A stretch of 64,000 nucleotides of DNA from Vicugna vicugna (Eukaryota). The notes beneath the pieces were generated by a model that was given only the letters and a program-made list of their open reading frames with translations, made no database searches and was not told where the DNA came from. The stretch is taken from the NCBI GenBank assembly GCA_013265495.1, contig MU060767.1, forward strand, positions 5,133,546 through 5,197,545, written 5' to 3'. This document shows positions 1 to 64,000 of this stretch, piece by piece. The position numbers and the translations under genes were made by a program. Position 1 is the first letter of the stretch, and each line of letters opens with the position of its first letter.

Positions 1-174
1 GATCCCGGGAAAGCCCTCTTTCTCAGGTTCTCAGGGCCCTATTTCTCCATAGGGAAGGGAAGGGAATGAGGCAACCCCAAGCAGCGTCCTCTGTCTTGAC
101 ATGGTGGGGGCAGGGGCTCAGCAACCCAGGGGAGGCAGACCTCCAGTGCCCTCCGGAAGAGGGGAGATACTGAC

Positions 175-5372
<5,198 letters not shown>

Positions 5373-6010
5373 CCTGCCGCCTGCCTAGCCGCCCTCCCGG
5401 CACCGCACGGCCGCCGGCTCGGCGTCGCCGCCGCCGCCGCCGCCTACCGCCGCCCCCGCGTCACGGGCACGTGGGGCCCGCTACCCCCAATCCCGACTCC
5501 GAGACCCTGCCCCGGGCGTCTGTAGTCTGGACGCCCGGTCCTCCGCTCTAAACCAGTCTCGACTCTGGAAATTCCCGAGTGCAGCCTTCCCCCAAGTCCT
5601 GCAACCTATTCTTTCAAGTCCGCTCCCCCAAACCTTCCCCGACTGGGATTCAGAGATGTGAGAGGCCACAATCCTCCAGGGGCACCAATGCGTCCCACCC
5701 GCCAGAGGTGGCAGTCAGCCGCGGGAATGCTGGGGGTCCAGGGGGCGGAGTCCAGCAGGGAGGGGCGCGGCCCCGCCACCGCGAATGCAGCGGGCAACCA
5801 GGAGCTGGCCCCGGCGCTGCCGGGAGCAGACTGCAGGCGGCAGTGCGCCGCCGCTCTCCGCGAGGCTCTCTGGAGCCTGAGACCCCCTCGGGCCCCAGCT
5901 TAGACCAGAGCTGCGCACGCGCAATGAGCCCTTTTAGAAAGCCGTGAGACAACTGTCCCTATCGTCGCCAGAAACCGCAAGGCCCAGTTCATTCCAGGCT
6001 GAGGTGGCTG

Positions 6011-6545
6011 TTCCTCTTCATCTACCGAACCGAGGGGGCACTTGGCCTCCCTTTCCCTTAAACTATAGTGAAGTCTTTTCACGTTTTCCATGAGACTCAA
6101 CGAAAGGAATGTTTCTTCTTCCCTAAACCGTGGTAACCCCAGCAAATCGATTCCCTTCAAATTAAGACGGATCCTCCCAACTTTTTCCCCAAACCTGAGG
6201 GGGCATTCGGTTTATCTGTCCCCAAACTGGGGAGGCCCATTTCCACTTTTCATTGAAGCTGAGGGGCAACCCACCCCAGTTCTTCCCCAAAACTGCAGTT
6301 AACATTTTCTACCTCCTCCTTCAAACTGAGTTATCCCATCCTTTTCCCAGAATGAGGAACACCCGCCTCTCTAACTAGAGGTAAATGATCCCACTTCTTC
6401 AAGTTAAATGTAATATGTTTTTACTTCTTGCGCCAAACTGAAAGGGACCCATCTCCCTCCTTTCCCCAAAAGAGGGAAGCCTATCCACTTCATCCACTCA
6501 AGGAATCAGGACATTCTCGTCCTAAACTAAGGGGGACCTGGCTGG
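6011..6545. repeat. Highly degenerate ~33-bp tandem array (about 16 units)
   Basis: Recurrent TTCCCCAAACTGAGGGG-like anchor at about 6027, 6060, 6125, 6159, 6191, 6224, 6256, 6289, 6323, 6349, 6373, 6401, 6435, 6468, 6500 and 6524. Confidence 0.65.
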
Positions 6546-6961
6546 CCACTATCTGAAGAAACTTAACACCCTGCCTTGCCCTAACAATCCCTCAGGAGAG
6601 CGCAGCCTAACCGCCCCTAAACACGAAGAAAGCCTCCCCGCCCTCTGCGCGTTCTCGAAGCAGGGGCGCGAGCTCGGGTTTTCCCGCCGGAGTAGCCAGT
6701 GAACTAACGGGATCACCATCACGCCCTCTGAGTGGCTGGCGGTAAGCTCAGCCACCGGTAGTGGTTACCCCCCACCCTGCGCGCGCGCGTCCGGAGACTA
6801 CTATTGGCTCCACCCCTTTCCTCGGCCCTGCCTCCGCCTGGCTCCGCCCCTCTGCTTCGGCGTCCCGTCCGGCCCCGCCCAGACAGCAGAGCTACTTGGA
6901 TAGACTCCGCGGCGGGGCCGAGACCCACCGGAGGCGCGCGGCACGAGCCAGTGGCCGAGCC

Positions 6962-9900
6962 ATGGCTGGCGGGGAAGACCGTGGGGACAGGGAGCCAGTA
7001 TCAGTGGTGACCGTGCGGGTGCAGTACCTAGAGGACACCGACCCTTTCGCATGTGCCAACTTCCCGGAGCCTCGCCGGGCCCCCACCTGCAGCTTGGACG
7101 GGGCGCTGCCCCTGGGCGTGCAGATACCCGCGCTGCACCGCCTGCTGGGGGCGCCGCTCAAGGTGAGGGGAGCCGGAGTAACGCTGAGGGCGACCGAGGG
7201 TTCAGGGTCGGCGTCATGAAAGCCTTTGAGCGCCCCTCGAGGAGAGACTGGAGCGGGTCCGCTCCTCCAGGGAAGTTTTGGGCTGGGGATCCAAGGTCCT
7301 CATTGTCCCGCTTGCGGGGGACGCCTCTCAAGTCGAGGGAAGCTGAGTAAAGGAGATGGGAGCTCGTGGTCTGCGCCACCCAGCTGTCTCTCGAAATGAG
7401 GCCCACCTGGGAAAGCGGTCGGGGTCCGCTTGCTGCCTGTCTGCTCGATTAATTGCTCTGGAAAAGTGGCGGTAGGTGTTTGAGCGGTAGCGGAGCTAGG
7501 AGGCGAAACTGGGAATAGAACAGCTTTCACCTGCTTCAGGTATGGTGGGGGCGGGACCACGAGAAGGGGCGGACCCGGGGCGGGCCACTAAAGGTGGCTG
7601 GAGGCTGGATTGGGTCCTGCCGGATTGAGGGTTTTCCCTGCAGGTGGAGGCCCGGCTTGGGAGTGCCGGCGGAGAAGAAATTTAACGGGGTGAAGGGAGT
7701 CCCCAGGAAGCGGCCAGGTTCGGAACACGCTGAGCGCAGGAGGCTGCACTGGTGGAAAAGCCCTCTGAGTCACCGCCTCACTGTCCCGTACAGCCTCCGC
7801 CGCCATCGGCCGAGGGCTGGAAGGGAGGGAGCGGGCCCGGCTAATTTTAAACCGCTGGCCTACCCTAGTTTGCCTCCTCCCCAGAGCCGATTCGTGCACA
7901 GTGCCGGGAGAGGCCCTTTTCCAGATGGCCGGCTCTTACCTCCCCTCCTGATCTCCAAGCTCAGCCCCCCGCAGGCAGTCCTTTCCGGAGCACTTGGTTT
8001 CCGGGCCAGAACTCTGAGAGGCACACTACCAATCCCTTGGGGTGCCCCGCCAGCCAGTCCGCACCAAGAAAGAGTTGATGGAGGTGCCCTCCCCTGCTCC
8101 CAAGCTTAGCTGGGTGCCGAGTTGCGCAAACTTGTCCCCCATCCCTGCTCGGGGTCTCCCCTGGAATGTGCCCCAAGCGCCGGGCCCCCGGCCTGCATTC
8201 CTAGCGCTGCGGGCCAGCCACGCCTCCCAGCGCGGGCGGGAGAGGTGGTAAGACTATTGGCCTGGGGAGTCGCACGTGTCTGAGTGGAGCCTAGGCTTCA
8301 AGGAGAAAGATTGAAGATTGCAGCATATTACCCTCTCCAGAGTTGATGCAACCCCTCCTTGCCCTGCCCTGTTCAAAAGGGCAAACTGAAGTGGACCTAG
8401 AAGAAGCATGTTCAGCTAGAGGCCACCTGGAGACAGAGGGGTGCTGAACTGAGGCCAGGTTCCTGCCTCCAGGCTCTTAAAACTCCTAGTACTGAAATAA
8501 ACCTGGAGCACTACAGAGAATATAGTTTTTCTCCCTACTGAAATAAACCTGGAGCACTACAGAGAATATAGTTTTTCTCCCTACTGAAATAAACCTGGAG
8601 CACTACAGAGAATATAGTTTTTCTCCCACCCACCACTGAGGGACAGGATTTAGCGCTAACATTCCTCTTCCCAATGAGGGGCAGGTTTGGGACGTCAGCT
8701 ACAGGAAAGGCTCAGAACTACCCCTTATCTCTCCCCCTCATGTAGAGACCCACCACCACCACCCCTCACCAGGTGCTCTGTCCTCTGTTCTCTGCTCCCT
8801 AGCTGAGGGCACTACTGAGTTCAGATATGTTAAGTCCGCCCCACCCCTCCAACTTGGTCCTTCCTGTTCTCACTTTCAGGATCTCCCACCTGGTGTACCT
8901 GAGGACTGCCATATTCCCCACAGTCAGGATATAGCGGCAGACACTGGGTTACCACTGTGCCTGGAGCCAGGACTCCCTGGGGTTGGCAGCTCTGCCAGGA
9001 ATGGTCAGATGCACTGTGTTGTGCTCATCCCAAATATAAACTATGACCACAGCCCCAGAATAGAAGCCTGGAGGAAGAAGGGCTGAGAATAGGGTAGGGG
9101 CAGGGACATCAGAGAGCTGAGGGAGGGGGAGCAGGACCCCTTCTTGTAAGAAATATCAGTAGCTGGTTCCTCCTCTAGTCCTATAAGTGGGTGCCCCAGG
9201 GGCTCAGACATGACTCAGGCCTGCCTCCACAGCCCTCTAGAGGGGCGAGGTAGCCCAGAAACCTAGGCATCCCCATCTCAGGCTGTAGAGAAGAAATAAG
9301 GAGGGGTTCTCTACTCACTGTCTCATCTTCTGCCCAGTTGTCCAGAGGGGCAACAGGACACAGCCAAGTGACCTCTGCCCTCCCACTCTGGGCGCTGACC
9401 CCCATCATCCCTGCAGACCCTGCCTGTTCCCTGGGAATGTACAGAGGCCCAGCCCACTTTCTCTCTGGGGCTCCACCCCACACACCCCATTGGGCTGGGG
9501 CTAGTCTCTAGAGTTCCCCTGGGGCTTCCTTTTTAAACGACTCAGAGCTTTCAGGTCTGAGAAGGCCTTGCTCATTTCCTCCCAGTCTAGGAGGAAGCTC
9601 CTGGCCACAGCCTCTGACTCATCTCCTGGCCCTGGGGGATGGGGGTGGGGGGTGGCATGGTTGTCCTGGCAGTGCCTTGGGCCATGTGTGGTGTCCCCAG
9701 GGGAACTCAGGAGTATCTGTCTCCTCTTTGTGCAGGAGCCTCACTCAGCCCATGGACCTGCCCCTGCCCTAGGGGAGAGCCTGGCCTTCTGGCCTTGCAT
9801 CTCACCTCTTTACCCAGAGCTGCCCAGCCCCACCTCCCTGCTATCTTTTGCCTTTCTAGGCCTGCTTCAGGAGCCTCTGCCTGGTATCCAAAGGCCCTGC

Positions 9901-12900
9901 CACATCTGGGATAGCACAGATTTCTTGCTCCCTGGGCTTTGGGCAGAGGGACCTGAGTGCTGCTCTTACCATGTTGTAAAGGCCAGAGGAACCCCCTGCT
10001 CCTAGCAGCAGAGATAGCCCTAGAAATCTATTCATTACCAGCAACTTTGTTTCCCCAGCTGTGGCTAAAGATTAGAGTGGAACAGAGGGGGCACATGTTT
10101 CATGATCTTGCCCCTCCCTACTCCAGCCTCAATTTACCCCTCAGGAGCAGATGTGGCAAAGGGGCTAAAGTGTGAACCTGACCTTCTGGGACAGGGAACA
10201 ACTGGAGGGGTTCCCAGGGGATTCTTAAGGGTAAGACTGGGTGCTCTGGTGATGAACTGAGCCCTTTTTTCTTCTGATAGAGAGGTCTCTTTGGGAGACT
10301 ATACAGGATTGTGATATGGGTATGAGTCATGGCCTCCCAGCTTTCCCTAGGGCCAACATGTCCAATTTGCTGGTCATTCTGGGCTGTAGCCTGTCAAGCA
10401 ACCCCATGACCTTGATCCTGGCAGAAGTAGGCACTGTTACCCCAGCGTGTATGATGTGTGTGTGTTCATTCGTGTTCCCTCGCTGGAACTGGGAGGACCA
10501 GTTTGGGGTATTTGCACAGTCCAGAAAGCTGAGGGGCAGTCTCCAGCCCTTGGCAACCCTACAGGCCCTAGTCCTCACTCCACCTCCCCTCCAGTGTTCC
10601 CTGGAACACTTCCAAAGGCCCAAGATCTAGGTCAGTTAGCCCTGGTTCCATTCCTAGTTGTGCAGCCTAAGGCAAATTCACTGAATTTTTAAGACTTGGT
10701 TTCCTCACCTGTAAAAGGATTATTGGGAGAATCTAAGGAACCAGGCTGCCCAGTGTGTGACACAGAGGAGGCATAACAAATGAGGGCTTCCCTCTTCAAG
10801 GCCCATTCATGTCATCTCATCCAGGAAGCCAAGCCCCAGTTGGAGACCCAAGATAAAAGGGAATGAAGGTCATCAGAGCACAGGGTCTTTCGTTTTTAGG
10901 AAAGGAGAAGAAAAAGATAATTAATAAATTATTTTCTAAAATGAGTCCATCATCATATAATTCTGCCCTCTTCTCATTTCCCCACCCCTGCCATGTTCAT
11001 TCTCACCTGAATGAAAAATATTGGGGAGTAGACACCATGGTCCCTAAGCTTGGCCCTGCATGTAAAACCATATGTAACAGGTTGGTCTTGGCCTGCCAGA
11101 AAAGCCTGAGCCCAAGGAATCAAAAGAAAAGTGGGCTGGGGCAAGGGGTAGGGGATTAAGAGGTACAAACTATTATGTATAAAATAAATAAGCTACAAGG
11201 GTATGTTGACAGCACAGGGAATATAGCCAGTATTTTATAATAACTTTAAATGGAGTGTAATCTTTAAAAATTGTGAATCACTATGTTGCATACCTGAAAC
11301 TTACATAATATTGTAAATCAACTATACCTTAATAAAAATAAATAAATAGAGAAAAGTGAGCTGTAGGCTGAAGTGAGGGGCCAAGCCTGGGAAGAATGGA
11401 GGAGAGACTCCACCCCAAGACCGACATCAGAGAAGTGAGGAAGACAAGAGCCAGGAGGGAGTCAGGGTTGTAGGCCCTGTGCTGACCCCAACCATTGTCA
11501 GCAGGCACCAGGGTTTGGGCTTAGTCCAGCCTGGCCCAGCCCCAGGGTGTGAGAAACAAGGCCCAGAGGTTTGGCTCTCAAAAGAGTGACCCCAGGAAGG
11601 GGCCAAGAGTGTGAGGGACAAGCAGCACCCAGCTGGCAGGAAGTCCCTGCTCTTTGCAGCTTGCCTGACCCTAACCCTTCCCCACCCCACCCCCATCTCC
11701 ACCCAGGACAGACAGCTGAGGGCAGGAGACACCATCCATCATCTGAAGGCTTTGGTCTGGCTGTTACCTCTGGGTGCCCTCCCCAGAAATGGGGCCCTGG
11801 CAGGATAAGACAGGTGAAGTGGCTAGGGAGGCCACTGCTACCACCATGGAGGAAAAGAGGTTTAATCTGCTCATCTGAGCAGACTAGGGGTGGTGGAGTA
11901 TTTAGTCTTCAGGACTCTGCCCCAAATAGATGCAGGCAGCCCAGGTATTCTGGAAGGAGAGGGCCATTCTTGGCTTACCTGGGATTAGAGCCTGCAAGTG
12001 TGCATGCACAAGGGGAAGAGAGCTTGCTGGGCCTGAGCTTTCTGTGGGTGTGCTTCTTGCCTGTGCCAGTAAGCATATGTGTACCTACCTGACCATATAC
12101 TTGGAAGTGTAAGTCGCTATCAGGTGTAATCTACTTACCCCTCCAGTGTTTACCTTTACAGCTCTCCACCCCTCCCCTTTCTCAGCATTTGTGCCTCTCT
12201 GTTTATTTGTGGCCTTTCTCTGAGTCAAGTCTGCCTGCCTCCACCGCTGGGTTGGAAGACAGGGAAGGCAGAGCGGTGTCTTGTTCCCTGCTCTGTCCTC
12301 AGCACCTAAAAACAGCCTGGTTCATGAATGTTTTTTGGGTTTGGGGGGTGGGTGGGAATTAGGTTGATTTATTTATTTAATGGAGATATTGGGGATGGAA
12401 CCCAGGCCCTCATGCATGCTAAGCATGTTCTCTACCACTGTGCTATACCCTCCCCCCCATGAATGTTTGAATGAATGAGCTATTCTATCTGTGTGTGACT
12501 TGGGGGATCCCTGAGGGGATTTGTGGCTCTGGGGAAGATGTGTTTCACTAGGGTCCCAGAGTCCTCCAGTCCAAGGTGGAAGGAGATGTAACTGTGCCTG
12601 GCTGGGGGCAGGGTGGGTAGGCTGCTGAGTCACCGTGTGGGAAGAGGGATCAGGAGGAATGCGGGGCTGCGCTCAGCTGAACCGGCCCTGGAAGAAGTAC
12701 CCCAGCCCTGGGGCCTTGCTGCCCCATCTCAGGGCCTGTTCCCAGTAGGCCCTGGAGAGGATGACTCTGCTCCCAGGGAGGAGAGAGAGACCAGGCCCGC
12801 CCAAGTCGCCCAGGGGAGGGCAGGCAGCCAAGCAGGAAGTGGGACAGAGAATAGGCTGGAGTGTTTGTCCTATGTCCCATGTCCCAGTGCAGGAGCCAGG

Positions 12901-15900
12901 ACGGGGGAAGGGGGAGGGGATGGTCACCCAAGGGCCTTACAGGCTGAACTGCCAAGAAGGAGCCGGGTCAGGCTCTCAGGCATGAGCAGGGGTACTAAGC
13001 AGAAGCAGGGTAGGGGCAGGAACTGGACTCCCTTCATCCCAGGGGACCAAGGGCAGCTGGAAGCCCTTGGGCTGGTTCCAGAGCAGGGCAGGGCTGACAG
13101 AACAGCAGGACAAATGTTGGAGTTGACTTTCCCAGTAAGATGGAGACCAGAAGACACACTGCCTCTCCAGACATGGGCTCTCCCTGGGCCTCTCAAGGAA
13201 TGGGACCACTCAAGTCAAGGGAACTTTGCTGAGCCCTGCATGTGCACTGTGCTATGGAGGAGGTGTCAGGGAGAGGCACGGTGCTGCCCTTAGACTGTCC
13301 TAAGTCACCTTACCAGGCTTCTCCACAGGCACTTCTCAAGCAGCCAAGTGTTGTGTTGGTGGTGGTGGGAAGCCAGGCTCAGTGGGGAGGTGACATGTAA
13401 AGTGGACTCATGGATGGAGTGTGTGCCTCCTTGTTACAATGCAGGTTTCAGGGACTGTAGGCTGACTGAGTCAGACTAAAATCTGGTGTTTAATAGGCCC
13501 CTTGGAGGCCTCTGAGGTCCACCTAGGACCACGGTAACTGTAGCCCACTTGGGGGTAGGGCAAAGACCCTCAGGCCTGAAGGGACTGGGAACCTGTTGAT
13601 TAGCCCCTCCTTCTCACCCTCTTAACTCAGGAGGACACACATCCCCCTCTCAGCTGGATTTGCTCCTCCCAGCTTCTTAACACTTTCTCCCTGGACTTGG
13701 TTGCTTTGTGGCTGCAACTTACCACCCCACAAGTCTGTGAATTTCCTCGAATGCAGGAACTTCCTCCCATCTTCTCTCCATTCCCTTTCCTCATTCATGT
13801 TCATTAGCTCAACAACCATTCAGGGAGAACTTACTGTGTGCCGAGTGCTATAATAGACTCTGTGGATATAGCTTGGGCAAGCAGACATGGTGCCTGAACC
13901 CAGAAGACACATGGTTGGTGGGGAAGGAGACTCATGTCTAGGATGTGATAACGCTGTGTCAAAGGCCTCTGATAGGGGTACGCACACAGGCTGGAGTGGA
14001 TTGCTTAGCATTGCCTGGAGGAGTCCAGGAAGGCTTTCAAAAAAAAGCATTGTCTAATCTGAAACCTAAAGAGTGAGTAGGTGTTAGCCAGGAGAAAGCC
14101 CTATGAGCTCCATGGGCCTTGCACATAGTAGGCCCTTGAGAACTGATTGCTAAAGAAATGCATTGCTGCAGTGCAGGCCCTTGTGTGTGTCTCTGTGCCA
14201 GCACCCTGAGTGGGAGGTAGGAGGTTATGGGGTCTCCAAGCATACTCCTGCCACCTCTTCTCCAGCCCTGACAGCTGTTCCCTTTGCCCCCAGCTAGAGG
14301 ACTGTGCCCTGCAAGTGTCTCCATCTGGATACTACCTGGACCCTGAGCTGTCCCTGGAAGAGCAGCGGGAGATGCTGGAGGGCTTCTTTGAAGAGATCAG
14401 GTCAGAGCTGATAGGGCCAGGAAGGCAAGGCTGGCTCCCACTCTTGCCCCAGTGTTGGAGGGGCTGGCTCAGGTGTTATCAGCCAAGACACCTGATCTCT
14501 AACCAGGGCTGTGGGTCACCTCCTGCTGCCCCAGGGAACTGTGCCAGGGGAATCCCAAGGCCTGACCACTGTTACCTGCTGCCTGGGATGGGAGTGGGGG
14601 CTCTCCCACATACCTGAGATGCCTGTGTTTGCACAAGCCCTCCCTGGACAACTCTTGGGCTTGGAGAAACAGTTGGAGAGGAAGGAACTGAGCCAGGGTT
14701 GGCATGTGGGGAGGTCTTTGGCTGCCTTGGCTGGAGGGGAGGGACCCTAAGGAGTGGACTGGGAGCTGCTGACTGGGTTACTTGATTCTAGCAAAGGGCG
14801 GAAGCCTACTCTGATCTTGCGGACCCAGCTCTCCGTGAGGGTCAATGCCATCTTGGGTGAGTGTGTGAGGACATCACTGTCTGTCAACACTTCCCCCATA
14901 TACACTGCCCCAGTTGGTGCAGTTTCTTTCAGGCCTGTTCTGGGCAGTCGACAGGACAGATAGGAGACAGGATGTGTGACCCCTCTCATTCCTATCCTGA
15001 CCTCTCCTTCCAGGGCTGAGGCTGATGCTGCTGCTAGACTGTGGTGGGGTTGCCCAGAGTCAGGGAGTGGAGGAGGAGGTGGGGGTTCAAAAGTACTAGC
15101 ACACTAGCATATTCTTTGGTGGAGGGCTGTATCTGTGTCTCCTTGAGGTTTCCATACCCACCTACTCCTTGCAGAGAAGTTGTATGGCTCCAGTGGCCCT
15201 GAGCTCCGCCGCTCCCTCTTCTCACTAAAGCAGATCTTCCAGGTAAGGCCCGGAGGTGGGCTGGGGGTGGGCATCCAGGCTGAGCCCCTCTAAACTCCTG
15301 CATGGTGCCCTCAGGAGGACAAGGACTTGGTGCCTGAGTTTGTGCATTCGGAGGGGCTGAGCTGCCTAATCCGTGTGGGTGCAGCTGCCGACCACAACTA
15401 TCAGAGCTACATTCTCCGAGGTCAGCCCCATCCCTTCCCCATGACCCCTGCCTTCAGCAATCCTTTACTGACCTCTTCTTGTCGCTGTATCCCCAGCACT
15501 AGGCCAGCTAATGCTTTTTGTGGATGGGATGCTGGGTGTGGTGGCCCACAGTGAGACCGTGCAGTGGCTGTACACACTGTGTGCCAGCCTGGTAAGTGGC
15601 CCTCCACTCAGCCATGCACCCTTTCCCACTGCCTCTTTCTGGGCCTCAGTTTCCTCTTCTGCAACGTGGGCTAGAATGGAGTAAGTCTGTGGCCCCTCTA
15701 AGTGTGGAAGGCACTTCAACACCTGGGCCTAGAGCCAGGTCCTTCTGCCTAGACTCTCAACCCTGGTCCAGCCCCAGGAGCCCTTCCCCCTCCCCATCAG
15801 GAGCTAGCACAGATCTGGCCCAAGCCCCGCTCATATGTGGTGACCCCTCTCTCAGTCCCGCTTGGTGGTGAAGACAGCCCTGAAGCTGCTGCTGGTGTTT

Positions 15901-18900
15901 GTGGAATACTCTGAGAGCAACGCACCGCTGTTCATCCGTGCAGTCAACTCTGTGGCCAGCACCACGGGTCAGAGACTGTCCCTCCCTCCCCCACTGTTCA
16001 GAGTCCTCTTTCCTACTTGTCCCCACATGACTGCTCTCCTTTCTGTGTGGCAGGTGCTCTTCCATGGGCCAATCTGGTGTCCATCCTGGAGGAGAAGAAT
16101 GGTGCGGACCCTGAGTTGTTGGTGTATACTGTCACCCTCATCAACAAGGTCGGGTGGCGGGAGCAAGGGGAGAACTAAGCACCAATTCTGAGCCCCTCAG
16201 GCTCCTGACTTCCTGTTCCCATCAGCTTTAGCCTTGCCCTTCTACCTCACCCTCTAGACTCTGGCAGCGCTCCCGGATCAGGACTCCTTCTACGACGTGA
16301 CAGATGCACTGGAGCAGCAGGGCATGGAGGCACTGGTCCAGCGCCACTTGGGCACCGCTGGCACAGATGTCGATCTGCGCGCGCAGCTTGTGCTCTACGA
16401 GGTGGGCTGGACTGGCTGGGGCCGGACTGCTGGCGAGAGGAGGGGAGGGAGGGGAACGGGTGCAGATCAGTGCCCCATCCCACCTACTTGGGCCTCAGCC
16501 GCTCCCATCTGGGCTCAACTCCGCTAGAATGCCCTGCGGTTGGAGGATGGAGACATGGAAGAAGCTTTCGCAGGTGGGCGGCGCACCACTCGCCGAAAGC
16601 CTTCTTCAGAGGAAGGCAAGAGAAGCCGACGATCTCTAGAAGTGCGCACCCCAGAGCCTGGGTAAGAGCTAAGGAGCCTTGGCAGATGGGAAGGAGCGGA
16701 TCTGCCAGGAGTAGCTCTGCCTCCTGACAGGCCACGCCTCCAGCTCCACAGGCCCCGCCTCACCGATCGTCTCCATCTCCTCTGCCGGCCCTGCCCTGCT
16801 GTCAGGTCCCGCCTCCAGCCTCATAGGCTCCGCCCCATCTACAGGCCCCGCCTCCAGTCCCGGGGGCCAGGCCTCTGGCCTGCATACCACCGTGAGCCTC
16901 TTTCCTACCATTTCCGTGGCGCCCTCATCCGACAGCTCCTGTGAGAGGAGTATCTACAAGTAAGCAGGGAGATAGAGGCTGTCCTGGGAGTTCTTTCTCC
17001 AACTGTCCCTCCGCTCTGCGCCCCTCCACGGGCCCTCCGCCTCCTCTGCCCAAACTTCTCTGCCCACACGCGTGCTTTCTCTCTCTTTCTTTCCAGACTT
17101 CACCAAACTGCTCCTGTTTGGTAAGTGACTGCTGGGGGGTGGGGTTCGGCTCCGACTGGACCTCCTCCTCCTGTGGCTTCTCTTCATCTCTTTCTGGCAT
17201 TCTGCCTGTCTTTGCCAATGTCATCTGTTTCCCTACCCACTTCTGTCTTTCTGTCTGTGTCTGTCTGTCTGTCTCTCTCTCTCGTTCTGATCTTCTACTG
17301 CACTCTGTCTTGTGTCATGTCAGTCTCTCCCCTCCACTTCCACTTTCCTCACGTCTAGCCTCCCTCATCACCTCCTCTTCCCACCGTGCCTGGGAAGGAA
17401 CCCCTGATATCACCACCTAGCTCTGTGTGGGTGTGAGCAACTGGGCTTTGGGGTGGACCAGGCACCACTATTGCCAACTCTTCCTCTCGTCCCCCCCACC
17501 CAGGGCCCCTGAGAACCCACCTGTCCCCCAGTCCCCCACTGGGCAGGCCAGGCTGGAGTAAGTACAGAGGCCAGCCTGCCAGGCCTGCCATGTGCTCAGG
17601 GCTTCAGCATTGCTTCCCCCAGCGGGGGTTATATGTGCCTGATGCAGCCAGAGCTGGGGGGCTCTCAGGCCCTGTTTCTCCCAGACTGATGCCTCCTTGG
17701 TTACCCAGGAGCACTGGGAAGCAGTTCACTGGGGCCACAGAGGTTCCTGTGCTTCAATGGTGACAACTTAACAGCTTTGGCCAGCGATGAGAATGTTGAC
17801 TCCCAACCTAGAGCTGATTCTCCTGTGTCCTCAGCCCAGGATTAGGGCTGGGAGGGAATCTAGGGTGCTGTGTGATGTGGAGGTGGAAGAGTAACTTCCA
17901 GCTAAGGGAATGATAAGGGACTGAGTGCCAACAGAGGCTGAAGAGGCCAAGAAGGAAACAGGATCACATTCATTGTTTTAACATAAACTGAGTGCCTGTT
18001 GCTTACCAGGCCCTTTTTGGGCATAGACCACAGCTCTCAGAAGCTGCCAGACATGCCAAGGGAGGAACAGCATGGTGTGCCCATTTGGACAGCTGTTCCC
18101 TTCCCCTGCTCTAAGTGTCCTTGTCTAGAATCAGAACAGCGAACATGAATAGCAGCACAGTTGCAGATTAAATGTGAAGTAGAACTTCTCCCCACATGTT
18201 GACCTGGGAATACTGGGTTGGTAGTGACCCTCCCCAGATGTGGAAGACTGAACATGGAGAGGCTGGCCTTGCAGGGCAGGTTCTGGGTCTGCTCAGCGCA
18301 TGGACTGTTCCCTGTGTGTCTGTGTGTGCCTGCAATTAGGGGCAGTGCCTAGGGGCCCAGCAAGGCATGTGCACCACCCTGGGCTGGGGTGTGTCAGACA
18401 CCCTCACTGACACGTGCCTTCCCCTAGAGCCCGGTTCCTGGAGAATGTAGCAGCAGCAGAAACAGAAAAGCAGGCTGCACTGGCCCAGGGCCGGGCAGAG
18501 ACACTGGCTGGAGCTATGCCCGAAGAGGTCGATGGGCACCGAGGTAAGTAGGTGGGTGGGCAGAATTCACCTAGGTTGCCCTGTTGCTCCGCAGAGGGCA
18601 TGACACTGACAGCTTCTTCCACTTTTCTAGACACCCTGGAACTACGGGGCTCCCCAGAACCAGCCCCTGCACCCAGAACACCCCAGAGTGCTGCCCCCCG
18701 AATCCTGCTCCGGGCCCAGCAGTGCCTTGAGCCAGAGCCCAAGGAGACTTTGGCCCCACCAAGTCCCAAGACTGAGCCCATTCAGGAACTCCGTACCCAT
18801 GTACCTAAGCTCTGCATTGGGGATCTGGACTTCTCAGATCTGGGGGAGGATGAAGACCAGGACATGCTGAATACAGAGTCTGTGGAGGCAGGGAAAGGGG

Positions 18901-21900
18901 TCCCACCCCCACCTCCCCTGATCTCTGGAGGCCCCCCACCTCCTAAAAAAAAAGCCCCTTCCCACCACCTCCACCCCCAGTTTCCCCTCTTCCTCCTTCA
19001 GCACCTGATGGCCTAGCCCTCCCCACCAAGAGAAAGACAGTTAAACTCTTCTGGCGGGAGCTAAAGTTGGCTGGGGTCCATGGAGGCTCTGGGAGCCGCT
19101 TTGGGCCCTGCCCTACCCTGTGGGCCTCACTGGAGCCTGTCTCAGTGGATACAGCCCGGCTAGAACACCTGTTTGAGTCTCGAGCCAAGGATGTGCTGCC
19201 TTCCAAGGTAATCACACCCTTATCCAGGGGAGAGGGGAGCAAATCAACTCAAGGGTCTGAGTGAGTGGGGCTGCCACTCATTTCCCACATGGGGAAACTG
19301 AGGCAAATAAAGGAGTAGGGGCTTGTCTGAGGTCCCTTAGTAAGGGATCAGCCCATCCCAAAGCCTTACACATCCCAGATCCCTGGTTGTGGAATGATCC
19401 CATTTGGCTACTGAGAATGGGGCCTTGGTTACCCTCTTAGATTGTTGCCATAGCTAGTCCCTTTCCCAGTCTTATACTGCCCTTCTCCCAACTTCAAAGA
19501 AAGCTGGTGAGGGCCGCCGCACAATGACCACAGTGCTGGACCCCAAGCGCAGCAACGCCATCAACATCGGCCTAACCACGCTGCCACCCGTGCACGTCAT
19601 TAAGGCTGCCCTGCTCAACTTTGATGAGTTTGCTGTCAGCAAGGATGGCATTGAGGTAGGGATAGCCAGCTAGGGGTGTGGGAAATCTGGCCCTTTCCTT
19701 TGGTCATTGGGCATTTCCTGTCCCTCCAGTGGTGGGCATGGGCTTAGCATTTCTGCAGAGCAATCCTCGGACTCTGGGACTCCCCCACATGACCTAGGGA
19801 GGAGTGAACACCAATACCTGAAGCCTCAGGCCAGTGCTGAGTGGCCTATATGGGGTGGCGGGTGCATTCTCAGAAGCTACTGACTATGATGCCAACGGAG
19901 GAGGAGCGGCAGAAGATCGAGGAGGCCCAGCTGGCCAATCCTGATATACCCCTGGGCCCAGCTGAGAATTTCCTGATGACTCTCGCCTCCATCGGGGGCC
20001 TGGCGGCTCGCCTACAACTCTGGGCCTTCAAGCTGGATTATGACAGCATGGAGCGGGTACCTGGGTCATGGGGTGGGACAGGCAGTGGGGACAGGAGAGC
20101 ATAATGACCATGTAGTCTGAGTCCCTGACCTCCCATACCAGGAAATTGCAGAGCCACTGTTTGACCTGAAGGTGGGAATGGAACAGCTGGTCCAAAATGC
20201 CACCTTCCGCTGCATCCTGGCCACTCTGCTGGCTGTGGGCAACTTCCTCAATGGCTCCCAGGTGAGTGAGAGCATATAAGGGCAGGGGCTGGGGCTCTGG
20301 AGCCAACCAGGCCCAGGCTCAGATAGGGTCCTTTCAGAGCAGCGGCTTTGAGCTGAGCTACCTGGAGAAGGTGTCAGAGGTGAAGGACACGGTGCGCCGA
20401 CAGTCACTGCTGCACCATCTCTGCTCCCTGGTGCTCCAGACCCGGCCTGATTCCTCCGACTTCTACTCAGAAATTCCTGCCCTGACGCGCTGTGCCAAGG
20501 TCAGCACCTGCCAGAGGTTTGACTATAACCGGCCATGGCATGAGGGAGCACTGCTTCTCCCTAAGTGGACTGCCGTTCCAGTGCTTGCTCAGGATACAGG
20601 TGTTCATGTGGGCTGTGTCCTCTGCCGTACATACTCTTTTCTCTATTGGCCTGGCTACCCCTACTCAGTCTTTGGTCCTGTTTAGCTGCCACTTATCCCA
20701 AGAAACTTCTGTTACCCACTGCATCAGATGGACTTGTCTGTCTCCTGCAATAGACTGTGAGCTTTTGGAGGACAGGGGCCAGATCTTGGCTGTCTGTGTC
20801 CTCAGGACCCAGGCTGCCAGCCTGGCACAGAGGCAGTCTCAGGCAGTGTCCTTCTGTAGGGGAACAACATGTGTACCCTCTTCTTTTCCAGGTGGACTTT
20901 GAGCAGCTGACTGAGAACCTGGGGCAACTGGAGCACCGGTGTTGGGCAGCCGAGGAGAGCCTGCGGAACTTGGCCAAGCACGAGCTGGCTCCAGCCCTGC
21001 GTGCCCGCCTCACCCACTTCCTGGCCCAGTGCACCCGCCGTGTTGCCATGCTGAGGGTCGTGCACCGCCGTGTCTACAACAGGTGAGGTGTGGGCCAGAG
21101 AGAGAAGGGACTGCCACCACCATCCCTCAAACTCCAGGCAAGACTCACCATCCCTCCCCACCCCAACCTGCTTAGGTTCCATGCCTTCCTCCTGTACCTG
21201 GGGTACACGGCAGAGGCAGCCCGTGAGGTGCGCATCATGCAGTTCTGCCACACACTGCGGGAGTTCGCGCTGGAGTATCGGACTTGCCGGGACCGGGTGC
21301 TGCAGCAGCAGCAGAAGCGCGCCACGTATCGTGAGCGCAACAAGACCCGGGGACGCATGATCACCGAGGTGGGTGTCCCTTCCAGGTCTTGACTGATATC
21401 CCCACGGTTTTTTTCCCTCTACTCCCAACTCACCCTTTTCGCTTCTTCAGACAGAAAAGTTCTCAGGTGTGGCTGGGGAAACCCCCAGCAATTCATCTGT
21501 CCCAGTGGCTGTGAGCAGTGGGCCAGGACGGGGTGATGCTGATAGTCATGCCAGCATGAAGAGTCTGCTGACCAGCAAGCCTGAAGACACCACACATGGC
21601 CGCCGCAGCAGAGGTGGGACCTGGGGGCCACTGGGGGCAATGAGCTGGGGCCACCCTGGGCTGACCTCCCTATCTGGCTCCCTCAGGCATGGTCCAGAGC
21701 AGCTCCCCAGTCATGGCTACAGCAGTGGGGCCCTCCACTGTGCCCCAAGAAGAATCTCTGGGCTCCAGTTTACCAAGTGACACTTCAGATGAGATCATGG
21801 ACTTGCTGGTGCAGTCAGTGACCAAGAGCAATCCTCGTGCCTTAGCTTCTCGAGAACGCAAGCGTTCCCGTGGCAACCGCAAGTCTTGTGAGTATTCCCC

Positions 21901-22042
21901 GCATGCCCACTGCCTGCCTTAACCCCATCACTCCCTCCAACCCTGCTCTGTCCTTGCAGTGAGAAGGACGTTGAAGAGTGGGCTTGGAGAAGATCTGGTA
22001 CAGGCACTGGGACTGAGCAAGGGTCCTGGCCTCGAAGTGTGA
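6962..22042 (+). CDS. FHOD1: FH1/FH2 domain-containing formin FHOD1 (about 1162 aa if one base is added at the A9 run)
   Basis: Exons 6962-7162, 14294-14400, 14792-14856, 15175-15242, 15315-15420, 15497-15591, 15856-15967, 16054-16148, 16258-16401, 16528-16661, 16744-16959, [alt 17097-17120, 17504-17557], 18428-18543, 18631-19207, 19500-19655, 19874-20056, 20142-20261, 20338-20499, 20892-21082, 21176-21368, 21451-21613, 21687-21887, 21960-22042. Starts [13 protein letters not shown]; GBD/FH3, FH1, FH2 (KRKTVKLFW...GNFLNGSQ) and DAD ([19 protein letters not shown]); ends KGPGLEV-TGA. One frameshift at 18945-18953. Confidence 0.95.
8490..8627. repeat. Perfect tandem repeat, 3 x 46 bp
   Basis: Unit TACTGAAATAAACCTGGAGCACTACAGAGAATATAGTTTTTCTCCC starts at 8490, 8536 and 8582. 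Confidence 0.97.
11140..11347 (+). mobile_element. L1 3' end fragment (L1MA-like)
   Basis: ...TCACTATGTTGCATACCTGAAACTTACATAATATTGTAAATCAACTATACCTTAATAAAAATAAATAAAT, a typical L1 3' UTR terminus with A-rich tail. Confidence 0.8.
12334..12457 (-). mobile_element. Short tRNA-derived SINE (camelid-like) inserted into an L2 3' end
   Basis: A box (TAGCACAGTGG) and B box (GGTTCCATCC) on the minus strand; (AAAT)n tail; TSD CATGAATGTTT at 12323-12333 and 12458-12468. Confidence 0.85.
13790..14150 (-). mobile_element. L2 3' fragment
   Basis: CATTCATGTTCATT...CTTACTGTGTGCC followed by purine-rich L2-like sequence. Confidence 0.55.
17097..17557 (+). CDS. FHOD1: FHOD1 alternative cassette exons: 24-nt microexon (17097-17120) and 54-nt exon (17504-17557)
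   Basis: ttccag|ACTTCACCAAACTGCTCCTGTTTG|gtaagt and cccag|GGCCCCTGAG...AGGCTGGA|gtaagt. Both phase 2-2; together 78 nt encoding [26 protein letters not shown], matching my recollection of the known 78-bp FHOD1 splice insert. Confidence 0.85.
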
Positions 22043-22244
22043 AGGCCCTGCCTGCAGGACATGTACTAGGCCCCAGCCTGCAATGCAGGAGACTACACTG
22101 AAGAGGGACCAGAGGAGATTCTGGGCCTTTTCTCAAGGGCCACTCTGTGTTCCAGTGGCCAGCGCCGTGAGCAGTATTAGCTATGTGTGCCTGTGTGAGT
22201 GTGTGTGTGTGTGCATGTATGAGCTCCCTGGATGCATGGAGCAT

Positions 22245-22250
22245 AATAAA
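22245..22250 (+). terminator. FHOD1 polyadenylation signal
   Basis: AATAAA about 200 nt after the stop codon. Confidence 0.75.
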
Positions 22251-22391
22251 GTTTTCCTAGCCAATTCAAGAGCCTTTTTCTTCAAGGTACCCACCACGCT
22301 GGGTCTGTAGCAGAAGGAAAATACCAAGAACTGGCTCTCCCCACCTCTCTCTCATTATCACCCACACAGCCATTAGCCACATTCTGAGCCA

Positions 22392-22397
22392 TTTATT
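22392..22397 (-). terminator. TMEM208 polyadenylation signal
   Basis: TTTATT on + strand, about 125 nt after the stop codon. Confidence 0.75.
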
Positions 22398-22415
22398 CAA
22401 CAATCCTATACTTTA

Positions 22416-24451
<2,036 letters not shown>

Positions 24452-24673
24452 AATGCAACTCAAATACCCAGCCGAGGAAAGAAGGGAGAGCGATCGAAAC
24501 TGCAGTCAGTAGGTACCACATAGGCAGCACAGACACTTCCGGTGCAGACCCAAATCGTCAGCAACTGGGACGGAAATGAGGGGTCCACTTCCTTCCCAAG
24601 CTCCGCCTACCAGAATCGGTGGGACTACACTTCCCAGAAAGCTTTGCGCGGGGGCGGAGGCGGCAGGGATGCG
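24452..24673. promoter_or_regulatory. Compact bidirectional promoter TMEM208/LRRC29
   Basis: 222 bp between the ATGs; ETS/GABPA motif ACTTCCGG at about 24535-24542; ZNF143-type ACTACACTTCCCAGAAAGC at 24624-24642; both start codons sit in ATGGCGG (YY1-like core). Confidence 0.85.
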
Positions 24674-24899
24674 ATGGCGGAGTCGCTGCCCCTGGAGGTG
24701 AGAGGAGGTCGCCCTCAGGCCTAGCTCGGGACAGGCCCAACCTCGGGGTCCCGGGCTGTGGGGAGGGGCTGCCAGACAGCTCGCCCGGCCTCGCCCATCT
24801 GGCGGAAACCACCCGCCCGGGAGACCCCAGGACCTGCAGGCTATGGGTAATGGCCCCACTTTTGGGCCACTCCATCCCCTTAGCTTGGGGGACCATCCT

Positions 24900-25620
24900 C
24901 TCCTTCCCCATTGGCCCCAAGAGATGGCTGCTCTGTCACCTCAGCGAGAACAGGGCCTCTGCCTAGCCCCCTTCTCTTGAGATGGCCGCCCCTCCCCCTC
25001 AGTTCTGGAAGATGTCCGCTCCATCCCATCATCTCCGCAGGGTAACCGATCTTACCCCTACTGGCCCCTTGGGATGGTCGTTCCATTCCTTCCCCGAGAG
25101 AGGCTGCCCCCTCCCCTGGCGGTGGGAGACAGCCCCCTCCCATCAACTCCAGGCATGATCTCTGGGTTCCTTCACCAAAGACAAGCCTGCTCTTCATTCC
25201 CTTGGCCCCTGATGATGGGGTCTACCACCTTATCTCCCATGGGGTGCTTGCTCCCTCTCCTTAGCCTGGGGCAAGACCACTCTGCCACCATTGGCCAGAG
25301 AGAGATAACAGGTTTTGTCCCCAGTGGCCTTTTGAGATGGCCTCTCCATCCCTTTTGCCCAGAGTTGGCAGCCCTCTCCCACTGCCCATGGGAGACAGGT
25401 CACCCTTTCCCTATTGGCTCTTGGAATGGTGCTCCTTCCCTTTAGCAAAAACAGCACTGCTGCCACCTGGGTGAACCCCCTGCAATGGCATCCTTTCCCT
25501 CTTTGGTCCCAGAGGATATCTGTTCCATCCTCATAGATCTCAGAGATGACCAGTCATATCTCCAATAGCTCTTTGGGATGCGGTTCATGGGATGGCCGCT
25601 CCATCTTCATCACTGCCTGT
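24900..25620. repeat. Highly degenerate ~30-bp tandem array
   Basis: Recurrent TTGGCCCCnnGAGATGGCYnCTCCATCCC-like unit at about 24909, 24969, 25002, 25058, 25089, 25115, 25201, 25289, 25322, 25353, 25381, 25412, 25502, 25531 and 25585. Confidence 0.55.
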
Positions 25621-26439
25621 TCTGGTCCTCTAGAAAGGCCTCCCCACTTCTCAGCTCAAAGAATCATGTTTTCTTCCCTCAGTGAGGACAGGTTTATACC
25701 CTCCCTTTGCTCCTTTGGTTAGCTGCTGAGCCCCAGAAGACAGAATGGCCACTATCTTATCTCTGCTCAGACAGGTTTTCCTACCTTCCCCTGGGGATAG
25801 AGGCTTGGTCAGTCTCAGTCGCCATCTGTGTTCTCTTCCCCATGCCTAGCCTCCCTGGTCCAGAGGCTGTTCTCCTCAGTCATTCTCCTCTCAGTAATGA
25901 TCTTCTTTATCTTCTGACTACTTCCTTGTGCAAAGCTTTGGTGAAAATAGAAATAGAGGACTTTGGTGAAAGTAGAGCTAAAGGACTGTCCATCATTAAT
26001 TCAATCCAGTAAGTATTGGCTGAGTACCTTCTGTGTACTAGGGATCAGAGAAGGGAAGAAGAGATGAGAATGGACTGGTGAGGTCAAGATTAAAGAAAGG
26101 CATTCCAGGAAAAAGATCCACATAGGCAAAAGGAAACAGACATGCTGTGTTTGTAGGACAGTGAGGAGACTGGCTTGTGGAAGCTCTGGGATCGAGGGTA
26201 CAATCAGACATGGAGACCTGGCAGTGCTGACCTGAGAGCAAAGATTTTGTCTTGAGGGTACTGGGGAACCCTAATGGTTTTCATTAGGAGTGCACTGAGA
26301 CTGAAAGCTGTCTTTTAGGAAAATTAACCATGTTGCAGTGTGCAGAATGGTTAGTAAGGTTGAGCCTGGAGGCAGGGAGATTGTGGAAAGAATTCAGGTC
26401 TGGGGTGATGAAGATATGGGCTACTAAGTGGTAAGGTTT

Positions 26440-27560
26440 CAAAGGTAGAAATATTATTAACAGCAACCTAGCAACCACTTACAGAACATCTACGTGTCAA
26501 GCATATCATATCTATTAAATATATACATATATATCATATCTATTACATATATATTATATTATATACAATATAATATATATACACACATTTTACAGGTGTG
26601 CAAACTGATGTTCAAAGTGGTCAGGTACCCTGTCTGAGGTCACACAGGTCACACAGCTGGGAAGTAGTGGAGCTGAGATTTGAATGAGTCTAAGTTAGCC
26701 TGGCCTAAAGCCTATGCCTTACACCTGCATCTGAGAGCAAGGGACAGAATTTTTAGGTGAGATGCACTGTTGGCACTGAAGCTCAGGGGCTGGAAAGCTG
26801 GGAGGAGGGGCTGCTTTGGACTGAGGTTGAAATGAAGGTGATGGTAAAACATTTGGATGAAGGATCCTGTGGACAGTTGGCAAATACTAGACTAGCACAT
26901 GTATGATAAAACAATATGGCGATATTGAATTGTTGGTTATTTCTACAGAGGTAACTGTTAAAGCCATGCAAATGAATTTACTGTCCTAGAAAGTAAACAG
27001 ATTGAAAAATCCAGGTTTGAGCCCTGGGAGCCACAGAAGAATCCAGAAACAGGGTAAATGGAGGGGTGAGTCTAACCCTAGAAAACACAGTGACACAGGC
27101 ATCAAGGAGGGAAGATTCCAGAAAAAAAACATAGTTAATATCAGATCATTCCTGGTCTCACAGGGCAACTCCATTCCCTAGTCCCTACTAGGGCCTCCAA
27201 CCCCCATCCACCCCCAGTCTCATGGAGCTTAGGTGGAGTGAGGGCCAGAGCCTCCCAGACTGGGTTTGGCTGAGATCATATCTTAACAGCCAGCTGAGAA
27301 GGTGAGTTGGCAGTGAAGAAGGTGGGAAAAGAGTACAGTCCCATTGTAGCTTCCTAAAGATCACAGAAGGAGCACCTGACTTACTATGTTCTAGATCCTA
27401 CTCAAGACACTCTACCATGTTATTTAATTGTCAGAATAACCCATTTAAACCTCACTACAATTGCCATTTTACAGACAAGGAAAACAAGGCTCAGAGAGGT
27501 CAGTTGACAGAATAAGGATTTGAACTAGGTTTACCTGGTCCCAATGCCCAGGCTGTTTTT
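26440..27560 (-). mobile_element. MIR fragments (about 26440-26720, interrupted by an AT-rich microsatellite, and 27395-27560) with intervening L2
   Basis: CATTTTACAG...GAGGTCACACAG...GGATTTGAACTAGG motifs; boundaries approximate. Confidence 0.6.
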
Positions 27561-28927
27561 ATATCATATTGAGCAGGAGGTTTTATTTTTATCAGTCAGT
27601 ACAAGCCTGCATCCAGACAGTGCTCAGGAAAGATTTCACCTAGAGGCTAGAGAGGGGAAGTGAAGACTCCATGAAGCTTAGGATCCAAGATGAACTAGAA
27701 GCCAGTGCTCTTAACCCCTCTGACCTACTGTGTTATCAGCTGGAGAAGGTTCCACAGGCCCCCAGCTCTAACAGCCCCCAATGCCCTGTCTTTTTCCCTC
27801 AGATACTCACATATATTCTGAGCTTCCTGCCTCTGTCAGATCAGAAAGAGGCCTCCCTCGTGAGTCAGGCCTGGTACTGTGCAGCCCAGAATGCCCTTCG
27901 GGAGGTAAGGCGCCCACCCTCACTTGGCCCATTCTCAGTTGTCTCACTTCAGCTTGCTCATGACCCTGCTCATACGTCATCCATCCATTCATCCTTGTGT
28001 ATATATTCATATATACTTGGCTCTGGGTACAGTTCTGGGACTCTACAGATGAATAAAACATATCCTTTCCTCTGAGGAGCTCATAGTCCAGTGCAGAAAG
28101 ATACATATGTGAGTGATCATACATCGTGTGCTCAATGCTGACACTGGAATGAAGGGTGCAGTGGGGACATTTGGAAGAAGAACATCGGAAGGAGACTGGC
28201 AGCACCAGGGAAGGCTTCCTGAAGGCACAGGATGAGGGAAAAGGTTGGTCTTCCAGGACTAATAACAGCACAGGTGAAGGGACTAAGGTGTAAAATAGTT
28301 CTGGAAACAACCAGCCAAGTTCCCTATGACTAGAACTTAGATGTGCGTGGGAGAAGTGCCAGGAGAAAGAGGTCAGATAGCAAGTTGGCAGATGTGCCCC
28401 GCCAGCAGCATTGCTGGGGCTTTCTCCTGATTCCCATCATGGGGCCTTTAAAGGAATGTTACCATGGAGAGTGCCATGGGGTCATTTGTGTCTTAGAACT
28501 CGATCTTCAGTGCAGTGTGGACTGGAGAGGGCAAGTCGGAGCTTAGGGAGACAGCCCACTAGAAGGTGAATGACAGCTGAGCTGCTCTGAAAGGTGAGCA
28601 GTGATGGCTCTTTAATTTTGACTTTGATTATAACTGAGGTTGAACAGTTTTCTCATTAGCCTACCATTTATATTTCCCTCTTTTGTTTATTTGTGTTCTT
28701 TGTCCATTTATCTATTGGGGTCTTAGTATTTTTCTTATCCATTTGTATGAAATTTTTATACATTAAAGAGATTAATTTCTTTTACCTATTTATTGAAATA
28801 CAGTCCCAGTATGTTTGCCTTTTAATTTGATTTGTAGCTATCTGTTTGTTTATGAGATTCAGAGGTTAAATTGCTAGGTTGTTGATTCTGAACATCCTTT
28901 TCTTTCTAATTTCTTCCATTGCTTTTT

Positions 28928-29040
28928 TTTTTTTTTGGTAGGGGGTAAATAATTAGATTTATTTATTTAATGGAGGTGCTGGGGTTGAACCCAGGACATC
29001 ATGCTAGGCATGTGATCTACCACTGAGCTATCCCCTCCGG
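28928..29040 (-). mobile_element. Short tRNA-derived SINE
   Basis: TAGCTCAGTGG and GGTTCAACCC boxes; poly-A tail; TSD TTCTTCCA(T/C)TGCTTTTT at about 28911 and 29041, at a TT/AAAA site. Confidence 0.85.
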
Positions 29041-29094
29041 TTCTTCCACTGCTTTTTAACTTAGAGATCCCTTGTCTCTTCAGAGATCTGATAA

Positions 29095-29103
29095 ATATAT
29101 ATG

Positions 29104-29155
<52 letters not shown>

Positions 29156-29160
29156 CACAT
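29095..29160. repeat. Compound (AT)n(GT)n(AT)n microsatellite
   Basis: Read directly from the sequence. Confidence 0.9.
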
Positions 29161-31433
29161 GCATATTTTCCTTTTTTAATTAGAATTTATTTCTTTGAGC
29201 AGTTTTAGGTTCACAGCAAAATTATTTCTTCTGTTTTTTGGTTTAAATTTTTATATTAATTTTTTATTGGTGAAATTTATTTTGATTTATGCTCTAATGT
29301 AAAAAGCTAAACTGTTTAGTTTTCAAATAGCCCAAATACCATTTATGTATAATCTTCCCTTTCCCTTCTGAGTTGGAAGGCTCCTCATATATTAAGTGTA
29401 TGTATGTGTATAAGTAGGGCCTTTTGTCAAGTTATGTATCCAGTGTCATTGAGCTTTGTGTCTAAAGGAATTTGATTTGGACTTGTTGAAAATGTGAAGT
29501 ATGAGACATCTAAATGGAGAGTCCAGTTGGTAGTTGGATTTCTGGGAGAGGAATTCAAGAGAAAGGTTTGGGTAATAAATATAGATGTGACTGTCATTAA
29601 AGAATAGGTGGAAGTTGAAGGCATGGATCTAAGTCACTTCCCCATGGAGGCCATGAAGAGCCGTGAAGAGCTGGCCACAGAGAATGCCCCAGGGAGGACA
29701 CCAGTCCAAAGATGTAGAAAGGAGGAGGGGCCTGCAGAAGGGGCTGAGGAGATCCTAGAAAGAAGAGAGCACAAAAGTCAAAGGTGAAGAGCATTTCAAG
29801 TATTGAGTGGATGTCAACAGTGTCAAATCCCACAAAGAATCCAGAAAATAACAGATAGTGTCCATGGTGTTTGACATCCAGGGAGGTCACCAACAGCTTC
29901 AGCAACATTTAGTATCTGGGCAGAAAAAGCCAGCTGGGCTGAGGAGTGAATGGGAGAAGAAATTCAGTGTAGAAAGGGACTTCATTTGCAAGAAATTTCC
30001 CCATGGAAGAAAGGAAATAAATAGAACTGTAATGAGAGGTTGAGGTGGGACTGATAAAAGGATTTTCACTGGGAGAGGTCTCTACTGTGTTTATGTGCTG
30101 AAGGAGTCACTAGACGAGGGGTGAATATAGGGAGGAGAGAGGTCAGGAATGGTGGACGCCTGAGGTGGCCGCAGAGACAGGCTTCAGCGTTCAAAGCTCA
30201 GTCTTGGGTAAGATGGAGAGGATGTCACCTCTTAGGAATCAGAGGGGTAGGGTTGGCCATGTGAAGCCATTTGCTGAGGAAGTTCCTTAAAGGCTAGAGG
30301 GCTTTTTGCTTGTTGAATTTTGAGGCCAAATTATCTTAGGGGAGTAAGTAGAGAGGTAGAGGCCTCAGCAGAGAGGCTTGGAATATTCACACTGCAGAAG
30401 AAAGACAGAAAGTTACCAGAGACACACGAAGAGGCCTCACTCGCTCATGGTGACGCTGCCTGTCTGTGCCCAGCACTGTGCTGGGCCCTGGGGGTGCACG
30501 GCTTGGGTGGACACAGCACTCAGAAGTTGGTAGTGAGAGGGAGACAGCACAAGTCAAAAGGAGGGGCTAGGGTGCTGCACTCAAACTCTTATGAGGCACA
30601 CCAGGGATGCAGAGAAGATTCAGAAAGGACTTCATGGAGAAGGGGATGCCTGGGCTGAATCTCAAGCAGGGAATAAATATTTGCTAAACAGACAAATAGG
30701 AGTAGGTGAGGGGTCAGGACCCGGCCCCCAAGAAAAACAGGATAAAACAGCTGAATCAAGGCATTGGAGCATGAGACAATGGTCAGAAGTTGGCATTCCC
30801 AGAGCTGGCGTGGGGAGCAGGTGTGCGAGAGCTGGGACTGAAGAAGTAGGCAGGGGTCTGACATAGAAGGGCTCGAGTGCTAGCCAGGAAGCTCTCAGTC
30901 TCTATCCTGTGCAGTGCAAACCAACAAAGGCCCTGAAGAGCATGGTCAGTTTGCCTCTGGTGAGGATCACCCTCATGACAATACCAAGGGTAAGACTGGA
31001 GCCAGAGAGACTGGAGGCCAGGACCCTGATCAGGAGGAAACTGCTGTAATATATTTCTGACAGATAATAAAGGCACCTGAATTAAGGCAGAATAGTGAGG
31101 GGGGAGCAGAGAGACATATTACAATGTATTGAGGAGAAGGAATGGAAGGGACTTTGGTCACTGCAGATGTGAGGGAGGAGGAGTCTAGGATAACTTGCAG
31201 ATTTCTGACTAAGTGATTTGGTAGAGGGCATGGAGAGTTTAGGAGAAGGGCCCGAGTCCAGAGATAAGACAGTGAATTGAGATCTGGGCATGCTGCATCC
31301 TTGTATTTAGAGAGAAGTCGATCAGGGCCTGTTTCCCAGGGCCCACGACTCAGGAAGAAGATGTGGACCACAAATAAATTAGTTAGGATGGGATGAAATG
31401 CAGTCTGCCAGGGTGTACGTGGAGGTAAACTGT

Positions 31434-31475
31434 GTGTGTGTGTTTGTCTGTGTGTCTGTGTGTGTCTGTGTGTGT
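31434..31475. repeat. (TG)n interrupted microsatellite
   Basis: Read directly from the sequence. Confidence 0.85.
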
Positions 31476-34400
31476 GGAGTGGAGTGGAACAAACCATGGA
31501 GAATTCACTGGTCTATGGATTTAGCTCTTCTTTGGTGACCATGAAAGAGGCTGATGGGGAACAGGCTAGAAGATAGGAGAGCCAAGAGGGCAACATCTCA
31601 GAACCCCCAGTGGGAGACAGCATTGGGGGAGACTGACCATCCATACAGGTGGCATGGCAGAGAGGACACTTGTGGAAGGTCTGCAGAGGAGACCCCAGAT
31701 GTTGATGATCTTGCCAGAGGGGAGCTGTTGCTGAGAATGAGTGATTCTGTTGGGGACAGTGGTGAAGGGGTAAGTGGGCAAAGCCATGGTAAAAAAGTGG
31801 CCACAGTGGGTGTGGGCACCTGAATGCTTCCAAGAAGTGAGACAGTAGATGGGAGGGTGTGAGAGGTGAGAAGAGTGGGTGCAGGATCAAGGGGGGCTTT
31901 TTGTTAAGACTAAGGTGTTCATGGACTCTGAGGAAGTTGCCATGGAAAGGCAGAGACTTCAGGGTTCTCAAAGGAGAAGGTGGGGAACAGGCTCAGCAGG
32001 CCAGGAGAAGGGGATCACCTTGAACCCAAGAGCAGGGGACAGAAGAAGGTTAGGATGGGTCCCGTCAGGGGTGGGCCGGAGTATATGAACAGGGAAAGGG
32101 GAGGGTCTTCCCCCTCTAAAAACTTTGGTTGCTTTTTGAAACTGAACAGGTAATCTCTGAGAAGGCTGGAGTTGGGGAGGGGGTTGCTGCAGTAGCATCA
32201 GGGGCTGAGAAGATGGTGGGCTGAAGAGAAGTCTTAGGGGAACGAGAAGAGTGCAGGGAGGTGGCGAGGAGGGGGGAGGCCAGTGCTGACAGTGCAGGAA
32301 GAGGGGAGACCACGGCCTCCTGGGGCAGAATCCTGTATCCCCAGCACACACCCAGAGGAGGCAGTGGTCTCATCATCTCTGGCTGGGCAGGGGGCAAGGA
32401 GAAAGGGCATAGCAGCATGACAGGGGACAGGACCACGAGGGCCCTGAGGAGAGGTGATGAGGGGAGAGGCCTCCTGGAGTCCAGCAAAGAAGGAAAGGGT
32501 GGAAGAAGCAAAGTGGCCAGTCAGGCTCTGGGGATTCAGGTGAGATTGGAATACGAGTAAGGGAGTGAGGAAAAGGAGGAGGCAGGGTCAGAGTCTGGGG
32601 TTGTAGAGTCTACCATTTTAACACTGGGGCTGCCCCAGCTAAATATGAGCTCCAGACAGAACATTGACAATGACCTATTTATTGCCTCTGCAAAACTCAG
32701 CCCTGAGGCTGGGAGCTCTGGGAAGCCAGGCCAAAGACATCTGGGCATCTAGGGACCTGCTGACATCACACTACCATCATGTCCCAGAGAGCAATCTGCA
32801 GAACCCTATGTGGGCAGGTTGATAAGGAGGTCATGCCCCAGTGAGTAGCGTCTACAGAAGATTCTGGCTCACTAAGGCCAAGCTGGGGCCTGTGGCTCAC
32901 CAGGCCAGGCTAGGATGCTGGACTCAGTGAATTCTTATTCTCTCTGACCTGCCCCCACTTAATCTCAATTTTTCTCAAATAAGAAGGTAGACAAAGGTGG
33001 CACCCTGACATACACCCTTGCTCTGTCCATTCTTGGGGGAGCCCTGCTTGCCTGCCATTGGACTGGTCACTGCAGAGAACTCAGGATGACTCAGCTCCTG
33101 CCCTCTTCTGACTTCTACCTGAGGTGTCTATAAAGCCTCTGGAAATGACCCCTGAGGTCTGATTCTTCTATATACTGCCAGGGTATATATTTTCTCAAAG
33201 GCCTTCTGGAAAACATGCGTGTTAACTTTAGATTCCTGTGCCAGCAGACAGGAGGGCCATATCTCTATCAGATAGCTTTCCAAGCCTGCACACAGGCCTA
33301 TAGTCTTAGCTCTGGACTTTGGGAGGTATGACATTAGAGTCCTGGCCTCTCATAGTCAAGGGACATGTGTTGCTTTTAGCAGACTTAGGGCATTTTCCAA
33401 ATGATTTCCCATTTACTCTTAAGGTGTCATCATTGGGAAAGGAGGAGACCAGGGGGCTAGTTGGATCCTGTGTGGATGGTGTTAGTTGGCCTCTGTGTGG
33501 AAGCTGGAGCAGGTACCTGGGCCTCCCTTGAGCCTCTAGAAGCATCTTCCTGGGGCTGGGAAGAAGAACTTGCCTACAGTGGAACCAAAGACCAGAACCC
33601 AGAATCCTGCTGCTTCTGCCAGCTGCTCTGTCCCCACAGATGATAAATATCCCTAACAGGCTGCTCCTGAGCTCCTGTATTTGAGTCCAGGGTAAACCAC
33701 CTGAGTGATGGCTTAGAGGCTGCCTCCTCCCCACCAAGGAAAATGGTGGGGAGCAGGGAGGTGGTCTCAAATCTCACCCTCACTCATAGCTCGATGTCCT
33801 TTAGGACAGGCCCTGCCCCTTTCTCAGGTAGCTTTTGTGTCCACCTGCCAGCCCTGTATTTAGACCCTGGGCCATTCGTCTGCCTTGTTCCCAGGAAGGC
33901 AGTTGGAGAGGGGAGAACATTCCTGGCAGCGGAGGCTCAGGAAGACAGGGAAAGAAGGAAGACTGAAGGCTCCTGGAGCGGGGCCTGTGGGGGTGGCATG
34001 TGACTGGTGGGGGCAGTGCTGCCTTGGCAACCAGCACTGCTCTGTACTCCCCAGCCATAGTTCACTTGTTCGTCAGATTGGCTCATCTGTCATGCAGGGC
34101 TTTGAAATGGCTGAAAGCATGCTTTACCTTTCCTTTCTAAAACCTTTCCTCCCTGATTTTTTCAGTACCCTCCCCACCCTCACACCCTGGGATCTTCCCC
34201 AGTTCTCCTTCAGTCAGAGACAAACCCAGGTCCTCAAGAGTCCTCACTACCCCACGTCTCCCAGTGTCCACGATGGAGTCTGGGAGTGCACCTCTCATCC
34301 ATAATGACCATGAGGTCTGAAATGGGAACCGGGTTTGACCCCCTGATCCCCGTGAAATTGGCCAGGAGCCCTCTCTTACCACATGCTCCTTCCCGTCATG

Positions 34401-37400
34401 ACAGCTGTAAGCGGCTGCTTCTCTCTCTGGAGAAGCCAGGCTGGGTTCTCCCCACCTGGAAATGAGTTCCACGTGTCTTCTTGGGAGGATTCTGTTGATA
34501 AGTATCTTGCGGGACTGCAAACCAGGCATCGTTTCTGCCTTTCTGGTGGTTCCCTTTTGATGATATTCTGTGGGGAACAAGCAGGGAATGTCAGCTTGTC
34601 CTTGTGGTTACTCACAAGACAGGTTTTTTGGGGAGCTTGCTTGTGAAAACAAGAGCTTTTGCAAACCACTTGCCTGCAACCTGGGCATCTGACAGGGGTA
34701 GAGAAACAGGGCTAGGATTTTAGAAGCCAAGCCCTCTTCTCCCTTCCCCCACAGACCTGTTCCACCCTTTCCTGTACCTACTCTCCTTTGGCTCCATCTG
34801 GCACAAAATCAGGGAAGGTTCTAGGAGAACATCTCCCTCACTGGGGGTTCCCCAAACTCCTACACAAGCCAGCTTATTCCCACAGTGACTTAGCCCTGAG
34901 TTTGCCTATTGGCCCCACCCTATGCTGACTGTGTGCTCCCCACACTCACTCCCCTGTTCCTCTAAGGCAGGGCCAGCTCAGCTTCCTCCCTGCCTCTGAG
35001 ATTTATTCTGAGCTCCTGCCCACAGAAAGTGGATGCTTCTCTCTCTTTACCTGGACAGATAAGACAGACCCTCCAGAGATGAGCCGCAGGGAACACAAAC
35101 ACATCTTGAACTCTAGAGCCCGCAGGGCCCACACACGTGAGCGCGCATGCACACACGCATGCGCACATCTCGCACGCACGTGCATGCGCATATTTTCAGT
35201 CACACACAAAACCCGTTTTTGCAAACATTCATGTGGCTGAGACACTGAGGCCACCAGGGGACCTAGGCCTCACTGCCTGCCCCAGATCTCTGGCACCTCG
35301 GCCACGGAGGATGCTGGTGACACCTGTGTTGCTTCTTCCAGCCTTCAGCTGTTCTGAGGGCTATTTATATGTTCTCAAGAAAGTAGGGGAGGCTAGTTGC
35401 TTGGCTAATGCCAAGCTGAGGCCCTGGATTGGGAGCTGAGTCCATGGGTCTCAGGGCCACCTTCTGAAAGTCGCAAAGCTTGAGATCCAGCACACTTTGT
35501 CCTCCTGCTCCCTGGGGGCTTCGCTGGGTCTCCTCCAGGCCACCCTCCAGCCCTCCTATACCCAGCAAGAATGCCAAGTCCCCGCTCTGACCCAGCCCCT
35601 CCCGCGGCAGGCATTCAGTCCCATCCATCACTAACTTTCCTGCCCTCCCCTCATAGTCATCCCTTTTGAGACCCAGTGTGACTTCGTCCTACCTCCCACT
35701 TCCATCAGCACCTCTTCAACCACACAAGACACCACACACCACAGTGGGTCCCTATTGTAGAAGGGCCCTTCCCTGACCTGCCCTCAAACTCTAGCCAGCA
35801 AATGGCCACCAGACCTAATGCCCAGCACACTCTGAGGCCAGAGGGCTAACCCCAGGCCCAATGCTGCTTCTTAGACCAACGTGTGGTATAACATCCCTGT
35901 GTCCTCTGCCTCCCTTCCGGCCATCAAGAGCCTGGGTCTCAGGGGCATCTCCTGCATCAGTCTGACCAACCTGGATGGCTTGCCGGCTTCACACCAGGTG
36001 CTGCAGTCTGTTGCCTACCACATGGGCTCACACCTGCAGAGTTTGTGCCTCGGTGGGGGCAGCCCCACAGAGGCCTCCTTTGTGGCCCTGATCCTGGGCT
36101 GCCTGGCCCTGTGTATCCTTGACCTCAGTGGCTGCAACAGTCTCTTCACATCGGGCATGCTGCTAGCTCAGCCTGAGACAGCACAGAGGGTCCAGCAGGC
36201 ACTGAGTGGCCTTTGTGAGCTCAACCTGGCTAGCCTGCGGGACCTGGCTGATCTCAGCTTCAACCGTCTCAGTAGCTGTGCCCCCAGCCTGGAGCGCCTC
36301 TCTTTGGCCTACTGCTACCTCACCTTCGAACAAGGCCCAGCCAGGGGCTCCATCGGCCCCTAGGACTCCTCCCCCTCCCAACTCTCCTTTCACAACCTGC
36401 TGCGATTTGTGAAGGAGTGGGCTGGTAGGCTGTGCGCCCTGGACCTGAGTGGCACTGGCTTGCCACCCAAGGCCCTACAGGCCCTGGGCCAGGTGGCCGG
36501 GCTGCAGCTGCAGGAGCTGAGCTTGCACAGATGCCAGGACCTCTCCACAGAGGCTGTGGCTGCTCTTTGCTACCAGCAACCAGGCCTTACCTCCTTGGAC
36601 CTCAGTGGCTGCTCAGAACTAACTGTCTGAAGGGGCGCTCCTGGCTGTGAGCTGAGGCCTGCAGCACCTGCAGCACCTGAGCCTGAGGAAGCTGCAGCGG
36701 GTCACAGATGCGGGATGCTCAGCCCTAGGGGGCCTGCAGGAGCTGCAGAGCCTCAACATGGCCGAGTGCTGCCAGGTGAGAGGGTGGGAACTGGCCCAGG
36801 CGCTGGGCTCGGTGCATGGAGCTCCACCCCCATTGGCCTCCCTCAGCCTGGCCTACTGCTCCTCACTCAAGGTGAGCATCCCATCCCCTTCGTTCCTTCC
36901 CCACCAGGGCTAAGGGCTGGGGTGACTGGGAATGTGGCATCAGGGAGGTGCCCAGTGTTCATGTCCAAGTGGTAGTAGTAGAACTGAACTGGGGACATAG
37001 TCTGGAAGCGGAAAGGAGCCTAGATAGACAGTGCTGCCACCAACACTCCTCCCTGCAGCCCCAACAGTGGGTCCAGGTAGAGGGAGGTCCAAGAGATCAG
37101 GGTGGTCCAGCCCCCAAGGTGGCACACACCTCACAAGCCAAGTGCTTAGTGACCACTGCAGTCTTTGGAGCAGCTCTGGGGGCAGGTGTTCTGGAAGCCG
37201 GGAAGGCTGGTAGAAGGGGTGACAGAACCCAGTCCTGCGGGGAAGGGGCACTGAGGTTCCACCGAAGTGGTTGCTCTGGCAGGGTCTGAGGGAGGGAATG
37301 TGATGTGGGAGCAGAAGGGTCATTTCTTGGCTGAAGCCAGTTTCTTCAGTAGGGCTCAGCCCTGCCCCTCTGGGTGGTGTCCCTATCTTGGCAATGTCAG

Positions 37401-38777
37401 TCTCTCCCTCGTTAGCTGATTATTCCTTCAGTCTAGCACTGTGGCCAGGGCATTCCTAACCTGAAAACCATCTCAGCCTTTTTCCCCACAGGCGCCTCTC
37501 TTCCCCTGTCCTATTCCATCTTCACTGCTGTGTGTCTCTTAGCTGCTCTCTCTGGGGCCCCACATTCTCATGTCTCTGCATCTCACTACAAACCAGCTTC
37601 CTCTATTCTGTGCTTAATTCCTGCTCCCCCTACCTAACCCCAGTTGCTCCTGGCAGGTGGCAGCCCTACCTGGTCTGTGACCTCACAGTTCTAGCAGGAG
37701 CATGTCTGACTGGCTCAGCTAGGATCAGATGTCCGCTACTGGTGCTGGGAGCATAGGCAAGGTGAATACCACAGAAATTTTCACCTGCATCCTTCCTGCC
37801 CCAGCCAATTTGTCCTTCTGGTGCTGCATCTCTAGAACCCACCTCATCCATCTACACTGACTTTCACCAGCACCAGAACATTGTTGCTTCCTTCGAAGGA
37901 CCCTGTGGTAGCTCCCTATTGTCTGTGGGGCTGGAACCTTGGGCAGAACCCTACTAGTGATCCCTGCCAAGCCTGGTGACACAGGCACACCTCTCCACTG
38001 CCCTCTCCCTTTTACACTTCCCTCCTAGGACGCCTCAGTGTTCTCCCTGATCCCCGTGCTGAGCCCAAGCCTTAGGGTGCTAGACTTATCCTCCTGTGTG
38101 GCCCTCACCAACCAAACCATGCAAGCCATCTGCACTTATCTTACCCACCTCTCAGTCCTGTGTCTGGCCTGGTGCAAGGAGCTCCATGACTGGGGGTTTC
38201 TGGGGCTGAGGGAACCAAGTGAGGAGGCTTTGAAAGAGCCCAGGTGAGGGACCCTGGAGGTCAGGTGGGTGGGGCGTTCTCTGCCCTCCTACCCCTCCTA
38301 AGTCTCTCTCTGGGAACATTTGAGGGTCAAACTCAGGAGGAACCTGAGGCAGGGGCTTCTTCCCACAGCCACACCGAGAGCTGGAGCATCAGGCCTCCAG
38401 CCCCAAGAACCCTTCTCCCCAGCCACAGGACCCCTCCCTGCTCACGCTGCAGGCCCTGCGGGAGTTGGACCTCACAGCCTGCAGTAAGCTGACTGATGCC
38501 AGTTTGACCAAGGTGTGGGGCTGGGGGCTGGAGCCAGGGGTCTGGGCCAACCCACTTTTTGCTTGGAAAAACTTCCTTTCTTATGGGCTTCTGCTGCTTT
38601 GGCCATTCCTTTGTCTGGGGGCAGAGGAAGTTGGAAGGGCCCTAGACCTGGGCTCCAGTACACATTACCCTCCACCCCACCCCCATCCTTACAGGTGCTC
38701 CAGTTCCCCCAGCTGAAGCAGTTGTCACTGAGCCTGTTGCCCGCACTTACAGACAAGGGCTTGGTGGCTGTGGCCAG

Positions 38778-38909
38778 NNNNNNNNNNNNNNNNNNNNNNN
38801 NNNNNNNNNNNNNNNNNNNNNNNNNNNNNNNNNNNNNNNNNNNNNNNNNNNNNNNNNNNNNNNNNNNNNNNNNNNNNNNNNNNNNNNNNNNNNNNNNNNN
38901 NNNNNNNNN
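38778..38909. other. Assembly gap (132 N) inside LRRC29 exon 6
   Basis: N run. Confidence 0.99.
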
Positions 38910-39645
38910 GCAGTGAGTGTGTCCGGTGTTGCCACAGTACAGGGGTTTGGCTGGGGCCGATGCTGAGTTGGGCACTCATCTAGTGGCCTCCCTGCAGAAC
39001 ACTGGATACCACTGGGCAAGCGTGCAAGCAACTCCAGACGTTAGATGTGGCCATGTGTCCTGGCATCAGCATGGCTTCTGTCAGGTGCTTCCAAGCCCAA
39101 CTGCCCCAGGTGACCTGTGTCCAGTCCCGCTTCGTGGGGGGTGCTGACCTGACCCTAACACTCCGAGGCCAGGTCAGTAACCAGCCCTGCAGCTCAGCCT
39201 CCGTCACCTCCAGAGTCCTCAGCCCTGGCTTCTTGACCTAGAGTTTGACTCAGTGCCTTCTGTCTCCTTCTGCTACATGCCCCAGAGCCCCTTCTCCTTT
39301 TCTAGGACTAGGGGTGGGACTCATCCAGGGCAGCCCAAGGGGCTTCCTGCCCTACTCTGCCCCACAACCCAGCAGGGACGTTTTCCAGCTACATGTCACG
39401 GTCACAGACCCCTGGAAATGGCAGCTCCTGCTCTCCTGTCCAGGGCTGGGTTCAGAGGCCAGGGTTACAGGTGGGCTGGGGAGGAGCAGACCTTCTGCCT
39501 CTTGCCCTGTCCACTTCTCACACTAAGGCCTGTGCCCACCTTATTCCCTACAGGAGCTCGCGCGCGCCACCTTGTTCCCTACAGGAGCTCTCCCAGTCCC
39601 CTGCCAGCACTGAGCTTTAGCAGTCTTTGTTGTACGCCCAACAAG

Positions 39646-39651
39646 ATTAAA
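39646..39651 (+). terminator. Possible LRRC29 polyadenylation signal
   Basis: ATTAAA about 480 nt after the expected stop position. Confidence 0.45.
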
Positions 39652-40889
39652 AAATTCCAGATCTTACCTCCTTGTTTGAAGTTCTCACACTCTAGGGTCC
39701 CTCCCCTCCCCACCTCAGTTGAAACAGCCCAGCCCAGCCCACAGACAATGTGTAGGAAACACCAGAGGGACAGACAACTTCTTCTTCTGGCCCAAAGCCC
39801 TGCAGGTGCCCTCAGTGGGTCTTAGCTTCTTCCCCAGAGACTCCAGAGGCCTTTCCCCAGCACGAGCCCCAGGACATGGCCTGTAGCAAAGGCACATCTG
39901 TGTGCACTTGTCCCAGCCAGACCCCAAGAGCATGGTGACTAAGGATGCCTGAGTCAGTGAGGCTGTCCTCTGGAAAAGAACAAGAGGCCAGCATCTCTGG
40001 GTATAAAGAGTCATTAGAGGACATCTAGTCCATTCTCCTGAACAGTGCTGGTGACTTCTCAAACAGCTCTGAGAAACAGTCTGTCTCCCATGCATCCACC
40101 CATGCTTTGTTCATCTATCAGTTCACTAGTTCTAGGACAGCTAACTGGGCTGCCTGAGTACCTGCAGGCACTGTGCTTTATGTGGGGAGTCAGAGCTGCT
40201 GAAGCTCTCCCAGCCCTAAGGGCAGTTGGGGAAGCATATTAGCCAACAGGCAGGGCCAGTGCAGTGTGTAGGGTGTGCACAAATAAACAAGCTCCTGGGA
40301 CTAGGAACCCAGGGGAGCAATGAACTTAGCTTAGGAGGTCAAGGAAGACTCAGGTGAGTTTAAAAAGTGGAGGAAAGGAAGGGGACAATGAAGCAGAAGG
40401 GACCAGGGAGGTGCGTGTGGACAGGCCAGAGCTGGCACTGGGGGTAGGGGTGGTCCCAGCCTCTTGGGAGGGAGGATGCCAGCTTGGACCAAGCACTGAG
40501 AACCCTGCAAGCCACAGGCACTCTGTTGGAAGGGCTAAACCACAACATGTCTGCAACCCATCTCAACTCTGTTTAATCTTGGTACCATGACCATTATCCC
40601 AAGGACAATAGGGAGACACTGGCAGCCCCAGACCCACTTTGGCTGGTGCCACCAGACTGCAGGGCTAGCACTGAGGAAAGATGAGGACTCATCTTGGGGA
40701 AGGGTAAGAGGGCCAGCCTGTCCCTACTCTTTCAGAACACCCACCCCTCAACTGTAGCTGCCCAGATTTGTGGCCCTAAGCTGCGGCCCTGGTCTGATTC
40801 CCCTGTCTTCTACGCCAGCTATATTTGAAGGCAAGTGTGGCCTGCAGGGTTCAGAGCTGGCTTGACACATATCCAACAGCCAAGCAGGC

Positions 40890-40895
40890 TTTATT
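40890..40895 (-). terminator. ELMO3 polyadenylation signal
   Basis: TTTATT on + strand, about 100 nt after the stop codon. Confidence 0.7.
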
Positions 40896-40997
40896 TCTGC
40901 TGCAGTATCTGCTGGTCAGGGTGTCTGTGCTTCTCCACCCGCCACCCTTTGTGGCTACCACAGTAGCAGCAGCTGTGGCCCTTGAACAGCTTCACTG

Positions 40998-43900
40998 TCA
41001 GGGTTCAGCAATGCTGCAGTCATAGCAGAAGTTGAAGTTGGTGGGGGGTGGGGGGATGGGGGGTGGCTGCTCAGGGATGGGCACGTTCTCCAGTTCCAAC
41101 AACCGCAGCTTGGTTTCCATGGTCAGCAGCTGTTCCAGGTCCAGCCGTGTCTGCTCACTGCCCATGGGACTGCCCAGCAGGGCACTCAGCCCATCTGTCC
41201 ACAGGTGGAACTGGGGACGGGGCCAGCTCCATGAGGGCCTACCCGTCTCTTCCCCTGCCCATCTGCCCAACTCTGCTCAACCTGCCCAGACACTCACCTC
41301 CCGTTTGGATGGGGCAATGAAGTTGAGGTAGGCCTCCTCCTCCCCGTGGTCATAGCTGATTGAGAAAGCTAACTCACAAAAGTCCTAAGGAAGCAAGGGA
41401 GGCAGAAGCACTGAGCAGGGGGCAGGCGGGAAGGAACCCCTGGTCCCCACTGCACTCACCTTGTTCTGCTTCCCTGAGCCCTTCTCCCGGACATGAGGGC
41501 AGTCCTTGCCTGTCAGTAGTGCCCTGATGTCGGCCACGGGGACTGCAGGAAGACGGTTGGGCTGACCACTGGGACCCCAGGCGGTCCCGGGACATGGGGT
41601 GGTCTGGGGAAAGCAGGTGTCTGACCCCCACCCTGCCCTCCTTACGCTGCTCAGGCAGGCTCTCCGGGACCGGGGGGCCAGAACCCTCCTCCACATCCCC
41701 ATACTGCAGCACCTTGTGGTTGGGGGACAGGCAGCAGAACCACAGCTTGTCTGTGGGCAGAAAGGGGCAGAGGTAAGGAGTGATGAGAGGGACACTCCCT
41801 GACCCCAACCCAGCCTCCCTCTACCCCCTCCCCCCGCCCACGTAATGACCCTGGCGCCGACGGCTGCTGATCTTGCGGAAGAGTGTCCCCTCGCAGAGGC
41901 GGAGCAAACGCTGCTGGCGGATCAGGCCCATGAGCTCTGGCTTCAGCTTCTCCCGCAGCTCCCTGGGTGAGAGGAGGGGGCTCACTGACCAGGACTGACC
42001 TGGGCAAGGCCCATAGGGCAGCAGGGAAGGCAGGGGCAAGGATTGGGACCCATCCCCACCAACTCACAGAATGGGAGGGGCCAGCGTGCCTTCCTGATGC
42101 AGCCGCTCGGTCTGCCGCAACCGCAGCACCTCCCCATAGGTGAGCGTGTTCACCTTGGTTCGGAAGAGCTCTAGGGAGCTGGGCTTCAGGGCCAGTGTGC
42201 GGGCCAGCTGCTCCCGCACCACTTGCATGACCTGGGGCCACCCCAAGCTCAGCTCAAGGCCTGAGCTCTGGGCCTTGACCCAGAACAGCCCCCTGCCCTG
42301 GCCCAGGGCTCTCTGCTCCCATCCTACGCACCTTGTCAAAGTCCTCCTGAGTGGCCCGCATCTCCTTCCAGGTCTTATTCAGCAGCTGGATGCTCACACA
42401 GAAGAGCTCGTGGAAGCTCTGGTCTTGACTGAAGAACATGGGCGAAAAGTCCTGGGCTGTTTCGGAGCCTGGAGTGGGGGGGCAGGAGGGGCTCAGGGAG
42501 AAAGTGTGTGCAGCCCCTGGCCCTCTCTGCCCTTCCGTCCCCCGTTCCTAGACACGCTGTGCCCTGAGCACCACTCACAGGGCTCTCCGACATGGAGCAG
42601 CTCACACAGCAGCACAGTTAGCTGGATGCTGCTCCGGGCAAAGGGGCACTCATGCTTGTCCTCACGGCTGCTGTTCTCCAACACAAACTGGATGATGGGA
42701 ACACAGAATTGGGTGAGGAATCATGACAGCCCATGGAGATCCTGCTTAGGTGGCTTCCTGCTATCCCACCCCGCCCAGTCACTGACCCGGCTGTAGGCAC
42801 TGGGTGCATGTCTGGAAAAGTAGAGCATGTTGTCCAGGGCCAGCAGGCCAGGGGGCACACGCTCCAGGTCCTGCGCAGGGTTGCTGTTCTAGGGAAGGGG
42901 GACAAGCCACTCAGGAAGGGCTCCCAGCCCTCTGGAATAACAGCAGTCTCAGGCTGAGGTGGGGGTGTGGAGCTTTGTAGGGGTCACTCACAGAGAAGCC
43001 CAGTTTGCGGAACTCGCGGGCACAGAGGGAACGACGACGGTCAGCACTCAGCCCAGCACCCAGGGGCTCCCCCTCTGGCTCAAAAGCAGCCTGGCGCAGG
43101 GCTTGTAGCTGCTCCCGCTGCTCCTGGGGTCATTGTTGGAGGGGTGTCAAGACTGAAGAGTCAAAGCCAAGCTCCAGCCATCCCCAGCCTTGTGCATCCC
43201 AGAGGTTTGTGCTACCTGGCTGTAGGGGTCCAGTGGCGTGCGCATGCGTGGTTCCAGCAGCCCAAGTGTAAGGGCCTGCAGTACGTACAAGTGGTGAGCC
43301 ATCTCGTCGCCCAGTGGCACTGCACTGTGGATGATGTTCTGGAGAACAGGCAGTCCGTGGATGTGAGTGTGGGCTCAGGAGGAGAGGAGTTGGGAGGGGT
43401 CTGCCTGGTCTGGTCCTTCCTACCTTGTAGGTGAACTGGCGAAGGTTTCTCTGCCACAGGTAGTCAAGCATGTGCTGAGGTGGGTGGGAAGGGGGACTTA
43501 GGTGATTTAACTCCACCATGAGCATGCACCCTGTACGCCTAGGGTGAAGCACAGCACCCACCAGTTCCTGCCCCTCATCCAGCCACTGGATGGATACCTA
43601 CCTTACGTTCAGCAGGGCTGGCTCCCTGCAGCAAAGCTGTCAGCAGTGCCATGGCCTTGGTTTGCAGCTGCTGGTTCATCCTGGGGCAAGAAGAGGGCTC
43701 AACCAGCCATCTGGAGTCCAGCCACACTCCCCTCATCTGAATCCCACCCCAGACACTTACACCTGTAGGTGCACCAGCAGCCTATCCAATGGCACCTCGC
43801 TCTTGACCAGCTGGCCCAGGGCAGGGCTGCTCAAGGTCACACTCTCCAGCAACCCCAGGGCCAAGGGCTGCACAGATGCATCCATCAGGTTCATGTTCAC

Positions 43901-45206
43901 GTAGCACACCACCTGTAAGAGAAGCAGGAGTTGTCACCACCTCATCACCATGGAAGGTTAGACCCTGACACCACCCCACTGCCCCTAGAAACTCCTACCC
44001 ACCTTCCTAACAAAGGGGATGCTGAGTGTCTCCCAGGACACCACGCCATGCTCCATGAGCTCCAAGAAGGCCCTCAGTGTGAGGGCCAGCACCTCCCCTA
44101 GGCTGGAGGGACATGTGGGGCTGAGCAGGGCTACACCAGGACCCCCAGCCCCATCATGTCCACCACCCACCACAGCCCTGTGCTCACTCGTCCCCATCCT
44201 CAATGATGGTGCCTAGTCTCTGAAGCCCATCACGGCTGATAACCTCCCGGGCGAAGGTCATGTCTGGGGCCAACAGGACGAGGTGCCGCAGGGCTTCCCG
44301 GCGCCCTTCACGACTCTCGCTCTGCAGCCCACCCAACAGCCGCTCAGCCTCAAGGTCCTGGCAGGATTGGGAGCAAGAGCAGAGGTGAGGAGGTAAGGAG
44401 TGGGAACTGGGAATGTGTCCACTAGGTGGGGCACTGCTGGCCTGGAGCCTCCAGACCTGGGGCAGAGGCGCAGGTGGGCAGAAAAGGGGAGAGGGACAGG
44501 GAGTGAGGGCAGGGTCGGGGGGGGGCATTACTGGAGCAGTGCTGAGGCACAAGATGCTGCCATTCTTGATCTCCATGCGGTTCTGGAAAAGGTGGTCAAA
44601 AATGGAGAGAAGTCAGGAAGAGCTCTGAGGATTGGTTAATTGGGTTGTCAACCAGGGAAGATTTGGGAGTCAGTAAAAGAAAGATCAGGTTCTAGACAGT
44701 GGGATGATGAGTCTGAGAAGTCAGGGCCAGGTGGGTTAGAAGGGGTCATACAGTGGAATATGGGGCCAAGGACGAGAGGGGACTCACATTCTCAGTGATG
44801 TATCTCCTGTGCCCATCAGCAAACTGGAGGGCATAGCGCTCAGAGTGAAGCAGGCTCCACCTGTGGGCAGCAGAGACTCAGTGAGCTGGTTGGGGGGGAA
44901 CTTCTCCCTCCTGCCCCCATTCCACCCACCACCCCCACCCCTGCGCCTGGGAGGCCCACACTCACGCGTCGCACACCTCCTTCAGCACAGCAGCCAGGGG
45001 TTTTGCCTGCAAGTGGAGCGGTCACTCAACAGGGAGGGAGTGGGGAGGAGCCTGGGGAGGGGGAGGGTCGTATGTTGGAGGGGAAAGGGGCGACCCGGAG
45101 GTGGGTGGTAGGGTGGAGGCCAGGTGACCTGGTCCAGCTGGATGAGCTGCGGGATGGCGTCACGCATCTGGACGGCGATCTTCACCACATTCCGCGGGGG
45201 CGCCAT
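40998..45206 (-). CDS. ELMO3: Engulfment and cell motility protein 3, 720 aa, 20 exons
   Basis: Exons 45129-45206, 44966-45006, 44788-44860, 44532-44582, 44188-44357, 44003-44102, 43761-43912, 43602-43680, 43424-43474, 43216-43338, 42992-43123, 42787-42888, 42579-42687, 42332-42468, 42068-42231, 41850-41962, 41646-41750, 41460-41542, 41298-41384, 40998-41210. They sum to 2163 nt; [12 protein letters not shown]...[18 protein letters not shown]-stop. Confidence 0.97.
42470..42544 (+). ncRNA. MIR328: pre-miR-328 hairpin; mature 3p CTGGCCCTCTCTGCCCTTCCGT at 42517-42538, 5p at 42476-42498
   Basis: TGGAGTGGGGGGGCAGGAGGGGCTCAGGGAGAAAGTGTGTGCAGCCCCTGGCCCTCTCTGCCCTTCCGTCCCC matches the recalled miR-328 precursor; G-rich and C-rich arms are complementary; lies antisense in ELMO3 intron 13 as in human. 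Confidence 0.93.
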
Positions 45207-45640
45207 GCCAATCAGAGGGGTGAGGGCCTCTGTACTCCAGACGTGCAACTTCCCGCGGAAGGCACGCCTGGTCTGAGGCCCCTGAAGATGAAGGTGTTCC
45301 TCTGTCCGAGGTTTGGTTCCTGTGGCCCGCGCTCAAAGCCCAGGTTCCCACTCCTGACAAGGCGCCGCGGCCTTCCCAAGGGAGCCGGAGCCGAGGCTAG
45401 TTCCGGGTTGGAGTCCGGGGTAGGAGGGTAGGGTTGGATGGCGCCTGCCCTAACCCCGCCCCGCAGAGGCGGCCCTGCCCCGCCCCAAGGTGCGGCAGGT
45501 GGTGGTGGGGAGGGCGGGCTGTCAGCACCGCCACACCTTCTTTCCTAGAAAGGTGACCCTCCCAATCCCAACACCAATCCAGCGGAGTCCCAGGGAGGGG
45601 CCCTGAAAGAACCAGATCACAGATAGCCTTAGGCATGGTC

Positions 45641-45646
45641 TTTATT
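45641..45646 (-). terminator. E2F4 polyadenylation signal
   Basis: TTTATT on + strand, about 800 nt after the stop codon, abutting an N gap. Confidence 0.6.
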
Positions 45647-45778
45647 NNNNNNNNNNNNNNNNNNNNNNNNNNNNNNNNNNNNNNNNNNNNNNNNNNNNNN
45701 NNNNNNNNNNNNNNNNNNNNNNNNNNNNNNNNNNNNNNNNNNNNNNNNNNNNNNNNNNNNNNNNNNNNNNNNNNNNNN
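45647..45778. other. Assembly gap (132 N) in the E2F4 3' UTR
   Basis: N run. Confidence 0.99.
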
Positions 45779-46442
45779 AATAAACAAGAGGGGGGCTATG
45801 GGGCAGAGGGAGGTTGGGCCAATCCTCAGGGACTCACCCGCCCAGATTCCTAGCTAGAGATCTCTGTCCCTTCCTGTTAGCACCCCCACTACCACCACCT
45901 ACAGGTTCTCAGTGCCAAGAGGCCAGCAGAAGTGGGGTACACGAGAGGTCCAGAAGGAGCTGTAGGATAGGGAGTGGAAGGAAGTAAAGGAGACTAGAGG
46001 TGGTGCTGGCAAGTGCCCATCCCTGCCCCATGCTTCCTTCTAGAAGAGGGAGGGGCTGACAGATACAGGGCAGTGGGATTAGACAAACTGTCCTGTGAGG
46101 ATGATGGCGGGTCCTTGGTTCTGTGCCACTGGGTGGCAGCTGAGCCTGAATTCTGGGAGGGCCCAGGGAGGGTACCCTGTGGGGGAAGGCCCCCCAAAAG
46201 GAGAGGTGAACACTTTGGCTCCACAGTGAAGGGAGCTAAGCCCCTTTTCCCTGCTCTCTCAGCACAGTACACGTGTTGGTGCAGGAGTGGGACTTGTGGC
46301 CAAAAGTGTGCAGTGAGGGAAGGTTGGGAAAACCAGGAGTTTGCAGCTCTCAAGCTGTGTACGGGTGGGTGGGGGGAAGTCCCCAGGCAGCCCCCAGGTC
46401 AGACAGTCTGTGTCCCAGCCACAAAGGGCATGCCCCTGTCAG

Positions 46443-49400
46443 TCAGAGATTGAGAACAGGCACATCAAAGAGGTCACAGACACCTTCACTCTCGTCCAGG
46501 TTGTAGATGTAATCGTGGTCTCCGGGGGGTGGAGAAAGGCGGAGGAGGGGTGCAAACACTGCAGAGAGCAACAGGCTGAGTCCTCAGGGCCAAGACCCCT
46601 CCCAGTAGCCACCCAAACCCTGCCCACACTCACCCCCCACCTTTCTGGGCCACGTACCTTCTGAGGACATTAGCTCCTCCAACAGCTCTGAGCTCATGCA
46701 CTCTGGGGATGGAGGGAGAGCTCAGTTACATTCTGGCTCCCACCTCTCCACCCACCAAAGCCCATGAAGGGGACCACACCCACCCACCCATCAAGAACTG
46801 TGCCCTTTGCCCAGGGATCAAACACAATCATATGGTTCTCAGAAGGGCAAGAAAACAGCCCCAAGACCCAGTGAGCTGTGCCCCTCACCCCAGCCCCAGA
46901 GAGGAACACTGCCTTACCTCGCGTGGGGTCAAAGATTTCTGACAGCTCCTTGGGGAGTTCCAGAACTGAAAAACAAGAAAGACATGCTCAAGGGCACAGA
47001 TGTCCAGCCTAGTCCCACTCTAGCCCCTGCTTTCTCAGATCCTGTATCACCCACCCAGGGGCTCCACACAGCTGAGACGTAGGCCCTACCCTAGGTCAAG
47101 ATGACACTGTCTCTCAGGCTCCCCTACTAGACCTGAATTTCTCAGTGCCAAGCCCAGGGTCCCAAAGGCCCGCAGTAGGTAATTGGTACAGCCCTTCTAA
47201 CTCAGAGGTTCTGAAGAAGGGAAGCAATCCCACTCTATTTCTGGGCTCATCATGCATATCATCTGATGGCAAACACCCTGTCCATCCCTGCCCTTGCTAA
47301 GCACCTACTTGGTGCCATGCTCACATACCACACCCCAGGCCAGGTCACCTGACAGAGGAGACAGACAGACTCTTAAATAGGGGTTAGTGCTACAGGGTGA
47401 TGACTCTGCTACAAAGGTCTGACTGGGAAGACACACATGGGAAACAGGAAAATGAAGCTGGAAAGGAGAGAGCTAGGTCACAAGGGATTTCATATTCCAG
47501 GTTTAGGAGTTCTGATTTTATCCAGGAGGCCTTAGGGAGCTGTTAAAGATACTTTTTTATTTAAAGCAGTTCATTTATTTATTTAATTGGGTTGGGGGGG
47601 GATTAGGTTTATTTATTTATTTTTTAATGGAGGTACTGGGGATTGAACCCAGGACCTTGTGCATGCTAGGCATGCACTGTACCACTGAGCTATACCCTCC
47701 TCAAAGATACGTTTGAAGACAGAAAACTGTCACAGTCAGGCTGCATTTCAGACTTGTCAGTTGGGGTAAAGAAGATGTGGACGTGTGGGAATGAAGTGCC
47801 TATTGGATGTGCAGAGGAAGGCATGTAGACAAAAGAGGTAAAGTTCAGGCAAAAGACCTAGGCAAGACGGTGACTGGGAATACATCTACCCAGAACTGGG
47901 GGCCTCCACAGGTGTGAAATGGGCCAGAGACTTGAAAAGCCAGATTTAAATGAACACCAGGGAGAGATCAGAAGGAGAAGTCATTAAGAGAGAAGAGCCA
48001 AGTGCTGGCATCACTAATGCCAAAGGAGAAAAAGAGCATCCACATGGAGCAAAACAGCCCCAGAGCAAATCAGCCTAGAAACCCGCTGGAGCTGGCCATC
48101 AGGGCTGGGCAGCTTACTGAGAGCACTGGCGTGGCGTGGTGGGGGGTTGTGGGCTGTGTGTGTGTTATGGGGGGCGGCGNNNNNNNNNNNNNNNNNNNNN
48201 NNNNNNNNNNNNNNNNNNNNNNNNNNNNNNNNNNNNNNNNNNNNNNNNNNNNNNNNNNNNNNNNNNNNNNNNNNNNNNNNNNNNNNNNNNNNNNNNNNNN
48301 NNNNNNNNNNNNNNNNNNNNNNNNNNNNNNNNNNNNNNNNNNNNNNNNNNNNNNNNNNNNNNNNNNNNNNNNGGGGGGGGGGCGACTGCTGCAACCTGAA
48401 GGCTGACTAGGGAACCGAGATACAGAGTAGAATGGAGATGACTTTTTCTAGGAGTCCAGACAGGATACAGGGAAGGTGAGGGAGGGGAACACAAGGGACG
48501 AAGTGTCATTCAGTGAGGAGAGACTAAGTGGTTCTTGTGAGCGGAGAAGAATGAGTCCTAAAAAAAGCAAACACTCAAAACACAAGATAGAGAGGAGAGG
48601 AAATGACATCACCTCTAAGACACTGCCCACCTTTGGAGCCTGAGGACCATAGCACAGCCCCTTCCCTAGGACAGTGCTCACACCTTCCTGAGACAGGTCC
48701 ACGGGGTAGAACACAGGGCTTGAGGAAGGGCTAGGCAGTTCTGTGTCAACTCAGGAAGTGGGTAAAGGGGCATAAGCACCAAGCCAGAGGCCAGGCTCCT
48801 CACCCTAGCTGGCAGAGCTCTGGTGCCAAGGCAGAGGTGGATAGCAGGGAGCTGGCTCTTGGGCTGGCCAGCTGTGGCTGAGGAGACAGAACTGGGTTTG
48901 AGGCCCAAGTCTGTTTCTGACCAAGGACTGTCTGAGGCTAGGCTCTCCCTGTTCCCAAGAGGACAAGCACTCACCGCCTGTGGGGTCTGCCTTGATGGGC
49001 TCAAAGGAGGTAGAAGGGTTGGGTCCAGATGAACTGCTATTGCTGCTGCTGCTGCTGCTGCTGCTATCCAACAGGGCAGAGGACTGCAGAGGCCGGGTAT
49101 CCAGTGCTGTCAGGCCCAGTGGGAGTGTGCTGAGCTCACCACTGTCCTTGCTATCAGTTCCAGGACCGCCACTCACTGCAACCACATCCCCCAAACCCAG
49201 TCACATGGGGGCAGGAAGTAGGATATTAAAGCTGGCCATGCTAGAACCCACAGTGAGAATGCAACAGCCCTGGTTCCTAGGCCCAAGGAGAGTTAGGCAC
49301 TGCCAATCACTCACAAAGTGGTACCATGAAAATTAGTCACTGAAGGGGCATGAGGCCTGCAGGAGGGAGAATCATGGACACACCTGCTGTGACCACAAAT

Positions 49401-52275
49401 CAAGAGGGGCTGCCAGGGCCAGTGGGATACTGGCAGATCTGGGGGAAAAGTGCCACCACTAATGCCCTTTCACATAGTCAAAGCTCTGTTAAAAAAGGCT
49501 CATTCATTGCACTAGCAAGGAGAGGCCAGCTGGGGGCCAGGAAAAGGACAAACCCCACAAGGTCTCTTCCATCACACAGAGGTATTGCCTCTTGGGCCCC
49601 AGAAATCACCCCATTACCAGCTTCCCGTTGTGCCTCACCTGTGATCTCAGCTGCTGGACTGGCCACCCCCTGAGCTTCGGTGCTGCCAGGGACAGGGGTA
49701 GGGGTGGTCACCTGGGGACTGCTTGGGCGTGAGGCATCCTGGGGTTGAGCCAGGGCAGGCTCGGGCAGAGGCGGAGGGGTAGAGACAGCAGGTGGGCTCT
49801 GGAGCAGATCTTCGGGTGGTGGCACAGGCACTGCCACAGGCGGCGAGCTCCATGCCTCCTTGTTCACCAACAGTACCTCAATGGGGCCACTTACACTCTT
49901 CAGGTGAATCTGGTACTTCTTCTGCCCATTGAGTCCCTGGAGGTAGAGGTGGAGGACGGAGGAGAGATGGAACTGGAAACAGGATTGGCCCTTGCCTGAC
50001 CCTGTGCCAGGGCCACAGTGTCCTCTCCCACCCCAGACTGCCCGTCCTCCTAGATAACCCCAAACCCCAGGCCTCCCCCTACCTGCCCCACCCGGGACTT
50101 ATCAGGCTCCACAGCCAGCACCCGCCCTCAATCAACCCTGCCTGCCTGGGCTGAGCACCCACCTCTGGGATGGGCACCTCCAGGCTGGTGCCTGATGGGG
50201 CCCGGATGGCCAGGAGGGTGTCTCCTAGGATGACAAGGAGAATGGGTCAAGGCCCATGGGTTCAATCTGAGCTGGGAATGGGGGTATCTATCCCTTGGAG
50301 CAAGGAAGGAGTTCATGGTCTCCGAGGGGCTAGACAGGAGGCTTCATTCATCCCTTATGGTGGCTCAGTGGCTAAGGCAGAGAACTAAAGCTATTCTCCT
50401 CCTAAGAGCCCAGAGGTCTGTAACTAGAAAATCTGGGTTCAGACACATGGAGCAAAAGATTGCTGGCCATGGACATCTCCCTGATTGAAGGGGCTGCTCC
50501 CTAGACGTAGATATTCTGGCCAAAGCCAATGTCCCTTCCCCAGAACCAGTCTGGGAAGTGCAAGATGGAGAAGGAATAGTTCCCATAACTACAATGCAAC
50601 TAAACTAACTATAGATTGGAAGTTGGCATCGTTGCCCCCTGCACACCAGCATGCACACACACTTTCTCCCTTGTATGATTCTGTTACACCTGAGAAGTCA
50701 TACCTAGGGGACAGTGCAGATAGGGGCTGACCCAGGGATCCAGCCCAGGATTCCCATATCCTCTCAGTATGGTTACCCTCCACAGGGTCCAGTGACCATC
50801 GAACCCAGGACTTACCCTGTCTGGATCTTCTTTGGGTAGGCCCCAGGAACCCTCTTAAGAGAAGGAAATCTCCTTGGGCACTGAGCTCATTGTTCAGGGC
50901 TGTGGCTCAGCCCAACCCCACCCCCATCTCCCCCTACCCAGGCTCTGCTCACCAGCAAAGCATCTGCAGATGTCCTCATGAGTCACGTAGGCCAAGGTGC
51001 GGGGGTTAAGGAGAACAGCTGATGCCCTGCCTACACTGACAGATAGCAGACCACAGAGAGGACCCTGATCTTTAGCACAGCTCTGACATAAAGTCCTGAA
51101 AAAGTCCTGAGGCCTGGGGTCTACATGGGGAGGTATCATAGGCCAAAACTGATGGAGGGGAGAGGCTCTGAGAAGGGAGCCCAAGGCTGGGACCTGGCCA
51201 GGACATACAATACCATCCTCCCAAGAGGGACAGGGCCTAGGGGACCACAGAGCAAACCCAGCTGGACTAAAGAGCCCCTCATCCACTCCCCCGCAGNNNN
51301 NNNNNNNNNNNNNNNNNNNNNNNNNNNNNNNNNNNNNNNNNNNNNNNNNNNNNNNNNNNNNNNNNNNNNNNNNNNNNNNNNNNNNNNNNNNNNNNNNNNN
51401 NNNNNNNNNNNNNNNNNNNNNNNNNNNNNNNNNNNNNNNNNNNNNNNNNNNNNNNNNNNNNNNNNNNNNNNNNNNNNNNNNNNNNNNNNNNNNNNNNNNN
51501 GAGAGGGGCTGCCAAGAATCCTGGGGCCCATAGCCCCTGCTCACTCCTGCAACCCCCACCCCTGACACTTCTGGGTAGGCGATCCCATTGCCCTCCCAGG
51601 TGCCCACACTCACTTCCACTGGATGCTATTCTTGGATTTTTTCTCGATCAGCCCGATACCTTCCAGCACGTTAGTAATGTCATAAATCCGCCGCTTCTGG
51701 CGCACAGCTAGGGTGTCAGCTGCCTGGCAGGCAGAACAGAATGGGAAATGCTCAGCCTCACTCTCAGGTGAGACTTGGTCTGGAATAGTCTGGAAAAGGG
51801 GTGGCCTGGATCCCAACCCACCTCCCAGGCACTACAGCAGCTCAGAAGCGCGAGGTAGGAAGAGGCCTGGTGAAGCCTGAGCTGCTGTTCTGATGCCCTT
51901 CTCCCCACACCTGCCAGGAAGGGCCACGAGGACCAGCACCTGCAGCCCCAAGCCTGGCACACAGCTGATGCCCAATGGCCTCGGCTGAATGAATGAAACA
52001 GCTCCCAGCCTCCCTCCTGTGAGAAAGCACATGGATGACAGTCTGCTCTCTGCGGGTTCAGTTGGGCCGCCCCGGGGTTCCCGCTACCGGCCCCGGCCTG
52101 GTCCACCATCCCCTCTGCCGCCCCTTAGCCCGGGCCGCACCAGCTTGAGGTCAAGCACGCCGTCCTTGGCCTCCTGCAGAAGCGACACGAACTTGGTGGT
52201 GAGAAGTCCCAAGCTCTTCTCATGCCGGCTTGGGGTGCCCGGGGGCGGCGGCGCCTGCGGCCCGGCCTCCGCCAT
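46443..52275 (-). CDS. E2F4: Transcription factor E2F4; exon 3 hidden in N gap 51297-51500
   Basis: Exons 52141-52275 ([29 protein letters not shown]), 51614-51723 ([27 protein letters not shown]), [exon 3 in gap], 50953-50996, 50163-50224, 49639-49936, 48975-49175 (poly-Ser), 46918-46965, 46658-46702 and 46443-46558 ([28 protein letters not shown]). Confidence 0.96.
47553..47702 (-). mobile_element. Short tRNA-derived SINE in E2F4 intron 7
   Basis: GGGTATAGCTCAGTGGTACAG...GGTTCAATCCCCAGTACCTCC on the minus strand; flanking AAAGATAC repeat at 47545-47552 and 47703-47710. Confidence 0.85.
48180..48372. other. Assembly gap (193 N) flanked by G-rich sequence, E2F4 intron 7
   Basis: N run. Confidence 0.99.
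49042..49065 (-). repeat. (AGC)8 coding repeat, E2F4 poly-serine
   Basis: (GCT)8 on + strand within exon 7. Confidence 0.9.
50997..51012 (-). other. U12-type (AT-AC) branch point and 3' splice site of E2F4 intron 3
   Basis: Minus strand reads TTCTCCTTAACCCCCGCAC|CTTGGCCTAC. TCCTTAAC branch box at 51005-51012; intron ends in AC and there is no AG before the exon. Confidence 0.85.
51297..51500. other. Assembly gap (204 N) where E2F4 exon 3 should lie
   Basis: N run, preceded on the minus strand by a pyrimidine tract. Confidence 0.99.
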
Positions 52276-52460
52276 CGCGCCCGCCCGCCGCCTCCCCTCA
52301 GCCAGGCCAGGCCAGGCCGGCGCCGCCGCCACTTCCGCTTCCGTTCCTGACCGCCCGGCCGCCGGCGCCACGGTCGCTACTTCCGCTTCCGCCCCACGCC
52401 CTCCCAGGGAATTTGGCAAAATTCCTCTCTGCAAACATGGCCGAAAAACTTCGGGGACCA
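52276..52460 (-). promoter_or_regulatory. E2F4 CpG promoter
   Basis: Tandem ACTTCCGCTTCCG ETS-like motifs at about 52331 and 52379; AAACATGGC YY1-like motif near 52433; GC-rich. Confidence 0.7.
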
Positions 52461-53009
52461 TCAACAAATATCAAACCGCCGAAGAGGACGAAAATAACCC
52501 CTGGATCCCGAGAGGCAGGACTTGTTGAGGAAGGACGAAGAGAAAGCAGTTGGGCAGCCCCGGCAGTAGAGAAGTGGGAGCCATGGGAACCTTCCTAACT
52601 GGCCAGCCTGCTTCAATTCCACTAACTGCCCCAGCCCCCATCTCAGAAGAGACCATGCTGCATGATGAACCCAATGTGTTTCCCCAAACCTGCTTCTAAA
52701 GGCTGCCCCACTGTCTTGAGATCACCCACCCTATTCCTGTCCCTCACTCCTTGCCAAACAGCAAAAACTAACTACATCTGTCTTATCCACTTGTCTCCAT
52801 CCCCACTCTTCTTCCCCGATCCCCAGACTCATCTTTCTCTTGTCTCCACACTGCAGTGCTCAGAGGCCATGGAATTATAACCACTTTTCAACCAACGCAA
52901 ACACGTTTACCTATGTGTAAGTATATGTAAAGCACTTAGAGCACTTCTTCCGTGTGGAAGGATTCTGTGTCCACTAGTATCATTTTTTAACATTGTCGGT
53001 TTTTATTAT

Positions 53010-53340
53010 TGTTTATTTTAGGTCAAGTTCTTTGGGAAACAGACTTTGAGAAAGCCATCTGCCTACAGGAAGTTTACTGATGAATCACACTTGTAAGGGA
53101 GTAAGACAAGGAGAATTAGGCAGAGGAGAGAATTAAACTGTGATGCAGTTATAATTGAGGCCTCAGTCCATCCTACTAGGGGCTGTGAAGCTGGGGGACT
53201 CTTCCAAGGCATTCCAAGGCAAGGGTACCTGGCCTTTATACCCTAACATGGACCAAAAGACTTGGCTATGAGACCTCAGCAACCTACGTTTCTGGCAGCT
53301 AAGGAAATGAGTGTCTTTGTCCTGAAGGGTGGATTTGGGT
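53010..53340 (+). mobile_element. Ancient LTR-like fragment (ERVL/MaLR class, family uncertain)
   Basis: GGAAACAGACTTTGAGA...GGAAGTTTACTG...AACTGTGATGCAGTT resembles old solo-LTR consensus sequences from memory. Confidence 0.4.
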
Positions 53341-54321
53341 GGTAGCCAGTGTCTGCTGCAGTATTACTACTTAGTAGTCCCTTCCATGGCCCTCTTTATC
53401 TCAAGATAAACATAGCTTTCATAGCCATTCCACCACTCTCCGCCATCACCCACCACACACAGCCTGTGGTCTCTTGCTCCTCTGCAGAAGCACACACCCA
53501 GCTCTAAAGGACCCTTCAACAGTTTTCACACCGTGATGTTGTGTGCACCCATATTTGCACACCTTGCTCTCCACCCAGTTGGAGCTGCTTAGTTCATGTT
53601 TGTGCCCAGAGCACTAAGCAGTCCTGGATAGGCTGGTCAAGACTCAATGACCACAGGGAGTATACACCTCCTTCCCTGAAGGAAGTGGCGCCCAGCCCTC
53701 CCCACCCCGTCCCACAGTGCAGATGCTCTTTCCTGTTGGGAATAAAGTACTAGAGACTCAGCTTCCTTCCTTTCTGCATGTGGCCTTGGAGAGGGCGGGT
53801 CTTGGAGGGAGGAGGGAGCTCCTGGGCAGGGAGGTGGGACAGTGGCTTCTTTGGGGAGAGGAATTCTCCTGCTGCACACCGAGGTGTGGGCCTCATGAGC
53901 CAGTGGAGGGAGTACCCAGCTCTGCCAAGAGGGAGAGGGGGAGAGAGCCATCCTCAAGGCCAAGGCCATTTGTGAAAGAGGGAGAACTGGACACTCCTGG
54001 TCAAGCCTGGTGAGTTCCATATCAAACTGTCCTCTGCAATTCGGAGTGGGAGCAGTCTCCAGCAGAGTCCCATGCTTACCCTGACTCACTTGGCATCTGA
54101 GGGGCAAAACTGAGAAACCCAGGAGGCAAAGGTTTCCCAGGTGCCTCCCCATCATCCCCGCCTCCCTCTCATTTCCTGAGGAGGCTGGGCAAGAACCTTC
54201 CTCCTCCTTCTCCAAAGGGCCTAGATGGAGGCTGCAGCTTAGAGGAGCACCCACTCTTCCTGCTCTAACTTAGACCTTCGATCCCACTCCTACCTCTGCT
54301 CCAGCTCCTCCAGGGCCTGCC

Positions 54322-57300
54322 ATGGACTCAGCAGCCAAGGACAAAATGAAGCCCACAATTCCTCCTGGTATGAGCCCTTCTGGCTAGGCTGATGGGGGGA
54401 TGGCGGCAAGAAAGATGGGAATGGTGGGGTTGGGTCCTCCCTGCCTCTGGCTGGAGCTCTAGAGGGCAGGGAGAGAAGGGGACTGCCCTGGGGTACAAGC
54501 TGAGGAGTAGGAAGGGGAGCAGATTTGGCAGCTGCTTCCTGCAGGCCCTGCCTAACTGACGCAGCTGCCCAGGCTCTTCCTGCCCAGGGCCTGAGTGGCC
54601 GGAGCAGGAGAGGGCGGAGCAGCTGGCCCGGGGTGCAGCGCTCAAGTGGGCCTCTGGTATCTTCTACCGGCCAGAGCAGCTGGCCAGGCTGGGGCAGTAC
54701 CGCAGCCGTGAGGTGCAGCGTACCTGTTCCCTGGAAGCACGCATCAAGGTGGGCATCAGGCAGGAGGCAGGCACGCTGGGGGTGGGCTGCAGGCCTGGCC
54801 AGGCCTCACTATCTGCCCCCTTCCCACAGTCGGTGGTGCAGTCATACCTGGAGGGCGTGAAGACTGGTGTGCGGCAGCTGGCCCAGGCCCTGGAGGCCAT
54901 GCAGGGAGTCCGTGAGGCTCTGAGCCAGGCCCATGGGTTGCTCCGGGGTATGGCTGAAGCTGCACAGACCCTAGAACCCCTGCGGGAGCAGGTTGTGCAG
55001 CACAAGCAACTGTGGGCCTTGTCTCAGCTGCTGCCCCGGCTGCGAGCCGGTAAGCGTGCAGCAGTCCTGGGCCTCAGCCCTCCAACAGCTAGTCACCAAA
55101 CACCATCACTGATTGAGGGGCTGGGGCACCAGTGGGAGACTGCATGGAGGGACACACCAGGGACCTTCCAGAGAGTAACTTGGGCTTCAAATGGCATATG
55201 AAGCAGGGTACATATTAGTTCATTCTGGGGTTCCTAAGCAAGGGATGTCTGAATCAGAACTGACACCCAGTCAAGTGGCTTTGGCCACTCTGATTGTTAA
55301 TTTATTGAAATAGTTCCCTAACAAAATGAATGAATAGCTACTGGCATGCCCCTCCCCCACCCTGCCCCAGTTCCTCCCTGCCTTCCCTCCAGGATCCCTG
55401 ACTTCCTCATGTTCCTTCAGCTCAAGGGTTTACACCTGGCCCACCATGGTGGCCCTTCCTTTCAGGTCCTTTCAGATTGGCCAATGCTCTACTGTATTGT
55501 TTACTAAGTATTTTATACATCACTCCAGCCCCAGGGTCTTAGCTTCCACTGCTGTGCCTACTGCATATGTGGGAAGGCTGAGACCCAGAGCTGTCTCTTC
55601 TCCTCCCTGCTTAGTGCCAGCTGCAGTGGCCCACACACAGACCCTGATTGATGCCCAGCGGCTCTTGGAGGCATATGTGAGCCTTCGGGAGCTAGAACAG
55701 CTGCAAGAGGAGACGTGGGCACCTCTGGGGGGCCTGGAGTTGCCAGTCTTTGAGGGACTGGGTCCTCTGGCTGAGGCTCTGGGCCAGGCTGTGGAGGCAG
55801 CTGCAGGGGCTGCAGGGCGGCTGGCACGGGAGGACCCAGCCCTGCTGGTGGCTGCTGTGCGTGTGGCAGAGGTGGATGCTGGGCGCACAACTTCTCGGGA
55901 GCAGGCCCCTCGGGACTGGCGGCAGCGCTGTTTGCGGGCACTACAGGAGGGCCTAGAGCGGATCCACTTTGGGACACTGCCACAGCCTGGACCAGGGGCA
56001 CTAGCAGAGTGGCTGGAGGCTCTGAGGGTGGCTTTACCAGCTGAGTTGGCCACAGCTGAGGCACTAGTAGCACCCTGCTGCCCACCACAATACAAGGTGG
56101 TCCAGCTGTGGGCCCACACCCTGCACAGCAGCCTGCGCCGCTGCCTGCAGCAACTTCTGGAAAGGACTGAGCTGGGAGCTGCTGATACCTTCACCTTGCT
56201 GCACTGGGCACTGCATGTATACCTAGGGTCGGTGTCCCTGGGCCAACGGGAAGTGGGTGGATCAGAGGTGGGGGCTCAGTGTAACACTGGGGCACCCATC
56301 TCCAGGCCAGAAATGATGGGGAGCCTAGAGTTAGGGCCTGAGGCTGATGTGTCCCATCTGGAGCCCCTCCTGACCCTGGAGAATGTCGAGCAGCTAGAGG
56401 CAACATTTGTGGCCGAAGTCCAGGTAAGTAGTTAGGGCCTGGGTCCAGAGAAGTTTGCCACCAGCTGTGGGGTTTTATCTGCATGTCTACCTGTCTCTAG
56501 CTGTGTCAGTGCCCTGCTACATCCTGCTGCTCCTTGCTCCTTTCCCCAGGCAAGTGTGACCCAGTGGCTTCAGAAGGCACTGGATGGGGAGGCAGCTGAG
56601 TGGGGCAGAGAGCAGGAGCCCGACACAGACCCATCTGGCTTCTACCACTCACCAATGCCGGCCATTGTGCTGCAGGTGGGTGAAAAGTGGTGAGGCAGGT
56701 GGGCAGACCTCATGTGGAAATAGAAAGAGAGCAGGACTAGGATTCTGCTGATGGCTGCCTATCTCTGACTGTAGATCCTGGAAGAGAACATTCGTGTGGC
56801 CAGCATGGTCAGTGAGTCACTGCAGCAGCGGGTGCATGACATGGCGCTGTCAGAACTGAGCGCATTCCTGAGGAGGTCTGCGAAGGCAATGACCCACTCC
56901 CAACCCCTGACCCTGCTCCTGGGGCAGCCTAACGGGGCTCTGAATGAATAAGGGACACTAGTGGAAAGGGGCTCCTTCATATAGGGCCTTGGGTATCTTG
57001 GAGATGGAGCTGGAGTACCAAGGACTGGGGTTGTGCAAGAGTGACCACAGGTACAGGAGCCACTTCTGTCCTTTGCAGCTTCAGTGATGCTCTGATCAGA
57101 TTTTCCCGAGACCACCTCAGGGGGGAAGCAATGGTCCCTCATTATGTGCCCTACCTACTGGCCACCCTCAACCACCAATCAGCACTCAGGTACCAGGAAG
57201 CCCCCATGTAACCCCACCTTCAGTAACTCATGATTGAATACCTATTAGGTATGGACCCAGCCTGCACTATGCCATTAGGAATTTTGGACTCATATAGCCC

Positions 57301-59020
57301 TGGGGTTCTAATCCTAGTTCTACTAATTACTAGCTGTGTGACCTTGAGCCAGTTACCTAATCTCTCTGAACCTTGCTTTTCTCACAGTAGTATATAGGTA
57401 ATAATAGATGTTCTGAGAATCACATGTGATAACGGATATGAAGAACCTCCAACAGTACCTGGGACATAGTGTCAATTATTCATTCAATTAACAAATGTTT
57501 ATCAAGACCCTACTCTGTGCCAAGTAATATCTGGGGTTACAGCTGTAAACAAAACAAAAATACTCCCTTCTTCTTGGGTCTTATGTTCTTTGGGGTGGGG
57601 GCATAATACGACGAATAAGTTAATTACGATTTTGACTCCCTCCTGAGTGGGATTAACTCTCTCCTCTTACCGAAACAGACACCAGAAGACATGACTTGCT
57701 CAAGGTCACATCGCAAATTAGAGGCAGGTCCAGCTGGGCTGTGTCCCTTCTAGCTTGCTGAGCCCACCACTCCCAGCCTCAGTCCACGCCCCAGGCCTTT
57801 ACAAGTGCAGGGAGCCGCGCTTCTTGACCCTGACGCCACTAGGTGGCGCCCAGGTGTCTAGACAACAGAGGGCCACGCGGGCCTTGGCCTTGGTCCTGAA
57901 GCCTACTTGTGGTCTCCGTCTAGCTCCTCCTTGTCCGTCCTGCAGCCCGACTGGGTGGCTCCAGGGGCCTTGGCTCCGGTGGAGGCAGCGCTGGACGAGT
58001 TGCAGAGGAGGATCTGCCGCCTGGTGTTGGAGGCGCTGCTGTTGGAGCTACAGGTGAGGCTTCAGGTGGAGGTGGGGGTGCGAGTAGGAGATACAGTGTA
58101 TTATGAGGAGTCTCCGCGGGGAATGCCGGGTCTGAATCGTCTCTCCAGCCGCGTCTATGACCCCTGCTCCCAGCCCCTATTCGCGGCTCTGCCCTCGCGT
58201 CAGTGGCTATCGAGCCCGGAGCTGCTGGAAGGGGTGTGTGAGCGGACGGCACGCTTCTGCCAGGACTTCCGACACGTGCGGAATCCCGCAGTCCAGGTGC
58301 TTTGGGGCGAAAGGCTGGGGAGAGGGGAAAGCACGCACGGGAAAGGTGTCCAGGACCCATTTGATCGTGCTCCCTGCAGCTGCTGCTGGCGGAGGCGGAG
58401 CGTACCGTGGTGTTGCAGTATCTACGTGCGCTAATGCAAGGCCGTCTAGTGTGCCGAGGGGCTGACGAGCGGACCCAGGCAGCCGAGCGCCTGCGGCAAG
58501 ATGCCGCCCAGCTTCGGGAGCTTTTCCTCGGTTTGGTGAGAACTCGTTGGGCTAGAAGATGGGCGGGAGTCTCAGTGGTTGGCTAGGGGCCAAAGGCTGG
58601 CGCGAGATCTACCCCTATGTGCTCAGGGTCTGGAGGAGAGCGTTCAGTGTGCGCCAGTGCTGCTGGCCCTGAGGGAGCTGCTGAACCTCCGCGACCCCAC
58701 GCTGCTTGGCCTCGAGGTGGCGGGCCTGCGGCAACAATTTCCCGACGTAAGGTGCAAAGACGGGCCAGGAAGGGAGGAGGGACCTGGGAGAGGCTGGCTG
58801 GGGCTGACTCACCTCACCTCGTACCTGTAGCGAGGAGCATGTCTCTGCCCTCTTGGACCTGCGCGGGGACGTGTCCCGAGAGCAGCGCCTGGCCGCACTC
58901 AGCTCCCTGCAGGTCGGCCCGCAGCCCTCGCCTCCCACTGGTCGCCGCGCACTCTTCAGTCTTGTGCCAACACCTGCGCCCCCGCCCTCCTCCTGCCTCC
59001 CCTCAGGGTCCTGTGCTTGA
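54322..59020 (+). CDS. EXOC3L1: Exocyst complex component 3-like 1, about 739 aa
   Basis: Exons 54322-54367, 54588-54748 (alternative in-frame acceptor at 54573), 54830-55049, 55615-56227, 56306-56423, 56550-56675, 56775-56875, 57079-57189, 57924-58053, 58174-58296, 58380-58535, 58627-58751 and 58831-59020. They sum to 2220 nt, open throughout; MDSAAKDKM...SCLPSGSCA-TGA. Confidence 0.95.
57295..57730. mobile_element. MIR (+, about 57295-57480), L2 end (-, about 57475-57600) and MIR (-, about 57640-57730)
   Basis: CTAGCTGTGTGACCTTGAGCCAGTTACCTAATCTCTCTGAACCT; CATTCAATTAACAAATGTTTAT; GACTTGCTCAAGGTCACA. Confidence 0.65.
57836..57849 (+). promoter_or_regulatory. CTCF motif in EXOC3L1 intron 8
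   Basis: CCACTAGGTGGCGC is a full match to the consensus CCASYAGRKGGCRS. Confidence 0.7.
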
Positions 59021-59037
59021 CTCCTAATTGCCCGCAG

Positions 59038-59043
59038 AATAAA
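59038..59043 (+). terminator. EXOC3L1 polyadenylation signal
   Basis: AATAAA 18 nt after the stop codon. Confidence 0.75.
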
Positions 59044-59199
59044 GCCACCATCCCCGTACACCTGAATTGTGTGTGTTGGAGAAGGGGGAAATGAAATGAA
59101 TGTGCCCGCGAAGTCAGGGTGTCCACAAGCAGTGACACACCTAAGGTATCTTGGCTCCAGTCCTGATATACCGCTGCGCCCCTGCATCAGCCCTTTGTG

Positions 59200-59620
59200 T
59201 GGGCAGCTTACCCAAGTATTTGGGCTTCCGCCGCTGTATGCGGACTACATCCCCATGTACGCGCGCAGGGGCGGTGAGCTCCGGTCTCCACCGCCCCTAG
59301 TCCCACCGCGGAATAGCACCTGAACATCGGAAATCCACCCAGGCCTTGTGGAGGAGGCGGGCTTAAGAAAACGGCCCACCAAGGGGCGTGACCTGGTGGT
59401 GGACAACTCCCCCTCTGATCTGCCCGGCCCCACCCCGAACCGTGTTCTTTGGCGCGTGCGGAGATTGACGCGAATCCGCAAGCCTTCCTGTGAGCGTGCG
59501 CACGCCCGAGTGCGTGCGTCACCGCGTTGGCTCCCGCGGGCTGGGCGGCTAGCGATCGATATTGCGGAGCGAGAACGACAGCGGCGAGAAGAGGAGCGAA
59601 CAGGTGGGGGCGCGGCGCGC
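59200..59620 (+). promoter_or_regulatory. MATCAP1 promoter and non-coding first exon, within a CpG island that also covers the last EXOC3L1 exons
   Basis: CpG-dense; GGGGCGTGACC near 59383; NRF1-like GCGTGCGCACGC near 59495; donor CAG|GTGGGG at 59603. Confidence 0.65.
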
Positions 59621-59919
59621 GGATGGAATCCCCTCACCCCCTAGAGGCCAAGAAGGCATTTGACGCGACCCCTCCTCATCTACCAGGGAACCCCCGGCTC
59701 CATTGTCTTCTGGCCCCGCCCTCCATTGGGCACGCCCTTTGCCCCGTCCCCCGCCACTTATTGGCTGCAGGTCACGCCCCTCCTCGATCTCCCCGTCCCC
59801 ATTGGCTCCCCTTCCACGTTATCCTCTCCCGGAGTTTCTCATTGGTGCAGGTCACACCCTCTTATTTGTCACCAGACACCGCCTTCAATATGGGCTCCTC
59901 CCACAGCCATCTTTCATTC

Positions 59920-61310
59920 ATTCTGCGTATAGGCCTGGGTGCTTGGGTCATGGAGGTGAATCAGACCCGTCACTGCCCTCAGGAAGTTCAGGGGATGTTA
60001 GGGGACATGGACCTAGGTTCCGACAGTGACAGCCTAGGGTGGTAAAGAAGCCGCCTAGGCACTGGGAGCCTCTAAGACGCTGGGAAGGCTTCCCGGAGGA
60101 GGTGAGGCCTAAACCCAGCCCTGAAGAATGGTTAGGAGTTTGCTGTAGGGAGACATTGGGAGGGCATTTTTGGAAGAAGGACCTGAGACATGAAAGAAAC
60201 AGACATATTCTGGTAATTGCAAAGAGGTAGGTCAAATGAAAGAAGGGGAGATGAAGAGGATTGAAAAAAACAGAGGCTTAGAGACCAGTAAGAAATCCAG
60301 AGAAGTGTATAGTTAGTTGAGGGGAGGGAAACCTGAAGCCTGAAATCTTTTCAAGAAGCTTATCAATAGGCAGAGTGCAGGAAGGTGGGGAAGAGGGGGA
60401 GGGGATCAGATCTAGATGGGGAAGAAAAGTGCAGGGAAGGAATGATTCCATTTCTGACAAAGAAAAGGGCTCTTGGGTTCATTCGTTTATTGAGCAACTG
60501 CTCTGGGTCAGGTACTGTTCTGGAGACACAGCTGTGAACACCTAAAAGGGGAAAACATAACTAATCTTCACATATACTATACTTCAGACAGTGATAACTG
60601 CTTCAGAGGACAGTAGTGTGGGGAAAGGGAGGTTTCCTATTTTATAAAGGGTGTATTAGGCAGGCTTTTCTAATAACATATTTGTACAGAAATCTGAGAA
60701 AAGTGAGAGAGTGACCCTTGCAGTTATATGGGGGGAAAACATTCCAGACAGGGAACATGTTCAGTTTGAAATGCCTGTATACATTCAAGTAAAGATGTTG
60801 AATTGAGAACTGGCAATGCTGAAGTTTTTGGAAGAAATCTGGGCTCACATATTTAAAACCATGAGGGTAGATGAGATCACCTAGGGAGTGTGCATAAATG
60901 GAGAAGAGGAGAGAAGTTTCCAGGTCCTGGGAATTACAGTGTTAAAAGGTCAGGAAGATAGGGATGACCAGAAAGGAATACCAAGAACAAACAGCCAGTG
61001 AGGTGGGAGAACTGAGTTGCGGTGTATTTGGGAACCAAGTGGAGAATGTGGTCAAACCAAAATTAAGTGATTAATTTTGTCAGGTTCTACTAATTAAGAT
61101 GAAGACCATTGGTGACCTTGGTCAGATCAGTTTTGATGGAGACTGGGGGGGGCCTAATTGGAGTGAAATTTAAGCGAGAACAGCAAGGAAGAAATTGGGA
61201 ACCAAGTATAGATGACTCGAGGTGTTGTGCTGCCCCGAGGAACAGTGGAGCTGGAAGAGTGTAGAGTCAAGTGAGGGTTTTGTTTTTTAAGATGAAAAAA
61301 TGACAGCATG
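59920..61310 (-). mobile_element. L2 remnants in MATCAP1 intron 1
   Basis: CATTCGTTTATTGAGCAACTGCT...ACAGCTGTGAAC...GATGAGATCACCTAGGGAG; boundaries approximate. Confidence 0.5.
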
Positions 61311-61320
61311 TGTTTATCTC

Positions 61321-61425
61321 TTTTTTTTTTTTTTTGTAATGGAGGTCTTGGGGATTGAACCCAGGACCTTGTGCACACTAAGCATGTGCTCTATCACTTA
61401 GCTATACCCAGCTACCACCACCCCC
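61321..61425 (-). mobile_element. Short tRNA-derived SINE in MATCAP1 intron 1
   Basis: Same family core; T15 tail; imperfect TSD CAGC(A/T)TGTGTTTAT. Confidence 0.85.
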
Positions 61426-62351
61426 AGCTTGTGTTTATTCTGATGGGAAGAATTCAGTAGAAAGGAAGAGATTGATGATGTAGGAGATGAAGGAGAGAGG
61501 AGAAATGCTGGAATTGCGTCCCTGAGCATGCAGGAGAGCTTGGAGGCTGGAGACTTCAGTCAGTTTCTGGGGAGAGACTGGATTGGACTGAGCCGTTCAG
61601 ATTCAGGGGTGAGTGTCCTGACAGTGGCCTTGGATGACCACTAGGAAGATGTCTCTGATAGGGGACAGACCAAGGACTGCCTTGGATTTGCTGAATTTTC
61701 CCTCTGTACACCAAAAGCTGATTCTAATTTGGATTTGAACAGACGGCCCAGAGAAGAGAGAGCATTGCATGTGGAGGGACTGACATAAGCAAGGGGCATG
61801 CAGGCATTCAAACTGAGGCCCAATGGGCTGAAGGAGATGGGTGGAGCTAGGTGGGAGGGGCGGGGTGAGACTGAGAAAATGCCATAGGTAGAAAGCAGGT
61901 AGAAGGTAGTGAGATCCCCTCATCCATCATCCTAGCAGCTGAGGCTACATTGTACCAGCTTCCAGTCAGGGTGGGTGCTGAGCACAGGGATTAAAATCAT
62001 GAGTAGGTGCTTACGCCTTGCTCACGGGAGCTCACAGGCTAAGGGGATTTGAGTAACCACCATCCTGGTAGGTGTATAAGACTCTTCCTCCAGCTTTGCC
62101 CCAGTCCAGCTTGCTTGGATGAGCCTGCTGGAGGGGTAGGCAGTGGGATGGAGGTAAGAGGGCAGATGAAGAAGACCTGGCATCAGGTTCTGGGCCCATC
62201 AAGTGCCGGGCAAAGACAGTGTGGCGCACAGGGCCTGCTGGTCCTCATGCCACACTCACTCATGTTGGCCTCCATATGCCTTTCTGTGTCCCCAGAAGTC
62301 AACAGTGTGGGGAGTTGGAGTGATCCAGCTGGATGTGACCCCCAGAACAGA

Positions 62352-63574
62352 ATGGTGCTGGACTCAGGGGCTCAGGTGTATGAGCAGACTCCCCCCAGCC
62401 CGCCAGCCAGTCCCTCATCCTTGGGCCGTAGGCTGAAGCCCTCAGACCAAAATGGGACAGCACTGTACCCCTGGCCTCAGTCTCTGGCCTTGCCCCAGGC
62501 TGTGTCTGTCCCCTCAGCCCTCCGGCCCAGGCCTGAGCTGCAGCCCTTCTCAAAGCTGGACTTGGGCCACCAAGGCCACATGCGTCGCAGTGAGAGCACC
62601 TACACCATAAACAGTGCTGGTCGGCGGGGGAGCGGCACCCAGGGCCGGGCCCCACCTGGACGAGGCCGGAACCCAGGTGGGGGCACCCTGCGGTCTGCGG
62701 CCTCCCTGCCTCACATTGCTAAGACTCGAAAGGATGCAGGCCGTGGTGCCAGCAAGAGCCCCTGCATGTTGGTGGCTCTGCGGCCAACCAACATGGACTA
62801 TGAGCGGGACAAGTTCTTCCAGTCCCAGTACACCTACAATCCACAGTTCGAGTACCAGGAGCCCATGCCTACGGCTGTGCTGGAGAAGTACTGTGAGGCC
62901 TCTGGACAGTTCATCCATCAGGTCAGTCCAGATTGCCCACCTCACCCTGGCTCTGACCATCTGAGAGACTTCACCTTACCCACTACTGTGGCCCTTTGTG
63001 CAGGCAGTTGGCATCATTGAGGCTGTCCTGGAGAAGTTTGGCACCTATGAACACTTTGAGGCTGCGACTGGGGGCCAGCTGCTGACCAAGTGCCAGATCT
63101 GGTCCATTGTGCGCAAATACATGCAGAAGGAGGGCTGTGTCGGGGAGGTGAGCTTGCCCTGCCTGTGAGACCCCTTTTCCACATGCCCCAAACCAGGCTG
63201 CCAAGTTGGCAGTGCTAGGCCCAGCTCCACACTGTTGGAGCTAGTGACCACAGGCAAGCCCATGTCCCTGTCCCTGTCCCTGTCCCTGCCCCAGGAAGGT
63301 GGGAGCTGCCACTGAGCAGAGGTGGGAAAGGGTGGGAGTCCTGGCCAAGTGTCCAACCTGGCTTCCCTGTGACATCAGTGGGTCTACCTGCACACTGGCC
63401 CCAGAGCTGGTGTCCATGGTTCAGGGCACTGTCACTTACAGGTTGTGGTGCAGCTGAGTGAGGACCTGCTGTCCCAGGCAGTGATGATGGTGGAGAACAG
63501 CCGACCAACATTGGCCATCAACCTGACTGGAGCCCGCCAGTATTGGTTGGAGGGCATGCTGCGGCATGAGATAG
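62352..63574 (+). CDS. MATCAP1: Microtubule-associated tyrosine carboxypeptidase 1 (KIAA0895L), first three coding exons; continues off the right edge
   Basis: Exons 62352-62921 (MVLDSGAQVYEQTPPSPP...EASGQFIHQ), 63004-63147 and 63442-63574 (...WLEGMLRHEI, start of the HEIGTH zinc motif split by the intron). Probable non-coding exon ends at the CAG|GTGGGG donor, 59603. Confidence 0.93.
63263..63289. repeat. (TGTCCC)4 short tandem repeat
   Basis: Read directly; lies in a MATCAP1 intron. Confidence 0.8.
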
Positions 63575-64000
63575 GTCAGAGTATGGGTAGGTGGGTGGGT
63601 GTGTAGGGGTGAGATGGGGTTGGGACATGGGGGGCAGTGAGGGGCTCCAGTAACCCCACCCCTTTTCTTTTTCCCCCTTCCATCCGGAGGACAGGCCCCT
63701 TCCCTTCGTGAGCAGCTACTTCCCTCTGGCTCACAGAGGTACATGCCTGCCCACTCTCTGGGCTCACTCTCATCTCTTGTTCCTTTTGGGTATCTTTTCT
63801 TCCCTCTACTTCCTCTTTGATTTCCTTTGACAGGGGGGCAAGACTGCTGAGGCCCAGAGAGGCCAGAGGGAGGACCCTAAGTGTCCCACTAGCCCAGCCA
63901 ACATGCAGGCCCTCCAGGGTGGGTGGAAGTTCAGATCCTGGGAATGAAATTGGCTGAAGACACACAGAGCTGGGTTTAGGAGGGGATAGACCAGGCTGGA

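What the first reader, a model, noticed from the sequence alone, without database searches (positions are those of the whole stretch)
35875..38243. LRRC29/FBXL9 is a unitary pseudogene in this lineage
Seen: premature TAG (36361-36363), a 4-nt excess before GAA GGG GCG (36625-36628) giving TGA at 36628-36630, TGA (36653-36655, CGA decay), and exon 4 ending in phase 2 against a phase-0 exon 5. Trp/Cys/Leu at positions where I recall Arg/Pro (TNVW, KEW, LCEL, RLCAL, VLCLAW, VRCF) fit CpG decay under relaxed selection. Repairing the lesions gives an ORF of about 621 codons. Several independent lesion types amid intact neighbours argue against sequencing error. I recall the human locus also being truncated or pseudogene-annotated, so this SCF substrate adaptor may have been lost repeatedly.
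Basis: partly seen in the sequence, partly recalled or inferred. Interest (0 to 1): 0.75.

Follow-up and report, generated by a model that had tools for sequence, protein, structure and literature searches.

The report
Dead LRRC29/FBXL9 gene in camelids
The F-box ubiquitin-ligase adaptor gene LRRC29/FBXL9 is a broken, no longer protein-coding relic in this camelid genome; two of its five defects are also in Old World camels, so it died before camels and llamas split, which makes this a real but fairly ordinary lineage-specific gene loss.

Summary
All seven exons of LRRC29/FBXL9 sit in the ancestral FHOD1–TMEM208–LRRC29–ELMO3 block, with canonical splice sites. Measured against intact 621-aa orthologues, the reading frame carries five lesions.

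- Q205* (TAG, 36361-63).
- A 4-nt AACT tandem duplication (36617-24), which creates TGA at 36628-30.
- R301* (TGA, 36653-55).
- A 1-nt deletion at the end of exon 4 (about 38240).

The window is 97% identical to a labelled Camelus ferus locus, so it comes from a camelid about 3% diverged from Camelus, probably a llama or alpaca relative. R301* and the exon-4 deletion are also present in the C. ferus reference and in every independent Camelus read assembly that covers them. A dromedary protein model ends at the same stop. The gene was therefore dead before Old and New World camelids split (about 16 Mya), and these two lesions are not assembly errors.

Since the split, LRRC29 exons have diverged faster than their own introns (96.55% against 97.43% identity). 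dN/dS is 0.63, against 0.24-0.34 between intact species.

Golden jackal, pangolin and a whale-like contig carry different lesions, so the loss is recurrent. The three window-only lesions could not be checked in reads. The scan had not noted this locus before.

The parts
24674..24697 (+). LRRC29 exon 1 (ATG, MAESLPLE), intact, beside the TMEM208 divergent promoter
   Evidence: Aligned to muntjac exon 1. ATG and GT donor are present. The exon with 40-nt flanks is 100% identical to C. ferus.
27803..27904 (+). Exon 2, the F-box exon (102 nt, phase 0/0), open; it carries R30Q at an Arg that is invariant in 22 intact species
   Evidence: Pfam F-box PF00646 scores 21.9 bits against a cut-off of 20.5. 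AG/GT sites are present. R30Q is shared with Camelus.
35875..36871 (+). Exon 3, the large LRR exon, 997 nt instead of 993; it carries three disabling lesions
36361..36363 (+). Premature stop Q205* (CAG→TAG), window lineage only
   Evidence: CAG in muntjac and in Camelus.
36617..36624 (+). AACT AACT tandem duplication (+4 frameshift) that brings TGA 36628-36630 into frame; window lineage only
   Evidence: A single AACT in muntjac and Camelus.
36653..36655 (+). Premature stop R301* (TGA) in the ancestral frame, shared with Camelus
   Evidence: TGA in C. ferus L010 and in 8 of 8 Logan contigs. The dromedary and C. ferus protein models end here. Arg in 22 of 22 intact species.
38029..38243 (+). 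Exon 4, 215 nt instead of 216: a 1-nt deletion at about 38240 (GAGCCTCAG→GAGCC-CAG), a frameshift shared with Camelus
   Evidence: The identical motif is in C. ferus and in 6 of 6 Logan contigs that cover it.
38369..38512 (+). Exon 5, 144 nt, open, phase 0/0
38695..38912 (+). Exon 6, 218 nt (normal length); 132 nt are masked (38778-38909), the visible parts are open
   Evidence: The masked part was not read.
38998..39241 (+). Exon 7. The ancestral stop codon is CGA (39164-39166, stop-loss, window lineage only) and the frame runs 25 codons on to TAG 39239-39241
   Evidence: TGA in muntjac, cattle and Camelus, TAG in hyaena.

Best explanation
This is the orthologous LRRC29/FBXL9 gene, which encodes an F-box plus leucine-rich-repeat substrate adaptor of SCF ubiquitin ligases. 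It has decayed into a unitary pseudogene in camelids.

Shown: the gene keeps its ancestral position, its seven exons and all of its splice sites. The ancestral frame is broken by R301* and by a 1-nt deletion at the end of exon 4. Both lesions are also in Old World camels, so they arose in the camelid stem lineage. The window's own lineage (New World camelid-like) then added Q205*, a 4-nt tandem duplication and loss of the stop codon.

Inferred: any transcript from the promoter shared with TMEM208 has a premature stop in exon 3 of 7. It would be an NMD target, or would at best give an F-box stub of 204 residues (300 in Camelus) that lacks most of the LRR substrate-binding arc. The SCF-FBXL9 adaptor function is therefore lost. 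After inactivation the exons drifted neutrally, with CpG transitions destroying conserved Arg codons.
For: Orthology: the gene order FHOD1(+), TMEM208(-), LRRC29(+), ELMO3(-) is the same in muntjac, C. ferus, jackal and pangolin loci.

Intact reference: 621-aa proteins exist in many orders. The exon sizes 24/102/993/216/144/218/169 nt are identical in muntjac, cattle and hyaena, where my lesion scan found no lesions.

Lesions in the window.

Identity of the relative: the P0282 cluster holds XP_032342437.1 (Camelus ferus) and XP_031314144.1 (C. dromedarius). The window is 97.0-98.0% identical to the C. ferus locus over 32 kb, and L001 is 99.96% identical to it.

Shared lesions: TGA301 and the exon-4 deletion are in C. 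ferus and in every Logan contig that covers them.

Relaxed constraint:
- Exon identity between window and Camelus is 96.55%, against 97.43% for LRRC29 introns and about 98.3% for the FHOD1 and ELMO3 regions.
- dN/dS is 0.63 (36.5 non-synonymous, 19.5 synonymous changes), and 0.85-0.9 in exon 3. Intact pairs give 0.24-0.34.
- Post-split changes are spread evenly over codon positions.
- The window has 11 and Camelus 14 replacements at 272 sites that are invariant in 22 intact species.
- The window has lost 11 of 23 conserved Arg positions.
Against: - The three window-only lesions rest on a single assembly. No independent copy from this species is in the collections.
- dN/dS of 0.63 is below 1. 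By my binomial approximation it cannot be distinguished from 1 (about p = 0.1), and it is significantly above 0.3 (about p = 0.003).
- An ORF from Met336 that skips exon 4 and runs through exons 5-7 is still open in both camelids, and only 13 changes are available to test it (dN/dS 0.46).
- 45 codons of exon 6 are masked.
- NCBI models in Camelus are annotated as protein-coding, not as pseudogenes, which suggests the locus is still transcribed.
Confidence: 0.9

Rival explanations
1. The locus is not fully dead. A shorter product survives: either an F-box-less, LRR-only protein from Met336 (exon 3 tail, then exons 5-7 with exon 4 skipped, like my recollection of the human 223-aa LRRC29 protein), or an N-terminal stub of the F-box plus a few LRRs.
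For: - The Met336 ORF that skips exon 4 has no internal stop in the window (239 codons, 45 of them masked), and the same exons are open in C. ferus.
- All four frame-breaking lesions lie outside that ORF.
- Isoform models that skip exon 4 (549 aa) are annotated in many mammals.
- C. ferus has a 228-aa gene model over exons 5-7.
- dN/dS over this part is 0.46.
Against: - Only 7.5 non-synonymous and 5.5 synonymous changes are available, which fits neutrality equally well.
- The chance that 4 lesions all miss 35% of the CDS is about 0.18, which is not significant.
- The window lost its stop codon and adds 25 residues.
- Without the F-box the protein cannot recruit SKP1, so adaptor function is lost in any case.
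- The N-terminal part evolves at omega 0.85-0.9.
- Pangolin and whale destroy exons 5-7.
- The human counterpart carries the pseudogene symbol FBXL9P.
Confidence: 0.07
2. The lesions are sequencing or assembly errors and the gene is intact in the living animal.
For: Q205*, the +4 duplication and the stop-loss are seen only in this one assembly. I could find no second copy from the same species.
Against: - R301* and the exon-4 deletion are identical in the C. ferus chromosome assembly and in Logan assemblies from separate sequencing runs (8 of 8 for R301*, 6 of 6 for the deletion). Dromedary and C. ferus protein models end at the same stop.
- The window's lesions are of three types: two nonsense substitutions and a stop-loss substitution, a 4-nt duplication, and a 1-nt deletion.
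- The substitution pattern is independently that of a neutral sequence.
Confidence: 0.01
3. This is a decayed duplicate, and an intact functional LRRC29 paralogue lies elsewhere in the camelid genome.
For: The whole genome was not searchable with these tools.
Against: - The broken copy sits in the ancestral syntenic slot with all introns.
- Searches with the window's own exon piece found nothing from a camelid closer or more intact than the truncated Camelus models.
- No camelid appears among the 120 best full-length LRRC29 proteins, while other artiodactyls do.
Confidence: 0.02

Closest known systems
LRRC29 / FBXL9 (F-box and leucine-rich repeat protein 9), for example the Muntiacus reevesi protein XP_065781586.1 of 621 aa
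   Same: Same syntenic position, the same seven-exon structure and phases, about 84-85% amino-acid identity over the readable exons, the same F-box exon and the same LRR exons.
   Different: The camelid copy has two premature stops, two frameshifts and a lost stop codon, so it cannot make the 621-aa protein.
Human LRRC29, alias FBXL9P
   Same: The same gene, named as a pseudogene by its HGNC-style alias, which appears in bioRxiv 10.1101/2023.02.13.528235. Lrrc29 was the only F-box orthogroup in Euarchontoglires whose omega was not significantly below 1 (PMC3984280).
   Different: The human sequence was not examined here. Intact genes in ruminants, pigs, carnivorans, bats, rodents and lemurs mean that the camelid loss is phylogenetically independent of any primate loss.
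Camelus ferus LOC116665783 (XP_032342437.1, 323 aa) with the adjacent 228-aa gene model, and C. dromedarius XP_031314144.1 ('F-box/LRR-repeat protein 20-like', 209 aa)
   Same: The orthologous locus, 97% identical in DNA to the window. The two named proteins (XP_032342437.1 and XP_031314144.1) end exactly at the shared TGA301.
   Different: They are annotated as uncharacterised protein-coding fragments rather than as one pseudogene. Camelus lacks the window's Q205*, +4 duplication and stop-loss.
Other lineage-specific losses of LRRC29 seen here: Canis aureus, Manis javanica, and a cetacean-like contig
   Same: The same gene in the same synteny, with a broken reading frame.
   Different: The lesions differ. 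The jackal has a +7 insertion in exon 3. The pangolin has Q315* and W542*. The whale-like contig has a +1 insertion in exon 4, four indels in exon 5, mutated acceptors of exons 5 and 7, and a stop at codon 445. None matches the camelid lesions.

Membership tests
LRRC29/FBXL9 orthogroup (FBXL class of SCF substrate adaptors) | N-terminal F-box domain | tested here: met
   Exon 2 (27803-27904) matches Pfam F-box PF00646 at 21.9 bits against a cut-off of 20.5, and F-box-like PF12937 at 22.6 bits against 24.3.
LRRC29/FBXL9 orthogroup (FBXL class of SCF substrate adaptors) | C-terminal array of cysteine-containing leucine-rich repeats | tested here: met
   The separate exon pieces give only sub-threshold LRR_1, LRR_6 and LRR_4 hits. 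They align over their whole length at 84-88% identity to orthologues whose LRR domains pass Pfam thresholds.
LRRC29/FBXL9 orthogroup (FBXL class of SCF substrate adaptors) | Orthology by conserved synteny and exon structure | tested here: met
   The FHOD1-TMEM208-LRRC29-ELMO3 order is seen in four other species. The exon boundaries and phases are the same.
LRRC29/FBXL9 orthogroup (FBXL class of SCF substrate adaptors) | Open reading frame that encodes the full F-box plus LRR protein | tested here: not met
   Two in-frame stops, a +4 insertion, a -1 deletion and a stop-loss. It is a relic of the family, not a working member.
Unitary pseudogene | Disabling mutations in the ancestral frame of a gene that is intact in related species | tested here: met
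   The controls (muntjac, cattle, hyaena) showed no lesions.
Unitary pseudogene | Lies at the ancestral locus with its introns (neither processed nor duplicated) | tested here: met
Unitary pseudogene | No functional copy elsewhere in the same genome | not testable with these tools
   Only protein collections could be searched, and they hold no intact camelid LRRC29. A whole-genome search was not possible.
Unitary pseudogene | Relaxed selection after inactivation | tested here: met
   Omega is 0.63 against 0.24-0.34 in intact pairs. Exons are more diverged than introns. Replacements at invariant sites are in excess. Omega is not statistically separable from 1.
Unitary pseudogene | Lesions are real (seen in independent data) | tested here: inconclusive
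   The two shared lesions are confirmed in C. ferus and in 6-8 independent Camelus assemblies. The three window-only lesions are unconfirmed.

The most novel reading that the evidence does not exclude
LRRC29/FBXL9 is a repeatedly discarded SCF adaptor, lost independently in at least camelids, canids, pangolins, cetaceans and hominids. In some of these lineages (camelids, jackal, human) every lesion spares the same C-terminal ORF, which runs from Met336 through exons 5-7. The gene may therefore be converging on an F-box-less, LRR-only protein with a function of its own rather than simply dying.
Probability: 0.08. Interest if true: 0.55.

Novelty: new member of a known kind. Interest (0 to 1): 0.35.

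Why it matters
FBXL9 is an orphan F-box protein. I know of no substrate for it, and the papers I searched named none. The results show that it was dispensable for at least about 16 million years in camelids and that it was lost independently in several other mammals. This marks it as conditionally dispensable and gives natural knock-outs for asking what it does. It also corrects the annotation: the Camelus 'uncharacterized protein' and 'FBXL20-like' models are fragments of one pseudogene. It is not a surprise for the field. Lineage-specific unitary pseudogenes are common, and this gene was already noted for near-neutral evolution in Euarchontoglires (PMC3984280).

Tried and rejected
I dropped that approach.
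- I looked for independent copies from the window's own species by exact ORF look-up (51-aa, 86-aa and 127-aa ORFs) and by homology search. None is on record, so the window-only lesions stay unverified.
- A literature search for the SRA run numbers of the Logan contigs found nothing. The relative was identified through cluster members with NCBI names instead.
- At first I mis-counted exon 6 as 217 nt and suspected a hidden frameshift. The alignment showed that it starts at 38695 and is 218 nt long, as in intact species. That suspicion is rejected.
- I considered hippopotamids as an alternative identity, because the protein tree joins the window weakly with a whale ORF (SH-aLRT 82). The 97% DNA identity to a labelled Camelus ferus locus rules that out.
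- A nearby alternative donor cannot rescue exon 4, because there is no other GT near 38243.
- A literature search for LRRC29 together with gene loss or camelids found no paper holding both.
- The human sequence and the masked stretches were deliberately not examined.
Full report
**What is in the window.** The window is a gene-dense mammalian block. Reading the stop-free segments suggests SLC9A5(-), FHOD1(+), TMEM208(-), LRRC29(+), ELMO3(-), E2F4(-), EXOC3L1(+) and KIAA0895L(+). The order FHOD1(+), TMEM208(-), LRRC29(+), ELMO3(-) was confirmed in the annotated loci of muntjac, wild Bactrian camel, golden jackal and pangolin. The flagged stretch 35875-38243 covers exons 3 and 4 of LRRC29/FBXL9.

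**Reference gene.** A HMMER search with the longest open piece of exon 3 found a 621-aa protein, P0003 (Muntiacus reevesi, XP_065781586.1). A second search with P0003 showed intact proteins of about 621 aa in ruminants, pigs, peccary, hyaena, bear, cats, many bats, moles, rodents, lagomorphs, lemurs and armadillo. I fetched the muntjac locus (L009) and mapped its seven coding exons exactly. Their sizes are 24, 102, 993, 216, 144, 218 and 169 nt, the last including the stop codon. Cattle and hyaena loci have identical exon sizes, canonical splice sites and no in-frame stop under my lesion scan, so the scan does not invent lesions.

**Lesions in the window.** All seven exons are present with AG/GT splice sites:

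| Exon | Window coordinates |
|---|---|
| 1 | 24674-24697 |
| 2 | 27803-27904 |
| 3 | 35875-36871 |
| 4 | 38029-38243 |
| 5 | 38369-38512 |
| 6 | 38695-38912 |
| 7 | 38998 onward |

Exon 2 is the F-box exon and matches PF00646 above its threshold. Codon-by-codon alignment to muntjac gives five lesions:

- Q205*, CAG→TAG at 36361-63.
- A tandem AACT AACT at 36617-24. This is a +4 insertion that makes exon 3 997 nt long and brings TGA 36628-30 into frame.
- R301*, TGA at 36653-55, in the ancestral frame.
- A 1-nt deletion near 38240. Exon 4 is 215 nt and ends in phase 2 before the phase-0 exon 5.
- CGA instead of the stop codon at 39164-66. The frame runs 25 codons on to TAG 39239-41.

The fifth is new. 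Exon 6 has normal length, but 132 nt of it are masked and were not read. At first I mis-counted its start, and the alignment corrected that.

**Which animal, and are the lesions real.** A length-restricted homology search with the exon-3 piece found P0282. This is a 256-aa ORF on 15 contigs assembled from separate public sequencing runs. It is 91% identical to the window piece and ends at the same '...LLAVS' stop. Its 90%-identity cluster contains XP_032342437.1 (LOC116665783, Camelus ferus) and XP_031314144.1 (C. dromedarius), and both end at the same place.

The C. ferus chromosome locus (L010) is 97.0-98.0% identical to window 14491-46631. The Logan contig L001 is 99.96% identical to L010. 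A protein tree puts the window and L001 together inside a well-supported artiodactyl clade, outside the pigs and the ruminants. The window therefore comes from a camelid about 3% diverged from Camelus. That fits a New World camelid, given a split at about 16.3 Mya (PMC12127551), and it agrees with earlier notes of this scan that call the genome alpaca-like.

C. ferus carries exactly two of the five lesions: TGA301 and the exon-4 deletion. The TGA context is in 8 of 8 Logan contigs. The deletion motif is in all 6 contigs that reach exon 4. These two lesions therefore predate the Camelini-Lamini split and cannot be assembly errors.

Q205*, the +4 duplication and the stop-loss are specific to the window's lineage. 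I could find no second data set for that species.

**Signature of relaxed selection.**

- Identity between window and C. ferus is 96.55% in LRRC29 exons. It is 97.43% in LRRC29 introns and about 98.3% across the neighbouring FHOD1 and ELMO3 regions.
- Nei-Gojobori dN/dS between window and Camelus is 0.63 (36.5 non-synonymous, 19.5 synonymous changes), and 0.85-0.90 within exon 3. Muntjac-cattle, muntjac-hyaena and cattle-hyaena give 0.24-0.34. By a simple binomial approximation of mine, 0.63 is above 0.3 (p about 0.003) and is not separable from 1 (p about 0.1).
- Polarised post-split changes are spread evenly over codon positions (21, 14 and 20). Ten of the 29 changes in the window lineage are CpG transitions.
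- At 272 sites invariant in 22 intact species, the window has 11 replacements and Camelus 14, most of them arising after the split. Cattle and sheep have 0 and 1.
- The window has lost 11 of 23 conserved Arg positions, to Trp, Cys, Gln, Lys or stop.
- Only two or three radical changes and two lesions are shared by both camelid lineages. This suggests, as an inference, that inactivation was not long before the split.

**Mechanism.** The following is inferred. A premature stop in exon 3 of 7 should trigger nonsense-mediated decay. Otherwise it leaves an F-box stub that lacks most of the LRR arc which binds substrates, so the SCF adaptor function is gone.

The one alternative I cannot exclude is an F-box-less ORF from Met336 that skips exon 4 and reads exons 5-7. 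It is open in both camelids, and a 228-aa model covers it in C. ferus. Only 13 substitutions bear on it (omega 0.46). The window has also lost its stop codon, and pangolin and whale destroy these exons.

**Repeated loss.** The same scan on other loci gave different lesions:

| Locus | Lesions |
|---|---|
| Canis aureus | +7 insertion in exon 3 |
| Manis javanica | Q315* and W542*, plus in-frame 12-nt indels |
| Cetacean-like ENA contig (clusters with a Balaenoptera musculus LRRC29 protein) | +1 insertion in exon 4, four indels in exon 5, acceptors of exons 5 and 7 mutated, stop at codon 445 |

None of these matches a camelid lesion.

The human gene carries the alias FBXL9P. A 2014 survey found that Lrrc29 was the only F-box orthogroup in Euarchontoglires whose omega was not significantly below 1 (PMC3984280). 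The canid case needs care, because a related canid-like ORF (P0023) reads through the insertion site.

**Verdict.** This is a clean unitary pseudogene, shared by all camelids sampled. I found no mention of it in the searched literature, and in Camelus it is mis-annotated as protein-coding fragments. As a kind of event it is ordinary.

Noticed in passing
window 39164-39241: The LRRC29 stop codon is CGA (it is TGA in Camelus, muntjac and cattle). The frame extends 25 codons to TAG 39239-41.
   Followed up: yes
L010 (Camelus ferus GCA_009834535.1) 10001-24734: The NCBI annotation splits the dead LRRC29 locus into two 'protein-coding' models. LOC116665783 (323 aa) has a 5' extension, skips the F-box exon and ends at the shared TGA. 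A separate 228-aa model covers exons 5-7. These models suggest the pseudogene is still transcribed.
   Followed up: partly
L011 (Canis aureus) 15594-16593; L012 (Manis javanica) 13783-16839; L013 (ENA ERZ27291708, cetacean-like) 5059-6218: LRRC29 looks independently broken in three other lineages. The jackal has a +7 insertion in exon 3. The pangolin has two in-frame stops. The whale-like contig has several frameshifts and two lost splice acceptors. A related canid-like ORF (P0023) lacks the +7 insertion, so the canid lesion may be young or polymorphic.
   Followed up: partly
window 22952-23083, 38778-38909, 45647-45778 (also 48180-48372, 51297-51500): The first three N runs correspond to intervals of exactly the same length (132 nt) in the Camelus ferus locus. 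They are therefore length-preserving masks, not assembly gaps. One lies inside LRRC29 exon 6, and one lies in the region I assigned to TMEM208. I did not try to read their letters.
   Followed up: partly
window 27890-27892 (codon 30, F-box exon): Arg30 of the F-box is invariant in 22 intact mammals and is Gln (CAG) in both the window and Camelus. This is a shared radical replacement in the otherwise intact F-box exon.
   Followed up: partly
window 62350-62940: The large first coding exon of KIAA0895L (MVLDSGAQVYEQ... to ...GQFIHQ, about 196 codons) is open, and the gene looks intact at this end of the window.
   Followed up: no
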